From an uncultured Candidatus Saccharibacteria bacterium (GTDB taxonomy: Bacteria > Patescibacteriota > Minisyncoccia > Phycocordibacterales > CSBR16-119): a DNA stretch of 63,818 nt. Positions 1 to 63,818 of this stretch are shown here, piece after piece (the stretch's first letter is position 1; every line of letters starts with the position of its first letter). Position numbers and translations under genes: made by a program. Where the stretch lies: assembly GCA_964581035.1 (NCBI GenBank), contig CAZOLO010000004.1, forward strand, positions 1-63,818, given 5' to 3'. The notes under the pieces are model-generated. The model searched no databases and was not told the DNA's origin. It saw nothing but the letters and a program-made list of their open reading frames with translations.

Positions 1-1235
1 TTATCGTTGTTGAGCACGATGAAGATACGATATATGCAGCTGATTATTTAATAGAGATTGGTCCAGGGGCAGGGGTGCATGGGGGAGAGATTGTGGTTGC
101 TGGCGATATGGATGATCTTTTAACGGCAAAGACAAACCCTACTGGATCAAGAACTCTGGCATATCTTCGAGAAGAAGAGCATATCTATTTACCAGAAACT
201 AGACGAACTAAAGATAAAGGATTTATTTCTATTCGAGGTGGAAAGATACACAATATTGATAAGTTAAGTATAGATATTCCTCTAGGAAAGTTAGTTTGCA
301 TTACAGGTGTTTCAGGTTCTGGTAAATCTAGTTTCATGTACGAAATTCTTCACAAGAATCTGCAGGCAAAATTCGAAAGAAAATACAGAACAGACAAGCC
401 TCAGAACTGTACAAAGTTTGATGGAGCACAACATCTATCTAGGGCCATTTTAATAAATCAGTCTCCAATTGGGCGAACACCAAGATCAAACATTGCGACA
501 TATACAGGGGCGTTTACATACATACGAGAGCTTCTTGCAGAGACAGAAGAGGCTAGAATTAGAGGCTGGAAAGCTAGCAGGTTCTCATTTAACGTAAAAG
601 GTGGAAGATGTGAAGCTTGCCAAGGAAATGGTCAAATAGCGGTGGAGATGCATTTTCTACCAACAGTATATGTGACTTGTGATGTATGTGATGGAGCTAG
701 ATATGACAAAGAGACTTTGAAGGTAGAGTATAAAGGAAAAAACATACAACAGATCCTACACATGACTGTAGAAGAGGGAACGGTTTTCTTTAAAGATATT
801 CCAGCTATTTATGACAGACTTAAGACTCTGGTAGATGTAGGTCTTTCTTACGTTGAGATTGGTCAGTCAGCAACAACTCTTTCTGGTGGAGAAGCTCAGA
901 GAGTAAAAATTTCTAGCGAGCTATATCGTCCAATGACTCAGAAAACTATTTACTTGCTTGATGAGCCAACAGTAGGTCTACACTATGATGATGTGGCAAA
1001 CCTAATCCAGGTTCTCGATCAACTTGTACTAAAAGGAAACACTGTTGTTGTTATTGAACATAACCTAGACTTAATAAAAATGGCTGACTATATCGTGGAT
1101 CTTGGTCCAGATGGAGGTCTTCATGGAGGATTGCTTGTTGCCAAAGGGACACCAGAGGAGGTTGCAAATAATTCAAATTCTCATACTGGATTCTATTTGA
1201 AGAAGATGTTGAAGAAAAGTAAGAAGAAAAATTAA
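1..1235 (+). CDS. uvrA: UvrA excinuclease ABC subunit A, C-terminal part (5' end outside window; frame open from base 3)
   Basis: The frame is open from the window edge (IVVEHDEDTIYAADYLIEIGPGAG). Second ABC module: Walker A GVSGSGKSS, Cys4 zinc module CEACQGNG...CDVCDGARY, signature LSGGEAQRV, Walker B IYLLDEPTVGLH. Confidence 0.95.
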   Translation, partial: IVVEHDEDTIYAADYLIEIGPGAGVHGGEIVVAGDMDDLLTAKTNPTGSRTLAYLREEEHIYLPETRRTKDKGFISIRGGKIHNIDKLSIDIPLGKLVCITGVSGSGKSSFMYEILHKNLQAKFERKYRTDKPQNCTKFDGAQHLSRAILINQSPIGRTPRSNIATYTGAFTYIRELLAETEEARIRGWKASRFSFNVKGGRCEACQGNGQIAVEMHFLPTVYVTCDVCDGARYDKETLKVEYKGKNIQQILHMTVEEGTVFFKDIPAIYDRLKTLVDVGLSYVEIGQSATTLSGGEAQRVKISSELYRPMTQKTIYLLDEPTVGLHYDDVANLIQVLDQLVLKGNTVVVIEHNLDLIKMADYIVDLGPDGGLHGGLLVAKGTPEEVANNSNSHTGFYLKKMLKKSKKKN

Positions 1236-1264
1236 AAGGGTAGGCTATACTAGCTTACCCTTTT
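1236..1264. terminator. Hairpin directly after the uvrA stop (about 12-bp stem AAGGGTAGGCTA/TAGCTTACCCTT) ending in TTTT
   Basis: Inverted repeat read from the sequence. It lies between uvrA and the minus-strand ORF 1250-1567. Confidence 0.5.
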
Positions 1265-1567
1265 GTGCTTACCTTCAAAGCAGAACACTGTTAATTCCTT
1301 TAAAAAAATAAAGGATATTATTAAAAGAAACCCAAATCCTATAATTTTTATATTCTCAATTATTAAGACAATTAATGAAGTCTCGATAATGGTGAAAAAA
1401 ATTGAAGCAATTGAAGCTGAAAGAACAGGGTTGCCATATATTCTAGACTCCCATTTTGACAGACTTCTGTCTGAAAATTCCTTTGAAACGCCAACTATCA
1501 TTTTCAATAAAGTGTAAGAGATTATCATATAAATGATCCCACCTAAGACATACATGTATGTTTCCAT
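1250..1567 (-). CDS. Possible small membrane protein (105 aa, three hydrophobic segments)
   Basis: This is the longest ORF filling the 385-nt uvrA-uvrC gap and it has hydrophobic stretches. AT-rich DNA produces such ORFs easily, and it competes with plus-strand ORF 1263-1517. Confidence 0.3.
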   Translation of the reverse strand: METYMYVLGGIIYMIISYTLLKMIVGVSKEFSDRSLSKWESRIYGNPVLSASIASIFFTIIETSLIVLIIENIKIIGFGFLLIISFIFLKELTVFCFEGKHKRVS

Positions 1568-1619
1568 GGCTCTTCTTTTTTGTTTATTTTATACTATAAT
1601 GTATACTACTATTTGTCAA

Positions 1620-2861
1620 ATGAAAATAAAAGACTTACAAAAATTAGATATTCCAAAGAATCCAGGAGTTTATTTCTTTATGGACGGTTCAGACATCTTG
1701 TATGTTGGTAAAGCCACAGATCTTCGTAGTCGAGTGCGAAGTTATTTTGGTGCTGACCTTATTGAAGCTCGCGGACCCCATATAGTAGATATGGTGGTAA
1801 AGGCAAAAACTATTAAATGGCAGGAGACAGATTCCGTTCTAGAAGCGCTAATTCTAGAAGCAAATGAGATTAAGAAAAATCAGCCATATTACAACACAAA
1901 AGAAAAAGATAATAAAAGTTACAACTATGTTGTAGTCACAAAAGAGGACTTTCCAAAAGTTCTGTTGATTCGAGGAAGAGAGTTAGAGAAACATAGAGCT
2001 GGTGCAAAAGTTGCAGTTTTAAATGGGGTAAAAATTGATTCCATGTTTGGACCTTTCCCAAGTGGGGGGTCCCTGAGAGTCGCTCTACAGATTATTAGAA
2101 AGATTTTTCCATTTCGAGACAAAAGGTCGGTCCAAAAAGATAAAGCTGAATTTTATAAACAGATAGGCTTAACTCCAGATCTTTCAGATTCTGTAATAAA
2201 GAAAGGGTACAAGGAGAACATCGAGCATATAAAAAAGTTTTTTAAAGGAAATAAAAAAACCCTTGTAAAAGATTTGGAGAAAAGGATGATGGAGCATGCA
2301 AAAAGAGAAGAGTTTGAAAGAGCGAATGATATAAAAAAGAAGATTTTTGCACTAAAGCATATCAATGATGCCTCTTTGATAAAAGAAGATTTTTTGGCAA
2401 AGAAACCCAAAACATCAAAAATAAACAGAATTGAAGCCTATGACGTGGCCCACCTTTCTGGTAAAAATATGGTTGGGGTGATGGTCGTTGTAGAGGACAG
2501 CTCCCCAGAAAAAAATGAGTATAAAAAATTTAATATAAATGGTTTTGATAAGGCAAATGACACCGGTGCTTTAAAACAAATATTGGAGAGGCGATTTGCT
2601 CATCCTGAGTGGACTTATCCAGACTTGATTGTAATTGATGGTGGTAAAGCCCAGAAGAATGTAGTCCATAAATTTTTCAAAAAATATGGCTTATCTATAG
2701 CCGTTGTATCTGTTGTAAAAGATGAGAAGCATAAACCCAAAGCCATAATGGGTTCAAAAGATATAATTAAATCTCATGAAAAAGATATCTTGCTTGCAAA
2801 CCATGAATCACATAGATTTGCTATCAGTTTCTACCGAAAAAAACAAAGAAAGCTAACATAG
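1620..2861 (+). CDS. uvrC: UvrC-like excinuclease subunit C, short form (413 aa, no C-terminal helix-hairpin-helix region)
   Basis: GIY-YIG motif GVYFFMDGSDILYVGKATDLRSRVRSYF. UVR-like helix pair KDLEKRMMEHAKREEFERANDIKKKIFAL. Central UvrC block IEAYDVAHLSGKNMVGVMVV...LIVIDGGKAQ. Start moved to the ATG at 1620 (MKIKDLQKL); the upstream 29 codons look non-coding. Confidence 0.85.
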   Translation: MKIKDLQKLDIPKNPGVYFFMDGSDILYVGKATDLRSRVRSYFGADLIEARGPHIVDMVVKAKTIKWQETDSVLEALILEANEIKKNQPYYNTKEKDNKSYNYVVVTKEDFPKVLLIRGRELEKHRAGAKVAVLNGVKIDSMFGPFPSGGSLRVALQIIRKIFPFRDKRSVQKDKAEFYKQIGLTPDLSDSVIKKGYKENIEHIKKFFKGNKKTLVKDLEKRMMEHAKREEFERANDIKKKIFALKHINDASLIKEDFLAKKPKTSKINRIEAYDVAHLSGKNMVGVMVVVEDSSPEKNEYKKFNINGFDKANDTGALKQILERRFAHPEWTYPDLIVIDGGKAQKNVVHKFFKKYGLSIAVVSVVKDEKHKPKAIMGSKDIIKSHEKDILLANHESHRFAISFYRKKQRKLT

Positions 2862-2871
2862 GATAAACCTC

Positions 2872-2899
2872 TTGCAAAAACCTAAAAACTGGGTAAAAT
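2872..2899 (+). promoter_or_regulatory. Candidate sigma70-type promoter (TTGCAA, 16-nt spacer, TAAAAT) upstream of tRNA-Ala
   Basis: Hexamers read from the sequence; no experimental support. Confidence 0.3.
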
Positions 2900-3019
2900 A
2901 GTGTGGGTCAGTTCTTTGGAATTTTTAAACGATGTATTCTTAATTTTTTCGCACTTTGTGAATCAATATAAGTTACATCATGCTTGCTCGCTAGAATCTT
3001 CGGAATCCTGCGAGCATAC

Positions 3020-3093
3020 GGGCCCGTAGCTCATCTGGCTAGAGCGCTCCCCTTGCACGGGAGAGGTGGCAGGTTCGAGTCCTGTCGGGTCCA
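3020..3093 (+). tRNA. tRNA-Ala (anticodon UGC)
   Basis: Cloverleaf folded by hand. Acceptor GGGCCCG/CGGGTCC includes the G3:U70 alanine identity pair. Anticodon arm CTCCC-CTTGCAC-GGGAG, T-loop GGTTCGAGTCC, discriminator A, no encoded CCA. Confidence 0.95.
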
Positions 3094-3104
3094 CTTTCAA
3101 CATT

Positions 3105-3130
3105 AACCCTTTGTTCGCAAAGGGTTTTTG
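3105..3130 (+). terminator. Rho-independent terminator after tRNA-Ala (AACCCTTTG-TTCG-CAAAGGGTT then TTTT)
   Basis: Perfect 9-bp stem plus T-run. Confidence 0.65.
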
Positions 3131-3143
3131 TTGTGGGGGCAAA

Positions 3144-3173
3144 TAAAAAACCGAACCCTAAATTAGGATTCGG
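3144..3173 (-). terminator. Terminator of the minus-strand gene 3184-3753
   Basis: The minus strand reads CCGAATCCTAATTTAGGGTTCGG followed by TTTTTTT, about 10 nt after the stop. Confidence 0.6.
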
Positions 3174-3183
3174 TTCGTTAGAC

Positions 3184-3753
3184 TTAAGAATGACTTGAGA
3201 AGTGTGAAAGAAGAGTGGTGAATTCTACAAGTCCAGAATCTTTCTGAATTTTTTCATTTCTTCCATAGTAGATGTCGAGAGCTTTTTTAGTGAAAAGCCT
3301 CCGAGCTTCATCATCTTCAATACTTAGAATAGCCGTCATAAACATTGAGGCTTCATCCCATAACTCAGGCAAGCCAGAGAATGAGATAATTTTGAATTTC
3401 TTGTCACCTCCAACCTTTATTGCGCCACCGTATTTTTTGTTTGCAGGATCTCGGCTTTCAAAGGAGGTAAGATCTGTTTTCTCGGATAGTCTTCTTGCTT
3501 TTTCTTGTGAAAAAACAAGACACGCATCAGCTCGCTCCATGTTTGCAAAATCGCCCGTGGGTTCAATGGATTCAATAGATATAACTCTGCCTGATGCATA
3601 AGCAATAGTTAGATATCCTGCAGTAGCAAGCTTCCTTTTATCCTTAGGGATACTATAATCATTTTTTATAATTTCGCATGCTACATTAATAACCTTTTTT
3701 GCATTTCTGCTAAGGCTACCGTTCTTTGTTTCTATGAGTATTTCCTCTGACAT
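3184..3753 (-). CDS. Hypothetical protein (189 aa)
   Basis: Clean ORF with its own terminator. The segment YGGAIKVGGDKKFKIISFSGLPELWDEA faintly resembles GlcG/DUF336-type motifs, but I cannot assign a family. Confidence 0.65.
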   Translation of the reverse strand: MSEEILIETKNGSLSRNAKKVINVACEIIKNDYSIPKDKRKLATAGYLTIAYASGRVISIESIEPTGDFANMERADACLVFSQEKARRLSEKTDLTSFESRDPANKKYGGAIKVGGDKKFKIISFSGLPELWDEASMFMTAILSIEDDEARRLFTKKALDIYYGRNEKIQKDSGLVEFTTLLSHFSSHS

Positions 3754-3900
3754 CCTTAATTGTTTTAGTTCATTTGTGTGTGATATTACTATAAAAAGTT
3801 TGTTTGTAAAGCTTTGGTCTTGTTGGATAATATCCCAATCAATTTCACCACATCTCTCCTAAATTGATTCCAGTATAGGATATTCGGGTCCACAAAGACA

Positions 3901-3929
3901 AAAACCCTTTAGAAGTAAAGGGTTTTTGT
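3901..3929. terminator. Orphan hairpin (AAACCCTTT-loop-AAAGGGTTT) with A/T runs on both sides
   Basis: Inverted repeat in the divergent intergenic region 3754-3983. No obvious upstream gene on either strand. Confidence 0.35.
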
Positions 3930-3983
3930 TATGTTTACATATTTAATTATTGTGTTAATGTCAGATAAATAAATGAAATTGAA

Positions 3984-4616
3984 ATGGATTTTGAAAAATT
4001 TTACAGAAGTCATTTTTGGTTTGTTGATTTTCAAGCTAGGATACTCACAAACAATACAATGGATGAAGAAGCTCTCGTGAATTCTGTTACAGACAAAGTA
4101 TTAAGCAGTTTTGCAAAAGGTACTTACTCTGATAAAAATAGCCCTCTAGGTTGGCTTAAGACTGTCATTGTTAATGCCTGGAAGGACATCCTTAGAAAGA
4201 AGGTAAAAGGCAGGGAAGGTAAAAATAGTGTTCGCACTTTATACTATGATGAGTTTGAAGATTTTGATAATGATCACAATCTATATTTAAGTTCAGAAGA
4301 TAAAGAGTTTGATTTTAGCGATGATTACCTATCTGTTGTTGAGGCTATTAATTCTCTTGGAGAAAAACAGAAAGAAGTTCTTCTTGAAAGAATAAATCAT
4401 GGATTGAACTTCAGAGAGATAGCAGACATCCAAGGGGTTAGCCTAAATACAACTATTGGAAGAATGAGATACGCAAGAAAAAAACTCTTGATATGTCTTT
4501 CAGATAAGCTTCCGGAAGGTAAGCTCTATAGTATTGTGAATAGCAATCCAAAAATGAGGGCCTTTGTAGAAAAAAACCCAGAAATAATCGATCATATAAA
4601 GAGAACCAAAACGTAG
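3984..4616 (+). CDS. Sigma-70 family (ECF-like) RNA polymerase sigma factor
   Basis: Region-2-like WLKTVIVNAWKDILRKK. Region-4 HTH EKQKEVLLERINHGLNFREIADIQGVSLNTTIGRMRYARKKL. Confidence 0.8.
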   Translation: MDFEKFYRSHFWFVDFQARILTNNTMDEEALVNSVTDKVLSSFAKGTYSDKNSPLGWLKTVIVNAWKDILRKKVKGREGKNSVRTLYYDEFEDFDNDHNLYLSSEDKEFDFSDDYLSVVEAINSLGEKQKEVLLERINHGLNFREIADIQGVSLNTTIGRMRYARKKLLICLSDKLPEGKLYSIVNSNPKMRAFVEKNPEIIDHIKRTKT

Positions 4617-4633
4617 TTTCGTTTTGGTTTTTT
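4604..4633 (+). terminator. Terminator overlapping the sigma-factor stop codon (AACCAAAACG-loop-CGTTTTGGTT then TTTT)
   Basis: 10-bp stem; the loop contains the TAG stop; T-run follows. Confidence 0.6.
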
Positions 4634-4680
4634 AATTACCTTTTAAAAATGACAGTAATTAATTTGAGGCAAATAAAAAT

Positions 4681-4741
4681 CCCCCCATTCACCTGGGGGG
4701 CACATTGCCTAAGGTAGCATCCATCGGCACAAGCCCGTAGG
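4681..4741 (+). ncRNA. Candidate structured RNA element: two adjacent GC-rich hairpins in the 311-nt leader of the glycan operon
   Basis: CCCCCC-ATTCACCT-GGGGGG (4681-4700) and GCCTAAGG...CCCGTAGGC (4707-4741) form a GC-rich island in AT-rich non-coding DNA. No T-run follows, so this is not a simple terminator. Confidence 0.25.
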
Positions 4742-4927
4742 CTATATCAGTGATTTATAAATCGTATCTGGTAAAAAAACAGTTTGCTTTTATAAATGCG
4801 CTACACAAAATCCTTATTTAATTGTCGGCTATCTTGTCTAATTTCAGTATATCAGATATTGGTTTAATGTAAAATTTATGGTTAATTTGCTTGAGTTTAT
4901 ACTTTGGAAGTACTATAGTGTCTGTAT

Positions 4928-5869
4928 ATGGAAGCCCCAAAAAAACTATCTATTGTCGTTCCTGTCTTTAATGAAGAGGGTAATGTGGCAAATTTGCATA
5001 AGGAAATTGTAAGTATCTGCAGTATTACTGGTAGAGAATATGAGATTATTTTTATAAATGACGGATCTACTGACAAAACATTAGATGAGTTAAAGAAACT
5101 AAAACCTATTAAAGTTATAAACTTTCGGAAGAACTTTGGTCAAACATCAGCCTTAGATGCAGGGTTTAAAGCCTCAAAAGGAGAATATATTGTAGCTCTA
5201 GATGGTGATGGACAAGATGACCCATCTGAGATGTTGAAACTTATAGAAAAGTTAGAGGAAGATGATTTAGATGTGGTGTCTGCATGGAGGAAAAATAGAG
5301 AGGATAGTTTTAGTAAAAAAGTATCTTCTAAGATGGCTGCTAGACTTAGGAAACATCTTATAAACGATGGAATTCATGATTCAGGGACTTCATTTAAGGT
5401 TTATAAAAAAGAGTGTTTTGAACACATAGATCTTTATGGGGAGATGCATAGATTTATACCCGCAATACTTAAAATAAAAGGATTTAAAATTGGAGAAGTC
5501 GTTGTTAATCACAGAAGAAGAACTTCAGGGCAGACAAAGTATGACTGGTATAGAGGTGTAAAAGGTATATTAGATATGATCTCTGTTTGGTTCTGGATGA
5601 AATTTGCCAATAGGCCACTACACTTGTTTGGAGCAGCCGGGGTATTTATTATGTTCCTAGGAGGGGTTTCGTTTCTATTCGTGCTAGGTCAAAGTATATT
5701 TTTTGGTAAAGATTTGTCTGATACAGCTCTAACAACAATATCCATGTTTTCTATTCTAGGAGGAGCTCAACTGTTTGTTTTCGGATTATTAGCAGATATT
5801 CTTTCTAAGAGCTATTTTTCATCCACCAAAGACACTCCATATGTTGTGAAAGAGGTTATAGATAATTAG
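4928..5869 (+). CDS. GT2 polyprenyl-phosphate glycosyltransferase (GtrB/DPM1/ArnC-like) with two C-terminal TM helices
   Basis: LSIVVPVFNEEGNV, DGSTD and DGDGQDDP motifs. C-terminal hydrophobic helices LHLFGAAGVFIMFLGGVSFLFVLG and ISMFSILGGAQLFVFGLLADIL. Confidence 0.85.
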   Translation: MEAPKKLSIVVPVFNEEGNVANLHKEIVSICSITGREYEIIFINDGSTDKTLDELKKLKPIKVINFRKNFGQTSALDAGFKASKGEYIVALDGDGQDDPSEMLKLIEKLEEDDLDVVSAWRKNREDSFSKKVSSKMAARLRKHLINDGIHDSGTSFKVYKKECFEHIDLYGEMHRFIPAILKIKGFKIGEVVVNHRRRTSGQTKYDWYRGVKGILDMISVWFWMKFANRPLHLFGAAGVFIMFLGGVSFLFVLGQSIFFGKDLSDTALTTISMFSILGGAQLFVFGLLADILSKSYFSSTKDTPYVVKEVIDN

Positions 5870-5933
5870 AAAACATGTTTTTTGTATTATTCAATATCTG
5901 TCAGAATTACAACAAAAGAGTTACACTAGTATT

Positions 5934-6899
5934 ATGAAAGAAAGAATTATTGTTACTGGCGCTGCCGGGTTTATTGGCTCTCATGTGGTAAAGAAACTCC
6001 TGGGTGAAGGGTATTTTGTAATTGGGCTGGATAATATGAATGATTATTATAATCCATTGCAAAAAGAGCAAAACATTAAGCAATTTGATTTATTTGATAA
6101 TTTTTCTTTTTATAAAACAGATATAGAAAATTTTGATGAACTAGAATCAATCTTTGAAAAAGAGGAGCCATCTCTTGTGTGTCATCTGGCGGCTAGAGCA
6201 GGGGTGAGATCTTCAATATTGAGTCCGCAAATTTATGAGTCTACAAATGTTCAAGGGACTATAAATCTTCTAGAATTATCTCGGATTAATGATATTAAGA
6301 ATTTTGTCTATGCTTCTTCTTCTTCTGTATACGGAGATTCAAAAGAATATCCTTTTATCGAAAGTTTGAGTCCGTTACAGCCAAAGTCACCCTATGCTGT
6401 TACAAAGCTTGCTTGTGAGTCTTATGCGCAAACGTATAGCAGGCTGCACGGACTTAATACAACCGGGTTAAGATTCTTTACTGTGTATGGCCCAGCAGCC
6501 AGACCAGATATGGCAACGTTTCTTTTTGTAGATTCGGTCCATAAAGGAAAAGATATAATTCAATATGGCCAGGGGGATACTTTTCGTGACTATACTTTCG
6601 TTGGAGATATTGCTGACGGTGTTTTGGAGGCGGTTAAAAAACCACTTGGTTGTGAAATTATAAATCTTGGTAGGGGTTGCCCAGTGAGCCTTTCTGTTTT
6701 AATAAAAACAATAGAAGATATTATGGGTAAAAAGGCATCAATTAAAATTGAGTCAAAGCAAGATTTTGATTCATCGGGTACTCATGCTGACATAACAAAG
6801 GCAAAAAAACTACTGGGCTATAATCCTAAAACTGACCTGAAGGATGGTTTAGTTGAGTTTGTTAATTGGTATAATGAAAATTATGATATTTTATCTTAG
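5934..6899 (+). CDS. NAD-dependent sugar-nucleotide epimerase (UDP-glucuronate 4-epimerase-like SDR)
   Basis: GAAGFIGSH Rossmann motif, YAVTKLACE (YxxxK), and DNMNDYYNPLQK, which is typical of the UDP-GlcA epimerase group. Confidence 0.8.
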   Translation: MKERIIVTGAAGFIGSHVVKKLLGEGYFVIGLDNMNDYYNPLQKEQNIKQFDLFDNFSFYKTDIENFDELESIFEKEEPSLVCHLAARAGVRSSILSPQIYESTNVQGTINLLELSRINDIKNFVYASSSSVYGDSKEYPFIESLSPLQPKSPYAVTKLACESYAQTYSRLHGLNTTGLRFFTVYGPAARPDMATFLFVDSVHKGKDIIQYGQGDTFRDYTFVGDIADGVLEAVKKPLGCEIINLGRGCPVSLSVLIKTIEDIMGKKASIKIESKQDFDSSGTHADITKAKKLLGYNPKTDLKDGLVEFVNWYNENYDILS

Positions 6900-6905
6900 C
6901 TTATT

Positions 6906-8030
6906 ATGAAAGTCACTCTTATAGTTCCAACAATGTTTGTGTCAGATAGAGGTACATCCATGAGAATTCAGGGTCAAGTTGAGGCTCTGGTAAAAAAAGG
7001 CTTTGGAGTTACAATTCTCACTTATGGTGTAGGTAGGACACCAGATAATTTAAGCAGTCAGCTATTTAAGATAAAAAGAATTCCAAATGTATTCCCGTGG
7101 TTAGAGAGCATACCGTCTGGATTCAGTTTATATAAAGTTGTTGCAGATATGGCTTTATTTTTCAAAGTATTAGTTTTCCTTTTGGGTGATTCGAGTCGTA
7201 CTATACATGCTTATTTGTACGAAGGGGTCCTAATTTCCTGGCTCGCCACTAATTTCCTTTTTTGGAGAGAGTATAAAATAATAGGCGATTTTCATGGTAG
7301 TTTGACTTCAGAAATTAAATTGAAATCAAGATTAGGTGGATATTTGTTGAAAAAAATTGAATCTTTTGTCCATGCTATTCCATACAAGGTATCGGTAAGC
7401 TCTTTTGAATTAGGTGAATATATTTCAAAGGATAGAATCGATAAGTCAGTGTTTGTTTTTGATGTTCCTTTGGTGGAAAATGGTGGTAGATCTGAACCTA
7501 AATTATCTATTCCAGATGATAAGACTATTGTCACTTATACGGGTGGCTTCGGTTCGGAGAAGGGGATAGACGTTTTGTGTAGACTCATGGTTAATCTTTC
7601 TGATTTAGATAATTTACATTGGATTATTGCAGGGTCTCCAATAGAAAATCTAAAGATACCAAAAGAAGTAGATTCTAAAAAGTATACAATTATAAACCCC
7701 CTTTCAAAAGAAATGCTTTTCAGAGTCTTAAAGGTCTCTGATATTGGTATAGATCCAAAAACGAAGGCTCTGCAGGGAAGCGGTAAATTAGTGAACTATT
7801 TATCTTTTGGCCTACCAACGGTTACTTTTTCTTCTAAAACTATTAATTCTTATTTAAGAGAATTGAGTGGGGAATTATCAGCTAGCTCTGTGGAAGATAT
7901 GGAAGACATACTTAGAAGTCTCATTTTGAATACAGAGAGAAGAAAGAGTATTAGTGTTATTGCTCTCAACAGGGTAGAGAATATTTCTATCAAAAAATTA
8001 GGAGATATTATTGCCGCTCTTTATGTCTAG
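6906..8030 (+). CDS. Glycosyltransferase, GT-B fold (GT4/GT1-like)
   Basis: Size and C-terminal half (TYTGGFGSEKGID...GSGKLVNYLSFGLPTV) resemble GT4 enzymes. Operon context supports the call. Confidence 0.7.
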   Translation: MKVTLIVPTMFVSDRGTSMRIQGQVEALVKKGFGVTILTYGVGRTPDNLSSQLFKIKRIPNVFPWLESIPSGFSLYKVVADMALFFKVLVFLLGDSSRTIHAYLYEGVLISWLATNFLFWREYKIIGDFHGSLTSEIKLKSRLGGYLLKKIESFVHAIPYKVSVSSFELGEYISKDRIDKSVFVFDVPLVENGGRSEPKLSIPDDKTIVTYTGGFGSEKGIDVLCRLMVNLSDLDNLHWIIAGSPIENLKIPKEVDSKKYTIINPLSKEMLFRVLKVSDIGIDPKTKALQGSGKLVNYLSFGLPTVTFSSKTINSYLRELSGELSASSVEDMEDILRSLILNTERRKSISVIALNRVENISIKKLGDIIAALYV

Positions 8031-9057
8031 AATTTCAAACAAAATAAATAATGTAGTTTTGATTGTTTCATATAATGGTAGAGACCATCTTGAAAAACTA
8101 TTACCATCACTATTCGATCAAACTATTTCAAAGGATCTATATAGAGTGGTTGTAGTTGATAATGGGTCTAGTGATACAACCGAGGTATTTCTGGGGAAGA
8201 AATATCCTGAAATTATTTTCATACCATTATCTAAAAATAAAGGTTTTGCTGAGGCAAATAATATAGGCATTAAGTATTCCGCGACCAATTTTGAAGGTCT
8301 GGAAAATATTATATTTCTAAACAATGACACCATGGTCTCTTCTAATTTTTTAGAAATACTTACTGATGGAATTAATAGGCACACTGATGCAGCTTCTGTT
8401 CAAACAAAAATAGTAAGCATGGATTCAAAGACGATAGATAGTGTTGGTATATCTCTACATAGAAGTTTTAATGCGGTTAACACTGGCCAGGGAGAGTTGG
8501 ATACTGGACAGCATGATAATTCTGAGAGAGAAATTTTTGGAACAACAGGTAGTGCTATGATCGCTAAGATTGAAGCTTTGAGGAGTTGTGATCTTGGAGA
8601 TAATAATTATTTCGATAGGTTATATTTTGCTTATAATGAAGATGTAGATCTAGCTTTAAGATTCAGATCGTCTGGATACTCTTCTTGGTATGTTCCAGGG
8701 GCTACAGTTCGGCATGTTCATAGTGCCACAGGGGGTAATCAATCAAAATTTAAAGCCTTTCATAGTCACAGAAACACAATATTTAATATTATTAAAAATG
8801 CCCCAGGTTTTTCTGTGTTTACTACACTTGCAGCATTTGTTGGCTCATATTTTTCTCAAATTAAAAATAATAAAGAAATCAAAACCTCCTTATCAAAATT
8901 AAAGGGGAATATAGGTTCACTTGGTATTATAATGCTTGTTTTAAGGGTTTGGATTTCTGTGATAATCTATATACCGGTAATTCTTCTTAAAAGGTATTTT
9001 CTACAGAGAGGTACAAAGATTGGATTCAAGGATATAAAAAGATGGTTGTATATTTAA
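8023..9057 (+). CDS. GT2 glycosyltransferase (rhamnosyltransferase-like) with C-terminal TM helix
   Basis: VLIVSYNGRDHLEKLLPSL, VVVDNGSSDTT, EDVDLALR. The ATG at 8023 overlaps the upstream stop (ATGTCTAG). The track start at 8011 is a TTG. Confidence 0.8.
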   Translation: MSRISNKINNVVLIVSYNGRDHLEKLLPSLFDQTISKDLYRVVVVDNGSSDTTEVFLGKKYPEIIFIPLSKNKGFAEANNIGIKYSATNFEGLENIIFLNNDTMVSSNFLEILTDGINRHTDAASVQTKIVSMDSKTIDSVGISLHRSFNAVNTGQGELDTGQHDNSEREIFGTTGSAMIAKIEALRSCDLGDNNYFDRLYFAYNEDVDLALRFRSSGYSSWYVPGATVRHVHSATGGNQSKFKAFHSHRNTIFNIIKNAPGFSVFTTLAAFVGSYFSQIKNNKEIKTSLSKLKGNIGSLGIIMLVLRVWISVIIYIPVILLKRYFLQRGTKIGFKDIKRWLYI

Positions 9058-9063
9058 TTTGAT

Positions 9064-9843
9064 ATGAACAAAAAACATGAAAATTACAAAGAGCTAGTTA
9101 TGCGTCTAGCTAAAACTGATTTCAAGTTGAGATATCATGATTCTTTTCTTGGTTATATTTGGGCAATATTGAAACCCCTACTTATATTTACGGTTCTAAA
9201 CTTTGTTTTTTCTTCGATTTTTAATTTTAAAAATTCTGGAACACCTCTTTATTCTCTTGAGCTTTTAACCGCCCTTATGTTGTTCAACTTCTTTGCAGAA
9301 GGTACTACTGCGGGGATGAGGTCTTTAATATCTAAAGCTCAACTGGTTACAAAGACATATGTTCCAAGATGGACTATTGTGGTCTCTTCTACAATAAACT
9401 CGCTGTTTGTTTTTTTGATGAATCTTATTGTTATCATTTTATTTTTTGCAGCGTATGGTGTTCTACCTAGTATAGGAGCCATAATAATATTCTTACTGTT
9501 TGTTGTTCTTTTGTATATTATTGTGCTGGCTTTCTCTTTTTTAACAGCCACAGTCTTTGTAAGATTTAGAGATCTTTCTATGATATGGGAGGTCGTTGTA
9601 ATGATTTTGATGTATATTTCACCAGTTGTTTACCCTCTTTCTTTGATGCCTGAAAATTTGCAAAAGATTATGTTGTTTAATCCACTTGGTTTCATTATCC
9701 ACTTTACAAAACAAGCATTAATATCTGGTCATTTTGCAACAGTATCTCAAATATTTGTTTTAATAGCAGTGATATTTCTATTTATGGGCGGGTCTATTCT
9801 ATGGTTTAATAGAAGTGAAAAAACCATTGCTGAATATATGTAG
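9064..9843 (+). CDS. wzm: ABC-2 type polysaccharide export permease (Wzm/TagG-like)
   Basis: 259 aa with six hydrophobic helices. N-terminal LAKTDFKLRYHDSFLGYIWAILKP motif is typical of ABC-2 glycan exporters. Immediately upstream of the Wzt-type ATPase. Confidence 0.85.
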   Translation: MNKKHENYKELVMRLAKTDFKLRYHDSFLGYIWAILKPLLIFTVLNFVFSSIFNFKNSGTPLYSLELLTALMLFNFFAEGTTAGMRSLISKAQLVTKTYVPRWTIVVSSTINSLFVFLMNLIVIILFFAAYGVLPSIGAIIIFLLFVVLLYIIVLAFSFLTATVFVRFRDLSMIWEVVVMILMYISPVVYPLSLMPENLQKIMLFNPLGFIIHFTKQALISGHFATVSQIFVLIAVIFLFMGGSILWFNRSEKTIAEYM

Positions 9844-9866
9844 AATATGAAATTTTTTAAAAAAAT

Positions 9867-11861
9867 ATGAACAATAAAGAAAAAATTTTTTTTTCGAAAG
9901 AAAAAGATCAGAGCGCTAACATCTCAAATGAAAGAGATTTATTAATTCAACGCATCAAGGGTGTTTTGAAATTAAGAGACATGGATATTAAAAATATAGT
10001 CATTTCAGTTCATATACCAAAAACAGCTGGTTCAACCTTTGCTGGAGTGCTTTCTGAAGAATTGGGAAATAAGATTTTGTTCGTTTATACAGCAGATAAT
10101 GGAAATGGATATTATGTATCAAAAACATTTGCTGATATAGATAGACTTAGAAAGACAGAGGAAGTTGTTGATATGGAAAAAATATTAAGTATTGTAAAAG
10201 AAAATAAAATAAGGTGTATTCATGGTCACGTAAATTTGTCACAAATGGAGAATCTCTTTAAAGGAGAGGGGTTTAATGTCTATGTAATGGCTTTTGTTAG
10301 AGATCCTATACAGAGAGCTTATTCTGAACTTTGTCATAAAAAAATATATGATTTAGACAAAAGGTCAGATATTGATATTTTGGAATCAACAGGGAATAAT
10401 ATATCCTCATTTATTGGTGGATATTCTCTATTAAATAATATTTGTTTTTTTCATACTGAGAATTTTGAAGATGCGATGGGCTCATTATCGCTTTCCTGGG
10501 GTGGTTTTATGAGAAATGTAAACAAAAAAAATAGTAATATTGAATTTAATAAGAGTCTCTTAGAAAAATATAATTCAAAAGACATTGAAATTTATGAAAG
10601 AATACTAAATTTTTTTCCTCGACATGCCAAGAAGAAGAACTCTGGATCTATCGCTATTTCGGCTTTTGGTGTATATAAGAGTTTCAAAATCCCCCTAGAT
10701 AAAATAGACTCTTTAAGGGGCTTGTTTATTTCAATATTTAAGAAAAAAACTTTTGAGAAATTTTTTGCCCTAAGTGATGTTTCATTTGAGATAAACAGGG
10801 GCGAGTTTTTTGGTATTGTTGGAAGTAACGGAAGTGGTAAATCTACTTTACTTAAAATTCTTTCTGGAGTTTATACTCCTAATTTAGGTGGTATCTCTAT
10901 AAAAGGAGCAGTCTCCCCATTTCTAGAGTTAGGAATAGGTTTTAATCCAGAACTTTCTGGTAGAGATAATATATATTTGAATGCTACAGTTTTGGGGTTA
11001 ACAAAAGACCAAGTGGATAAAAAATTTGATCAAATTGTTGATTTTTCTGAACTCGGTCGTTTTATAGATCAAAAAATAAAAAATTATTCTTCTGGTATGC
11101 AGGTTAGATTGGCTTTTTCAGTTTCAATTCATGCAAATAGAGAGATATTATTGATGGACGAAGTTTTGGCTGTTGGAGATGCATCATTTCAGGCAAAATG
11201 CATGAAGGAGTTTTATAGATATAAAAAAGAGGGTAAAACTGTTGTTTTGGTTTCCCACAATCTTTCTGTAATTGAACAGTATTGTGACAGGGCGCTTTTC
11301 TTAGATTCTGGTGAGGTTATTGCTATAGGTGACGCACGTGAAGTTGTCCAAAAATACAGAAATAAAACAGCAGAGAAATTTGCCATTACTCAGGCTAAAG
11401 AATCAGTAAAGCCAAGATCTGATCAATCCCTAGCGGAGGAGATAATATCTAAAAAAGTTGAAATAAAAAGAGTAACTTTTTACGATGGAGAAAATAACAA
11501 AAGACATCTTTTTACAACAGGGTCTGATTTGGTTGTGAGGGTTAAATTTGATGACCGGTTAAGTAGGGATGAAGATTTAAACTTTGGTGTCGCTATCTTT
11601 AGTGAGAAGAATACGTATATTTTAGGAGTAAATACAATTCTAGATAAAGTGGACTGTCGTAAATCTAGAGATAATGGATATTTTGAGATTTCGTACAAAA
11701 ATATACCTCTTAAAAATGGATCTTACTATGTTTCAGTTGGCTTGTTTGGTGAAGATGATTCCATTGTTTATGATTTTATGAATCAGTCTTCTTTTTTTGA
11801 GGTTATTTCTCCTGATCAAAATCATGGAATGGTTGACATAGGATATAGTTGGATTGTATAA
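9867..11861 (+). CDS. wzt: Three-module protein: N-terminal sulfotransferase-like domain, Wzt/TagH ABC ATPase, and C-terminal Wzt_C-type carbohydrate-binding beta-sandwich
   Basis: Sulfotransferase 5'-PSB-like HIPKTAGSTF and 3'-PB-like FVRDPIQRAYSE (aa ~45-250). Walker A GSNGSGKST, signature YSSGMQVRL, Walker B ILLMDEVLAVGD. C-terminal ~135 aa (IKRVTFYDGENN...LKNGSYYVSVGLF) matches the Wzt C-domain pattern. Confidence 0.85.
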   Translation: MNNKEKIFFSKEKDQSANISNERDLLIQRIKGVLKLRDMDIKNIVISVHIPKTAGSTFAGVLSEELGNKILFVYTADNGNGYYVSKTFADIDRLRKTEEVVDMEKILSIVKENKIRCIHGHVNLSQMENLFKGEGFNVYVMAFVRDPIQRAYSELCHKKIYDLDKRSDIDILESTGNNISSFIGGYSLLNNICFFHTENFEDAMGSLSLSWGGFMRNVNKKNSNIEFNKSLLEKYNSKDIEIYERILNFFPRHAKKKNSGSIAISAFGVYKSFKIPLDKIDSLRGLFISIFKKKTFEKFFALSDVSFEINRGEFFGIVGSNGSGKSTLLKILSGVYTPNLGGISIKGAVSPFLELGIGFNPELSGRDNIYLNATVLGLTKDQVDKKFDQIVDFSELGRFIDQKIKNYSSGMQVRLAFSVSIHANREILLMDEVLAVGDASFQAKCMKEFYRYKKEGKTVVLVSHNLSVIEQYCDRALFLDSGEVIAIGDAREVVQKYRNKTAEKFAITQAKESVKPRSDQSLAEEIISKKVEIKRVTFYDGENNKRHLFTTGSDLVVRVKFDDRLSRDEDLNFGVAIFSEKNTYILGVNTILDKVDCRKSRDNGYFEISYKNIPLKNGSYYVSVGLFGEDDSIVYDFMNQSSFFEVISPDQNHGMVDIGYSWIV

Positions 11862-11906
11862 AATGTTTTTTTGTCAAGGAGGACAATACTCTTAATTTTT
11901 GGTAGG

Positions 11907-14900
11907 ATGATTTTTATGAAATGGAGATATTTTAAGCCTGTATTTTCTTATCAGGAATCGTTTGATGATGGGGCTTCTGCCTGGTCTGGGCATCGTTATT
12001 TTGCATATGACTTAATTAGAAATATTAAGCCTGAAGTAATTGTTGAGTTAGGGTCTTACAAGGGTACGTCTTTTTTTTCAATGTGTCAGGCTGTTAAGGA
12101 TGATCTTTATTTATCTAAAGGACTTTTTCCAGTTGACGCATGGGTGGGTGATGAGCACACAGGTTTTTATGACTCATCAATTTACTTAGATTTCATAAAG
12201 ATTAAAGATAAGCATTATGATCAGCTGCCTATAAAACCAATTAAAAAGACTTTTGACGAATCTGTTGGTCTTTTTGAAGATAACTCCATAGATCTTCTTC
12301 ATATAGACGGTTTGCATACCTATGAAGCTGTGAAGCATGATTTTGAGCTTTGGCTACCAAAAATGAAGCAAGATGGGGTGGTTCTTTTTCATGATATTAA
12401 GGTTAAAGAGGGTGACTTTGGGGTGTATCAGTTTTGGGGTGAGATAAAGAATGATTATTTTTCTTTAGAATTTGACCACTCTTTTGGCTTGGGGGTTTTA
12501 TTTTTAAAAGATTTCGATAATTCTATATTGAGAGATGGGGAGGAGCTAAAGATGCACTACTCTTTTTCTCATGAGATGAACAATATTCTATCTATTGAGC
12601 AAAAAGAAAGGGAAATGATAGAACATAGGTCTAAATTTCTGGGCAAGATAGATTTTTTGGAAAAATCAATATCAGATTATTATGAAGAGAAAGAAAAATT
12701 AGAAGGTCAATTTATAAGAATTAAAGAAGAAAAGAATCAGCTTGAAATTGAATTATTATCTTTGAGAGAAAAGGTGGGTGTTTTTGGTTCACGTATTAAT
12801 AGGATGAGTGAAGATATTGCATTAAAAGAAAAAGAGATGGCTGGCAAGGATATAGACCTTGCTATAAAGATCTCTGAAAAAGAAATGCTTATTTCTCAAT
12901 TAGAAAAACAGAGAGAGGTTTTTTTTAATGAGTACCAAGATATCCAAAAAGAGTTAATATCTAGTGTTGGTTTAATAAACAAAAAAGATTTAATCTTGAA
13001 AAATAAAGAAGATGAAATATTGGCAATCTTAAAAAAGCATGAAAAAGATTTAGAGATGGTAAACCTCTCTAAGGTTTCTGAGATTAAAAATAGAGATGAA
13101 ATTATTGAAAACCTCAACAAAGACCTTAATAATAAAAGAGAATCAATTTCTTTGGTTGAACAACAGCTTGATTTATCGAATAGGGAAATAGATAGCCTTA
13201 ATAATAGTATTATTTCGTATCAAGAAATTGTGGCTAGGATGCAAGCCTCAAGCTTTTGGAAAATTAGAAGGGTTTACTTGAATGCTAAATGGGCGATAAC
13301 TAACCCTTATGGATTTTTGAAAAAATATTTGCTAAATAGATTGCCTGGATACCCTCAGATCTATTGGGCGATAACTAACCCTATAAAATATTATAAGAAA
13401 TATCACAAAAGATTTTTGATTACCAAATCCCTGGAGCTTGGTAATAGAGAGGAAAAAGTTGAATTATCCTCTGTTTTTTTTGAATCTGCTAATGATTATA
13501 TAGAAGAAATGCTTAAGCAGTATAAGCATAACAAAAGTGATTATAAAAATATATTCAAGAAAGTTGAGCCGTTTGCTATATACTTCCCACAGTTTCATTT
13601 TATTGAAGAAAATAGAAAATCTTTTTATGAAGGGTATCATGACATGATTAATTTGGCTCATGCAAAAGATGTAAATCCAAACATAGAGTCACCACTTAGT
13701 AGCCCCCTTGGGATGTATGATCTTTCTGAGAATAGAAATATAATTCCAATTCAGATTGAGACTGCGAAAGCATATGGTTTTAAGGGTTTTGGAGTGTACT
13801 ATTATTGGTTTAGTGAAAATTCATCAACTGGAAATAACATGCTAATGAAAGATGTTGTTGATCAATTTTTTATCAAAGATAATGATGGTTTCGAGATATT
13901 CTTTATTTATGCAAATGAAAGTTGGAGTGACAATGTTTCTTTTAATCAAAACTTGAGCGATACGGTTATAAGAAATAAGTACAACGAAACTTCAATTAAG
14001 AAGAATATAAAAAACTTAATTCCATATTTTAAAAACAAAAACTACAAAAAGGTTAATAATAAGCCTGTGTTCTTCATATATCATTCATGGGAAATGACAG
14101 ATAAAGAAATTAAAATTTTCCAAAAGATTGGAGATTCTATGCTTAAAGAAGAAGGGTTTTCTGGTTTGGAGCTGGTTATCAATTCTAATAAAAAGAAATA
14201 CAAGGAGAATGTAAATTATGTACACAATCCAAACTATAAAACTAAGGAGGTCTCAAGTTTTATGTTTCAAGAAAAGGGTGTTAATTATATAGATTACAAA
14301 AAATATTTTGAAGATTATATTTCTAGATCTTTTTCTAAAGAAAATGACATTTTGTCGGTTTTCTATAATTTTGACAATACTATAAGACTGTTTTTCCATG
14401 AAAACAGATCTCAGCATTTAACCAAAACACTTAATAACAATATAGAAAGTTTTAAAAAATTTATCAAAATGCAACTTTCTAAATATTCAAAAAGATCAGG
14501 TGTTTCAAAAATATTTTTAGTTAATTCTTGGAATGAGTGGGGAGAACAGATGGCAATTGAGCCAAGTGAAGAATCTGGATTCAGGCTACTTAATGCTTGG
14601 AGAGAAGCGCTAATGAATAGCTTTGCTACAGAATCTGGGCCACAGAAAGAGGAAAGACTAAATCAATGGCATCCTAAGATATCAATAATAACCCCTACAT
14701 TTAATTCTGGGGAAACCTTAGAAGATTGCATAAAAAGTATAGTGGGCCAGTCTTATAAGAATATTGAGCATGTAATAATAGACAAGATGTCTACTGATAA
14801 CACTTTAGATATCATAAATAAGTATAAGAAAAAATATAAACATATTAAGGTCTTTTCCCAGAATGATTCTGGTATTTATGATGCTATGAATATTGGATTA

Positions 14901-15335
14901 GATCTATGTGAAGGGGATTGGGTTCACTTTTTAGGAAGTGATGACATTCTGTATTCAAATGACACCTTGAGTAAAGTTGTAAAAAATATCTCGTCCGACT
15001 TGGATGTTGTATATGGAAATGTTGTGTGGGGGAACAGCGGCAAGGTTTACGATGGAGCATTTGATAAAATTAAGTTATCTCAGAAAAACATTTGCCACCA
15101 AGCCATGTTCACCAGAAAAGATTTATTTAAAAAGATTGGAAAATTCAATAAAAAATATACAGCTACAGCTGATTGGGAATTTAATATGAGATGGTTTGGT
15201 AGAGAAGACGTTAAAAGTAGATATTTGGATATTATTATTGCGAAATATTGCACAGAGGGATTTTCCTCAAAAAACGAAGACCTAATAATGATAAAGGATC
15301 ATGAAGAAATCGTAAAAAAATATCTATCGATATGA
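11907..15335 (+). CDS. Giant multidomain glycan-assembly protein: class I SAM methyltransferase, ~230-aa coiled coil, WbsX-like domain, GT2 domain
   Basis: N-terminal VIVELGSYKGTSFF...LLHIDGLHTYEAV...VVLFHDI. Heptad-rich K/E/L region at nt ~12553-13260. FAIYFPQFHFIEEN...NSWNEWGEQMAIEP (WbsX-type). ISIITPTFNSGETL...IIDKMSTDNT...GSDD (GT2). Start uncertain (ATG 11907 or 11916; TTG 11871). Confidence 0.85.
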   Translation: MIFMKWRYFKPVFSYQESFDDGASAWSGHRYFAYDLIRNIKPEVIVELGSYKGTSFFSMCQAVKDDLYLSKGLFPVDAWVGDEHTGFYDSSIYLDFIKIKDKHYDQLPIKPIKKTFDESVGLFEDNSIDLLHIDGLHTYEAVKHDFELWLPKMKQDGVVLFHDIKVKEGDFGVYQFWGEIKNDYFSLEFDHSFGLGVLFLKDFDNSILRDGEELKMHYSFSHEMNNILSIEQKEREMIEHRSKFLGKIDFLEKSISDYYEEKEKLEGQFIRIKEEKNQLEIELLSLREKVGVFGSRINRMSEDIALKEKEMAGKDIDLAIKISEKEMLISQLEKQREVFFNEYQDIQKELISSVGLINKKDLILKNKEDEILAILKKHEKDLEMVNLSKVSEIKNRDEIIENLNKDLNNKRESISLVEQQLDLSNREIDSLNNSIISYQEIVARMQASSFWKIRRVYLNAKWAITNPYGFLKKYLLNRLPGYPQIYWAITNPIKYYKKYHKRFLITKSLELGNREEKVELSSVFFESANDYIEEMLKQYKHNKSDYKNIFKKVEPFAIYFPQFHFIEENRKSFYEGYHDMINLAHAKDVNPNIESPLSSPLGMYDLSENRNIIPIQIETAKAYGFKGFGVYYYWFSENSSTGNNMLMKDVVDQFFIKDNDGFEIFFIYANESWSDNVSFNQNLSDTVIRNKYNETSIKKNIKNLIPYFKNKNYKKVNNKPVFFIYHSWEMTDKEIKIFQKIGDSMLKEEGFSGLELVINSNKKKYKENVNYVHNPNYKTKEVSSFMFQEKGVNYIDYKKYFEDYISRSFSKENDILSVFYNFDNTIRLFFHENRSQHLTKTLNNNIESFKKFIKMQLSKYSKRSGVSKIFLVNSWNEWGEQMAIEPSEESGFRLLNAWREALMNSFATESGPQKEERLNQWHPKISIITPTFNSGETLEDCIKSIVGQSYKNIEHVIIDKMSTDNTLDIINKYKKKYKHIKVFSQNDSGIYDAMNIGLDLCEGDWVHFLGSDDILYSNDTLSKVVKNISSDLDVVYGNVVWGNSGKVYDGAFDKIKLSQKNICHQAMFTRKDLFKKIGKFNKKYTATADWEFNMRWFGREDVKSRYLDIIIAKYCTEGFSSKNEDLIMIKDHEEIVKKYLSI

Positions 15336-17158
15336 AAAAATTCTCAATTATAATCCCTGCATTTAAGGGTAAATATCTGAAGACGGCAATAGATTCTGTA
15401 CTCAACCAGTCATATTCTGATTTTGAGCTGGTTGTTTATAACGATGGTTCTCCAGATGATATTTCTAGAATCGTTAAATCCTATAATGATCATCGAATAC
15501 AGTATTATAGCGGTGGCGATAATATTGGTAAAGATTTCCCAACAAGAGCATGGAATAAGGCTGTTGGTATGTCAGTTGGTGAATATATATGTCTTTTGGG
15601 GGACGATGATTTTTTGTCTTTAAATTTTCTAGAGGAGATTTCAGCTTTAATTTTGAAGTATCCAGAGAATAATATATTTAGATCTAAGGTGAATAGAGTT
15701 GACGAAAAAGGAGAAATTATATTTTTTGGAGAGACACTTCCTGAGGAGGAGTCTTGGATGGAATTCCTTTTCCAAAGAAACGTGAATAAGAGAATGCAGT
15801 CCACTTGTGAATTCGTCTTAAAGAAGGAGGCCCTTATTGCTGCTGGGGGTTATAAAGATTTTCCCAGAGCATGTGGTAGTGATGATGTGGCATATTTGCT
15901 TATCGCAAGAGATAGGGGGGTTGTATCAACAAATGGAACCATTGCATATTGGAGAAAACACCATCTAAATATTTCAGATAATGATAGCGATGATATGAAT
16001 GCTTATAAAGTTAGATTTTTTATGGAATGGGAAAGACAATTTTTTAATAGAGAATTCTTTTTGAATCTTCCAAGAAAGGTAGAAGAAAAAGATCTTGTGG
16101 CAGATTTACAAAATAAAATTATGGATCTAGAATGGCAAATTAAAGGTCAAGGGCTTCATTTTGGTTCAAATGGCTGCTTGTCTTTTTTAAAAACTAAATT
16201 TTTATCAAGAAGATTTTTTAAGGGTTCTAGTCTAAAAAATAAAAAAATCTATAAGAAAAAAGTTCTATATATAGGTCACTCTTATCACAACAAGACAAAA
16301 TCAAACAGTTTTTTCATGGACTATTTGAAGGATTTTTATGATGTTGAAGTTTTATCTGATGAATCTTGGATGGGGGGTACATATCCAGATCTAAAGTTTG
16401 TCGATAGTTCTTATCATGCAGTTATATTTTGGCAAAATTTACCTGGACCAGAAATTGTAAAAAAAATAAATAATAATAATCTTGTATTTTTCCCAATGTA
16501 CGATGCCGTGGTGGGGTCTGAATTTAATTTTGATGATAGATATAAGCAAATGAAGATTATAAACTTTTCTAAGAAATCTCATGAAGAATTTTCCTCAAGA
16601 GGATTTAATTCTATGTATATTCAGTATTTCCCGGAGCCCAGAGATTTTACTCCAGGTAAAAGTAACAAAGCTTTCTTTTGGCAGAGAATAAGTAAAATTA
16701 ATGTTAATAATATTATTAATTTGTTTGGTAGTCAGAAAATTCAGATTTACTTACATAAGGCTGTAGATCCAGGGAATGAATTTGTGGAGCCAAAGAAAAA
16801 GGATATCAATAGCTTTAACTTTGTAATCTCTGATTGGTTTGGCTCTAAAGAAGAGATGGTTGATTATATTGAAGATCTAGGTATATACGTTGCCCCTAGA
16901 GAATTTGAAGGTATAGGAATGTCATTTTTGGAAGCCATGTCTATGGGTAAAGCTGTTATTGCTGTAGATAAGCCTACTATGAATGAATATATAGAAAATA
17001 ACAAGAACGGATACTTATATGATCTAGACAATATAAAGAATATAGATTTTTCTAATATAGAAGAAATTCAAAAGAATGCACACTCTTTTATTAAAAAGGG
17101 TTATAATATATGGATGAAGAGGCGCTTTAAGATTATAGATTTTATAGAAAATAAATAA
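15332..17158 (+). CDS. Dual-domain glycosyltransferase (N-terminal GT2, C-terminal GT4/GT-B)
   Basis: FSIIIPAFKGKYLKTAIDSVLNQSY...YNDGSPDD...LGDDD, then C-terminal EGIGMSFLEAMSMGKAVIA...NGYLY (EX7E-type). ATGA overlap with the upstream gene. Confidence 0.85.
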   Translation: MKKFSIIIPAFKGKYLKTAIDSVLNQSYSDFELVVYNDGSPDDISRIVKSYNDHRIQYYSGGDNIGKDFPTRAWNKAVGMSVGEYICLLGDDDFLSLNFLEEISALILKYPENNIFRSKVNRVDEKGEIIFFGETLPEEESWMEFLFQRNVNKRMQSTCEFVLKKEALIAAGGYKDFPRACGSDDVAYLLIARDRGVVSTNGTIAYWRKHHLNISDNDSDDMNAYKVRFFMEWERQFFNREFFLNLPRKVEEKDLVADLQNKIMDLEWQIKGQGLHFGSNGCLSFLKTKFLSRRFFKGSSLKNKKIYKKKVLYIGHSYHNKTKSNSFFMDYLKDFYDVEVLSDESWMGGTYPDLKFVDSSYHAVIFWQNLPGPEIVKKINNNNLVFFPMYDAVVGSEFNFDDRYKQMKIINFSKKSHEEFSSRGFNSMYIQYFPEPRDFTPGKSNKAFFWQRISKINVNNIINLFGSQKIQIYLHKAVDPGNEFVEPKKKDINSFNFVISDWFGSKEEMVDYIEDLGIYVAPREFEGIGMSFLEAMSMGKAVIAVDKPTMNEYIENNKNGYLYDLDNIKNIDFSNIEEIQKNAHSFIKKGYNIWMKRRFKIIDFIENK

Positions 17159-17195
17159 GCCTCTGACTAAATTAAAAACTAGAAATATTTAAATT

Positions 17196-18056
17196 TTGAA
17201 TAACGAAGATCAAAATAATCAAGAATTAGAGTTTGTACCATCTGGTCATTATTTTTCGCCGTCTCCATCTATTAAAGAAATAATATCTAAAGAAAATACA
17301 ATATGGGGTGAAATGCCAAAAGAGATCCCTGGGATAAACCTAAATACAGATGGTCAGTTTGACCTACTGGATAAGTTAGAAGTTTTCTATAAAGATATAC
17401 CCTTTGAGGATCAAAAAAAAGATGGCCTGCGTTATTACTTCGACAATAATGCTTATGGTTATTCGGATGCAATCTTTTTATACTTTATGATTAGATATCT
17501 TAGACCTAAGAGGGTTATAGAAGTAGGGTCGGGATTTTCTTCGTGTGTTATTTTAGACACCAATGAGTTATTTTTTGATTCAAAGATAAACGTTTCTTTC
17601 ATAGAGCCTTATCCTGAGCTTTTGAAGTCTTTGATTAAAGAATCAGATCTTTTGAATAACATGCTCCATTCATCTGGAGTACAAGATGTTCCGCTATCTT
17701 TTTTTGAGTCCTTAGAGTCTGGTGATATATTATTTATAGACTCTACACATGTCTCAAAGATTGGAAGTGATGTGAATTATATAATACACAAAGTACTCCC
17801 AGTTCTTGCATCTGGAGTTCATGTTCATTTTCATGATATCTTTTACCCATTTGAATACCCTAAAGAGTGGGTTATAGAAGAAAGGAGATTTTGGAATGAG
17901 CAATACTTATTAAGGGCTTTTTTAGAATTCAACTCAGAATATGAGATAGTAATCTTTAACACTTATTTGGAGTATTTATTCAGATCTAAATTAGAAGAAA
18001 GGTTTCCTCTTATTTTTAAGAATCCTGGTGGAAGTATCTGGATAAAAAGAAAATAG
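17196..18056 (+). CDS. Class I SAM-dependent methyltransferase (same subtype as the N-terminus of the 11907-15335 protein)
   Basis: PSGHYFSP N-terminal motif, VIEVGSGFSSCV, ILFIDSTHVSKIGSDV, VHVHFHDIFYPFEYP. TTG start at 17196; there is no in-frame ATG upstream of the conserved N-terminus. Confidence 0.75.
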   Translation: MNNEDQNNQELEFVPSGHYFSPSPSIKEIISKENTIWGEMPKEIPGINLNTDGQFDLLDKLEVFYKDIPFEDQKKDGLRYYFDNNAYGYSDAIFLYFMIRYLRPKRVIEVGSGFSSCVILDTNELFFDSKINVSFIEPYPELLKSLIKESDLLNNMLHSSGVQDVPLSFFESLESGDILFIDSTHVSKIGSDVNYIIHKVLPVLASGVHVHFHDIFYPFEYPKEWVIEERRFWNEQYLLRAFLEFNSEYEIVIFNTYLEYLFRSKLEERFPLIFKNPGGSIWIKRK

Positions 18057-18066
18057 CCAATAAAAA

Positions 18067-19698
18067 ATGAAAAATAATATTTTTTTTAATTTTAAATTAG
18101 ATAACTCCAGTCTTTTAAAAGTCATAATGGCTGTCTTTTCTCTATCTGTAGCCTTTTTATACTTTGGGCCAACAATTAGAGCTGATTTGGATATAATAGA
18201 TGATCACTTTTTGTATATAGAGAACGATATATCTCAGAACAATGGAACAGTGTGGAGTAACTTTAAAAAATCAGAAGAAATTGTTAATTTTGGAAACTCG
18301 GATAGATTTAGGATTATATATAAATTGATAAATGATATAGAGTTGAAAGTTTTTAATTTGGATGTTTCATATTTTTATCTAACTAATATTATTGTTTTTG
18401 CGATATTTCTTTTTGGTGTTTTCTATATAACTCAAGCTAATCTTGACTATAGATGGGCTATATTATTCACTTTATTTGTCTCTAGTCAAAAGTATCTTGT
18501 TCATATTTTTACAAGATTAGGCACAGCTGAAGTTTGGACTATATTGGGCACCTCTGTATACTTTTTAGGGGTTAGCTCTATCTATAGAAAATCCCTCAAG
18601 GAAGATGCTCAATCTTCGACATGGAAGGAGGTTTTGGCAATGCTTATTGGTGCGATTATTACCATTGGCTCAAAAGAGAATTTCGCAATAATGGGTATTT
18701 TTGTTGTAAGCTTGTATATTTTTTTGAAAATTAGAAAAAAAGTTACACCATTTTTTACCGCCTCTTCAATAATGATTTTATTATTTAATCTTTATCAGGT
18801 TTTACATATTTACTTAACACATTCATCTAAAGGTGTAGACGTCTATGCAAATGATGTGAGTCTTCTTCATAGGTTTTTGACTCTACTTAGCGGAGCTTTC
18901 AGTGGTGAGGCAAGAATGTATACATTATTTTTTATTACATTTTTTATATCTATCGTGATAGGTTATATTTTTACTGCAAAAAAAAGATTAGAAAAAATAA
19001 AAGATATAGTTTATCAAAATAGATGGGTTAATTATCTCTTCATTGGCGCCATTCTTTTTGTCGTTTATATTTTTAATTTGTATGTTTACAACGGCTTACT
19101 TTATCCTGTACATAGATATGCCTTTCCTTCAATACTTGTATTACAGATAATTTCTTTAATTTGGTTGATATGGCTTATTGATTTTTCAATAATTCTAAAT
19201 TTTTTCAAAAAAGAGAAGTTCTTAATTAGATTTCAGCTGTTCATTTTTGGCGCACTAATGGTAGCACTTTTTCTTAATGGTATTTATGCTAGGGAGGCAT
19301 CTTTTGTGACTGTGGCTAGAACGAATTATTTCAACAATAATTTAGAGAGAATCATGAATACGGTCAAACAGGAGCCAGAATCAGTAATTATCTTGTCCGT
19401 GTATAATGTATCTGACGCAGAACCAGTAGTATCTACGGCTGAATATTTGAGATTTTATGGAGTAAAAAATCCTATTATGGTAAAAGGTTTTTATAAAATT
19501 TCTAGCAATTTTTCTCCAATTGAAATCGCAATAGAAAGAGTGGTTTCTTCGTGGGAAAGTTTTGGTGCAAAATACATATCAGCATATAATCTTCAAGATG
19601 ATAATAAATGCTTTAATATAAATTTTAGTGGAACGGAAGATTATATACATTGTGAAAATCTTGGTCGAATTTGGCAGCAAGGTGAATTTAAATATTAA
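18067..19698 (+). CDS. Polytopic membrane protein (543 aa, ~11 TM helices plus C-terminal soluble domain), possible GT-C type enzyme
   Basis: Hydrophobicity pattern; acidic first-loop motif ADLDIIDDHF; glycan-operon context. No named family recognised. Confidence 0.6.
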   Translation: MKNNIFFNFKLDNSSLLKVIMAVFSLSVAFLYFGPTIRADLDIIDDHFLYIENDISQNNGTVWSNFKKSEEIVNFGNSDRFRIIYKLINDIELKVFNLDVSYFYLTNIIVFAIFLFGVFYITQANLDYRWAILFTLFVSSQKYLVHIFTRLGTAEVWTILGTSVYFLGVSSIYRKSLKEDAQSSTWKEVLAMLIGAIITIGSKENFAIMGIFVVSLYIFLKIRKKVTPFFTASSIMILLFNLYQVLHIYLTHSSKGVDVYANDVSLLHRFLTLLSGAFSGEARMYTLFFITFFISIVIGYIFTAKKRLEKIKDIVYQNRWVNYLFIGAILFVVYIFNLYVYNGLLYPVHRYAFPSILVLQIISLIWLIWLIDFSIILNFFKKEKFLIRFQLFIFGALMVALFLNGIYAREASFVTVARTNYFNNNLERIMNTVKQEPESVIILSVYNVSDAEPVVSTAEYLRFYGVKNPIMVKGFYKISSNFSPIEIAIERVVSSWESFGAKYISAYNLQDDNKCFNINFSGTEDYIHCENLGRIWQQGEFKY

Positions 19699-19700
19699 AT

Positions 19701-20426
19701 ATGGATATAAGGTTACACAAAAAATATCAAGAACTTCAAGAGTCACATTGGTGGTTTATGGTTAGAGATAATCTATTAATGGATCTAGTCTTTAAGAATA
19801 TAAAGAAAGGATCATTAGTGATGGATTTTGGGTGTAATTACGGACATGCTGTAAAACTCTTGGGCGACAAAGGGTATGAATCTTTTGGAGTTGATGTTTC
19901 AAGAGAAGCTGTAAATTATGGTAGATCAATTAATATAAATGACATATCTCTGATATCAGAAAAGGATATTCAAAATAATTCTCTAGACGCAGTAATATCT
20001 ATGGATGTTTTGGAGCATATAGATAATGACAAGGAAACACTTGAATATATTTGGTCAAAATTAAAGCCTGGAGGATTAATGATTGTTACGGTTCCAGCTT
20101 TTATGTTTCTGTGGGGTGTTCAGGATGAGATTTCTCATCATTTTAGGAGGTATAAGCTTTCAGAGCTTTTATATTTAGCTGGGGAAGTAGGAGATTTTGA
20201 GATTGTTAAAAAGACATATTTTAATTCGTTTCTTTTTATGCCCGTTGCTATTATTAGAGTTTTATCTAAGTTGTTTAAATTAAAAAGTAGGAATTCAGAT
20301 CTTGACATTAATAGTGTTTTTCTTAATAAGATATTTTTCAAAATCTTTGATTTAGAGAGAAGGTTACTAAAATATATTAATTTTCCTTTTGGGGTCTCTG
20401 CCTTACTGGTTTTAAGAAAAAGGTAA
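19701..20426 (+). CDS. Class I SAM-dependent methyltransferase (Methyltransf_11/23-like)
   Basis: VMDFGCNYGH (motif I), AVISMDVLEHIDND, LKPGGLMIVTVP. Confidence 0.8.
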   Translation: MDIRLHKKYQELQESHWWFMVRDNLLMDLVFKNIKKGSLVMDFGCNYGHAVKLLGDKGYESFGVDVSREAVNYGRSININDISLISEKDIQNNSLDAVISMDVLEHIDNDKETLEYIWSKLKPGGLMIVTVPAFMFLWGVQDEISHHFRRYKLSELLYLAGEVGDFEIVKKTYFNSFLFMPVAIIRVLSKLFKLKSRNSDLDINSVFLNKIFFKIFDLERRLLKYINFPFGVSALLVLRKR

Positions 20427-21293
20427 AAATCTTCGAGGTTTTATACTAAGATCTTTTTCTAGGTTAGGGCTCATTAAATCTTTTTTGCAAACAAACCTTT
20501 GTAATTGGTCGGGGGTACCTATGTTAAAAAATCTACTTAGAAAAATAAGTGGTATTTTAATAAATAGAAATGGGATTGGTAGAAGAAGCCTACTTTTATT
20601 TTCATTTTTGCACATACGAACGAGGACCTCTTTCAATTTCAAGTTTTCTGGTCCACAGACTGTGTAGGTTTTATTATATGTTTTAGGATTTTCTATTGTA
20701 TTAACTATTATTCTTAACACATCTTCTTTGTGTATAGGGGCCAGATTATTATTTAATTTGGCTGGGTAGGGGATTATAAAGCTTCTTTTAATCAGTTTCT
20801 GCAAACTATTCAATCCTTCCTTTCCTATAAAGTTTTCTTCATAAACTTCTCCAACTCTTAGTATTGTGTGGTTTATTCCATATTTTTTGATTGCCTCTTC
20901 AGCTATTTTCTTAGATTCACCATATGACCCACAGCAAGAACCAATAGCTCTTGTACTTATAAATATAAAGTGATATACCCCAGCACTTTTCCCAAAATTT
21001 ATAAGCCTTTGTGTTCCAATATTATTAATTCTTGTATAATTTTGTGGGTCTTTTGAGTGGGTTATTGCAGCAAGGTGTAAAATTATATCGATTTTAGGGA
21101 TTTCTTTTTCCCAAATTTCAGGCTCTTCAATAGATCCATTTACTATGTTGATGCCTCTCGTGTCTATATCTATACTATTTTTATGGATCAGTAAAAAAAT
21201 TTCATAGGTCTCTCTGATCATGTTAGTCAGATCTCTTCCTAGGAAGCTCGAGGCTCCAGTTATTAGTATCTTTTTTTTAGTTAATTCTGTCAT
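20412..21293 (-). CDS. NAD-dependent epimerase/dehydratase family SDR
   Basis: ILITGASSFLGRDL Rossmann motif; YGESKKIAE (YxxxK). ATGA coupling with the upstream GT2 gene. Confidence 0.8.
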   Translation of the reverse strand: MTELTKKKILITGASSFLGRDLTNMIRETYEIFLLIHKNSIDIDTRGINIVNGSIEEPEIWEKEIPKIDIILHLAAITHSKDPQNYTRINNIGTQRLINFGKSAGVYHFIFISTRAIGSCCGSYGESKKIAEEAIKKYGINHTILRVGEVYEENFIGKEGLNSLQKLIKRSFIIPYPAKLNNNLAPIHKEDVLRIIVNTIENPKTYNKTYTVCGPENLKLKEVLVRMCKNENKSRLLLPIPFLFIKIPLIFLSRFFNIGTPDQLQRFVCKKDLMSPNLEKDLSIKPRRFLPFS

Positions 21294-22015
21294 TTTTTAA
21301 ACTCCTTTAATCTTGATATTATTATGTTTTTGATAAATTCAAGATTGGTCTTAAATGTTATAGAAGAAGAGTAATCTTTATTTTTATAGAAACAAGTTTC
21401 TACTTCACCTATTTTGAATTTGTACCTCCTGGCTTTGATCATTATTTCACTATCAATAAACCAATCATCAGATTCTAAATGAAGTTTTTCGAATGCCTCT
21501 TTTGTAAATATCTTTGGTTTGCCATTGATGTCCCCTGCCACTATTCCAGGAAAAATTAGATTCATAATTGCGTTAAATATTCTTGATATAATCTTTCTAT
21601 AAAATCCATCTTCTCTAGATACTCTTTTTGTTTTACATAAGTCTAATTTTTCATTAATTAATTTTAGATAAACAAGAGGTATATCTTTTGCGGGCATCTG
21701 ACCGTCTCCATCAATTACACATATAGTTTTACCTTTAGCTAATCTAAGACCTGATCTCATGTCCCAACCCATGGCTTGTTTACTGTCTGTTTTTTCTTCT
21801 ATAATAGATAAAGTGTTAGGATTATTTTCTGATATTTTTTTAACTACTATTGGAGTGATATCGCCACTTTCTGGTCTGTAATTCCCAACAATTATTATCT
21901 CGTAACTTAGATTTTTTTCTTCCAGAGCATTTACAACCTTTTTGTGGAAGGAAAATAAAGAATCACCAGCTTTGTAGCCTAAGATTACAACTGAGATGTC
22001 TTTTTGTTTTTCCAT
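21290..22015 (-). CDS. GT2 glycosyltransferase, soluble polyprenyl-phosphate sugar synthase-like (ArnC/DPM1-like)
   Basis: ISVVILGYKAGDSL, IIIVGNY and VIDGDGQMPAKDI motifs. Start set to the ATG at 22015 (MEKQKDISVV). Confidence 0.75.
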   Translation of the reverse strand: MEKQKDISVVILGYKAGDSLFSFHKKVVNALEEKNLSYEIIIVGNYRPESGDITPIVVKKISENNPNTLSIIEEKTDSKQAMGWDMRSGLRLAKGKTICVIDGDGQMPAKDIPLVYLKLINEKLDLCKTKRVSREDGFYRKIISRIFNAIMNLIFPGIVAGDINGKPKIFTKEAFEKLHLESDDWFIDSEIMIKARRYKFKIGEVETCFYKNKDYSSSITFKTNLEFIKNIIISRLKEFKK

Positions 22016-22069
22016 GAAGATTGATATGTGTCCAACTTGTCTAGGCATTATACTACAATACCAAACTCT

Positions 22070-22102
22070 ATCAATTACTTTGATAAATATACGTGGTATA
22101 AT
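22070..22102 (+). promoter_or_regulatory. Candidate promoter with extended -10 (TGgTATAAT) ending 6 nt before the ATG at 22109, implying a leaderless mRNA
   Basis: TTACTT, 16-nt spacer, TATAAT, gccgac, ATG, all read from the sequence. Confidence 0.3.
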
Positions 22103-22108
22103 GCCGAC

Positions 22109-22456
22109 ATGAAAATACTTTTATTGATAATTGCTTATCTTATTTTCAACACTGCTGGTCTATCTCTTTTGAAGATGAGCACTCTTAACCTAAAGCTGGC
22201 TTCATATTCAGATTATTTAGAACTATTTACTAAACCAGAATTTATATTAGGTTTTCTATTGTATGCAGCAAGTTTTCTTGCTTGGGTTGTCATGCTTAGC
22301 AAAAAAGACATTTCATACATATATCCTATTGTAATTGGTTTGAGTTATATCGTCATTATGATTACAGCAATTATTCTCTTTAGAGATAGCTTTACCTTGA
22401 ACAAGGCTTTAGGTTCGACTCTTATTGGATTAGGTGTTATTTTTATATCTTTATAA
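22109..22456 (+). CDS. Small 4-TM membrane protein (115 aa), SMR/EamA-like, ArnE/ArnF-type candidate flippase
   Basis: Four hydrophobic helices. C-terminal ...FRDSFTLNKALGSTLIGLGVIFISL resembles SMR/DMT small transporters. Lies between a polyprenyl-P GT and a GT-C gene. Confidence 0.55.
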   Translation: MKILLLIIAYLIFNTAGLSLLKMSTLNLKLASYSDYLELFTKPEFILGFLLYAASFLAWVVMLSKKDISYIYPIVIGLSYIVIMITAIILFRDSFTLNKALGSTLIGLGVIFISL

Positions 22457-22457
22457 C

Positions 22458-23027
22458 ATGATAGGAAAAAATGTAAGAAAATCTTTATATATATTTTTAG
22501 GGGTAATTTTTGCTTTGACTATTTGGTCTTATGCGAATGGTTTTTTAAAATACTCTTTTTGGATTTCGTCTATGGATAAGGCAAAAATATGTTTAGCTTT
22601 TTTGGATAAAGATATGGTTGATTACTGTGACAGTGGCTTTTCAAAGATTATTAGAAAAATGCCAAATTCCATTAATGCTGAGTTCTTTTTGAATGACTTA
22701 GACTTTGCTATAGGTAGTGTAGATGATCTCTTTTTCTCAAAAGAAAAAGGACTTTTTGTGCAGGGTTGGGCAGCAAACCCATTTGGTAAAAAACCATTTG
22801 ATTATATTCTTGTCAGGACCATAGACAAAGAAGGGGTGGTGATATTTTCAATAAGCCCTTCTGATTATTCGCGTAAAGATGTCTCTGATTATTTAAATAA
22901 CAAAGACTATGATTTATATGGATGGTCTGTTTCTTTGAATATTGACTCTGAAAGAATGGAAGATTTTGATATAGAGATTTGGGGAATAGATACTTCTAAA
23001 TTTTCAGCCAACAGGCTGAGAATTTAG
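22458..23027 (+). CDS. Membrane-anchored hypothetical protein (189 aa, N-terminal TM helix)
   Basis: ORF with ATG at 22458, 1 nt after the upstream stop. TM helix SLYIFLGVIFALTIWSY. Confidence 0.55.
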   Translation: MIGKNVRKSLYIFLGVIFALTIWSYANGFLKYSFWISSMDKAKICLAFLDKDMVDYCDSGFSKIIRKMPNSINAEFFLNDLDFAIGSVDDLFFSKEKGLFVQGWAANPFGKKPFDYILVRTIDKEGVVIFSISPSDYSRKDVSDYLNNKDYDLYGWSVSLNIDSERMEDFDIEIWGIDTSKFSANRLRI

Positions 23028-23155
23028 ATTTTATATCTCTTGTGCCTTCCTGAATATCACAAGAGAAAGTCGCATTCAATTTTTATTGAAAGGTAAGTTG
23101 CTATTTAAAATAGAAATACTTTTGTAGTCACACCCTTAATTAGCCCTCAATAAAT

Positions 23156-24628
23156 TCAAAATTTATATACCCAGATATTTTCTCCTGATTCACTTTCTGA
23201 ATGATAAACTTCCCTTATCACTGGGTGATTAGAAATTAGCCCAAAAACATCTCCAAGCCGGCTTCCCGCAAGTTCATCTATTACTATGTATCCATGGTTC
23301 TCTCTTGTTATTTTAAATAAATCGTAGGATGTTTTAATAACTGGCGCGTTCGTGTAGAAATCATTATTTGATCCAGACGCCAAACTTGCCTCTGTAGGCT
23401 TGCCGGTAAGAGATATTGGCTGGAGCATCCCCGGGTCTCCAGTATAAATTTTTGTTAGATGTGCGTAAGGAGAAATAATCAAATCTCCTGTTTCTTTGTT
23501 TTCTAAAATATAGGAATAAGCCTTATTGAAGTCAGGTTGAGGTGATCCTTTTTTAAGAATAGAGTCTGATGTGTATTTTAATATTCCGCTGTAGAAAAAG
23601 AATCCTCCTATAAGGAAAAAAGCTAAGGGCCATAATACAAAAGAAATCTTTTCTTTTGTTATTTTGTTTAAAGCAAAAAAGGGTGTAAATGCTCCATAGG
23701 CTGATGTTATAACAAGAAACGGAAGAAGCGGTACAAGATACCGATAATGAAGAAGTGGCCCATAAGCAGTTATAATTATATAAGAGAAAAGAATAGAGCT
23801 AGAGAGAAGTGTTCCGGAGATCAGCTTCTTTTCTCTAAATAAAGCGACAGTGAAGCCAGTAATTGACAGAACTGACAGAATCATAAATTCATCAAAGAAG
23901 AATTTATTGTAATAGTCTAGAAAATTATAAATTACAAGATCTCTTAAATACGGCCAAGCAATAAAGTATCCTAATGCGAAAATTATAGGTATCAATAATA
24001 CATACTTCCAATTTATTTTCTTCATGTTTGTTAATAACCAGACACTAAGTGTGAACAAAAAACCAGGAAGGAAAACAAGAGCTAGTGCATGGGCAAAAAA
24101 AGCAAAAGCAAAAGTTATCGATGATATAAAGAACCTGTAAATTTTGTTAGTTTTTATAAAAATCAGAAACTGGTCAAAAGATAGAAGTAAAAAGAATTGC
24201 AAAATAGTATATCCTCTTGCTTGCCTTGACCATGCTATTTCCCAAGGTAAAAAAGCGATAGAGGCTGTCGCTGTTAGAGCAATCCAGTCATTATTAAATA
24301 GTCTTTTTGTGAATATAAAAGTTAACAGAATTGACAGGAGCCCAAAGAAGGCTGCAGGAACTCTGGTTGACCATGGGCTAAGCGGGTCAAATCCAAAAAG
24401 CTTCATTGACCCAGCTACGATATAAGATGTAAGAGGTTGATTCTTGTAGACATTTCCAGAATCTAATAGAGGATAACCATGATCTTGGATGGCCAGAGAA
24501 GCATTTATTGTATAACCTTCATCTATCCACAAAGACTGATATCCCAAGTTTTTGAAACGCAAAAAACCACCCAGTAGCAATATTACAATTAGAATTATTA
24601 AAATTTTCTTTTCAAGAGATTTGAACAT
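23156..24628 (-). CDS. GT-C fold glycosyltransferase (PMT_2/ArnT, GT39/GT83-like)
   Basis: 490 aa with ~11 TM helices. First-loop LWIDEGYTINASLAI (DE motif). C-terminal soluble domain. Confidence 0.85.
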   Translation of the reverse strand: MFKSLEKKILIILIVILLLGGFLRFKNLGYQSLWIDEGYTINASLAIQDHGYPLLDSGNVYKNQPLTSYIVAGSMKLFGFDPLSPWSTRVPAAFFGLLSILLTFIFTKRLFNNDWIALTATASIAFLPWEIAWSRQARGYTILQFFLLLSFDQFLIFIKTNKIYRFFISSITFAFAFFAHALALVFLPGFLFTLSVWLLTNMKKINWKYVLLIPIIFALGYFIAWPYLRDLVIYNFLDYYNKFFFDEFMILSVLSITGFTVALFREKKLISGTLLSSSILFSYIIITAYGPLLHYRYLVPLLPFLVITSAYGAFTPFFALNKITKEKISFVLWPLAFFLIGGFFFYSGILKYTSDSILKKGSPQPDFNKAYSYILENKETGDLIISPYAHLTKIYTGDPGMLQPISLTGKPTEASLASGSNNDFYTNAPVIKTSYDLFKITRENHGYIVIDELAGSRLGDVFGLISNHPVIREVYHSESESGENIWVYKF

Positions 24629-24657
24629 TTTTATTCGTCAGTTAATCTGATAAATAG

Positions 24658-24884
24658 TATACTATACATGTGAAAAAACTAATTTCTCTCCTAAAAAAAC
24701 TAAAACGACATCTGCCAAAACTTGCAGTAATTATTGCTATTGCTGGACTATCTACAGCAGGTGTAACCTATGCCCAATTTGCTAGACAAACAGGTTCTAT
24801 CGGTTGGGGGTATGGTTATGGTTATGGATATGGTCTTGGTTATGGTTGGGATTCTGGTTTGAGTGCGGGGTATAGGAATGTGGT
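24658..24884 (+). repeat. Copy 1 of a 227-bp perfect direct repeat (12 nt upstream plus the first 72 codons of surface paralog 1)
   Basis: Identical base for base to 27255-27481 on by-eye comparison (offset 2597 nt). Confidence 0.9.
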
Positions 24885-27216
24885 GGAGGGAGATAGTGGT
24901 TGGGAATATGTTGGACTTAATCAATTTTCTACAAATGTAACTGCGTATCATACAATAGATTTTAATACTGAAGATGTTCCGTATGTTGCATATCTCCAAG
25001 GTGCCGGGACCGAGATTGTGGTCCAGTATTTTAATAGCGGAAGTTTGGCGTGGGTTGATTTACCTGATATAGAATTCACCACAACAGCTGACGCAGTTGC
25101 TTTTGCGATATTTGAAGACACTCCCTATATTGCTTACTCAGACGATGGTAATGGTGGTGGGTCTATAGTTGTTATGTCTTATGACGGTTCAGATTGGAAT
25201 CTAGTTGGTCCCGCATATTTTGTGGCGGGCCAAGTTGATAACATATCGTTGGCATTTGATTCCACAGGGGTTCCGTACGTTGCTTATCAAGATGAGCTAT
25301 TCAGTGATAAAACATCTGTGCAGAAGTTTGTGAGTGGAGCTTGGTATTATGTAGGATCAACGTTTATCTCTGGGCAGGCAGAATATCAAAGAATTGCATT
25401 GGATTCTAACGATGTTCCATACGTTGCTTACATTGATTATGATAATGGTCAGGAGGTGACAGTGAAAAAGTATAATGGTTCTTCCTGGGAAACAGTTGGC
25501 CTCACTGGTTTTACAGATACTTCTGTTGCGTACTTGGATCTAGTTATTGGTTCAGATAATCAGCCTTATGTTCTATATAATAATTTTATTAATGGAAGTC
25601 GTGCTGCTGTGATGAAGTATGACGGTTCTTCTTGGGGTTATGTTGGAGGAAATGGTTTTTCGCAGGTTAGCAGTAGTTATCACTCGCTTGCAATAGACTC
25701 AGATGATAATTTGTATGCAGCGTATAGCGACAGCCAGGAAAGCAATAGGATAAGCGTGATGAAGTATGATGGCTCATCATGGGATTATGTAGATGAGGCT
25801 GGTATCTCAGAAGGAAGTGCAACTTGGCCGTCTGTAAATATAAATTCTTCTAATGTTCCATATGTCTCATACGCAGATGATGCAGACTTAGCAGGGAAGA
25901 CGAGTGTTAAGACATACCTCACCACAGAATCTTCAACCCCAGGTAATCAATATGCCTACGGCTATGGCTACGGTTACATGAATCCAAGCTATATATCCAG
26001 CTCACAAATATCATGGGACTCATCTTTTGAAGCATATCGGATAACTTCTTCAGCTGTTGGTCAGCCAATCGTAAACGCTGGTATTCTCATTCCAAATACT
26101 TCAAACTCTGCTAGTTCTACATCGGCAGAATTTATGTTCAAAGTTACTGCCGCTTCAGATGGATTGCATGGCTTCTTATTAAATCAAGGAACAACGCTTG
26201 TAACAGGAGGGTCATTCGATCTCGCAGATCTAAGCTTTACAGATATTTCAAGTGCCTCTATCTCTGGGCAAGACTTCCTTGGAGGATTTAACTTTGGACT
26301 TTCTGAAGACATGACTTCAAGTGAATCAATTAATCTATATATTTACGTCGGCTCACAATACGATGGAGAAACTTTGAACGTATACCATCAATCTCCAAGT
26401 GATTTAGACTGGAGCCTTCTTACAACATGTGAGGTTGGGAACTCTGTTGCTGTTCCAAGTGGATATTGCTACTTTTCAGCTACCTCTTTCTCTTCCTTCG
26501 CCGCAACCACTCCAACAACCACAGAAGAAACCGGAGGTGGAAGTAATTCAGGAAGTGGCGGAGGAGGATATCCAGATGGCTACTTTGATGATGTGTCTGA
26601 TCCAAACACAGACCCTGCGCCCGAAGAAGAAACATCATCTACTCAAGAACCACAAACCTGTCTTCCATACATAAATTCATATATTAAGTTAAACACAAAC
26701 AACAACTCAGAAGATGTAACTAAACTTGAAACATTCCTAAACACTTACGAAGGAGAAAGTCTTTCAGTAAATGGTATTTATGAAATACCAGACTACCAAG
26801 CAGTAATCAGATTCCAAGAAAAATACTTTGATGAAGTTCTGACACCATGGGGATTTCTTACCAAAGGAACAGGTTATGTTCATAAAACAACTAAAGCTCA
26901 AATCAACAAGCTTCACTGTGAAAGCCAAGGTTTGACTTGGGAAGAAGATGTTTTCATTAACACAGAGACAATCATAAAAGACGTAGTACCTAAGAAGCCA
27001 AAAGTAAATGTAAAAGAGGAACCTAAACAAGTTGAAGAAATTAAAGAGCCTATTGCGATTGATGATCTTCCACTTATACAAGTAATTGAGAAAGAGCCAG
27101 AACCAGTCATACAGAAACCAGCACCTCAAACAGTCCAACCAGAACCAGTTAATCAATGCAACAAAGGTCGATTCCTTTGTTGGCTATGTAATATATTTAC
27201 AAGTCTTTTTAAGTAG
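24670..27216 (+). CDS. Large secreted/cell-surface protein, paralog 1 (848 aa)
   Basis: Domain order: signal/anchor, Gly-Tyr block, about seven propeller-like repeats, conserved C-module, Thr/Gly linker, PG_binding_1-like domain. GTG start. Signal-like LAVIIAIAGLSTAGVTYAQF, then QFARQTGSIGWGYGYGYGYGLGYGWDSGLSAGYR. Repeats of ~48 aa (..D.N.VPYVAY.D...G...TV.KY.GSSW..VG). YGYGYGYM, GGGGYPDGYFDDV. C-terminal EDVTKLETFLNTYEGESLSVNGIYEIPDYQAVIRFQEKY. Confidence 0.85.
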   Translation: MKKLISLLKKLKRHLPKLAVIIAIAGLSTAGVTYAQFARQTGSIGWGYGYGYGYGLGYGWDSGLSAGYRNVVEGDSGWEYVGLNQFSTNVTAYHTIDFNTEDVPYVAYLQGAGTEIVVQYFNSGSLAWVDLPDIEFTTTADAVAFAIFEDTPYIAYSDDGNGGGSIVVMSYDGSDWNLVGPAYFVAGQVDNISLAFDSTGVPYVAYQDELFSDKTSVQKFVSGAWYYVGSTFISGQAEYQRIALDSNDVPYVAYIDYDNGQEVTVKKYNGSSWETVGLTGFTDTSVAYLDLVIGSDNQPYVLYNNFINGSRAAVMKYDGSSWGYVGGNGFSQVSSSYHSLAIDSDDNLYAAYSDSQESNRISVMKYDGSSWDYVDEAGISEGSATWPSVNINSSNVPYVSYADDADLAGKTSVKTYLTTESSTPGNQYAYGYGYGYMNPSYISSSQISWDSSFEAYRITSSAVGQPIVNAGILIPNTSNSASSTSAEFMFKVTAASDGLHGFLLNQGTTLVTGGSFDLADLSFTDISSASISGQDFLGGFNFGLSEDMTSSESINLYIYVGSQYDGETLNVYHQSPSDLDWSLLTTCEVGNSVAVPSGYCYFSATSFSSFAATTPTTTEETGGGSNSGSGGGGYPDGYFDDVSDPNTDPAPEEETSSTQEPQTCLPYINSYIKLNTNNNSEDVTKLETFLNTYEGESLSVNGIYEIPDYQAVIRFQEKYFDEVLTPWGFLTKGTGYVHKTTKAQINKLHCESQGLTWEEDVFINTETIIKDVVPKKPKVNVKEEPKQVEEIKEPIAIDDLPLIQVIEKEPEPVIQKPAPQTVQPEPVNQCNKGRFLCWLCNIFTSLFK

Positions 27217-27224
27217 GGGTGTTT

Positions 27225-27252
27225 AAAAACCAGATTAATATCTGGTTTTTTT
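27225..27252 (+). terminator. Terminator after paralog 1 (AAAAACCAGA-loop-TCTGGTTTTTTT)
   Basis: Hairpin plus T-run. A near-identical hairpin follows paralog 3. Confidence 0.7.
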
Positions 27253-27254
27253 GA

Positions 27255-27481
27255 TATACTATACATGTGAAAAAACTAATTTCTCTCCTAAAAAAACTAA
27301 AACGACATCTGCCAAAACTTGCAGTAATTATTGCTATTGCTGGACTATCTACAGCAGGTGTAACCTATGCCCAATTTGCTAGACAAACAGGTTCTATCGG
27401 TTGGGGGTATGGTTATGGTTATGGATATGGTCTTGGTTATGGTTGGGATTCTGGTTTGAGTGCGGGGTATAGGAATGTGGT
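27255..27481 (+). repeat. Copy 2 of the 227-bp perfect direct repeat
   Basis: See 24658-24884. Confidence 0.9.
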
Positions 27482-29531
27482 TACCACAAGCGGTTCTTCA
27501 TCTTGGTCAAAACTTGAACAGGCAGAATTTACTGACGGGGCGGCAAAATATACAGATGTTGCAATTGCTCCAGACGGTACAACTTATATAGCTTACAGTG
27601 ACATGTCTTACACTGGTGCTTTGACTGTTGAGAAATATGTAAATGGCGCATGGACTTCGATAGGAACCGCAATTGCAGGAGGGGCCTCAATCTCCGAGAT
27701 TTCTATTGCGTTTAATAACTTTGGTACCCCTTACGTTTCTTTTAACAATGGTGGAGATTTAAGCGTCATGTACTACACCGGTGGAACTTCATGGAGTTAT
27801 GCTTCACCTTCAGATATTACTGGAGCAGCAACGGTGTATGTTTCAGATATGACTTTTGACAATACTAGTAATATGCCTAGTGTTGCATATAGAGACAGTA
27901 CTGGGGGGCTTTATGTCGCAACCTGGGATGGTGCTGGTGACTGGACTATTATTGGCGGAACATTTCTAACCGCTGATTCAAACAGCGACACTGTTAGTTT
28001 AGCTTTTGACTCAAATGACGTTCCTTATGTTGCTTATGCTGCCAGTCCATACGGTTATACCACTATTCAAAAATACTCAGAAGGATCTTGGTCTGTCGTT
28101 GGAGGGACATCTATCTCCGGATCTTATTCAACTTTTGTAGATCTTGTTATAGATTCAAATGATAATCTTTATATTGCTACTCATGATGGTGCGAGCGCTG
28201 TAGCAGTCTGGACTTCAACAGGAGGTTCCTGGGCTCGTATCTCTAGCCCGAGTACCTTTGATTCAAATACCCAGTATCCTTCTATTACAATTGATTATGA
28301 AGATAATGTTTATCTTGCCTACACTAATACAGCATTTCGTTTGTCAGTCCAAAAATACAGTGGCTCTGGAACAGATTGGGAGTATGTAGCCTCTAACATT
28401 TCAGCTCAACTACCTGACCATATCTCTCTTGCTGCTAGTCCAGATACAAGTAGTATTTATGTTGGATATCAGGACGGGGTACCTCTTGGCGGGGCTACTG
28501 TTCAAGTGTATGAGTCTACAGAGTCCACTTCTGACGCTTCTTCGTATCTTTATGGCTACGGCTACGGCTACATGAACCCAAACTCTACCTCTGGTACAGA
28601 AATATCATGGGATCCGTCTATCACCGCATTTCGCGTCTCTTCATCGGCGATAGGTCAACCAATTGTAGACGCTGGAATCCTTGTTCCAAATTCAAACGAT
28701 TCATCAAGTGCAACCTCTGCAGAATTTCTGTTTGACGTTGTTGCCCTATCAGATGATTTGAATAGCGCGGTTATTTTTGACGGTATAATTCTATCTGCCA
28801 GCAGCTCTTTCGATCTCGCAGATCTAAACTTTACGGACCTTTCAAGCGCCTCTATCTCTGGGCAAGATTTTCTTGGTGGTTTTAGTTTTGGAAATGCATC
28901 AGAGGATCTAACTTCTAATGAAGCCATCACTCTTTATCTAAACGTCGGCTCACAATATGACGGAGAAACTCTCAATGTTTACCATCTTTCACCAAGCGCT
29001 TCAGACTGGAGCATCCTTACAACATGTGAAGTCGGTCTAGAGACAAGCGGTTACTGTGTATTCACCGCAACCTCTTTCTCATCATTCGCCGCAACAACAT
29101 CAACAGCCACAGAAGAAACCGGGGGTGGTAGTGACTCAGGTAATAGCGGAAGTGGTGGAGGAGGATATCCAGATGGTTACTTTGATGATGTGGTTGATCA
29201 AAATACAGACCCTGCACCAACAGAAGAAATACCATATACTCAAGAACCTAACACAAACCCGGTAACCCCAACTTATTCAAACAATTCAAACACTGGAAAC
29301 ATTCAAACAACAGAAACTCCACAGATAGGAGTTAATTTCCCTGATGATTTAATTATCACTTCTACTTCAACAGAAGAAACATCAGATATTACAAATCCTT
29401 CACAAGATAAGGATGTTCAAATCAACAACAGTCAATGTGGAAAGTGGTGTTGGTTCTGGATTGGATGGGGAAGTGGAGCTGTATTTTGGTTGGTTGTTCA
29501 TCTTATTTTTGAAAGAAGGAGAAATTATTAA
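27267..29531 (+). CDS. Large cell-surface protein, paralog 2 (754 aa), same architecture with a C-terminal Trp-rich TM anchor
   Basis: First 72 aa are identical to paralog 1. Propeller-like repeats, YGYGYGYM, GGGGYPDGYFDDV. C-terminal WCWFWIGWGSGAVFWLVVHLIF-ERRRNY. Confidence 0.85.
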   Translation: MKKLISLLKKLKRHLPKLAVIIAIAGLSTAGVTYAQFARQTGSIGWGYGYGYGYGLGYGWDSGLSAGYRNVVTTSGSSSWSKLEQAEFTDGAAKYTDVAIAPDGTTYIAYSDMSYTGALTVEKYVNGAWTSIGTAIAGGASISEISIAFNNFGTPYVSFNNGGDLSVMYYTGGTSWSYASPSDITGAATVYVSDMTFDNTSNMPSVAYRDSTGGLYVATWDGAGDWTIIGGTFLTADSNSDTVSLAFDSNDVPYVAYAASPYGYTTIQKYSEGSWSVVGGTSISGSYSTFVDLVIDSNDNLYIATHDGASAVAVWTSTGGSWARISSPSTFDSNTQYPSITIDYEDNVYLAYTNTAFRLSVQKYSGSGTDWEYVASNISAQLPDHISLAASPDTSSIYVGYQDGVPLGGATVQVYESTESTSDASSYLYGYGYGYMNPNSTSGTEISWDPSITAFRVSSSAIGQPIVDAGILVPNSNDSSSATSAEFLFDVVALSDDLNSAVIFDGIILSASSSFDLADLNFTDLSSASISGQDFLGGFSFGNASEDLTSNEAITLYLNVGSQYDGETLNVYHLSPSASDWSILTTCEVGLETSGYCVFTATSFSSFAATTSTATEETGGGSDSGNSGSGGGGYPDGYFDDVVDQNTDPAPTEEIPYTQEPNTNPVTPTYSNNSNTGNIQTTETPQIGVNFPDDLIITSTSTEETSDITNPSQDKDVQINNSQCGKWCWFWIGWGSGAVFWLVVHLIFERRRNY

Positions 29532-29585
29532 AAGATTTCCCCGTTCTCGAAAACATATATTATTCATCTCTGGTAAAATATAATC

Positions 29586-32066
29586 ATGATTAAATTGAAT
29601 AATTTTTATTCAAAGCTAAAACCACTCATTCCAAAGATTGGTGTATTTTTGGCGGTCCTAACTCTGTCAATCTCAAGCATTGCCTACGCTCAATTCGCTA
29701 GACAAACTGGTTCTATTGGTTGGGGATATGGATATGGTTACGGATACGGACTTGGGTATGGTTGGGATTCTGGGCTGAGTGCGGGGTATAGGAGTGTGCC
29801 GAGTGCATGGTCTCTTACTGGAGAATCTGTTCTTGTTGGAATATTCCCAAGTAATGACACTTCTACGGCCGTAGCTACAGATGGCACTGTATATGTTGCT
29901 TACCCAAGCTCAATCACTGATGGTTATCGACCATTTCTGAAGAAATATTCAAATGGGTCTTGGTCAACAGTCGGTGGTACGTATCTTGCTAATACCAGCT
30001 CTGGTGTTCTTTCTCTTGCAATTTCACCCACAACAGATGTCCCCTATGTTGCTTTTGCTGATGGAGAGAATGGTAATAGGTTAACGGTCATGAAGTATGA
30101 GGATGATATTTGGTCAGTTGTTGGATCAGAACTTATATCTACCGGTAGCGCTAATGATATAGATCTACTTGTAGCTCCAAATGGAATACCTGCTGTTGCA
30201 TATTATGATGGCACCACAGATCGTGCTGCGGTGCAGTACTATTATGGAAGTTCATGGATTGATATCAGCCCAGGGGCTTCAGATGGAGGGATTTCAAAAA
30301 TATCAATATCTATAGACTCTGCTGGAGTACCTGTTTATATTTCGTATGTTGATACCTATAATGGATCAGGTATCACTGCAATGCAGTATAGTGGTTCTGG
30401 GTGGAGTGGTATGGGGGCAAGAAGTTTTACTTCTGGGGTTGCGTATGATGTATCAATGGCAGTTGATTCAAATAATGTTCCATATATTGCCTTTAAGGAT
30501 GATGCAGGTTACGCAAGTGTTGTGTCTTGGAATGGATCATCTTGGGTTAGTGTTGGCCCTGAATCATTCTCAGATGGACTGGCTGTGGAATTTAATCTTG
30601 CCATGGATTCAGATACTCCATATATTAGTTATATAGATTATGGAAATAATAGATATTTAACTGTTCAGAAATATATTAATGGATCTTGGCAAGATGTTGG
30701 GGATCCGGGTTTTGTTGAAGGAAGATATAGCTCTTTAGCAATAAGCCCTGGTGGGACACCTTACTTGGCATATCTTAGTCTAGAGAATGGAGGGATTGGG
30801 GTTCAAGAGTACTCTAGTGATTCTTCTGATGCATCATTAAATAGTTACGGCTATGGCTACGGCTACATGGTTGATTGGTATAGTAACGGATCAAGTATAT
30901 CCTGGGTTCCTGGAAGCAGTAGATACGAAGTATCTGGAGAAGACATGGGTGTATCAGTAGTTAGCGCAGGTCTCATGATCCCAAATACTTCAAGCATCGA
31001 AGCTGCAACAGCTATTAGCTTCCCATATCCTTTATATGTAGATATGGGTGATACAAATATCACAATTAATGCTGGAACTATAATGACGGCGGCAACTACA
31101 ACAAACTTCCTAACCATCGGAGGTGACGAGAGTGCCGATCTGACTAACCTTCCCTCTGATCAAACATCAGTAGCCTCTCTAGATTTTGGTCTTCCGTCGC
31201 TTGGTCTTACTATTTCACCAGCAGTTACTATTTCTCGAAATGTTGGATCTTCATACAACGGTGAGGAGCTAAATATATATCACCGTACACCAGGAGAAAG
31301 TACTTGGACTCTTCTTGGAACATGTACTGTAGCTTCTAGCATATGCTCTTTTACCACAACTCAACTTTCATCTTTTGCTGTAACTCAGACCACAACCACC
31401 ACAACATCAAGCTCTTCTAACGGAGGTTCTGGTGGAGGAGGATATCCAGATGGCTACTTTGATGATGTGGTTGAACCAAATAGCTCAGATAACACAAGCA
31501 ACAGCAACGGAAGTTCTTGCCAGCCGACAAATTACACATACACAAGAAATCTTAAGATTAATTATGTAGGTCAAGATGTTTTAGAATTGCAAAAGACTCT
31601 AAACAACAACGACTTTATTATCGGCACAACAGGAAATGGTTCTCCGGGAAATGAATCTACCTACTTTGGTCAGGCAACCGAGTACGCAGTTAAATCACTT
31701 CAATCATTTTACAATCTAGTTTCAGACGGAATAGTTGGTTCAGGTACAGGATCTGTTATTGAATCTCTAGCTAACTGCGAAAATGTTGTAATAGAAGATC
31801 AAGAGATAATCCCTGAAGTTCCACAAGACCAAGAGCTCGTAGCTACGAACCCAGATGAAATTCAAGAGGGTGGGGATGATGAATCATCTGTTCCTGTTAT
31901 CTCAGGTAGTGATAAAGACTATGAATATGAAAAGGTCTTTATTGATCCAATTAAAGAAAATCAAAAGGATAATAAAAACAAAAATAGAAACACACTATTC
32001 TTCTTTATAGGATTAATAGGAGCATCAATATCTCTTTTCTTGATTAGATCTCTAAAGAAAAAATAG
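29586..32066 (+). CDS. Large cell-surface protein, paralog 3 (826 aa), with PG_binding_1-like domain and C-terminal TM anchor
   Basis: Same QFARQTGSIGWGYGYGYGYGLGYGWDSGLSAGYR block, but encoded with many synonymous differences. Repeats present. GGGGYPDGYFDDV. VGQDVLELQKTLN...ATEYAVKSLQSFYNLVSDGIVGSGT. TM helix LFFFIGLIGASISLFLI-RSLKKK. Confidence 0.85.
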   Translation: MIKLNNFYSKLKPLIPKIGVFLAVLTLSISSIAYAQFARQTGSIGWGYGYGYGYGLGYGWDSGLSAGYRSVPSAWSLTGESVLVGIFPSNDTSTAVATDGTVYVAYPSSITDGYRPFLKKYSNGSWSTVGGTYLANTSSGVLSLAISPTTDVPYVAFADGENGNRLTVMKYEDDIWSVVGSELISTGSANDIDLLVAPNGIPAVAYYDGTTDRAAVQYYYGSSWIDISPGASDGGISKISISIDSAGVPVYISYVDTYNGSGITAMQYSGSGWSGMGARSFTSGVAYDVSMAVDSNNVPYIAFKDDAGYASVVSWNGSSWVSVGPESFSDGLAVEFNLAMDSDTPYISYIDYGNNRYLTVQKYINGSWQDVGDPGFVEGRYSSLAISPGGTPYLAYLSLENGGIGVQEYSSDSSDASLNSYGYGYGYMVDWYSNGSSISWVPGSSRYEVSGEDMGVSVVSAGLMIPNTSSIEAATAISFPYPLYVDMGDTNITINAGTIMTAATTTNFLTIGGDESADLTNLPSDQTSVASLDFGLPSLGLTISPAVTISRNVGSSYNGEELNIYHRTPGESTWTLLGTCTVASSICSFTTTQLSSFAVTQTTTTTTSSSSNGGSGGGGYPDGYFDDVVEPNSSDNTSNSNGSSCQPTNYTYTRNLKINYVGQDVLELQKTLNNNDFIIGTTGNGSPGNESTYFGQATEYAVKSLQSFYNLVSDGIVGSGTGSVIESLANCENVVIEDQEIIPEVPQDQELVATNPDEIQEGGDDESSVPVISGSDKDYEYEKVFIDPIKENQKDNKNKNRNTLFFFIGLIGASISLFLIRSLKKK

Positions 32067-32074
32067 TCTATATT

Positions 32075-32102
32075 AAAAAACCAGATAAAAGTCTGGTTTT
32101 TT
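32075..32102 (+). terminator. Terminator after paralog 3 (AAAAAACCAGA-loop-TCTGGTTTTTT)
   Basis: Hairpin plus T-run, related in sequence to 27225-27252. Confidence 0.7.
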
Positions 32103-32177
32103 AATATCTCTGGTAGATAGCCCTGCTATATGATTCAATTCCGTTTATTTGAAGGTTGTGGTAGTATTACTCTCATA

Positions 32178-32927
32178 ATGAAAGACAAAAGACTATATTT
32201 ATACGGGGGACACTCTGTAAAAGAGCTCATACAATCACACGCCAAGATAATCACTCGGTTGTATATTCGTGATACTTTGGAGAAGAATACACTAGACGGC
32301 TTCCGAGAATTAGCCAAAATTGCAAAAATACCTTTTAGTGTTGTTTCTGGAAAAGATATCAATCGATATGTTGGTGATGTAAATGATCAGGGTGTTGTTG
32401 CTTTGGTATCAAAATTTCCTTATACAGATTTAGAGGAATTTGTTGAGAATATAAATATCAAAAAGAACCCATCAGTCATCATCATGGATTCCCTTGAAGA
32501 CCCTCATAATGTGGGAGCTATAATTAGAACAGCGGCTGGGCTTGGTGCTTCTGCTGTTATTATTCCAAAAGATAATCAAGTTTCTATAACTCAAACTGTT
32601 TTTAAGGTGTCTGCAGGTGCTGTAAATCACATTCCCATAATACAAGCTGGTTCTCTTACAAAAGCTATGAATCTTCTGAAGAAAAAAGGGTTCTGGTTTG
32701 GAGTTCTAGATAAAAGTAGTAAGAAGGAGGATAGTCTTTTTTCACACTCTTTTAAGGCACCGACCGCATTTATTGTTGGAAATGAAGGTAAGGGTGTAAA
32801 GACTTCTATAAGAAATGAATCTGATTTTGTTGTTTCTATTCCAATTTCAGAAAAAGTGGAAAGCTATAACGCCTCTGTTTCTTTAGCTATAGTTCTGTAT
32901 GAGTGGAGGAGACAGAACAAGAAATAA
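32178..32927 (+). CDS. rlmB: TrmH/SpoU family RNA 2'-O-methyltransferase (RlmB-like)
   Basis: N-terminal substrate-binding-type LYGGHSVKELIQS. SpoU motifs DPHNVGAIIRTA, FIVGNEGKGV, IPISEKVESYNASVSLAIVLYE. Start set to the ATG at 32178. Confidence 0.8.
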   Translation: MKDKRLYLYGGHSVKELIQSHAKIITRLYIRDTLEKNTLDGFRELAKIAKIPFSVVSGKDINRYVGDVNDQGVVALVSKFPYTDLEEFVENINIKKNPSVIIMDSLEDPHNVGAIIRTAAGLGASAVIIPKDNQVSITQTVFKVSAGAVNHIPIIQAGSLTKAMNLLKKKGFWFGVLDKSSKKEDSLFSHSFKAPTAFIVGNEGKGVKTSIRNESDFVVSIPISEKVESYNASVSLAIVLYEWRRQNKK

Positions 32928-32938
32928 TTTATGTTATC

Positions 32939-33793
32939 ATGAGTTCTATGGAAGAAATATTTTATAATTCAATATTGCCTTGGCTTAAGGTGGAAGGGGT
33001 TGGGATTCTTATAATTCTAATTTCTGTTTTTCTTGTAAAAAGATTTGGTCACATGGTTATAGAAAAAATTGTTAGAAGATCAGTTCATCGTGAAGCTTTC
33101 GGAACTGATGAAGATGAAAAAGCTAGAGAAGATACTCTTATACAGATTTTAGACGGATTCATTGGAGTTCTTGTTTGGGTTATGGCTGTGATGATGATAT
33201 TGGCTTCACTAGGTGCAAATATCGCACCGCTTTTGGCTGGAGCAGGACTTGTTGGTGTAGCGGTTGGTTTTGGTGCTCAGTATATTGTAAGAGACTTAAT
33301 TACTGGTCTATTTATTATTCTTGAAAATCAATACAGAGTAGGTGACGTGGTTTGCTTAGATGGAACATGTGGTTCTGTGGAGAGAGTGACATTAAGAACA
33401 ACGGTCCTTAGAGATCTAGACGGAGAAGTGCATCATGTGCCTAATGGTGAGATAAAGAGAACCACAAATAAATCTATGTATTGGTCAAGAGTAAATCTTG
33501 TAGTTGGTGTTTCTTATGAAGCAGATCTTGATAAGGTGGAAAGGGTTATAAATGAAATTGGTCAGTCTTTGGTGGATGATCCTGAATGGAAAGACAAGAT
33601 CATTGAGACTCCTAAATTCCTTAGAGTTAACAAGCTAAATGATTCATCTGTTGATATTAGAATACTTGGTATGACAGCTTCAGATCAACAATGGGCTGTA
33701 ACAGGAGAGCTTAGAAGGAGAATTAAAAATACCTTTGATAAGGAGGGAATAGAGATTCCTTATCCTCAAAGAGTTATCCATACCAAAAAATAA
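32939..33793 (+). CDS. mscS: Small-conductance mechanosensitive channel (MscS family)
   Basis: Three TM helices followed by GAQYIVRDLITGLFIILENQYRVGDVV...G.VERVTLRTTVLRDLDGEVHHVPNGEI. Start taken at ATG 32939 (GTG 32903 possible). Confidence 0.85.
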   Translation: MSSMEEIFYNSILPWLKVEGVGILIILISVFLVKRFGHMVIEKIVRRSVHREAFGTDEDEKAREDTLIQILDGFIGVLVWVMAVMMILASLGANIAPLLAGAGLVGVAVGFGAQYIVRDLITGLFIILENQYRVGDVVCLDGTCGSVERVTLRTTVLRDLDGEVHHVPNGEIKRTTNKSMYWSRVNLVVGVSYEADLDKVERVINEIGQSLVDDPEWKDKIIETPKFLRVNKLNDSSVDIRILGMTASDQQWAVTGELRRRIKNTFDKEGIEIPYPQRVIHTKK

Positions 33794-33852
33794 TTTTACA
33801 CAAAAAAGCATCAACAAGGTGCTTTTTTCTTTGGTATACTGTATTCATATAT

Positions 33853-36030
33853 ATGAGCGACAATAGTCTTAGTAAAGTTACATACATGGGCGAAGCAGAT
33901 TTCCGCAACAAGCGGACTCGTTTTGGTATAAAAAATATAGATCGTGCTAGGCACATGTATGTTATTGGAAAAACTGGTATGGGTAAATCTACTCTTTTGG
34001 AAAACATGGCCGCTCAGGATATTCAGAATGGAGCTGGGATTTGTTTTGTAGACCCCCACGGTTCCTCTGCAGAACTTCTTTTGGAATATGTTCCAGAAGA
34101 GAGAATTAGAGATGTTTTGTACTTTGCCCCCTTTGATACTGAGTACCCCATAGCCTTCAATCCACTAGAAGATGTAGATCCAGACAAGAGGCACTTGGTT
34201 GCCAGTGGGTTGATGTCAGCTTTCAAGAAGATTTGGGTTGACTCATTCTCTGCTCGTATGGAGTACATTCTTTCTAATACAATCCTTGGTCTTCTAGAGA
34301 CCCCTGGTTCTACTCTTCTATCTGTTAACAGAATGCTAGTAGAGAAGGAATTCAGAAAAACAATAGTCGATAATATTACCGATCCCACAGTAAAGGCCTT
34401 TTGGGTGGATGAATATGAAAAATGGGATGATAGATATCGAAAGGAGGCAGGGGCCTCAATTCAAAACAAAGTTGGTCAGTTCGTCTCAAATCCATTGATT
34501 AGAAATATTGTTGGTCAACCAAAATCTTCTTTTAATCTAAGAGATATGATGGACAACAAGAAGATAATTATTGTTAACCTTTCAAAGGGGCAAATTGGTG
34601 AAGAGAACGCCGGTCTTCTTGGTGGTATGTTTATTACAAACCTTTACCTTGCAGCCATGAGCCGTGCTGATCTTGATAGGGCTGAAATGGATGCACTTCC
34701 ACCATTTTATTTCTACGTTGATGAGTTTCAGTCTTTTGCCAATGAATCTTTTGCCGATATTCTTTCTGAAGCTAGAAAATATAAACTAGCTCTTACAATG
34801 GCGCACCAGTATGTAGCTCAGATGCCAGATGAGGTTCGAGAGGCTATATTTGGTAACGTAGGATCCATGGTTGTGTTTCGTGTTGGACCAGGAGATGCTG
34901 AACATTTTGCCAGAGAATTTGCACCAGTTTTTGTTGAGCAAGACATTGTAAATATTGGGCGCTTCCAATACTACCTTAGGCTAATGATTGATGGTATGGG
35001 GTCTAATCCATTTTCTGCTGTAGGATTTCCTCCTCTTGATAAGCCTGCTTCTTCAAACAAGAGAGCTGTGGTTGAGATGTCCAGAGATAGATTCTCAGCT
35101 AAAAGAGAAGATGTAAATAATAGAATTAATGAATGGTATATACCTATCCCCTCTGAGAAGGATAAAGAACACCAAGCATATATTGAAAAAAAGAAAAAGG
35201 AATTTGCTGCTCAAGGTAAAGAATGGGTAGATTTTTCAAAGGCTCCAGAAAAGAAAGAAGAGTATGAGAAGAAAAAATTTAGTAATGACTTTAAAAAACC
35301 CTATCAAAAGCCAGCAGAGAAGACTTTTGAAAAAAAGTTTGTAAAAAAAGATTTTAAGCCAAAACCTAAGGATGAGACTATTAATAAAAGTAGCTACAAA
35401 GAGGCATCTTTGTCACCAAAATTAATGGATCTGTTAGACGCCGTAGAAAGTGGAAATGCTAAACCTGTTCAAGATAATTCAGAGAATGGTTCTGAAAAAG
35501 ATAGTAAGGTTTCCTTATCTGAATTTAAAGCTAACCCACCCAAAAAAATCCTAGACAGAAAAGCTTCTACGGAGAAGGTTTCTTCTCTTAAGGAAGCTTT
35601 GATGAAGGCGGGTATCGCTAAAGATGATAAAGAGTCTAAGGTTGAAGAAAAATCAAAATCTGATGATAAAATTAAAGTTAATACACTTAAAAAACCGGAA
35701 GAAATAAAAGAGCCTAAGGCTGAGATTTTTAAGGAAAAGAAGGAAGGGAATAGAGTGTTCACACCATCTGCGATTTCAAGACCAAAAGAATCAAATGAAA
35801 GCAATATTAAGAAAGATATCTCTGTTGTAGAAAAAAAAGAAGACTTAGCGCTTAAAGAACCCATTACTTCAAAGCCTAAGAAAGACGAGGTTCTTATCAA
35901 TGCTCCTGAACCTCAGAAGGCCCCTGAGAAGAATTATGCTCCAGAAATAAGAGTGGAAGCACCTCCCGCGCCACCACAAACAGCAAAATTTTCTCCAGAT
36001 GAATTATTAGAAGCCATACTCAAGGATTAG
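33853..36030 (+). CDS. Soluble P-loop NTPase of the TraD/TraG/VirD4 (type IV coupling protein-like) family with a ~290-aa Lys/Glu-rich low-complexity tail
   Basis: Walker A VIGKTGMGKSTLL followed by CFVDPHG. Walker B/TraG-D_C-like FYFYVDEFQSFANESFADILSEARKYKLALTMAHQYVAQM. No N-terminal TM helices. Tail runs from about aa 430. Confidence 0.8.
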   Translation: MSDNSLSKVTYMGEADFRNKRTRFGIKNIDRARHMYVIGKTGMGKSTLLENMAAQDIQNGAGICFVDPHGSSAELLLEYVPEERIRDVLYFAPFDTEYPIAFNPLEDVDPDKRHLVASGLMSAFKKIWVDSFSARMEYILSNTILGLLETPGSTLLSVNRMLVEKEFRKTIVDNITDPTVKAFWVDEYEKWDDRYRKEAGASIQNKVGQFVSNPLIRNIVGQPKSSFNLRDMMDNKKIIIVNLSKGQIGEENAGLLGGMFITNLYLAAMSRADLDRAEMDALPPFYFYVDEFQSFANESFADILSEARKYKLALTMAHQYVAQMPDEVREAIFGNVGSMVVFRVGPGDAEHFAREFAPVFVEQDIVNIGRFQYYLRLMIDGMGSNPFSAVGFPPLDKPASSNKRAVVEMSRDRFSAKREDVNNRINEWYIPIPSEKDKEHQAYIEKKKKEFAAQGKEWVDFSKAPEKKEEYEKKKFSNDFKKPYQKPAEKTFEKKFVKKDFKPKPKDETINKSSYKEASLSPKLMDLLDAVESGNAKPVQDNSENGSEKDSKVSLSEFKANPPKKILDRKASTEKVSSLKEALMKAGIAKDDKESKVEEKSKSDDKIKVNTLKKPEEIKEPKAEIFKEKKEGNRVFTPSAISRPKESNESNIKKDISVVEKKEDLALKEPITSKPKKDEVLINAPEPQKAPEKNYAPEIRVEAPPAPPQTAKFSPDELLEAILKD

Positions 36031-36031
36031 C

Positions 36032-37435
36032 ATGAAGAGATTTATATTTATCATGTTTTTTGTGATACCGGCAACATCTTTTGCTTCTATCTCTATAAAT
36101 GAAGTAATGTATGACTTGGAGGGAACAGATTCAGATAGAGAATGGATAGAGTTAATGAATGCGGGAGCAGAATCTGTCAATTTGTCTAACTGGAAATTCT
36201 TTGAAAATAACTCCAATCATGGGCTATCTTTATATAGCGGAAATGAATCTATTGGTCCGGGAGAATTTGCAGTGATTGCCGACTCTCCAGAAACCTTTTT
36301 ATCTGATTGGCCAAGCTTCTCAGGGAATATGTTTGATAGTTCATGGTCTTCATTTTCTAATACGGGAGAGACTTTTTCAATCAAAAATGAGGACGGAGAC
36401 ATTGTGGATGAGTTTACATATACCCCTGAAGACGGGGCAAATGGTGACGGGAAATCACTTCAGTTAATAGAGGGTTCATTCTTGCCAGCTAGCCCAACTC
36501 CAGGTAGCGCTAACCAGATATCAGGTGAAGTTTTAGAATCTCTAGAAGAGGTTCAGATACCTGAAAATAGTTCATCTGAAAGCCCTGAAAAAAATATTAT
36601 AAAACAGAGCACCTTTGGAATACCACAGCGAGCTGTTGTCGGAGAGAGAATAGACTTTGAGCCTGAGATCTATGATGATAAAGGAGAACTTATTTTTAAA
36701 GCTAATTTGAATTGGAGTCTTGGAGATGGTGCGAGCAGGGAAGATGAATACAGAAAGAATTTTTCTCATACCTATAATTACCCCGGCACCTATGTAGTCT
36801 ACCTAGAGGTTTACACTACATCTCAAAGAAGAGAGCCGGAGCATGTTTATAGACAAACAATATCGGTTGTACCTGCTAGTGTCAGACTAACGCTTGTTGA
36901 TGGGGGTGTTGCTGTAAAAAATAAATCAGTATATGAATTAGATATAGGTGGTTGGAATTTTCTTTTTGATAAAAATAGTATATTCAGAATACCTCAGAAT
37001 ACAATTATTTTACCAGGTAAGGAGATTGTTTTCTCCGAGTCTATATTAAGTGAGAGTTCTATCGTGGAAGTATCTCTTATAAACGAAGTGGGTTCAGTGG
37101 TAGCTTCATTTGGTAAAAAGGTGGAATCACTTCCGGTTGTTAACGTAAAGCAAAAAGTCACACATATTCCAATTCCGATTACTACCACTCCAGCAGTAAA
37201 AATATCAAAAGATCAAGATAAAGATTCTGATCTAAAATTGGATGAAAGTCTGCAAGTTGCTAGTGCTAATAGAGCGTTACCTGATAATACTAAAAATAAT
37301 AACAGCTTATGGTTTTGGGTCTATGGAGTTTTAATAGCTGGAGTCATAGGCGGTGTAAGTTTTATCTATTTTAGAAATGAAGATGAATTCATAAATGAGG
37401 TAAATGATGTTGATGAGTATAGATTTGAAGAATAG
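36032..37435 (+). CDS. Secreted, C-terminally membrane-anchored protein with a lamin-tail domain (LTD) and a PKD-like domain
   Basis: Signal peptide. LTD motif ISINEVMYDLEGTDSDREWIELMNAGAESVNLSNWKF. PKD-like NWSLGDGAS...FSHTYNYPGTYVVYLEV. TM helix LWFWVYGVLIAGVIGGVSFIYF. The start is 1 nt after the upstream stop. Confidence 0.8.
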   Translation: MKRFIFIMFFVIPATSFASISINEVMYDLEGTDSDREWIELMNAGAESVNLSNWKFFENNSNHGLSLYSGNESIGPGEFAVIADSPETFLSDWPSFSGNMFDSSWSSFSNTGETFSIKNEDGDIVDEFTYTPEDGANGDGKSLQLIEGSFLPASPTPGSANQISGEVLESLEEVQIPENSSSESPEKNIIKQSTFGIPQRAVVGERIDFEPEIYDDKGELIFKANLNWSLGDGASREDEYRKNFSHTYNYPGTYVVYLEVYTTSQRREPEHVYRQTISVVPASVRLTLVDGGVAVKNKSVYELDIGGWNFLFDKNSIFRIPQNTIILPGKEIVFSESILSESSIVEVSLINEVGSVVASFGKKVESLPVVNVKQKVTHIPIPITTTPAVKISKDQDKDSDLKLDESLQVASANRALPDNTKNNNSLWFWVYGVLIAGVIGGVSFIYFRNEDEFINEVNDVDEYRFEE

Positions 37436-37462
37436 CTTACTGTATTCATCTGCAATAGAATT

Positions 37463-37490
37463 AAAAAAATCCCTTTAATGGGATTTTTTT
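37463..37490. terminator. Bidirectional terminator between convergent genes (AAAAAAATCCC-TTTAAT-GGGATTTTTTT)
   Basis: Palindromic hairpin flanked by A and T runs. Confidence 0.65.
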
Positions 37491-37500
37491 AATTTAAGGT

Positions 37501-38439
37501 TTAACTCTCTAGAATAGACTTAATCTCTCTTATTGTTTGGAAGAATTTTAAGGTATCTTTGTTCCCTAGATGTTTTTTTGCTATTTCCATTAGATTGTTA
37601 AGTTTTTCTTCTAAACGCTTATCTAGGGACCCACCCTCTGAAAGTCTATCAATTTCTTTATAAAGCTTCTTCAGTGCCTCTTCACCAAATTCTGTAGGTC
37701 GAAGTGTTGGGTTATCTAATCTTGTTGACTCAGGTTTAATTTCGTCTATTGTTATAGGTAAGTCTTTTATCTCTATAGATTTAGGTTCTTCGCCTTCAAG
37801 CTCTAACTCAACATCATTTCTAAAAGTGTTTACTTCAGATTCTACACCAAGGTCAGATATCGTAGGAAGTCCTGACTCAGCAACCATAATTTGAGCTGTT
37901 GCTAGTGTTGGGTTTTCAGTTGATGAGAATTCTACATTGTCAAAAGATAAATCCTCAGATAGAGCTATAATTTGACGGTCAATTCTGTCGTGTGACTCTT
38001 CTATTTTGTTTATAATAATTCTTGCCTCTTCTTCTCCAAGATCACCTCTTTGGTTTAGAAGCAAACTCTCGACAGATCGTCTCTCAACCCTTTTTTCCTC
38101 CCAAGCTATCTTAGCTTCTGGAGTGCTTTGAAATGAAGCCACTACTTCTTCTGTTATATTTGTTTTAATAGGATATAAAATATCTCCAGGAAGCGATCTC
38201 TCAGACGCAAAGGCTAGACCACCTCCTCCAGCAATAAATCCAACCATTACAAAAGCCATAGATCTTGCAAACATTGCAAATTTAAAGGTTGACCTTATGG
38301 GTTTTCCTGAGATTTGATTTTCTCGGATAGGGAAATGCTCCATGGTTTCTTGAATTCTTGACCGCATTAAAGACTTCTCAGATTCAGTCATCTGGATTTC
38401 TCTTGCCTCATTTTTTAGTTGTTCGAATTTATTATCCAT
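37501..38439 (-). CDS. Membrane-spanning anti-sigma factor-like protein (single TM helix, extracytoplasmic DUF5667-like region)
   Basis: 8-nt overlap with the upstream ECF sigma gene. TM helix FARSMAFVMVGFIAGGGGLAFA. LPGDILYPIKTNITEEV motif after the TM helix. Confidence 0.6.
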   Translation of the reverse strand: MDNKFEQLKNEAREIQMTESEKSLMRSRIQETMEHFPIRENQISGKPIRSTFKFAMFARSMAFVMVGFIAGGGGLAFASERSLPGDILYPIKTNITEEVVASFQSTPEAKIAWEEKRVERRSVESLLLNQRGDLGEEEARIIINKIEESHDRIDRQIIALSEDLSFDNVEFSSTENPTLATAQIMVAESGLPTISDLGVESEVNTFRNDVELELEGEEPKSIEIKDLPITIDEIKPESTRLDNPTLRPTEFGEEALKKLYKEIDRLSEGGSLDKRLEEKLNNLMEIAKKHLGNKDTLKFFQTIREIKSILES

Positions 38440-38953
38440 GTTGTTCTTTTAATTCTTCATTAAGCTTTTGAAGGCCTCTGTGTATTCGGACAGAAATATT
38501 GTTTTCCGTTGTCTTTAGCTTCTCTGCTATTTCCTTAACAGATAGGCCTTCTATGTAGCGCATTGTCATAACCTCTTTGTATGAATCCTTTAGAGTATCC
38601 AGGGCTTCCTTTGCTAAATTAGCCTCATAACCTGTCTCATGTCGCTCCATAGCATCCATATCATCATCATAATCAAATCCTTCGTCCAAAAGTGCATCTA
38701 GAGATGAGCTCTTCTTTTTCCTTCGCCAGTCTATGATTAGATTTTTGGCTACTCGATATAAGAATGCTCTTATGTTCTCAACCTCTTTACCATCTGCTAT
38801 ATATTTCCAGGTTTTGGTAAAGGTATCCTGAGATATATCTAGAGCCACTTCTCGATTTGAGGTTTGATATGAGCAGTATCGGAAAATATCATCAGAGTAT
38901 GATTCATACGCTGCCATAAATTCCTGTTCAATTTTTTCTTTATTTACTTTCAT
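38432..38953 (-). CDS. ECF-type sigma-70 family sigma factor
   Basis: Region 2 FRYCSYQTSNREVALDISQDTFTKTWKY...FLYRVAKNLIIDWRRKK. Region 4 YKEVMTMRYIEGLSVKEIAEKLKTTENNISVRIHRGLQKL. Confidence 0.85.
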   Translation of the reverse strand: MKVNKEKIEQEFMAAYESYSDDIFRYCSYQTSNREVALDISQDTFTKTWKYIADGKEVENIRAFLYRVAKNLIIDWRRKKKSSSLDALLDEGFDYDDDMDAMERHETGYEANLAKEALDTLKDSYKEVMTMRYIEGLSVKEIAEKLKTTENNISVRIHRGLQKLNEELKEQHG

Positions 38954-39076
38954 TATCTAAGACGGCCTAGGGCCATAAATATTACACTTATTATATCAGA
39001 TCTTTTTTGTATTTACCCTATGTAAATAATTATAGCCTCTCAGAAAGAGAGGCTATATAAAGTACGTTTTTTGGGG

Positions 39077-39181
39077 TTATTCACCAAAGATCTTTTTGAG
39101 ACCTACTTCAGTGTATCCACTGAACATTGCTATTGCTGCTGTTGCTAAAATAACTGTACCTGGGTTGAATAATGCTTCCAT
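39077..39181 (-). CDS. Possible unannotated small hydrophobic protein (34 aa, MEALFNPGTVILATAAIAMFSGYTEVGLKKIFGE)
   Basis: ATG-to-TAA ORF below the track threshold. It fills an otherwise empty 360-nt gap and has its own downstream hairpin (39032-39060). Confidence 0.3.
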   Translation of the reverse strand: MEALFNPGTVILATAAIAMFSGYTEVGLKKIFGE

Positions 39182-39292
39182 TTTTTCTATGTTTTTAAGT
39201 TATTGTTCGGTTCGCCATATATAACGCATTAGATCAAAAAATCTTACAGTTTTTTAAATGTCCTATAAATAAAGGGTTTTTTGGAATGTTTA

Positions 39293-39318
39293 ATAAAAAT
39301 AAGCCCCAAAGGGCTTAT
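39293..39318 (-). terminator. Terminator overlapping the stop of the lipoprotein gene (ATAAGCCC-TTTG-GGGCTTAT then TTTTT on the minus strand)
   Basis: Hairpin plus T-run read on the minus strand. Confidence 0.65.
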
Positions 39319-39797
39319 CTAATGGTTCTTAGTGAAATCTCGGTAGACCACTTTGGCCCCCAAGTCTTCGATCTGTTTGTTGATTCTGGAGGGAATTCCC
39401 ACCTTCGCACAACGGCTGTAAGTTTTTTTGCGCTTGGATGAATATCATCCATCATTACATACCAAACCAGCTGATACTTTGTTGAGTCACACATTGTCTT
39501 TTGGGATACGCTATCCGGGCAAACAAGTTGGACATACTTAAAGTATTCTAGGGGTAAGGATTCATTTATAATACCTCTCCCCATATCATCCCAAGTTTCT
39601 ATAGCATAATCTCCATACCTAGAGCTTGTGTCTGGGTTTTTGATTGAAATAGCCAAGATTTTATCCTGATTATCAGGCAATGTCACATAGACTAGAGATT
39701 TTGAATTTTCAAGCAATTGCTCGCTTGATAACATTCTGTTGAATACGCAAGAGGACAATAGTAAGCTGATGGTGGAAAGCAAAAATATTTTCTTCAT
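39315..39797 (-). CDS. Hypothetical lipoprotein (160 aa)
   Basis: Signal peptide with lipobox LLLSSC. Confidence 0.7.
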   Translation of the reverse strand: MKKIFLLSTISLLLSSCVFNRMLSSEQLLENSKSLVYVTLPDNQDKILAISIKNPDTSSRYGDYAIETWDDMGRGIINESLPLEYFKYVQLVCPDSVSQKTMCDSTKYQLVWYVMMDDIHPSAKKLTAVVRRWEFPPESTNRSKTWGPKWSTEISLRTIR

Positions 39798-39894
39798 TTT
39801 TTATTTATGGTTTAGATTAGAACTATTTAGGTGAAAGATTACTCATATTTATGCTTTTGTCAAATTTAGGCCAATCTGGTATGCTGTAGGAGTT

Positions 39895-40131
39895 ATGTTA
39901 AAAAAATTCTTAATAAAAAAAATGATGAAGTCTCAGCTTAAAAAAGCCAACATCCCACAAGCTCAACAGGATATGCTTATTGAGGCTGTATCAGAGAATC
40001 CAGACTTTTTCCAAGAGATGGCAAAGGAGGCTCAGAAGATCCAAAAGGAAAAGGGGATAGACCAAATGTCTGCAATGATGCAGGTTATGGAGAAAAATAA
40101 ATCTAAGCTTCAAGGAATGTTTAAAAAATAG
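39895..40131 (+). CDS. Small hypothetical protein (78 aa, Lys/Gln/Met-rich helical)
   Basis: AGGAG Shine-Dalgarno sequence 4 nt upstream of the ATG. The stop is 1 nt before the ychF start. Confidence 0.55.
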   Translation: MLKKFLIKKMMKSQLKKANIPQAQQDMLIEAVSENPDFFQEMAKEAQKIQKEKGIDQMSAMMQVMEKNKSKLQGMFKK

Positions 40132-40132
40132 T

Positions 40133-41248
40133 ATGGCATTATCTATCGGAATTGTAGGACTCCCAAATGTAGGGAAGTCAACACTATTCAACGCTCTAAC
40201 AAAAAAGAGTGTTGACGCACAAAACTATCCTTTTTGTACAATTGACCCATCAGTTGGGGTTGTTCCTGTTCCTGATGAGAGGCTTCAGAAGCTCGCAGAA
40301 TTTTCTGGATCAAAGAAAATTCTTCCAGCAGTTATAGAATTTGTAGATATTGCGGGTCTTGTGGAGGGAGCTTCAAAAGGTGAAGGTCTTGGAAACAAGT
40401 TTCTTTCAAATATTCGTGAGACTGATGCAATTCTGGAAATGATTCGTATTTTCCCTATTGTTGGAGGTGGAACAGAGATCACTCATGTGTATGGTGATAT
40501 TGATCCTCTTCGAGATATAAAGGTAATTAATATGGAGTTGATTCTTGCAGACTTAGATAGTGTGGACAAGAGAATTGAAAAGTTAAATAGGGATGTAAAA
40601 CAACATAAAAAAGAGGCTATAGCTGAAACAGCACTTCTTCAGAAGTATAAGGCAGCACTAGAAGAAGAAAAGATGGCAAACACAGTAGAACTTTCAAAAG
40701 AAGAATCAGAAATAGCCAAGCACTTTCAGCTACTAACTCAGAAGAAATTTATATACGGATTAAACAGGAGAAGTGGGGCAGTGAATATGGATGAGTCACA
40801 CCCAGAAGAATTTAAAAAAGTTTTAGATCATATCGCTGAGATGGGTGCTGGGTACGTGGTGATAGACGCAAAAACAGAGGAAGAGCTAAAGGATCTAGAC
40901 AAGGAAGAGAAAGAAGAGATCAAGCGAGACTTTGGAGAAAGTCATACTGAGGATGGACTAGACAAGCTTATTCAAGAAGCTTATAAGCTCCTTGGTCTTA
41001 TGACTTACTTTACCACTGGGCCACAGGAGACTCATGGATGGACAGTCCCAGTTGGATCAACTGGTCCAAGAGCTGGACGAGCAATTCACACAGACTTTGA
41101 GGCGAAGTATATAAGAGCTCAAGTAATAGAATGGGACAAACTTCTTGCAGCTGGAACATTTGGAAAAGCACGAGAGGCTGGAACCCTCCGAACAGAAGGA
41201 AAAGAATATATCGTGCAAGACGGAGATGTCATAGAGTTTCTTGTGTAG
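40133..41248 (+). CDS. ychF: Ribosome-binding ATPase YchF
   Basis: IGIVGLPNVGKSTLFNALT, FCTIDP, DIAGLVEGASKGEGLGNKFL. C-terminal TGS-like EGKEYIVQDGDVIEF. Confidence 0.95.
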   Translation: MALSIGIVGLPNVGKSTLFNALTKKSVDAQNYPFCTIDPSVGVVPVPDERLQKLAEFSGSKKILPAVIEFVDIAGLVEGASKGEGLGNKFLSNIRETDAILEMIRIFPIVGGGTEITHVYGDIDPLRDIKVINMELILADLDSVDKRIEKLNRDVKQHKKEAIAETALLQKYKAALEEEKMANTVELSKEESEIAKHFQLLTQKKFIYGLNRRSGAVNMDESHPEEFKKVLDHIAEMGAGYVVIDAKTEEELKDLDKEEKEEIKRDFGESHTEDGLDKLIQEAYKLLGLMTYFTTGPQETHGWTVPVGSTGPRAGRAIHTDFEAKYIRAQVIEWDKLLAAGTFGKAREAGTLRTEGKEYIVQDGDVIEFLV

Positions 41249-41300
41249 AGGGATATGGAATAAATTGCGTAAAAGAAAAGTCCTGGAGGGCTTTTTCCAT

Positions 41301-41328
41301 TTGACATAAATAAAAAGTGTGATAATAT
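41301..41328 (+). promoter_or_regulatory. Candidate promoter (TTGACA, 16-nt spacer, TAATAT)
   Basis: Consensus -35 and a good -10, 25 nt upstream of the ATG at 41354. Confidence 0.45.
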
Positions 41329-41353
41329 GCATTTAAACTAAAAACTTAGAACG

Positions 41354-41779
41354 ATGATTAAAATTACGTTAGTTTCAAATCTTGGGGATAGTAACATGTT
41401 CAATGAAGAGTATGTATTTGAAACCGTTAAGAAGGCTGTTGATTTGATTAATTCTACAAGAAATGAAGTTCTTGTTGATATCTCAATAGACTACAGGGAT
41501 TCTTTTAAAAGAGCATTATCCGCCCAGATAGGAACAGGAGGAGCGGGAGGCTTGTACCCTGACAGGATTCTGTCAGAAACGAAATATGACCCAATAAAAT
41601 TGGCAAACTCTGGCTATATAAGTGCTGTTGTTGCTGTTATTTTAGAGTATGGTCTTAGAAATAAGATCAAGCACTTAACTGATCATTCTGGTGACTATGG
41701 TTTTGGTCAATATGCCCGGGTTCGTACTAAGGAAAATAGCCTTAAAAATATTAGCGTTAATTTCTTTATAGAAGATTAG
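41354..41779 (+). CDS. Hypothetical protein (141 aa)
   Basis: ORF with an upstream promoter-like element; no recognisable motif. Confidence 0.6.
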   Translation: MIKITLVSNLGDSNMFNEEYVFETVKKAVDLINSTRNEVLVDISIDYRDSFKRALSAQIGTGGAGGLYPDRILSETKYDPIKLANSGYISAVVAVILEYGLRNKIKHLTDHSGDYGFGQYARVRTKENSLKNISVNFFIED

Positions 41780-41847
41780 GACTTAAAAGTCTTGCGCAAT
41801 GTGTGTAGGGCTTTTTTTATTGGCTCTCCTGCGGTAGAATTGACTCT

Positions 41848-44673
41848 ATGAGTGAATATAACCCAAAAGATATCGAGAAAAAATGGCAAGAGTCTTGGGA
41901 AAAAGACGGCTTAAATAAGGTTGAAAACAAGGTAGAGGGAAAGGAAAACTACTATAACCTTGTTGAATTTTCATATCCATCGGGGAATCTTCATGTGGGT
42001 CACTGGTACGCATTTGCCGTTCCAGATATTTTTTCTAGATATAAAAGAATGAATGGGTTCAATGTTCTATATCCTATGGGATTTGATGCCTTTGGTTTGC
42101 CAGCAGAGAACGCAGCAATAAAGCTTGGGGCAGACCCAAAGACCTGGACTTACAAACAAATGGATGTAATGCGAGATCAGCTCCGAAGTATGGGAGCTAG
42201 CTTTGATTGGGATAGAGAGGTTGTTTCTTGTGATTCAGAATATTACAAATGGACACAATGGATGTTTAATCAGTTTTTGAAAAATGATTTAGTTTATCGT
42301 GATACAACATTTGTGAACTGGTGTCCAAAAGATCAGACAGTTCTTGCAAATGAGCAGGTTGTAGATGGTTGCTGTGAGAGATGTGGTTCTCAAGTAGAAC
42401 AAAAAAACCAAAAGCAATGGATGATTCGAATTACAAAATACGCCGACAGACTTATTGATGATCTAGACGCGCTTGATTGGCCCAATCAGATCAAGGCTTC
42501 ACAGAAGGCTTGGATAGGAAGAAGTGAGGGGTCTGAGATTACTTTTGAATTAAGTACAGGAGATAAAATGCCAGTATTTACTACTCGAGCAGACACACTT
42601 TTTGGTGTGACATACGTTGTACTAGCACCAGAACATGAGTTAGTTCAATCAATGAAAGACAAGATCGAAAATTGGGACGATGTTGAAAGTTATATTAAAG
42701 ATACTCAAAAAAAGTCAGAACTTGACCGACAACAATCAAAAGAAAAAACGGGGGTTGAGTTAAAAGGAATAAAAGCTACAAACCCTGCAAATGGAGAACA
42801 GGTTCCTGTTTGGATTTCAGACTATGTCCTTGCTGGGTATGGAACCGGAGCTGTGATGGCAGTGCCAGCTCATGATGAGAGAGATTTTGAGTTTGCACAG
42901 AAGTTTGGGTTGGAAATTAAGAACGTTGTAGAGCCAATTACAGTTAGCACTCATGGAGACAGTGCTATTATCCCAGGAGAACCTTTTATCCATAGAGATA
43001 ATGTGGCTATTGTTTTAAAAAACCCAAACACTGGGAAGTACTTATGTACAAACTGGAGAGATCACCACATGCATGGTGTTGTTACTGGCGGAATAGATGA
43101 GGGTGAGGATATTATTGAGTGTGCGATAAGAGAAGTTAAAGAAGAAACAGGATATAGAAATGTAAAATTTTCACACAACCCAAACTTTGCGGTTCAGGCT
43201 AAGTTTTTCCATAGACTAAAAAAGCTAAATAGATGGGCAAGATACCAGATAATTTGCCTTGAGTTAGAGAATGAGGAACGCGGTGAAATCGAAGAACATG
43301 AAGATGTTCATGAATTGGTTTGGATGGAACCTAAAGAAATGGAGGGTTACGCAACTGTTGCTGAAGCTGTGTATGCTGCGAAAATTGCCGCTAATCCAGA
43401 GTATGTTTTTACAGAACATGGTGTTCTTATAAACTCAGGGGAATTTGATGGAATGTTAACAGAAGAAGCTCGGACAAAAATCACCGAAAAGGTTGGGGGA
43501 GAATTGAAGAAAACATATCGACTCCGAGATTGGGGTATTTCTCGTCAGAGATATTGGGGATGTCCTATTCCAATTGTTTACGATCCAGAAGGAAAAGCTC
43601 ACCCTGTGCCAGATGAGCACTTACCATGGACACTTCCAGAAGATGTAGATCATACACCGGACGGAACAGCTCCACTTGCAAGAAGTGAAGACTTAAAGAA
43701 AAGGACAATTGAAATATTTGGAGAAGGGTGGACTCCAGAAGTGGAAACTATGGATACTTTTGTTGATTCTACGTGGTACTTCTATAGGTATTTAGATAAT
43801 AAAAATAATAAAGAATTTTCTGCAAAAGAAATGATGGATTCTTGGATGCCTATTGATTTATATATGGGTGGGGCCGAGCACACAACTATGCATGTACTGT
43901 ATTCTCGATTCTGGACAAAAGCACTTTTCGATCTAGGGCTTGTAAAGGATGAGGAGGCTTTCAAGATTCGCCTAAATAGAGGTCTAATTCTTGGTCCGGA
44001 CGGAAATAAGATGTCTAAATCAAAAGGAAATGTTATCAACCCAGATGAAATAGTAGAAAGACTTGGCGCGGATACTGTTAGGCTATATCTATGCTTCATG
44101 GGGCCATATGGTGTAACTGTAAACTACCCTTGGGATCCAAATGGAGTTGTGGGAGTTCGAAGATTCCTTGAGCGTGTATGGAGGGTAAAAGATATAGTTG
44201 GTGTAGGTAATCAAGAAGACGAAACTCTTCTTCATCAAACAATAGAAGGTGTAACAAAAGATATTGAAAACTTCAAATTCAATACAGCTATTTCAAAGAT
44301 GATGATTCTTGTAAATGCTTGGGAGAAAAGCAAGACTGTTTCAAAAGAAGGTTATAAGGATCTTCTTAAACTTCTGGCGCCATTTGCGCCACATATGACA
44401 GAGGAAATCTGGCGATCAGAATTGGATGAGAAAGAATCAATTCACACATCAAGTTGGCCAAATTTTGATCCAGAAAAAATAAAGATTGATGCCGTGGAGT
44501 TGGTTATTCAGATAAATGGAAAAGTTCGGGCTAAAATATCAGGTAGCATCGGAATGTCAGAAGAAGAGGTTATGGATATAGTAAGGTCAGATGAGTCTAT
44601 TAATAAATGGTTAACAGGGGATCCAAAGAAGGTAATCCACATCAAGGATAAGCTACTAAATATAGTAGTCTGA
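41848..44673 (+). CDS. leuS: Leucine-tRNA ligase carrying an inserted Nudix domain
   Basis: HIGH-type NLHVGH; KMSKS as KMSKSKGN. Editing-domain motifs TTRADTLFGVTYVVLAPEH and AVPAHDERDFEFAQKFGL. YRLRDWGISRQRYWGCPIP. Confidence 0.95.
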   Translation: MSEYNPKDIEKKWQESWEKDGLNKVENKVEGKENYYNLVEFSYPSGNLHVGHWYAFAVPDIFSRYKRMNGFNVLYPMGFDAFGLPAENAAIKLGADPKTWTYKQMDVMRDQLRSMGASFDWDREVVSCDSEYYKWTQWMFNQFLKNDLVYRDTTFVNWCPKDQTVLANEQVVDGCCERCGSQVEQKNQKQWMIRITKYADRLIDDLDALDWPNQIKASQKAWIGRSEGSEITFELSTGDKMPVFTTRADTLFGVTYVVLAPEHELVQSMKDKIENWDDVESYIKDTQKKSELDRQQSKEKTGVELKGIKATNPANGEQVPVWISDYVLAGYGTGAVMAVPAHDERDFEFAQKFGLEIKNVVEPITVSTHGDSAIIPGEPFIHRDNVAIVLKNPNTGKYLCTNWRDHHMHGVVTGGIDEGEDIIECAIREVKEETGYRNVKFSHNPNFAVQAKFFHRLKKLNRWARYQIICLELENEERGEIEEHEDVHELVWMEPKEMEGYATVAEAVYAAKIAANPEYVFTEHGVLINSGEFDGMLTEEARTKITEKVGGELKKTYRLRDWGISRQRYWGCPIPIVYDPEGKAHPVPDEHLPWTLPEDVDHTPDGTAPLARSEDLKKRTIEIFGEGWTPEVETMDTFVDSTWYFYRYLDNKNNKEFSAKEMMDSWMPIDLYMGGAEHTTMHVLYSRFWTKALFDLGLVKDEEAFKIRLNRGLILGPDGNKMSKSKGNVINPDEIVERLGADTVRLYLCFMGPYGVTVNYPWDPNGVVGVRRFLERVWRVKDIVGVGNQEDETLLHQTIEGVTKDIENFKFNTAISKMMILVNAWEKSKTVSKEGYKDLLKLLAPFAPHMTEEIWRSELDEKESIHTSSWPNFDPEKIKIDAVELVIQINGKVRAKISGSIGMSEEEVMDIVRSDESINKWLTGDPKKVIHIKDKLLNIVV
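42931..43410 (+). other. Nudix hydrolase domain (~155 aa) embedded in LeuRS between the editing domain and the GVLINSGEFDG segment
   Basis: Complete Nudix box GGIDEGEDIIECAIREVKEETGY (nt ~43087-43155), flanked by beta-strand-like segments (VAIVLKNPNTGKYL, YQIICLELE, LVWMEP). Confidence 0.8.
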
Positions 44674-44686
44674 TACAATCATTTTT

Positions 44687-46369
44687 ATGGTAGAAAAATT
44701 CACCAAACTCCTAAATAAAGAATTCAGCAACATAAACCAAGCGGCTATACTTCTTGGTTTTTTTGCTTTATTGTCTCAGATTTTTGGGCTTATTAGAGAC
44801 CGCACACTTGCTGGAGTGCTTGGGCCATCAGAAGGTCTTGATATTTACTATGCCGCTTTTAGAATACCCGATTTCCTATATGTAACAATCGCGCTATTAG
44901 CAACTGTTACAGCCACACTGCCGTTTCTAACAAGTGCTTTTGAGAAGAACGGATTCAGTAGGGCAAAAAGATTTTTTGATAATGTGTTTACTGTTTACTT
45001 TTTAATTCTGATTGGTGTATCAGTTTTGGTTTTCTTTTTGATGCCAGTTATCGCACCTCTTGTGGCTCCAGGGTTTAACCTTGATCAGATGAATCAGCTT
45101 ATTAATATCTCTAGAATTATGCTTCTTTCTCCAATATTCATGGGGCTGTCAAACCTTTTTGCTTCTGTGACTCAGATGTACAAGAGATTTATGGTTTATG
45201 CTTTAGCCCCTGTGCTATACAACATTGGTATTCTTATTGGAGTTTTAGGGTTTATGCCTATCTTTGGTTTAAACGGTCTGGCCTATGGTGTAATCTTGGG
45301 AGCTGCTATGCATTTGACGATCCAAGTTCCAATACTTATTAAACATAAATTTGTTCCAAAATTCACAACCCATATAAACTGGCTTGAGCTAAAAGCTTTG
45401 GTTATGATTTCTCTACCCAGAACTCTAGGTCTCGCCTCAAAGAATATCGCACTTATTGCCATAGTGGCCATTGCCTCTGTTATTGGAGAGGGGGCAATTT
45501 CTGTTTTTAACTTTTCTTTAAACCTACAGACAGTACCACTTACCCTGATTGGTCTTTCATATTCTGTGGCAGCCTTTCCAACACTTTCAAAACTTTTTGT
45601 AGAAAATAATATTGGTGAGTACGTGAGACAGATCACTTCTGCTGCTAGGCAGGTTATCTTTTGGTCTATACCTATTACATTTCTTTTCATTGTTCTTCGA
45701 GCTCAAATAGTCCGAGTAATACTTGGTACTGGAAATTTTGACTGGTCAGATACTAGACTTACAGCAGCGGCTCTTGCGCTATTTGCAGTATCTGTTTTAG
45801 CACAAGGCTTAACACTTCTTTTTGTTAGAGGGTATTATGCTGCAGGGGAGACGTGGAAGCCTCTTTTTATAAATTTATTTTCTTCAGGTGTGATTATTGG
45901 AGCTGCATATGGGTTGTTAAAATTCTTTGCACATACTCCTGCATTTGTATATTTTATAGAGTCAATTATGAGGGTAGACAATACTCCAGGTACCGCTGTC
46001 CTTATGCTTCCGCTAGCATTTTCTATTGGGTCTATATTAAACTTTACTCTGCTTTGGTGGGCCTTTGCAGAAGATTTTCCTGCGGTACGAGGAGCCAAGC
46101 TGGGAAGGACTTTCTTTCAGTCATTTTCAGCAAGTTTTCTGATGGCTGTTGCTTCATATGAAATGTTAATTATCTTTGGAAATATATTTAATCTTGATAG
46201 CTTCTGGGGAGTTCTAGGTCAGGGGTTCTTTGCTGGTGTTATTGGAATAGTTGTTGGAATCTCTGTCTTATATCTAATGAAATCAAAAGAGCTTCATGAG
46301 ATATCAAAAACTTTAAAATCAAAAATCTGGAGAGCCCCGGCTATGGTAGAAGGGCAGAGCGATTTGTAA
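44687..46369 (+). CDS. murJ: Lipid II flippase MurJ (MviN family)
   Basis: 560 aa with ~14 TM helices. N-terminal LLGFFALLSQIFGLIRDRTLAGVLG...LDIYYAAFRIPDFLY is typical of MurJ. Confidence 0.9.
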   Translation: MVEKFTKLLNKEFSNINQAAILLGFFALLSQIFGLIRDRTLAGVLGPSEGLDIYYAAFRIPDFLYVTIALLATVTATLPFLTSAFEKNGFSRAKRFFDNVFTVYFLILIGVSVLVFFLMPVIAPLVAPGFNLDQMNQLINISRIMLLSPIFMGLSNLFASVTQMYKRFMVYALAPVLYNIGILIGVLGFMPIFGLNGLAYGVILGAAMHLTIQVPILIKHKFVPKFTTHINWLELKALVMISLPRTLGLASKNIALIAIVAIASVIGEGAISVFNFSLNLQTVPLTLIGLSYSVAAFPTLSKLFVENNIGEYVRQITSAARQVIFWSIPITFLFIVLRAQIVRVILGTGNFDWSDTRLTAAALALFAVSVLAQGLTLLFVRGYYAAGETWKPLFINLFSSGVIIGAAYGLLKFFAHTPAFVYFIESIMRVDNTPGTAVLMLPLAFSIGSILNFTLLWWAFAEDFPAVRGAKLGRTFFQSFSASFLMAVASYEMLIIFGNIFNLDSFWGVLGQGFFAGVIGIVVGISVLYLMKSKELHEISKTLKSKIWRAPAMVEGQSDL

Positions 46370-46431
46370 GGCTTGACAACTAAATATTTAGTGTGTTAGT
46401 CTGTCTCTGAATCATTAATTAAATTGAAAAA

Positions 46432-47208
46432 ATGAATATAGTAAAAGTATTTTTTATGTTACTTGTAACAACTGTAGCCTTTTCTGGAGTTGCTCATGCT
46501 CAGGCCTCTGTACAAATTCATCCAATGGTTAAGTTCGGGCCCATCTATGAAATAGAAGAGCTGTATCAAGTAGATTCAATCTTGAAATACAAAAATTCCG
46601 CAGGTCAAACTGTGATGGGTTTAGAGTTTTACTCTGGATGGGAAAATGGCCCTGATAAAAAGATTGTTATCTATAAACTTCATCGCGATGAAGTAACAGA
46701 CACTGTTATTTCAGTTTCAGAGATTCCTTTATTTTACAGAGGTGATAATGAGCTTTGGACATATCCAAGCAATGTCTCAGAGATATCACTCATTTATGAA
46801 TTAGGTGATTTTTTATCAAGGAAAAGAGAGGTCATCTGGGAGGAGTCACAGAGTCTTGTAAAATCTCAAGCGTATTTTGATGGTCTTGCTTTGATTGAAT
46901 ATTCAAAGCTAGATAAGTTAGATAAAGTTTGTGATGATTGTGAAGTCATAATATCTGATTCTGAAGGACGGGTGACTACAAGAGCTTCTATTCACTCAGA
47001 AATTAAAAATTGTGATAAAAAGATTATCATCACTGATTACTCATACGAAGGTTTCAGTGGAAAGATAGTTGTCACGTCAGTTGTGGTACTTTACAAGCTT
47101 CAGGGGGAGTATTGGTACTATGATAAATCTTTTAGTTCTGAAGCTAGGCCAAAGATTAAAAAGATTCTTGCCGCCAGCATGAGGCCGGTAAACATAAGTC
47201 CTTTCTAA
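46432..47208 (+). CDS. Secreted hypothetical protein (258 aa)
   Basis: Signal peptide MNIVKVFFMLLVTTVAFSGVAHA. Confidence 0.65.
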   Translation: MNIVKVFFMLLVTTVAFSGVAHAQASVQIHPMVKFGPIYEIEELYQVDSILKYKNSAGQTVMGLEFYSGWENGPDKKIVIYKLHRDEVTDTVISVSEIPLFYRGDNELWTYPSNVSEISLIYELGDFLSRKREVIWEESQSLVKSQAYFDGLALIEYSKLDKLDKVCDDCEVIISDSEGRVTTRASIHSEIKNCDKKIIITDYSYEGFSGKIVVTSVVVLYKLQGEYWYYDKSFSSEARPKIKKILAASMRPVNISPF

Positions 47209-47285
47209 TTGTAAAAGGAAGAGAGTCGTTGAAATTTCAACGGCTCTTTTTTTATTCCCCAAATCTGTTAATATCAAGCATATCT

Positions 47286-49073
47286 ATGGATATCAAAAAC
47301 ATCCGGAATTTTTCCATTATTGCTCATATTGATCATGGTAAGTCTACATTGGCCGACCGAATGATTGAGCTGACAAAAACAGTAGAGGTTCGCAAGATGC
47401 GGGACCAGGTTCTTGATCGTATGGAGTTAGAACAAGAAAGAGGAATTACGATAAAGATGCAGCCGGTGAGAATGGAGTACATGGATCATATATTTAACCT
47501 TATTGATACTCCTGGGCACATAGACTTCTCTTACGAGGTATCCAGAGCTCTAAAGGCTGTAGAAGGGTCAATTCTTCTAGTAGACGCCACTCAGGGTGTT
47601 CAAGCTCAGACCTTCACGACTCTTGGTATGGCCAAAGAACAAGGTCTTGTGATTATTCCTGCTGTTTCTAAGGTGGACTCACCACTTGCCAGGGTTGAAG
47701 AGATCAAGTTTGAACTTGCAACACTACTTGATATTGAACCAGAAGATATACTAGAGGTTTCTGGTAAGACAGGAGAAGGGGTAGACAAGCTTTTTGAAGC
47801 TCTGATAGAACGAGTACCCGCCCCTCGGCAAGATCACCCAGAAACAAAGAGTCCTCAGTCACTTGTTTTTGATTTTGAATATTCACAGCATAAAGGCGTA
47901 ATTGTATATGTAAGAAACTTTGAGGGAACTGTAAATAAAGGGGACCAACTAATATTTGCCACTTCAGAAGAAAAATTCTTTGCTCTTGAGGTTGGTACTT
48001 TTGCTCCTGACCCAACACCAAAAGAAAGACTTCTTCCAGGAGAAATTGGTTACATCGTAACTGGAATAAAGAAACCTGGTATTGCTCGTGTAGGAGATAC
48101 AGTAACTCTCCAGAAAAATCCTTTTCCAGCTCTACCAGGATATATGGATCCGATTCCTGTTGTCTGGGCGTCCATCTATCCAGAGAGTCAAGATGGTTTT
48201 GATGCTTTGAAAGATGCCTTAGGTAAACTTCGGTTAACAGATTCATCTTTTACATATGAGGAAGAGTCAAGTGGTGCACTTGGGCGCGGTTTTCGGTGTG
48301 GTTTCCTAGGAATGCTTCATTTGGAAATAATCACAGAAAGGCTACGAAGAGAATTTAATCTAGAACTTGTAGTGACACTTCCAAGTATTGTTTACTATGT
48401 TACATACAAAGGTAAAGATGAAGAAGAGGTTGTGTACTCACCTCATCTTTTTCCAAATGATGGAATGACCAAAAAAGTTACTGAGCCATGGGTTAGAGCA
48501 AAAATTATCGCACCATCTGAATACTTAGGAGGTGTTATGCAGTTGCTGTTTGAACATGAGGCTGTTACTCAGGCTACAGAGAATTTTGGAGAAAGAATGT
48601 CAGTAGAAGTTGATATGCCGCTTCGAGAAATGATGAGAGGTTTTTTTGATAGGCTTAAGAGTGTTTCCTCTGGATATGCTTCTGTTTCCTATGAAATAAC
48701 AGAGTATAAAAATGCAGATGTCGTGAGGTTGGACATACTAATCGGGGATGAGGTTGTTCCTGCGTTTACTAGAGTTGTGTCACGAATACGAGCTCAAGAA
48801 GAAGCGGATAAAACTGTAGAAAAAATCCACAAAGTAATGCCTAGGCAGATGACTGAAATGAAAGTTCAAGGTCGTGCTTTTGGACGTATAATCTCATCAA
48901 AGACACTGAAAGCTTTTCGAAAGGATGTTACAGGATATCTTTATGGTGGGGATATTACAAGAAAAATGAAGCTTTTAGAAAAGCAGAAGAAAGGAAAGAA
49001 AAAGATGGCCAACTATGCAAAGGTTAACATCCCTCATGACGTGTTCCTGAAGGTTATGAAGACTGGCGACTAG
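47286..49073 (+). CDS. lepA: Translation elongation factor 4 (LepA)
   Basis: IRNFSIIAHIDHGKSTLADR, DTPGHIDF. LepA-specific C-terminal region with YGGDITRKMKLLEKQKKGKKKM. Start set to the ATG at 47286. Confidence 0.95.
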   Translation: MDIKNIRNFSIIAHIDHGKSTLADRMIELTKTVEVRKMRDQVLDRMELEQERGITIKMQPVRMEYMDHIFNLIDTPGHIDFSYEVSRALKAVEGSILLVDATQGVQAQTFTTLGMAKEQGLVIIPAVSKVDSPLARVEEIKFELATLLDIEPEDILEVSGKTGEGVDKLFEALIERVPAPRQDHPETKSPQSLVFDFEYSQHKGVIVYVRNFEGTVNKGDQLIFATSEEKFFALEVGTFAPDPTPKERLLPGEIGYIVTGIKKPGIARVGDTVTLQKNPFPALPGYMDPIPVVWASIYPESQDGFDALKDALGKLRLTDSSFTYEEESSGALGRGFRCGFLGMLHLEIITERLRREFNLELVVTLPSIVYYVTYKGKDEEEVVYSPHLFPNDGMTKKVTEPWVRAKIIAPSEYLGGVMQLLFEHEAVTQATENFGERMSVEVDMPLREMMRGFFDRLKSVSSGYASVSYEITEYKNADVVRLDILIGDEVVPAFTRVVSRIRAQEEADKTVEKIHKVMPRQMTEMKVQGRAFGRIISSKTLKAFRKDVTGYLYGGDITRKMKLLEKQKKGKKKMANYAKVNIPHDVFLKVMKTGD

Positions 49074-49245
49074 ACATTAAAAATATTTCATATATAATCT
49101 CTCATCTAAATCGTACATTATATGAAGAGACTAATGAAATTATTTCCGGTCAGATCTCGAAAGAGAAGAAAGAGAAATCCAAATGTTTTATACATTGGTC
49201 ACATCAAAGACTCAGGCATTTTAAAAGCCAAATTGAGTGAATTCT

Positions 49246-49270
49246 TGAGCTCCCGCTAGGGGGCTCTTTT
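49246..49270 (+). terminator. Terminator downstream of lepA (GAGCTCCC-GCTA-GGGGGCTC then TTTTT)
   Basis: 8-bp GC-rich stem plus T-run. Confidence 0.65.
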
Positions 49271-49401
49271 TATACAATAGAAAGAATGGCAGGGAAGTAT
49301 AGCAGCAGCATTCCCAGGATAACGACCACCGAGAATACAGCTGTTAATATCTTCAAAGCTTTTTTGTTTTTTGGGTGGAATAACATACAATAAGTATACT
49401 C

Positions 49402-49776
49402 ATGAAATCAAATATTCACAAATCTTCTTTCCATAATTTTCTATCAAGCCCGCTAGCTTTATTGGCATCAGTTGTCTTGTTTGGAATTGTTGTTTATAGC
49501 TTTGTTTCGGTAATTCCGAAGCAGAAAAGATCCCAAGAGGCGCGCGTTGAGTCCCAGAATGAGTTAGGAGACCTGGAGGAGAAGAAAGCTTCTCTCGAGC
49601 AAGAAATAGGCCTTTTATCAAGTGATTTTGGTAGGGAGAAGGCTCTCAGGGAGAAGTTTGGAGTGGTAAAAGAAGGGGAGGAGATCATTGTTCTAGTTAA
49701 TAACGAAGAGGAGGTTGAAAAGGAGGTAAAAGCCGGTTTGTTTGGATGGATCTCTGGATTGTTTTCTGGGAAATAA
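49402..49776 (+). CDS. Septum formation initiator (FtsB/DivIC-like)
   Basis: N-terminal TM helix, coiled coil LEEKKASLEQEIGLL, and REKALREKFGVVKEGEEIIVL, which is typical of the DivIC/FtsB family. Confidence 0.65.
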   Translation: MKSNIHKSSFHNFLSSPLALLASVVLFGIVVYSFVSVIPKQKRSQEARVESQNELGDLEEKKASLEQEIGLLSSDFGREKALREKFGVVKEGEEIIVLVNNEEEVEKEVKAGLFGWISGLFSGK

Positions 49777-49829
49777 ATCTCAGTATGATATACTGGTGAA
49801 GTTAAAAGATTAAATAATAAATTTACGAT

Positions 49830-50075
49830 ATGAAAAAAGTACAGATTTATAGCACACCAACATGTCACTACTGTCAGATGGCAAAAACTTTTCTAAAAGA
49901 CAATAATGTGGAGTATGTTGAGTATAATGTGGCTGAAGATATTGAGAAAAGAGAAGAAATGATGAAAGTAAGTGGTCAAATGGGAGTGCCATTTATCGTA
50001 ATCGGAGAAGGTGAAGAAGAAGAAGGAATGATTGGGTTCAATGAGCCAAAGATGCGAGAACTTCTAGCGCTTTAA
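49830..50075 (+). CDS. Glutaredoxin-like protein (NrdH/Grx family)
   Basis: VQIYSTPTCHYCQMAKTFL with CxxC; GVPFIVI motif; 81 aa. Confidence 0.8.
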   Translation: MKKVQIYSTPTCHYCQMAKTFLKDNNVEYVEYNVAEDIEKREEMMKVSGQMGVPFIVIGEGEEEEGMIGFNEPKMRELLAL

Positions 50076-50128
50076 TTAAAAAATAATTTATGTATACTAA
50101 AAACACTTGGAAAAGTGTTTTTAGATTA

Positions 50129-50200
50129 GCCCCCGTAGTTAAATGGATATAACAGATCCGTCCTAAGGATTAGTTGTGGGTTCGATTCCTGCCGAGGGCA
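50129..50200 (+). tRNA. tRNA-Arg (anticodon CCU)
   Basis: Hand-folded as GCCCCCG-TA-GTTA-AATGGATA-TAAC-A-GATCC-GTCCTAA-GGATT-AGTT-GTGGG-TTCGATT-CCTGC-CGAGGGC-A. There is one C5-A68 acceptor mismatch and two G-U pairs in the T stem. Confidence 0.85.
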
Positions 50201-50367
50201 CAACGCAAAATTCCAGCACTGACCAATGCTGGGCTGGCATTTTAGCGTATATGAATCATTCGGTAGGAATCGAACCGAGGGGTGGCGAAGCCGGTCGTAG
50301 ACCGATCAGCCCGAGTGGGGGTCGAGGGAGTGAGCCAGCACTGACCAGTGCTGGCCACGAGAGTGAC

Positions 50368-50388
50368 CGATTCCTGTCGAGGGCACAA
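50368..50388 (+). repeat. Second copy (20/21 nt) of the tRNA-Arg 3' end (CGATTCCTGTCGAGGGCACAA), 185 nt downstream of the first (50183-50203)
   Basis: Direct repeat read from the sequence. The intervening block is GC-rich and carries two related hairpins. Confidence 0.75.
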
Positions 50389-50391
50389 TAT

Positions 50392-50979
50392 TTATTTACT
50401 TTGAAGTTTGAAAAGGGAGTGAGCCAAACTTCTTGCGTCGTGTGCAGCGTCATGTGCACCAACTCCATCTATTTCAGGGAGTTCTATTTCAAGTACTTTG
50501 TATAAACCACCACTGCATATCTCATCAAACCCTGCTATTTTGTAGTCGTTTAGAGTTATGTCGTATTTTGACAGCTCTTCTTTTGCTTTTTTAAATTGGT
50601 TAGGAAAAGGAAATTTAATATTATTCGCTTTGCAATTTGAGTTAAGAACCCACCAGTCTCCACTGAAGGTCCAGATATCTTTGTCATCTCCAATAAAATC
50701 AACTAATCGCTTTATTGCTTCCTGAAAAGGTATTCCATTGCCTCTTTTTTCGTCTGTCATACCTGTCATTTTTGACAGCCATTCAGGAATTCTCCCAATT
50801 TTATTTGGGAGAATAGTAAGATTCAGAATTCCTAATTCATTTCCATCATTATCTAGTTTGCATGCTCCCATTTGTATTATCTCGCAATAAATTTTTTTTA
50901 CATCAGGTCTCCTGCTGGGGATCAGGTCACCTTGAGCATCTTCAGGTATATATTCATGGTCGATTGCAATCATGTGCAA
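50392..50979 (-). CDS. DEDDh-type 3'-5' exonuclease domain protein (DnaQ/ERI-1/KapD-like)
   Basis: N-terminal IAIDHE acidic motif. C-terminal GVGAHDAAHDARSLAHSL (H-x4-D motif). Confidence 0.7.
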   Translation of the reverse strand: MHMIAIDHEYIPEDAQGDLIPSRRPDVKKIYCEIIQMGACKLDNDGNELGILNLTILPNKIGRIPEWLSKMTGMTDEKRGNGIPFQEAIKRLVDFIGDDKDIWTFSGDWWVLNSNCKANNIKFPFPNQFKKAKEELSKYDITLNDYKIAGFDEICSGGLYKVLEIELPEIDGVGAHDAAHDARSLAHSLFKLQSK

Positions 50980-51021
50980 AATTTTACCATAAATATATAA
51001 AACCTATGCTAAAATATTTTC

Positions 51022-51291
51022 ATGGAACCAAAAGAAATAAAAAAATTAATGGCAATGGTAGAAGAGAATAACGATATGATCCGCTCAATGAGAAATGCTC
51101 AGAAGAGAGCCTGGTGGTTATCATTCTTTAAATACGTTTTCTTTATCGCTATAGCTTTAGGTGCATATTATATTATTCAACCATTTGTTGAAAACTTAGA
51201 TAGTGCATACAACTCTGTATTAGACTCTGTTCAAAGTGTCCAAAACATAGGTGATCAAGTTGGTGGAATTTTTGGGAAAGACAAAGTTTAG
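51022..51291 (+). CDS. Small membrane protein (89 aa, one TM helix)
   Basis: ORF with TM helix WWLSFFKYVFFIAIALGAYYII, followed by a strong terminator. Confidence 0.6.
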   Translation: MEPKEIKKLMAMVEENNDMIRSMRNAQKRAWWLSFFKYVFFIAIALGAYYIIQPFVENLDSAYNSVLDSVQSVQNIGDQVGGIFGKDKV

Positions 51292-51293
51292 AA

Positions 51294-51322
51294 TAAAAAA
51301 AACGCTCATGAGCGTTTTTTTT
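51294..51322. terminator. Bidirectional terminator (A-run, CGCTC-AT-GAGCG, T-run) between convergent genes
   Basis: Palindrome flanked by 8-9 A and 8 T residues. Confidence 0.75.
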
Positions 51323-51325
51323 ATT

Positions 51326-51640
51326 CTAAAATGATTCAGGTGTATAGTCTTTAGAGCTTTTTAGACCTAATTTCTCCAACTCTTCATTAATATCTTCAAT
51401 GTGTCGGTACTTCTCTGTTAAGTATTCTTTTGATTTTTCACCCTCAACCACGGCAAAGGCTTCCTCTACCATTTGCAATTTCTTTTCAAACCAACCACTT
51501 GTTCCGCGAGTCTGCATATTTCCCTCAGGAATACCATTCTGTTTAATTGCCATTTTTGCATCATCTAATAGCGCTCGCATGCTTTTAGTCTTAATATCTA
51601 AACCTTCCATTTTTTGATTGTTTATATTTTCTAGTCCCAT
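51326..51640 (-). CDS. Hypothetical protein (104 aa)
   Basis: ORF bounded by the terminator at 51294-51322; no motif recognised. Confidence 0.55.
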   Translation of the reverse strand: MGLENINNQKMEGLDIKTKSMRALLDDAKMAIKQNGIPEGNMQTRGTSGWFEKKLQMVEEAFAVVEGEKSKEYLTEKYRHIEDINEELEKLGLKSSKDYTPESF

Positions 51641-51662
51641 ATTAAAATTATATCACGTATAA

Positions 51663-51700
51663 AAATAAGATCCGAACATAGCTATGTTCGGATCTTATTT
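51663..51700 (-). terminator. Long perfect palindrome (AAATAAGATCCGAACATAG/CTATGTTCGGATCTTATTT) just 3' of tRNA-Phe
   Basis: A 38-nt inverted repeat 10 nt downstream of the tRNA on the minus strand. Confidence 0.6.
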
Positions 51701-51710
51701 AGACTTTTTG

Positions 51711-51784
51711 TGCTCGGGGGCAGGGTCGAACTGCCGACCTCTCGCTCTTCAGGCGAGCGCTCTAACCAACTGAGCTACCCGAGC
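51711..51784 (-). tRNA. tRNA-Phe (anticodon GAA)
   Basis: The reverse complement folds as GCTCGGG-TA-GCTC-AGTTGGTTA-GAGC-G-CTCGC-CTGAAGA-GCGAG-AGGTC-GGCAG-TTCGACC-CTGCC-CCCGAGC-A. Confidence 0.95.
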
Positions 51785-51828
51785 TTACAACTTGTATATA
51801 CTATCAAAAAAGGGGTAATAATCAAGTA

Positions 51829-52341
51829 TTACAATGGAACCTTCTGATAGAGCGTCTCCTCCGAGAAAGACCTTTTATTATCGGTCTTTAGTTCTTTGAT
51901 ATTTTCAGTTAAGACAATAAGCTTTTGCTCATCTTGTTTTAAGAACTCTAATTGATTCTCAGGGAGCTCTACCCGAGATCTTGCAAATGATATAGCACTT
52001 TTAAGTTCAATGTATTGATCAATCAGGCCATTTATTTTATGAGAAGAAGAATTTTCATTTACCCTGTCCCAACCACCAACTTTTCTTATAAGGTCATTGT
52101 ACTCTTCACTTCCTTCTAGAATATTATGCTCATCAGTATAAAACCATAATTCATCATCTGTAGGTTTCCTAAAAGCTGTATTCTTCACAACACCGATATT
52201 TTTTATTCTAGAAAAGCCAGGATTTGCTGGACGTTCAAAATATCCAAACTGCTGTGTCTCTTCGATTAAGACAAAAGTATCTTCCGGAAGATTAAGGTTT
52301 TCAGAGTTAATTTCAATTCTATTTTCTTTATAGCTTTCCAT
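51829..52341 (-). CDS. Hypothetical protein (170 aa)
   Basis: ORF. Start set to ATG 52341, which lies 6 nt after a TATAAT hexamer on the minus strand. Confidence 0.55.
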   Translation of the reverse strand: MESYKENRIEINSENLNLPEDTFVLIEETQQFGYFERPANPGFSRIKNIGVVKNTAFRKPTDDELWFYTDEHNILEGSEEYNDLIRKVGGWDRVNENSSSHKINGLIDQYIELKSAISFARSRVELPENQLEFLKQDEQKLIVLTENIKELKTDNKRSFSEETLYQKVPL

Positions 52342-52355
52342 AAAAATATTATAGC

Positions 52356-52379
52356 AAAAAACACCCATGTGGGTGTTTC
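52356..52379 (-). terminator. Terminator of hsp20 (AACACCC-ACAT-GGGTGTT then TTTTTT on the minus strand)
   Basis: Hairpin plus T-run immediately after the stop at 52381. Confidence 0.7.
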
Positions 52380-52380
52380 T

Positions 52381-52857
52381 CTAGTTACTTCTTATTTTTA
52401 AATTTGTTTTTCGCTCTTTATCTATTTTTGGTAGTCTGATTATAAGTAGTCCGTTTCTCTCTGATGCTTCTGCTAAGTCTGGATCTACTTCTTCTGGTAG
52501 AGCAACACTTCTTGAAAATGATCCCCAGTATAGCTCTCTCATAACGTAATTCTCTTCATCTATCATCCTGGACTCTTTTCTCTTTCCTTGGATTGTTATC
52601 ATGTCTCTAGAAATCTCTATATCTAGGTCTTCTGGTCGAACACCTGCTGTCATGGTTTGAACTACAACTTCTGTTGGTGTCTGGTACATGTCAATAGAAA
52701 GCTCACCCTCTTCCTCCCAAGAGTCAAGAGATCCATCTGTGTGAACTGGAACCTCAGACATTTCGTCTAAGTCTAGTTCGTCTTCGTGTTCTGAAATTTC
52801 ATCCAGGCTTATTCCACCTGTCAGTCTTTCAAAAAATGATAATTTTCGTTTGCTCAT
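52381..52857 (-). CDS. Hsp20/alpha-crystallin family small heat-shock protein
   Basis: Alpha-crystallin domain LSIDMYQTPTEVVVQTMTAGVRPEDLDIEI...ITIQGKRK...GSFSRSVALPEEVD...ASERNGLLIIRLPK. Confidence 0.9.
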   Translation of the reverse strand: MSKRKLSFFERLTGGISLDEISEHEDELDLDEMSEVPVHTDGSLDSWEEEGELSIDMYQTPTEVVVQTMTAGVRPEDLDIEISRDMITIQGKRKESRMIDEENYVMRELYWGSFSRSVALPEEVDPDLAEASERNGLLIIRLPKIDKERKTNLKIRSN

Positions 52858-52861
52858 AATA

Positions 52862-53575
52862 CTATTGTTTTTTATACCAGTAAGATAGTCGGCGTAGTCG
52901 CTCGAACATCATACTTATTATAACACTAATAACCCAAAGAAATGCAAAGACCTTCATAGAGTTTCCATCTCCTTCACTCATTATAAGAAAATTAAATACA
53001 CTATGCAATAAAGTTGCCCCCAGTAGACCTATGATTACATGAAATTTCTTATGCGCCCAATTTTTATGAAAGGAAAGACCAAGAGCAATACCTACAATTC
53101 CACTTGATACTGAGTGTAGAAGAGTAGCTCCCAAGAAACGTAGGTTACCGGTAATCAGACTAACTGTCGCATCTTTTAGATATATTGGTTCAAGAAGGAA
53201 TAGTGCATTTTCTAAAGCAGCAAAACCAAGAGCTCCAGTTATCATATAAATTACAAAGTCCACTGGGTCGTCTGCTTTGGTTGATTTAAGTGCTACAAGT
53301 GCTACAACTCCGTACTTCATAACCTCCTCTAAAGCAGCCCATACGACCACAAGCACTTTTTCATCAAATATGAAATTTGACACTAGTTGTTGAAGAGGGA
53401 TTACAAGAATTACTGAGATCATTCCTATAATAAAGGTAAGAGTCAAAAGACCAATTGGTTCTGGGTGACCATCATCTTCTTTTAGCCACACCCACAACCA
53501 AACAAGCGCTGGAATGATTCCAAACAGCAGTGCTAGCCCTAATACTTTTGGATCGTTTGGTAGGGTTTCAAACAT
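52862..53575 (-). CDS. PrsW family intramembrane metalloprotease
   Basis: Polytopic protein. AALEEVMKYG (EExxK) and two LLHSV...N/G histidine motifs (ATLLHSVSSG, ATLLHSVFNF). Confidence 0.8.
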   Translation of the reverse strand: MFETLPNDPKVLGLALLFGIIPALVWLWVWLKEDDGHPEPIGLLTLTFIIGMISVILVIPLQQLVSNFIFDEKVLVVVWAALEEVMKYGVVALVALKSTKADDPVDFVIYMITGALGFAALENALFLLEPIYLKDATVSLITGNLRFLGATLLHSVSSGIVGIALGLSFHKNWAHKKFHVIIGLLGATLLHSVFNFLIMSEGDGNSMKVFAFLWVISVIISMMFERLRRLSYWYKKQ

Positions 53576-53582
53576 ATCAACA

Positions 53583-54092
53583 TTATAGCTTAGAATTTAG
53601 ATCTTCTTCTGTGAATAGTGAGTCTAGTTCGCAAGATAGTGTATTTATTCCTCGTCTTAAAATAACAATAATTTTAATTACATTTAAATTACTTACTGCT
53701 AAGTTCTCCATTGTTCTTTTTACACTAGTTCCACTAGAAAATACATCATCAACAATAATAATTTTATCATCAGGTGTTGGATGGTAACCTTCTATTATTT
53801 TTAGATCTCCATGATCTTTTGGCTTATCTCGCACAAGAGTCAGGGATAAGTTTGTCTTGTTGGAAAGTGCTGTTCCAAGAGAAATACCTCCAAGACCAGA
53901 ACAAGCGATGCAGGTTGCATCGCTTGGTATTTTTTCTATAAGATTATTTGATATTTCGCTTAGAAGTTCTGGGTGACCATAGGCCTTTCGCATATCTACA
54001 TAGTGATCACTTATTTCTCCACTTTTTAATACAAAATAGCCCTGCGTAATAACTTCCAAATCCTGTAATTTTTGGATTAAGCTTTTGGCCAT
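53583..54092 (-). CDS. Type I phosphoribosyltransferase (orotate PRTase-like, short form)
   Basis: PRPP-binding loop IIIVDDVFSSGTS; size and N-terminal FVLKSGEISDHYVD resemble PyrE. Confidence 0.7.
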   Translation of the reverse strand: MAKSLIQKLQDLEVITQGYFVLKSGEISDHYVDMRKAYGHPELLSEISNNLIEKIPSDATCIACSGLGGISLGTALSNKTNLSLTLVRDKPKDHGDLKIIEGYHPTPDDKIIIVDDVFSSGTSVKRTMENLAVSNLNVIKIIVILRRGINTLSCELDSLFTEEDLNSKL

Positions 54093-56218
54093 TTTTCAAT
54101 CATGATTAATTTATCTTCATTGCCAGGTAGTGAGCCCCAGATTTCTTCTGTGATAAAAGGCATAAAAGGGTGAAGAGCTTTTAGTTGTTCCATAAGAAGA
54201 TGAAGAAGTGTGTACTTTGCAGAGTCTGTCATGCTATTTTTTAATTCTTCGATTACCACGTCGGCAAACGTGTGCCAGAAGAAGTGATATAGCTTTTCTC
54301 CTACAAGATAAAACTTGAATTCTTCCATTTCCTTTGTTATTTCTTTTACTAGCTCTTCCCATTTATCAATAAACTTTTGGTGGCCTTCTTCTATTTCTGG
54401 CTTTGAGTCCATATTGAACCCTTCTGTATTTTCAAGTACGAATCTTGTTGCATTCCAAATTTTATTTGAGAATTTACTGTAAGCTCGAATCTTATCTTCA
54501 GATAAACTAACATCTTGTCCTGGTCCAACGCCCACAAGCATAGCCATTCGTAGGGCATCAGCTCCATACTTGTCTATTGTGACAAGTGGATTGATTGCAT
54601 TTTCTGGCTTAGACTTAGACATTTTTTTACCATTCTTATCTAATACCATTCCATGCATGTAAACAGTCTTAAATGGAATTTCTCCCATAATATATGTACT
54701 CATTAAAATCATTCTTGCTACCCAGAAAAAAACAATATCATGACCAGTTTCAAGAACTGATGTTGGGTGGAATGTTTCCAAGTCTTCAGTCTGCTCCGGC
54801 CATCCAAGAGTAGAGAATGTCCAGAGACCAGAAGAGAACCATGTATCTAAAGTGTCCTCATCTTGAACCCAATCAGATCCTTCAGGAGCTTCTGTTCCGA
54901 CGTATATTTCATCCCCTTTGTACCAAACAGGTATCTGGTGCCCGTACCATATCTGACGAGAAATATTCCAATCTTTAAGTTTTTCAATCCAGTTAAAGTA
55001 AATTTTTTCAAAACGTTCTGGAATAATCTCCACCCCAAGGTCACTTACAGCAGAAAGCATTAGTTCTTTTAGGCTCTTGTTGTCTCTGTCCGCAATTGGT
55101 TTATTTACATCAATCCACCACTGTAGCTTTGGAAGGGGTTCTATGATTGCTCCAGTTCTTTCAGACACAGATACATTTTGATCAATATCTTCTTCTTTTT
55201 CTAGAAGACCTGACTCTCTTAACTTACTTACAATTATCTCCCGCGCTTCTAGAACTTTTTTACCTTCGTAGTCAGGGTGGTCAATAATTATTTTTGCGTA
55301 TTCATTGATTACTTGGATTTTTTCTAATCCATGCTTTTCTGCGATTGCCCAGTCAATCTGTGAGTGAGAAGGGGTAACTCCAAGAGCTCCAGTTCCAAGC
55401 TCTGAATCTACATCTTCATCGGCAATAACTTTGATCTTAAGAGGTACTCCCACGAAGTTTACTTCGAAAGTCCTACCAACATATTCTTTGTATCGTTCAT
55501 CGTTTGGGTTTACAGCTACGGCAGTATCCCCAATTTTTGTTTCAGGTCTTGTTGTGGCGATAGTAATAGGGAAGTCAGCGCTGTATTTGAAATAGTACAT
55601 CTTTCCTTTTCTTGGCTCGTGATTAACCTCGTCATCAGAAACAGTTGTCTGGCCTTTTGGATCCCAGTTTACAATTCTGTCACCTCGATAAATAAGTCCA
55701 TCGTTGTACATTTTTGTAAAAGCGGTGTAAACAGCTTTGTGTCTTGCATCATCCAATGTGAACGCTTCTCGAGACCAGTCCAAAGAAGCCCCCATCTTTT
55801 TTAGTTGGGTTGTTATTGTACTGTGTGATTCTTTTGCAAAAGCATCTACTTTTTCTAAGAAAGCTTCTCTTCCTAAATCACGCTTATTTATTTTTTCTTT
55901 CGCTAGTTGCTTAACTACCACAGACTCTGTAGCGATAGCGGCGTGATCTGTTCCAGGTAGCCAAAGTGTTTTCTTTCCTTGCATCCGTGCAAAACGAACC
56001 ATCGTATCTTCGATAGCGAGCATCATAGAGTGTCCAGTGTGAAGAGTTCCAGTCACGTTTGGTGGGGGAAGCACAATGGAAAAAGGCTCTGCATCTACTG
56101 CACATACTCCATCTTCAGTACATTTATCAGGATTAAAGTATCCTGATTTTTCCCAAGTTGCGTAGATATTATCCTCGACATCTTTTGCGCTGTAAGGCTT
56201 TAGAAATTTATCGTTCAT
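54077..56218 (-). CDS. valS: Valine-tRNA ligase, short form (713 aa, no C-terminal coiled-coil extension)
   Basis: PPPNVTGTLHTGH (HIGH), KMSKSKPEN (KMSKS). Editing-domain motifs TTRPETKIGDTAVAVNP and GTGALGVTPSHS. WNISRQIWYGHQIPVW. Confidence 0.92.
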   Translation of the reverse strand: MNDKFLKPYSAKDVEDNIYATWEKSGYFNPDKCTEDGVCAVDAEPFSIVLPPPNVTGTLHTGHSMMLAIEDTMVRFARMQGKKTLWLPGTDHAAIATESVVVKQLAKEKINKRDLGREAFLEKVDAFAKESHSTITTQLKKMGASLDWSREAFTLDDARHKAVYTAFTKMYNDGLIYRGDRIVNWDPKGQTTVSDDEVNHEPRKGKMYYFKYSADFPITIATTRPETKIGDTAVAVNPNDERYKEYVGRTFEVNFVGVPLKIKVIADEDVDSELGTGALGVTPSHSQIDWAIAEKHGLEKIQVINEYAKIIIDHPDYEGKKVLEAREIIVSKLRESGLLEKEEDIDQNVSVSERTGAIIEPLPKLQWWIDVNKPIADRDNKSLKELMLSAVSDLGVEIIPERFEKIYFNWIEKLKDWNISRQIWYGHQIPVWYKGDEIYVGTEAPEGSDWVQDEDTLDTWFSSGLWTFSTLGWPEQTEDLETFHPTSVLETGHDIVFFWVARMILMSTYIMGEIPFKTVYMHGMVLDKNGKKMSKSKPENAINPLVTIDKYGADALRMAMLVGVGPGQDVSLSEDKIRAYSKFSNKIWNATRFVLENTEGFNMDSKPEIEEGHQKFIDKWEELVKEITKEMEEFKFYLVGEKLYHFFWHTFADVVIEELKNSMTDSAKYTLLHLLMEQLKALHPFMPFITEEIWGSLPGNEDKLIMIEKWPKA

Positions 56219-56268
56219 AAATCAAACTATATCAAATTGAACCTTTTAAATCAAAGTAAATAATTATA

Positions 56269-56296
56269 TTGACATAGTCGTAATAATGTGTAATAT
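56269..56296 (+). promoter_or_regulatory. Candidate strong promoter (TTGACA, 16-nt spacer, TAATAT, with TG just upstream of the -10)
   Basis: Consensus -35; the -10 lies 20 nt upstream of the ATG at 56317. Confidence 0.45.
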
Positions 56297-56316
56297 TAAG
56301 AAAAATTAAAATTTGT

Positions 56317-56763
56317 ATGATGAAATACAATAGAGAAAGAAGTACAAAAGTTACATTAAGCCTTGACGAGGTTAAGGATATTTTGTTTAAAGGTTTCGAT
56401 GATAAAATTCTTTCAAAACTTATACTTTCCTATAACCATGAAGTTTACCCAGTATTGAAAATTGACGGGAGAGACATAAGTGATGAGGAAAACCAGAAGA
56501 TTGAAGATCATCTCAAAAGTATTCTAGAAAATGGAATTATCCCACCTCAAGCACAAAGTATTTCAATTGAATCCTCAATAAAAGATTTGGATATTTCAGT
56601 GAGGTGTATAAACTGCTTAATGGCCGCAGAAATTGACACTATAAGAGACCTTGTTTGTCTGACTATGAATGATTTACTTAAAATTACAAACTTAGGTAAA
56701 AGATCTGCAGAAGAAATCAGAAGTTCTTTGGAAGAAAAAGGGTTATCTTTAAGTAAGACATAA
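56317..56763 (+). CDS. Stand-alone protein with an RNA polymerase alpha-subunit C-terminal-domain (alpha-CTD)-like HhH module
   Basis: The C-terminal 65 aa, IKDLDISVRCINCLMAAEIDTIRDLVCLTMNDLLKITNLGKRSAEEIRSSLEEKGLSL, follow the alpha-CTD pattern (L.LSVR..NCL....I.TI.DL......LL...N.G.KS..EI...L...GL.L). Confidence 0.7.
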   Translation: MMKYNRERSTKVTLSLDEVKDILFKGFDDKILSKLILSYNHEVYPVLKIDGRDISDEENQKIEDHLKSILENGIIPPQAQSISIESSIKDLDISVRCINCLMAAEIDTIRDLVCLTMNDLLKITNLGKRSAEEIRSSLEEKGLSLSKT

Positions 56764-56777
56764 AAGAAGCACAATCA

Positions 56778-56808
56778 CCGCTAGCGATATTTCGCTGGCG
56801 GTTTTTTT
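56778..56808 (+). terminator. Terminator (CCGCTAGCG-ATATTT-CGCTGGCGG then TTTTTTT)
   Basis: 9-bp stem plus a 7-T run. Related in sequence to the hairpin at 58665-58693. Confidence 0.75.
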
Positions 56809-56845
56809 ATATAAAAAATCCCGCCACAATTGTGGAGGGATCTGG

Positions 56846-57430
56846 TTACTTGGTAACATAATTTTTCCTAGCTTCCTCGAAACTTTCACGAGTACACTCA
56901 TAAACAACCGCATCATGGTATTCTCCAGCTTTGAAAACTTTTCCTTTGAGACGAAAAAGCTCCTGATAGCCACACTTTTTTAGACTACCGTTACTTCTAC
57001 CATTAAAGGCCCATGCTTCGGAATAGATCAGACGAAGCTTTAGAGTGTTGAAAGCGTAGTCTAGGAGCATCATTTTTGCTTCGCTACCTAGACCTACCCC
57101 AACAAGCTCTTCATATCCAATTAGTGACCCAGTTGTTGCTGTTCTACTTACCCAGTCAATCTTTCCGACACCCATTGTGCCAATAAGCCTGTCTTCTTTG
57201 AGATAATGGATCCCAAAGACTAGATTTGTTGGAAATTTCCCACCAGATCTGCTACTCCGTATGAATGCTATTTCATCATCGATAGTTTTAGGGGTTAGCT
57301 GAAGAGTGTTGAATCTAGCTAGATCACTATGAACTATTTCAAGTAGGGTAGAGGCATCATCCTCTATAAGGGTTCGTAGGGCTACTCGTTCACCCTTTAG
57401 GAAAATTAGATTACTGTTTTCATGGTACAT
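56846..57430 (-). CDS. GNAT family N-acetyltransferase (RimJ/RimL-like)
   Basis: LRTLIEDDASTLLEI N-terminal pattern. Acetyl-CoA motif region IGYEELVGVGLGSEAKMMLLDYAFNTLKLRLIYSEAWAFNGRS. Confidence 0.8.
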   Translation of the reverse strand: MYHENSNLIFLKGERVALRTLIEDDASTLLEIVHSDLARFNTLQLTPKTIDDEIAFIRSSRSGGKFPTNLVFGIHYLKEDRLIGTMGVGKIDWVSRTATTGSLIGYEELVGVGLGSEAKMMLLDYAFNTLKLRLIYSEAWAFNGRSNGSLKKCGYQELFRLKGKVFKAGEYHDAVVYECTRESFEEARKNYVTK

Positions 57431-57695
57431 AAGTTTAAGTTAAACATAAAAGAACAAATCGCCCCCATGATGGAGCGATTCTTAATGTCTTTTTGGTTAT
57501 AGAAATAGATTCTTATATAAACACATCAAATATCGCCCCAGCATGAGTTGGGAATAGTGAGCCTGTAACGGCGATATTCATACATTGTTTATGTAATTTA
57601 TACATATTTTATTTATATCATGTTAAACATATATGTCAAACATAATTACTAGTGATTTCATTATTTCTAGTGTAATGTGATAAAAAAGAGAAAAC

Positions 57696-58106
57696 ATGAA
57701 AAATTCAGAAAGTGTAAGAAGACCTTTTAGTTACTGGTTATGGTTCATTCTCGGTTGTGACATGAATTATTTGATTGGTCCAAAAGTTTGGTTATGGGGT
57801 AGAGGAATTAGTAAAAACACTTTTACTAGAGTGTATGACCAGAATTTCAAGCTGTTATGGTCTGTAGATCACTTGATAATCCTTAATGGAGATGTGACTG
57901 AAGCGTACATCGAGTACACAGAAAGAAAACCAGGTAAATTTGCATTTCAGATTACTCTAAAAAATAAGTTATCTAGATCAAAAAAGGTCTGGTTTGTTGA
58001 TGTTAACAATAAAAGAGTTTCTGAAGTTGTAGAAACATATACAGAGTTTGGGGATAATGATTACGCAACAGTATATGGTGTTCATTCTGGAGACAAGGCT
58101 AAATAG
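57696..58106 (+). CDS. Hypothetical protein (136 aa)
   Basis: ORF preceded by TGTAATGTGA and followed by a hairpin terminator (58120-58147). Confidence 0.5.
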   Translation: MKNSESVRRPFSYWLWFILGCDMNYLIGPKVWLWGRGISKNTFTRVYDQNFKLLWSVDHLIILNGDVTEAYIEYTERKPGKFAFQITLKNKLSRSKKVWFVDVNNKRVSEVVETYTEFGDNDYATVYGVHSGDKAK

Positions 58107-58171
58107 TATTCTCAAAAACCACTAGCAAATTTGCTGGTGTTTTTTTATTTTATTGTAATGTGAGGTAAAAG

Positions 58172-58636
58172 TTGATTATCATGAAAGATCTAGAATTAAG
58201 AGAAAAGTACACGAAAGAGCTTGCTATTGAAAATTACAATCATTCTGAAGATATTCAAAAGATAAACACTGTTCATAACAACAATCTTTGGAAGATATTT
58301 GAACCAGTACTTAAAAGAATCCAAGAATTAACACCAGATCATCTAAGAGGGAAAGTTGATTTGTATTTCAACTTTGAACAAGAGGAGAAAAAGAGTCATT
58401 TCAATTTGTATACTTGGATGAAGGATTCCGTCTTCTCCACTATTGGGATGATTCAAATTAGAAATCATAAATTCTCAAAAGATGATCTTGAAGAGATATC
58501 TGATGCTTGGAAAGACTTCATTGTTTTCAACACAGAGTATCATTCAATTCATGTGGTTCCTTCAGAATTTTCAAGAAAGAAAAACAAAGAAAACCATGAA
58601 TGGTTTATGGAGATTATAAGACATGTTAATTCATGA
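58172..58636 (+). CDS. Hypothetical protein (154 aa)
   Basis: ORF preceded by TGTAATGTGA and followed by the hairpin at 58665-58693. Confidence 0.5.
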   Translation: MIIMKDLELREKYTKELAIENYNHSEDIQKINTVHNNNLWKIFEPVLKRIQELTPDHLRGKVDLYFNFEQEEKKSHFNLYTWMKDSVFSTIGMIQIRNHKFSKDDLEEISDAWKDFIVFNTEYHSIHVVPSEFSRKKNKENHEWFMEIIRHVNS

Positions 58637-58638
58637 AA

Positions 58639-59823
58639 TTAATTGGAGTTAAGTTTCCAGTTACCGTCAGCGATTATTTCGCTGGCGTTTTTTATATTTC
58701 CACTTAGCGCTTGGAAGTATCCAGCGATTCCAATCATCAAGGAATTGTCTGTGGCTAATTCATGTTTTGGTAGGAGTAGAGTTGCATAATCAGGCAGAGC
58801 TTCTTTGAAACTATCCTTTATAAAGGAGTTTGCAGCTACTCCACCTGCAATAATAAGTGTGTGGCATCCATACTCCTCGAGAGCTTTCAATGTTTTCTTC
58901 AATAGCACCTCAGTCACTGCGGTTTCAAACTCTTTTGCAAAAGAGGCTCTAATAGAATCATCTGTCATATTTAGTTTTTGAGAAAGATAAAGAGCAGCGG
59001 TCTTGATTCCAGAGAAAGAGAAATTATAATCTCCAGAATGAAGCATCGGACGGGGAAGAGATACATCTTCTCGAAATTCTCCCTTGGATGCTAAAGATGA
59101 AATTTTTGGTCCACCTGGGTATTCTAGATTTAAAATACGACCAACTTTATCAAAAGCCTCTCCCACAGCATCGTCCAAAGTTTGACCTATGGTTTCGTAC
59201 GTAAGCCAGTCCTTCATCAACACAAGCTCAGTGTGTCCACCAGAGATAAGGAGTGATAGAGCTGGGAACTGGAAGTCTTTCATTTCGAGAGCTTTATAAG
59301 AATCTTTTTCTTTGTTGTCGATAAGCACAGATAATAAATGGCCTTCCATGTGATTCACAGGTATGAGTGGAATACCCCAGGCTATATTTAGCGCTTTGGC
59401 AAAAACTATTCCAACCCAGAGTGCTGGCTCAAGACCTGGCCCTGTGGTTATTGCTATATAGTCAAAATCTGGCTTAGGAAGCTCCTCAAGGGTTTCAGTT
59501 AGTCGATTATACATTTCTGGTTCACGTTCTAGGAGTGTAAGCATTTGGGCCTTTTGATGGTCAGTTATCAATAGATCACCTCCAGACATTCCAGCTTCTG
59601 AGAAAACTTGACCCAGAATCAAAGGTAGGTTTTTAGCATGCTCTCTTTTGGCTAGAGCAGGGAAGACACCTCCGTATTCTTTGTGAATATCAATCTGACT
59701 GTGGACAATATTTGCTAAGACAGAAAAAGATGGATTCTCGAATCCTCCATCAGCATTCAATATAGATATAGCAGTCTCGTCACAGCTGGTCTCTATAGCT
59801 AAAATCTTTAGTTTCTTTGACAT
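58639..59823 (-). CDS. tsaD: tRNA N6-adenosine threonylcarbamoyltransferase TsaD (Kae1/Gcp family)
   Basis: ILAIETSCDETAISIL, VNHMEGHL metal-site motif, LLISGGHTEL, DDAVGEAFDKVGR, GGVAANS. Start set to ATG 59823 (MSKKLKILAIE). Confidence 0.92.
   Translation of the reverse strand: MSKKLKILAIETSCDETAISILNADGGFENPSFSVLANIVHSQIDIHKEYGGVFPALAKREHAKNLPLILGQVFSEAGMSGGDLLITDHQKAQMLTLLEREPEMYNRLTETLEELPKPDFDYIAITTGPGLEPALWVGIVFAKALNIAWGIPLIPVNHMEGHLLSVLIDNKEKDSYKALEMKDFQFPALSLLISGGHTELVLMKDWLTYETIGQTLDDAVGEAFDKVGRILNLEYPGGPKISSLASKGEFREDVSLPRPMLHSGDYNFSFSGIKTAALYLSQKLNMTDDSIRASFAKEFETAVTEVLLKKTLKALEEYGCHTLIIAGGVAANSFIKDSFKEALPDYATLLLPKHELATDNSLMIGIAGYFQALSGNIKNASEIIADGNWKLNSN
58665..58693 (+). terminator. 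Terminator of the 58172-58636 gene, embedded in the 3' coding end of convergent tsaD
   Basis: CGTCAGCG-ATTATTT-CGCTGGCG then TTTTTT. Confidence 0.6.
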
Positions 59824-59898
59824 ATTTAAAAGTCTAGTACAAAAGACAATACTTGCAAGTTTTGTTCTCTTGAGTAAGATTAAGAAAAACTGAACAAA

Positions 59899-60372
59899 AT
59901 GCAAAAAAAGAACGTTGTGCTTATTTTAGAGTGTGAGGGGCATGTGGCCAAAGGTAATGAAAAGTGTTACCAGGTTTCAGGTTTCAATGATTCAATAAAA
60001 GGGGTGCTTCAGCTGAGCCTTTCCACTGATCTATCTTGGGGTATTTCCTCCTGTGGTTCTTTCTACTATGAAGTAGTTAGAGATTTTGTTAAAAGGAAGA
60101 TTGCTGAATATGAATACAAGGATGTATGTGGAATACTTCTAGTTTGGCCTGGTTATCCATCAATTTTAAAAGATGATCTTAGGCGAGATTTCCCAAACAC
60201 CGAATTGATTGCTTTAGATCAAAAAATACCACATAAGCACTGTTGTCAAATAAGTCTAATAAAAGACAATGACAACAGAACTTACTATACAATGAGTAAT
60301 TTCAGAATAAGAAAAGACTTTGAAATTCTTACAGGAGACAAGGATTTGTCTTCTGGTCCGAGCCTAAATTAG
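59899..60372 (+). CDS. Hypothetical protein (157 aa), first of three loosely similar tandem genes
   Basis: ORF whose last codons lie inside its own terminator hairpin (60357-60386). Confidence 0.5.
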   Translation: MQKKNVVLILECEGHVAKGNEKCYQVSGFNDSIKGVLQLSLSTDLSWGISSCGSFYYEVVRDFVKRKIAEYEYKDVCGILLVWPGYPSILKDDLRRDFPNTELIALDQKIPHKHCCQISLIKDNDNRTYYTMSNFRIRKDFEILTGDKDLSSGPSLN

Positions 60373-60446
60373 GCTCGGATTTTTATTTTGACCATAACCA
60401 TTTTTAGAGTATGCTTAAATAGAATAAATCTTAAAAACCAAAAGCT

Positions 60447-60905
60447 ATGGATATTTACATATTTGGAGTTATTAGGAATGATTTTGATGATGAAATCTAC
60501 AGCATAACGGAGGTTTCAGATGAAACTAGAGAAGTTTTGAATCTAGTCAACAGTGAAGGTATGTATAGCACTGCCCAACCTCTAATTTTCGATGATTTGG
60601 AGAGTGGCGCAGAAGATTTTGTTTCTGACCTGTATACAAATGGATACAAGAAAGGTTGCATATTTCTGTTTGAAAAGGATATGGAAAAATTCCTTGAAGA
60701 GCTGCAAAAGCAATTTATATACTCAACAGAAAAGCCAGATATCTTTTTCTGTAGGGAGGGCCCGTACTCAGTCCCTCTCTATGTCCAAAATGACGACATT
60801 GACGAAGATGGCCTAACTCTAATTGTAGACCTCGACTCTGTGGAGACTGTAAATCAAATACATATATCTGCTTTGAGAGATAGATGTAGAAACCCCTCAA
60901 ATTAA
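60447..60905 (+). CDS. Hypothetical acidic protein (152 aa), second of the tandem trio
   Basis: ORF followed by a hairpin. Weak similarity to its neighbours (CIFLFEKDMEKFLEELQKQF versus NIFLYYGDADIFTESLEKYL). Confidence 0.5.
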   Translation: MDIYIFGVIRNDFDDEIYSITEVSDETREVLNLVNSEGMYSTAQPLIFDDLESGAEDFVSDLYTNGYKKGCIFLFEKDMEKFLEELQKQFIYSTEKPDIFFCREGPYSVPLYVQNDDIDEDGLTLIVDLDSVETVNQIHISALRDRCRNPSN

Positions 60906-60977
60906 TCCGGCCATTTTGGTCGGATATTTAATTTGCTTTTTTATTTTATCTGGTTAATATGAGAAAAAAAGAAAGCC

Positions 60978-61454
60978 ATGCTTAATATAAAAATCTTTTC
61001 TGTTGAAGACTCCGAAAAAGAGATTGAGGGCTTTACTGTCTTAAATGTCCTAGATCTAAGTGCGGAAACTCTTGAATATTTTAGAAAGTCTATTGAGAAT
61101 AATAATTCCCTAGATACAATTGCACCAGCTGTTTATGAAAGTTTAGATGAATCTGCTATGCACATTTCTGAAAAAATAGCAGAAGAAACGCACCTAAAGG
61201 AAGTTAATATATTCCTATATTATGGAGATGCCGACATCTTCACAGAGTCTCTAGAAAAATATTTGAACTTCAAAAGTATTGAAGCTAAGATATCTGAGCA
61301 AGAAGATGGTTCTTATATGATGCATTTATGTATATCCTTCGATACAGATAAGGAGACATACTTGGATTTTACCTCATTTGAACCAATGGATCATCTGGAT
61401 CCAAAAGTTCTTGAAGATAAGTGTGGTAACCCCAAATTACCTGGGCTCAATTGA
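60978..61454 (+). CDS. Hypothetical acidic protein (158 aa), third of the tandem trio
   Basis: ORF whose last codons lie inside the terminator hairpin CCTGGGCTCAATTGAGTTCAGG plus TTTTT. Confidence 0.5.
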   Translation: MLNIKIFSVEDSEKEIEGFTVLNVLDLSAETLEYFRKSIENNNSLDTIAPAVYESLDESAMHISEKIAEETHLKEVNIFLYYGDADIFTESLEKYLNFKSIEAKISEQEDGSYMMHLCISFDTDKETYLDFTSFEPMDHLDPKVLEDKCGNPKLPGLN

Positions 61455-61524
61455 GTTCAGGTTTTTAATTTGCAAAATCACCCCATTTAGATTAATCTTC
61501 ATTTGAATCAAACGTAATTTAAAT

Positions 61525-62409
61525 ATGAATACACAAAAAGAGAATCTCCTTGTGGGATCAAGAGTGCTTTTATGCAAAATTCACCGAATTTTCTTTGATC
61601 ATGGTTTTAAGGATATGGAAATAGAGTGGGCAATATTTACAGGTTCTGCGGGTCCTTCTATGACAGATCTAGAGAAACTAGGAGAGATAAGTTACTCTGA
61701 GTTTCAATACTTTCCTCAGCCTACAGTGGATGGTCATGCTGGAGTAATTCAGATTATGAGGCACCCCTCAAAAGAGAACCGAGCTGTTCTAATTTTCCAA
61801 GGAAGAAAGCATTTTTACGAATGTGAGAATATCCAAGAAGTGGTCTTCTTTGCTAGGTTGGCTGTTAGCATGTGGATAAAGAACATTATTTTCACAAATG
61901 CTGCAGGTGCTCTAGAGGCAAATGATGCAGGGAAGATAATGGTGATAAATGACACAGGGAAGTCAGACCTAATGAACCCTCTATTGGGTCAAGGTGGTGA
62001 CATGAGTTTGTTTAAGAATTCAAGATTTCTTTCTACTACCCAGCTTTTAGATTTGAAGTTTATAGATTTGGCTACCGACATCTTGCATAAAGAATTCAGA
62101 GATGACTCTGCGTTGTCAGGGCCTTACCATGCTAATACTGGCCCAGACTATGAATCTAGGATTGAAGTGGAGAGACTAAGAAAGCAAGAATTTAGAGCTG
62201 TTGGAATGTCCACGGTTCCAGATCTTCTTGCTGCAAAAAGTATGGACAAGAGAGTTAGGTTAGCTGCTTTCTCAATGCTTACCAATGCTTGTATTGGTTG
62301 GGAAGAAGAATCAGAAGATGAGCCAAATCACGAAGATGTAATGAAGGTCTCTAAAGAAAGAGACGATGTATTTTCAAAATTCATAACTAGGTTTCTTGTA
62401 GAAGCATAG
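61525..62409 (+). CDS. Purine nucleoside phosphorylase family protein (PNP/MTAP, PunA-like)
   Basis: VDGHAGVI, FQGRKHFYE, IIFTNAAGAL, GPDYESRIEVERLR, AVGMSTVPDLLAAK, all matching the trimeric PNP family pattern. Confidence 0.82.
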   Translation: MNTQKENLLVGSRVLLCKIHRIFFDHGFKDMEIEWAIFTGSAGPSMTDLEKLGEISYSEFQYFPQPTVDGHAGVIQIMRHPSKENRAVLIFQGRKHFYECENIQEVVFFARLAVSMWIKNIIFTNAAGALEANDAGKIMVINDTGKSDLMNPLLGQGGDMSLFKNSRFLSTTQLLDLKFIDLATDILHKEFRDDSALSGPYHANTGPDYESRIEVERLRKQEFRAVGMSTVPDLLAAKSMDKRVRLAAFSMLTNACIGWEEESEDEPNHEDVMKVSKERDDVFSKFITRFLVEA

Positions 62410-62420
62410 TCTTTGCAAGA

Positions 62421-62446
62421 AAAAAGCACCCAATGGGTGCTTTTTT
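62421..62446 (+). terminator. Terminator (AAAAAGCACCC-AAT-GGGTGCTTTTTT)
   Basis: Hairpin plus T-run 12 nt after the PNP stop. Confidence 0.75.
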
Positions 62447-62593
62447 ATTTTATGGAGAAGATATTGCATGGTTTATTTAAAGTGGTATACTATTTTCCGT
62501 TAGATATTATATATTTAACTTCTAGGCCCTATCGTTAAGTAAGCAAAAGAGCAAAGCGATTATTGCGCACTTATGCCGTCACCAAAATATAGC

Positions 62594-62646
62594 GAGAGAA
62601 TCGAACATATATTTTGAGTAGACAGGCCATACGGGTACCGTTAGAC
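62594..62646 (-). pseudogene. Degenerate tRNA-Glu-like fragment in inverted orientation (D-arm-like GTCTAACGGT and T-arm-like GTTCGATTCTCT at tRNA-like spacing)
   Basis: The minus strand reads GGGTCTAACGGTACCC...ATGTTCGATTCTCTC. Blocks of 10 nt and 12 nt are identical to the adjacent tRNA-Glu. The anticodon and acceptor stems do not fold. Confidence 0.4.
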
Positions 62647-62705
62647 CCTCTGATCATTTTAGAAACAAACGGTTACGAAAGTGTAAAAACCTAACTAAAT
62701 ATCAT

Positions 62706-62777
62706 GGCCCTATCGTCTAACGGTTAGGACACCACGTTTTCAATGTGGGAATCAGAGTTCGATTCTCTGTAGGGTCA
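62706..62777 (+). tRNA. tRNA-Glu (anticodon UUC)
   Basis: Hand-folded as GGCCCTA-TC-GTCT-AACGGTTA-GGAC-A-CCACG-TTTTCAA-TGTGG-GAAT-CAGAG-TTCGATT-CTCTG-TAGGGTC-A. Confidence 0.93.
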
Positions 62778-62788
62778 CAAATCGCAAA

Positions 62789-62825
62789 AACAACAAAACA
62801 CCCAAGCGGGTGTTTTGTTGTTTTT
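62789..62825 (+). terminator. Terminator after tRNA-Glu (AACAACAAAACACCC-AAGC-GGGTGTTTTGTTGTT then TTT)
   Basis: Long hairpin plus T-run. Confidence 0.7.
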
Positions 62826-62998
62826 AGAAAGCAAACTGCTTTGCTTTCGGCGGTTTGTGAAGGCGGAAGCATAATTTTCTGATAAGAAAATAGTTGAGCC
62901 GGGGTCGCGAGCATTTGGTAGAATTCGAATGAAATGAAGAATTATACTTAGTGACTTGTGACACAAAGGAGCGATATTTCAAGCGCTCGAGAAGCATT

Positions 62999-63032
62999 AT
63001 AAAACCACGTCTTTATAAAGACGTGGTTTTAT
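62999..63032. terminator. Perfect palindrome AAAACCACGTCTTTATAAAGACGTGGTTTT (bidirectional terminator-like)
   Basis: Inverted repeat read from the sequence, in a region without confident genes. Confidence 0.45.
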
Positions 63033-63286
63033 ATAAAATACAAGAATGGAAGATATTTCTTTTAAGGATACGATAGTCGCTACATCTCTAGGTTTTAACA
63101 ATCTTATATCTGAATTCATGTCTTCATAATAACATTTTGTTGTATTTGACAAATGTATATACAAATGGTACTTATCCACAGGTTTTGCAGTTATTTGTTG
63201 TAAATTAAGGGTAATCAAGAATATATAGCATGCTACAATCACAAAGTAATCTAGGTTGCGTAACATTAATAATTAAAAACAAAAAT

Positions 63287-63523
63287 ATGAATGATTCTAA
63301 AAAGTTGTACGAGGAATACTTAGGTATTGTAAAAAAGACAGAGCTTTATGCTCATGATATGTCAGATGGTAGGGGGGTTCAAATTAAACCCATAAATCTA
63401 GAAGATATGGAAAGGAGAAATATTCTTGCCAAAGAGTTGATGGATAAACATAGTGACATATTAGAACTAAACCCATCTGAATGGCATGAGATAAGGGTTC
63501 ATGCTGAAATGGATGAAGCTTAG
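63287..63523 (+). CDS. Hypothetical protein (78 aa)
   Basis: ORF starting at ATG 63287 (MNDSKKLYEEY). The stop overlaps the next ORF's start (ATGA). Confidence 0.45.
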   Translation: MNDSKKLYEEYLGIVKKTELYAHDMSDGRGVQIKPINLEDMERRNILAKELMDKHSDILELNPSEWHEIRVHAEMDEA

Positions 63524-63818
63524 AGACTTTGGATTCTTTGTATTTAAAAGCTGACCACTGTCACTTTTGTCACTTTAATAAAAATAATTTAACTATTTTA
63601 TGTCAAACACCTAGTAATCAAATTAATAATCACAACTCACCTAATTCTATAAACAAAATTGATGTTTCTGTTGAGAAAGAGGGTCATGGGGTATGGTTTA
63701 GATGGTTAATTGGAATAATCGTTGCCATATTAGTAGGATTACTAGGTGTTTTTTATAAGATAGACAATAATTCAATGAAAGATACTCAAATAAATAATAA
63801 TAATTCACCTTATTCAAT
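63514..63818 (+). CDS. Hypothetical membrane protein, 5' part (runs off the window end)
   Basis: The frame is open from ATG 63514 to the window edge. It is not in the supplied track because no stop is present. CxxC-like HCHFCH and TM helix WFRWLIGIIVAILVGLLGVFY. Confidence 0.4.

Follow-up and report, generated by a model that had tools for sequence, protein, structure and literature searches.

In the whole stretch of bacterial DNA analyzed here (63,818 nucleotides, called the window below), three neighboring open reading frames on the same (+) strand code for large surface-protein paralogs, P1, P2, and P3. The question raised by this locus is which building blocks these proteins are made of, and what they would do at the cell surface. 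The reading proposed here as a whole, to which a probability of about 0.6 can be given, is that the triad consists of three variants of one modular surface protein, combining an anchor, a β-sandwich of the MAIN/GAIN-B/ZU5 class, and a ligand-binding propeller. MAIN stands for Microbial Autoproteolysis INducing domain, the microbial GAIN, found for example in Bacillus subtilis YfkN (Brogan & Rudner, bioRxiv 10.64898/2026.05.12.724683, May 2026). The host would be a wall-bearing, probably monoderm bacterium, and its gene content leads us to infer a CPR/Patescibacteria placement. The features of the locus are collected in Table 1.

Table 1. Position of the triad genes, their predicted domains and motifs, and the adjoining glycosylation genes in the window (↓, predicted or candidate cleavage site).
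Feature	Position	Strand	Remarks
P1	24670-27216	+	848 aa, GTG start; order: signal peptide, GY1, propeller, GY2, MAIN-like module, linker, divergent PG_binding_1-like domain, short Cys-rich hydrophobic tail
P2	27267-29531	+	754 aa, GTG start; P1-type core, no PG-binding domain, C-terminal TM anchor
P3	29586-32066	+	826 aa, ATG start; P1-type core, PG_binding_1 and C-terminal TM anchor
Signal peptide	P1 24670-24774; P2 27267-27371; P3 29586-29690	+	P1 aa 1-35, predicted SPase I site TYA↓QF
QFARQTG and GY1 block	P1 24775-24876; P2 27372-27473; P3 29691-29792	+	P1 aa 36-69; invariant in the triad
Propeller	P1 24892-25929; P2 27480-28526; P3 29799-30821	+	P1 aa ~75-420; from AF2, Foldseek, and homolog alignment
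GY2 block	P1 25951-25980; P2 28545-28574; P3 30840-30869	+	P1 aa 428-437, YAYGYGYGYM
C-module, MAIN/GAIN-B/ZU5-like β-sandwich	P1 26008-26511; P2 28602-29099; P3 30897-31388	+	P1 aa 447-614, ~165 aa
GPS-like site	P1 26485-26502; P2 29073-29090; P3 31362-31379	+	P1 S-F↓S-S-F-A, aa 606-611, candidate scissile bond F607↓S608; P2 SF↓SSFA; P3 QL↓SSFA
GGGGYPDGYFDDV in the Thr/Ser/Gly linker	P1 26557-26595; P2 29154-29192; P3 31431-31469	+	Invariant in the triad at the protein level
PG_binding_1-like region, divergent, three-helix	P1 26695-26925	+	aa ~676-752; Pfam E 0.02, below cut-off
PG_binding_1 domain	P3 31569-31748	+	aa 662-721; Pfam E 2.6e-10 and 5.3e-12
C-terminal TM segment WCWFWIGWGSGAVFWLVVHLIF, then ERRR	P2 29445-29510	+	aa 727-748
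C-terminal TM segment TLFFFIGLIGASISLFLI, then RSLKKK	P3 31992-32045	+	aa 803-820
GT-C membrane glycosyltransferase, PMT_2/Agl23-like	23156-24628	-	Divergent, 41 nt from P1 start; Pfam PMT_2, NCBIfam Agl23-like
ArnC-like polyprenyl-phosphate GT2	21290-22048	-	Set partner of GT-C
ArnF-like small flippase subunit	22028-22456	+	Set partner of GT-C

Three Paralogs on One Chassis

The initial annotation described three same-strand paralogs with one architecture, and the open reading frames, the pairwise E-values (5e-171 for P1 versus P2, 2e-100 for P1 versus P3), and a three-way alignment all agree with it. P1 shares 51% identity with P2 and 35% with P3 in this alignment, where the invariant elements reported initially can also be recognized, namely the N-terminal block (Y34-R69 of P1, YAQFARQTGSIGWGYGYGYGYGLGYGWDSGLSAGYR), the second block YGYGYGYM (P1 430-437), and the linker motif GGGGYPDGYFDDV (P1 630-642). 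Conservation at the DNA level is distributed as a mosaic. A 5′ tract of 227 nt is identical in P1 and P2, whereas identity in the propeller falls to 35-50%, and the 53 nt around GGGGYPDGYFDDV keep 89-94% identity across all three genes. Two relatives (L005 and L009) have identical C-halves and different propellers. It is thus proposed that the triad genes diverge chiefly in the propeller, with gene conversion keeping their ends alike, which would provide three binding specificities on one chassis.

Export and Anchoring

The hydrophobic N-terminus noticed initially is indeed predicted as a signal peptide, and its features (basic n-region, hydrophobic h-region, AxA at -3/-1) are kept in 42 family members. 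The AYA↓QF ending ascribed to it holds for P3 alone, since TYA↓QF is found in P1 and P2. Judging from these features, the proteins would take the Sec route out of the cytoplasm, and signal peptidase I would cleave them behind AxA, so that QFARQTG becomes the N-terminus.

The C-terminal tails differ, as had been described, with one correction. P3 carries a PG_binding_1 domain (PF01471) scoring 40.8-46.2 bits, above the cut-off of 23, whereas the P1 region reaches 15.5 bits against the same gathering cut-off, a resemblance only; it is modeled by AlphaFold2 (AF2) as three low-confidence helices and its sequence resembles the tail of homolog P0138. P2 gives no PG_binding_1 match in Pfam. The C-terminal TM anchors stand for P2 and P3, both of which end in a hydrophobic stretch of TM length that P1 does not have. 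Fixation to the envelope would thus involve a PG_binding_1-type domain in P1 (the weak match), a TM helix in P2, and both in P3. Neither end of P1-P3 matches, in Pfam or NCBIfam, a sorting signal that bears a name (LPXTG, PEP-CTERM, T9SS CTD, prepilin, and others), and such a signal was considered for the TM tails and dropped, with no NCBIfam match. Another candidate, a degenerate SLH remnant at GGGGYPDGYFDDV, was also rejected: the SLH Pfam profile, including its TRAE region, has no match at E ≤ 1 in the triad proteins, and the SLH-like strings, limited to GYPDG.F and F.DV (compare ASGYPDGTFKP in homolog P0010), are a short-string resemblance without profile support. Support for the cell-envelope location proposed at the outset comes from the N-terminal signal peptide, from the tails with PG_binding_1 or TM segments, and from the adjoining glycan and GT-C genes.

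The C-Module and the Question of Self-Cleavage

The conserved C-module was first left without a family, and searches with the full protein sequences in Pfam, NCBIfam, and PDB return none for it or for the Gly-Tyr blocks; the Pfam GPS and GAIN families do not match, and a PDB profile search yields nothing. It can nevertheless be tentatively placed in the MAIN/GAIN-B/ZU5 autoproteolytic class by its fold matches, its GPS-like end motif, and its position. The AF2 model of P1 shows a confident β-sandwich (pLDDT 85-95), as does that of homolog P0135 computed with the family alignment (pLDDT ~90). The notable Foldseek matches in the PDB are GAIN and ZU5 only, namely the BAI3 GAIN domain (4dlo_A, E 0.02, probability 0.69, with a poor rmsd of 13.9 Å) and ankyrin ZU5 domains (probability 0.98-0.99, rmsd 5-6.5 Å over 155-175 columns), so that the direction is positive and the scores are weak. 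ZU5 and GPS/e4dloB6 are also the ECOD families listed in the structure-based domain tables of MAIN-containing proteins (Brogan & Rudner, bioRxiv 10.64898/2026.05.12.724683).

A further link is provided by the Cohnella protein P0010, which has a triad-type propeller too. Its module ends in AEVDHF↓TKFAVL just ahead of SLH repeats and, from this end motif and position, is read as a MAIN domain. The C-module HMM aligns to it in register (E ~1e-3 among 116 sequences), and hhalign gives a weak link (E 0.073) to this one MAIN-type sequence. The order of the triad domains (signal peptide, adhesion-type domain, sandwich, anchor) is that of MAIN proteins. In its fold class, end motif, and place among the domains, the C-module is thus seen as resembling MAIN. 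Its relatives form 621 clusters at 50% identity in an exhaustive profile search, whereas a word-index search with the profile retrieved two proteins only.

The C-module closes with the motif W-x-TTC-x6-C-x-F-x-TT-x-[LF]-S-x-F-A. Conservation among 75 family representatives is high around the candidate scissile bond, with Ser at P1′ in 70, Phe at P3′ in all 75, and Leu or Phe at P1 in 74, in addition to two invariant Cys. A strand break is observed at the predicted scissile bond in the P1 model (at S608) and also in the P0135 model. If it behaved like MAIN and GAIN domains, the sandwich might undergo self-cleavage at [S/Q]-[F/L]↓S (F607↓S608 in P1) through an N-O acyl shift. The ectodomain would then hang by the last β-strand alone and could be shed under force.

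Self-cleavage is the least certain step, because the canonical catalytic His of HX(S/T), at subsite P2, is replaced in all three paralogs, protein P3 having Gln and the two others Ser. It is found in only 22 of the 75 representatives and is missing in the 53 others, although HXS is among the most conserved positions of MAIN, where the His acts as the base (Brogan & Rudner, bioRxiv 10.64898/2026.05.12.724683). The C-module could therefore be a MAIN-like fold deprived of autoproteolysis, a rigid stalk carrying three permanently tethered adhesins, which we consider possible and somewhat doubtful, as the conserved residues on both sides of the candidate bond are hard to square with a purely structural strand. 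Subsite P2 is also without His in other autoproteolytic folds, such as SEA domains, which cut at G↓SVVV, and FIIND, with its cut at SF↓S. Another His (VYH, H573 in P1) is weakly anticorrelated with the P2 His (1/14/21/38, p = 0.03, kinship ignored), which also speaks mildly against a loss of activity. As a relocated stand-in for the P2 His, this residue was rejected and kept as an observation only, since the anticorrelation is weak and half of the family has neither His.

The Gly-Tyr Module

The propeller and C-module classes are already known; the element new to description is the N-terminal module made of QFxRxxG and the GY1 and GY2 blocks. The initial failure to match the Gly-Tyr blocks to a named signal is borne out by Pfam and NCBIfam, both blank. 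Family members conserve the GY1 motif [QEH]F.R..G-x2-12-(G[YWF])n, and the module occurs in ~35 metagenomic clusters, with the C-module present every time. Between GY1 and GY2 lie variable insert domains (two kinds of propeller, Ig-like arrays), and minimal members are without any large domain. A word-index search with the N-terminal 82 aa retrieved no more than two fragments, and the contig of one appears chimeric after the GY block. Among 14 papers in which the string GYGYGYG occurs, none deals with bacterial surface proteins.

In the AF2 model of P0135, GY1 is predicted as β-strands (pLDDT ~87) and GY2 as a strand too; in the P1 model, both blocks are of low confidence. Since these predicted strands flank the propeller, the latter seems to be inserted into the loop of a hairpin that is rich in Tyr and would lie beside the sandwich. 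A tentative extension, which we hold with little confidence, is that the signal peptide, QFxRxxG, and GY1…GY2 would constitute an unrecognized module working with the MAIN-like sandwich, in the form of a Tyr-ladder hairpin with swappable loop domains. Such a β-hairpin would bring the mature N-terminus back to the cell-proximal sandwich. There, the module could act as a clamp or gate on the last strand in its tethered state, and would thus restrict cleavage or release, in a MAIN variant lacking the His, to particular conditions. Alternatively, the module could offer a flat aromatic face for glycan chains or for intermolecular zipping. It is compact, strongly conserved, and unannotated and, with a defined family and a defined position, it is testable.

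Adjoining Glycan Genes

Directly upstream of the triad lies a glycan-assembly cluster, containing Wzm/Wzt and a multi-domain methyltransferase-GT, and ending in the GT-C gene. By their annotation, GT-C and the ArnC-like and ArnF-like proteins appear to form a three-part extracytoplasmic glycosylation set. GT-C orthologs (47 and 32% identity) are encoded beside GY-family genes in two other lineages (L004/L008 and L005-L007). The NCBI label of L004, “Gammaproteobacteria,” is doubtful because of its low GC content and its gene content. GT-C could modify the triad or the wall, and the cluster would probably glycosylate the triad proteins or their surrounding wall polymer.

A more specific proposal is that GT-C finds its acceptor sites in the Gly-Tyr blocks and/or the Thr/Ser linker, the N-terminal module being mainly a glycosylation tag. 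It takes support from the divergent GT-C gene so close to P1, similarly placed in the two other lineages, from its adjoining ArnC-like and ArnF-like partners, and from the tyrosine O-glycosylation known in S-layer proteins of Paenibacillus alvei and Thermoanaerobacter. We regard it as unlikely, since PMT-type enzymes use Ser/Thr acceptors and not Tyr, relative L009 has no GT-C neighbor, the cluster could equally make a wall polymer, and the AF2 prediction for the GY blocks is one of ordered strands rather than a flexible acceptor loop.

A lattice has also to be considered, in which the triad proteins would be S-layer subunits zipped together by their Gly-Tyr strands (cross-β or Tyr ladders), the array being glycosylated by the neighboring cluster. 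The gene order is akin to that of the slg loci of Geobacillus and Paenibacillus, where Wzm/Wzt, a multi-domain methyltransferase-GT, and a transferase lie beside the structural gene. Peptides of sequence GYGYGYG are known to form amyloid-like polar zippers by self-assembly (PMC8163036), and one GY-family member (P0156) has SLH domains. This scheme seems improbable, as a lattice protein is typically single and abundant, unlike three divergent, TM-anchored paralogs with adhesin-type propellers, as none of the triad domains is recognized as lattice-forming, and as the minimal GY-family members have no large domain at all.

The Seven-Bladed Propeller

The seven-bladed β-propeller suspected from the repeats has been corroborated by structure prediction. 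The AF2 model of P1 contains 28 strands arranged in seven four-stranded sheets (residues ~75-420, pLDDT > 90), and the ring is closed by an N-terminal strand (77-80) joining the last blade. The DNA has an internal period of 144-147 nt, and six W-containing C-D hairpins and a seventh blade can be counted in every paralog. The top Foldseek matches are the seven-bladed lectins PLL/PHL/CV39L and the LGI1 EPTP domain (E ~1e-11), with equally scored fold neighbors including enzymes (GH145, PL25, sialidases).

Homologs of the propeller in T9SS and SLH surface proteins number in the hundreds; more than 100 homologs align end to end (30-43% identity over ~340 aa), many of them in T9SS-sorted, SLH, or PG_binding_1 proteins, so that the propeller appears to be a widespread surface-protein domain. 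The idea of a family specialized for this lineage thus does not hold for its main parts, the C-module too having numerous relatives. That the propeller could have enzymatic activity, as a seven-bladed glycoside hydrolase or lyase that would be displayed and then released to scavenge nutrients, a role proposed for many MAIN proteins, is very unlikely: GH145, PL25 ulvan lyase, rhamnose-glucuronate lyase, and sialidases are indeed among the fold matches (E 1e-11 to 1e-9) and MAIN proteins often carry hydrolases (Brogan & Rudner, bioRxiv 10.64898/2026.05.12.724683), but identity to these enzymes is ~10-12%, no Pfam catalytic family matches the propeller, its blades repeat a single motif almost identically, like those of lectin-type propellers, and lectins and EPTP rank at the top.

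Proposed Function and Implications

In the modular surface protein thus proposed, the β-sandwich would lie distal to the anchor and the Thr/Ser/Gly-rich linker, with the propeller beyond it. The propeller would most likely bind a ligand, probably a glycan or the surface of a partner cell, because of its lectin-like fold neighbors and the presence of the same propeller in many adhesin-like proteins. If the C-module cleaves itself, the principle of force-releasable surface proteins, described in Bacillota, would extend to a poorly known and probably episymbiotic lineage, for which attachment to and detachment from a partner cell are central. Its natural His-less variants would then help to probe the chemical needs of GAIN and MAIN. 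The triad offers a ready comparison of three propellers and three anchoring modes on one chassis, and the recurrent GT-C neighbor suggests which enzyme and substrate might be paired in the protein glycosylation of these organisms.

Comparison with Known Systems

The sgsE-slg locus of Geobacillus stearothermophilus and the spaA-slg locus of Paenibacillus alvei likewise place a surface-protein gene beside an ABC-transporter-dependent glycan cluster. The transferase is a PMT_2/Agl23-like GT-C at the triad, in contrast to the Wzy_C-type O-oligosaccharyltransferase of the slg loci, and the triad proteins have no similarity to SgsE or SpaA. The “PYVAY...KY.GSSW..VG” propellers of T9SS Bacteroidota and SLH Paenibacillaceae proteins, with their sub-threshold Pfam Rax2 match, are homologous to the triad propeller end to end and share its seven-bladed fold, but the triad one is inserted between two Gly-Tyr strands. 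The PLL/PHL lectins are structural neighbors, with an identity of only ~12%.

The GAIN/GPS region of eukaryotic adhesion GPCRs (4dlo, 4dlq) is similar to the C-module in its W, its two Cys, and the x-[L/F]↓[S/T]-x-F-A kink between the last two strands. It differs by its GAIN-A helical subdomain and 7TM domain, both absent from the triad, and the Foldseek match to 4dlo_A, although the best one, is distant. The relation to the ZU5 and ZU5-UPA folds (FIIND, PIDD) is by fold only: ankyrin ZU5 domains match the C-module with a high Foldseek probability, but ZU5 proteins are eukaryotic and cytoplasmic, and no UPA subdomain is recognized in the triad. The S-F↓S tripeptide at which FIIND cleaves is that of P1 and P2.

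For ~15,000 MAIN proteins, the order signal peptide, adhesion domain, MAIN, and wall anchor has been reported (Brogan & Rudner, bioRxiv 10.64898/2026.05.12.724683). The triad differs from them by the absence of the catalytic His, which it shares with most C-module relatives, and by its N-terminal QFxRxxG and GY1/GY2 module, which is not among the MAIN descriptions. Anchoring is by PG_binding_1 or TM segments instead of SLH or LPXTG, PG_binding_1 appearing only three times in the Pfam survey of MAIN proteins as given in the preprint. The lineage of the triad is probably CPR-like, whereas CPR is absent from the main text of that preprint and from the supplement tables covered here. Beyond these differences, both are large surface proteins with the same domain order and with what appears to be the same fold class (ZU5/GPS ECOD families), and in both, a hydrophobic-Ser/Thr-x-Phe-Ala strand break closes the sandwich.

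Architecture of the three paralogs

The three large surface proteins P1, P2 and P3 are unambiguously paralogs. With P1 as query, a protein search recovers P2 at E 5e-171 and P3 at E 2e-100, and in a three-way alignment P2 and P3 are 51% and 35% identical to P1. This alignment is invariant at Y34-R69 (YAQFARQTGSIGWGYGYGYGYGLGYGWDSGLSAGYR), at YGYGYGYM (P1 430-437) and at GGGGYPDGYFDDV (P1 630-642). All the elements of the shared architecture listed in the initial annotation are found, except that its AYA↓QF signal-peptide end is wrong for P1 and P2, which read TYA↓QF (arrows mark predicted or known cleavage steps). The best-supported reading is that of three envelope-anchored, adhesin-like proteins. 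A ligand-binding propeller would be carried by a module of the MAIN/GAIN-B type (MAIN, Microbial Autoproteolysis INducing domain), which could allow force-dependent shedding, and a so far undescribed Gly-Tyr hairpin module would form the mature N-terminus.

Coordinates (window numbering) of the triad and of neighbouring features
Feature	Position	Strand	Details
P1	24670-27216	+	848 aa, GTG start
P2	27267-29531	+	754 aa, GTG start
P3	29586-32066	+	826 aa, ATG start
Identical P1/P2 tract	24658-24884; 27255-27481		227 nt, 100% identity
GGGGYPDGYFDDV coding patch	26556-26608; 29153-29205; 31430-31482		53 nt
P1 H573 codon (VYH)	26386-26388		strand ...LNVYH...
Hairpin after P1	27225-27251		AAAAACCAGAT-TAAT-ATCTGGTTTTT, then T run
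Hairpin after P3	32070-32107		16-bp AT-rich stem, then T run
Glycan assembly cluster	4928-24628		roughly 20 kb, ABC-transporter-dependent; GT2, GT4 and epimerase genes
Wzm/Wzt ABC exporter	9064-11861		Wzt_C domain present
ArnC-like GT2	21290-22048	-	
ArnF-like flippase subunit	22028-22456		
PMT_2/Agl23-like GT-C	23156-24628	-	divergent from P1
Coupling ATPase and secreted protein	33853-37435		TraG/VirD4/TraD-like, long Lys/Glu-rich tail; then Lamin-tail-domain plus PKD
Leucyl-tRNA synthetase	41848-44673		NUDIX domain, residues 382-498 (E 8e-14), inserted after editing domain

Residues ~75-420 of P1 are modelled with a pLDDT above 90 (AlphaFold2, 21-sequence alignment) as 28 strands forming seven four-stranded blades, the last one being completed by the N-terminal strand 77-80. 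The corresponding DNA has a period of 144-147 nt that matches the blades (repeat family D2), and six W-containing C-D hairpins plus a seventh blade can be recognized in each paralog. The seven-repeat propeller initially proposed is thus borne out by both model and DNA period. Its PDB fold matches are also 7-bladed (Foldseek, E about 1e-11, about 12% identity), and include the LGI1 EPTP domain, the Photorhabdus PLL/PHL lectins, the CV39L lectin, GH145 and PL25. Pfam gives Rax2 and Reg_prop, both sub-threshold.

Hundreds of proteins match the P1 propeller, and more than 100 align with it from end to end (about 340 residues, 25-43% identity). Many are T9SS-sorted proteins of Bacteroidota or SLH proteins of Paenibacillaceae; others carry PG_binding_1 or a pilin-like N-terminus. 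Such a widespread domain does not fit the lineage-specialised family first envisaged. A ligand-binding role is proposed by analogy with the fold neighbours and from the protein context.

The Gly-Tyr module

The two Gly-Tyr blocks, GY1 and GY2, flank the propeller. Searches seeded with the N-terminus retrieved P0121 and P0122 from the protein database, one GTDB genome (L004) and metagenomic contigs (L005-L010); the C-module search described below added about 33 more. The consensus starts with a Sec signal peptide ending AxA, followed by [Q/E/H]-F-x-R-x-x-G, 2-12 residues, GY1 (GW(GY)4-6, then G[FW]D.G..AGYR) and GY2 (Y.YGYGYG[YF], 10-25 residues upstream of the C-module). All complete GY1 proteins also carry GY2 and the C-module. 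The spacing between the two blocks is about 25 residues in minimal members (for example L004 ORF 6001-7524, L010 ORF 80-1333 and the protein P0135), and a whole domain stands there in others: a PYVAY-type propeller in the triad, a Reg_prop-type propeller in L005, L009, P0125, P0128, P0130 and P0133, or several hundred residues matching no Pfam family in L010 ORF 1349-7186, P0153 and P0190.

In P0135, beta-strands are predicted at FAR (43-45), GY1 (51-59) and GY2 (86-94), with pLDDT 76-93 (AlphaFold2, family alignment). The GY blocks of the P1 model are of low confidence, only three GY sequences being present in its alignment. The simplest reading of these models is that the blocks would pair into a Tyr-rich hairpin lying beside the C-module sandwich, and that the hairpin loop would accommodate the variable domains. 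As first stated, the GY blocks match no named sorting signal; no family or paper describing the module was found either, and the GYGYGYG literature retrieved deals only with amyloid-forming synthetic peptides and Tyr-rich wall proteins of eukaryotes.

Six archaeal-looking relatives (P0172, P0194, P0217, P0218, P0237, P0263) hold two GY blocks in an N-terminal Ig-like domain and possess a MAIN-like module ending T[Q/K]A↓SYF[A/V]A; the association of GY with MAIN-like modules therefore seems to cross lineages and to be broader than the QFxRxxG signal. Two of them, P0172 and P0237, end in a TM-KKK tail. The 71-aa "standalone" GY peptide P0122 (L001 3045-3260) lies on a contig in which low GC gives way to high GC just past the GY repeat, and is probably an artefact, as of chimeric assembly.

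The C-module and its placement

Sequence searches of Pfam, NCBIfam and the PDB give no match for the C-module, a beta-sandwich of about 165 residues after GY2. A profile of five sequences, used in an exhaustive HMMER search, recovers 621 relatives at E <= 1e-3 among 50%-identity clusters, 417 of them at E <= 1e-10; the module usually lies towards the C-terminus of long secreted proteins with several domains. Its strand pair ...ynGqtLsVyrkepggssWsql... resembles the propeller blades (...NG.ASVMKFD.SSW..I) and gives weak, spurious HMM hits on them, through a shared beta-hairpin motif which can mislead profile searches.

The C-module of P0135 is modelled with a pLDDT of about 90 (AlphaFold2, 28-sequence family alignment). 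In a PDB fold search it matches the GAIN domain of BAI3 (4dlo_A, E 0.02) and the ankyrin ZU5 domains (probability 0.98-0.99, rmsd 5-6.5 A over 155-175 columns), with no other notable match. The last residues of the module read W-x-(L)TTC-x6-C-x-F-x-TT-x-[L/F]-S-x-F-A, in which, among 75 representatives, both Cys are invariant, Phe is found in 75/75, L/F in 74/75 and Ser in 70/75. In the P1 and P0135 models, the last two strands are interrupted exactly at the [L/F]↓S step (S608 in P1). The GPS motif of adhesion GPCRs follows the pattern C-x-C-x-H-L↓T-x-F-A, and we take the end motif with its strand break to be this same pattern.

A possible link to MAIN domains is offered by P0010, a Cohnella homolog of the P1 propeller, where a segment ending ...AEVDHF↓TKFAVL immediately precedes the SLH repeats; its final motif and its location suggest a MAIN domain. 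The HMM of the window-type C-module aligns to this segment with the cleavage motifs in register (E about 1e-3 among 116 sequences), and hhalign gives the same register with a weak E of 0.073. GAIN-B-like MAIN domains have recently been described as widespread in bacteria and archaea (Brogan and Rudner, May 2026 preprint, bioRxiv 10.64898/2026.05.12.724683). In the structure-based domain tables of that preprint, ZU5 and GPS (e4dloB6), which belong to one ECOD H-group, are among the commonest assignments for MAIN-containing proteins; these are the same two families as those matched by the C-module. The fold matches, these ECOD families and the P0010 alignment therefore place the C-module, initially considered unplaceable, in the MAIN/GAIN-B class, with a probability of about three in four.

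Self-cleavage is another matter. MAIN domains cleave themselves at HX(S/T), for example HF↓S in Bacillus subtilis YfkN, and the fragments stay non-covalently associated (bioRxiv 10.64898/2026.05.12.724683). The catalytic His is missing in the triad (T-S-F↓S-S-F-A in P1 and P2, T-Q-L↓S-S-F-A in P3), and this position is His in only 22 of 75 relatives (Ser in 21, Asn in 9, Thr in 7, Gln in 6). Self-cleavage of the window proteins is therefore put forward tentatively, at somewhat less than even odds. In its favour, the Ser is nearly invariant, which suggests that the chemistry has been retained. A second His, in VYH, occurs in all three paralogs and in 15/74 relatives. This His and the motif His show a weak tendency to exclude each other (1/14/21/38; p = 0.03 in a Fisher test without correction for phylogeny), the two coexisting in 1/15, and half of the family has neither. 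The VYH residue may be a relocated catalytic base, or its distribution may be due to chance.

Anchors and linker

PG_binding_1-like tails had been announced for P1 and P3. The domain is solid in P3 (E 2.6e-10), with a TM segment (803-820) and RSLKKK, whereas in P1 it stays sub-threshold (E 0.02), with a Cys-rich hydrophobic tail of 13 residues, too short for a TM helix. P2 has a TM segment only (727-748), then ERRR. Relatives are anchored by PG_binding_1, SLH (P0156) or TM segments. The linker after the sandwich contains 25-37% Ser plus Thr and includes GGGGYPDGYFDDV, restricted to the triad among all sequences fetched. The patch that codes for it shows 89-94% identity among the three genes, against about 40-60% for the flanking DNA. 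At DNA level it is better conserved between P3 and P1/P2 than is the GY1 block, itself invariant in protein sequence; a conversion hotspot or a nucleotide-level function could account for this.

Mosaic evolution and transcription

The identical P1/P2 tract begins 12 nt before the GTG start and extends to codon 72. Compared with propellers only 33-52% identical in DNA (C-modules 57-86%), this tract suggests recent gene conversion, and the overall pattern points to converted ends and a diverged middle. A similar pattern is seen across strains between the metagenomic GY-family genes of L005 (1887-4331) and L009 (7526-9859): their C-terminal halves and downstream genes, including ribE, are identical, and their N-halves, with the Reg_prop propellers, and upstream genes differ. 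Either cassette-like replacement of N-halves between strains or an assembly artefact could account for this difference. L009 shares its sample (contigs Ga0222670) with L006, whose gene is the one found in L005. The chassis appears to be homogenised, the inserted putative binding domain being the variable part.

A TATACT box lies inside the 227-nt tract, ending 6 nt before the start codon, and the genes may be transcribed from individual promoters, with a leader that is very short or lacking altogether. Both hairpins, the one after P1 and the one after P3, have the appearance of intrinsic terminators, so that P1 may form a transcription unit apart from P2 and P3.

Genomic context and probable glycosylation

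The glycan cluster also encodes a 1154-aa methyltransferase-WbsX-GT2 fusion, further methyltransferases and a GT2-GT1 fusion, and its layout resembles that of S-layer glycosylation loci. The start codons of the GT-C and P1 are only 41 nt apart. At the same divergent position, beside GY-family genes, L005-L007 and L004/L008 have orthologs of the GT-C (47% and 32% identity over the full length). In L011 this position is taken by other polytopic membrane proteins, within a GT cluster, and in L009 the neighbour is absent. The triad proteins, or the wall polymer holding them, are thus probably glycosylated by this system. Downstream lie housekeeping genes (SpoU, MscS, the TraG/VirD4-like ATPase, the LTD-PKD protein, ECF sigma plus DUF5667, YchF, LeuRS, MurJ). 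The gene content, together with a GC of 30-40%, suggests a genome of CPR/Patescibacteria type. The coupling ATPase and the Lamin-tail/PKD protein could form a DNA-uptake or transfer pair.

Comparison with known MAIN proteins

The preprint orders MAIN proteins as signal peptide, adhesion or enzyme domains, MAIN and wall anchor, its Pfam table counting PG_binding_1 3 times and SLH 15,669 times; Patescibacteria, the probable lineage of the triad, are unmentioned in the main text and the supplement tables considered (Brogan and Rudner, bioRxiv 10.64898/2026.05.12.724683). In its chassis the triad matches these MAIN proteins, but it differs from them by its His-less motif, its anchors and its new N-terminal module.
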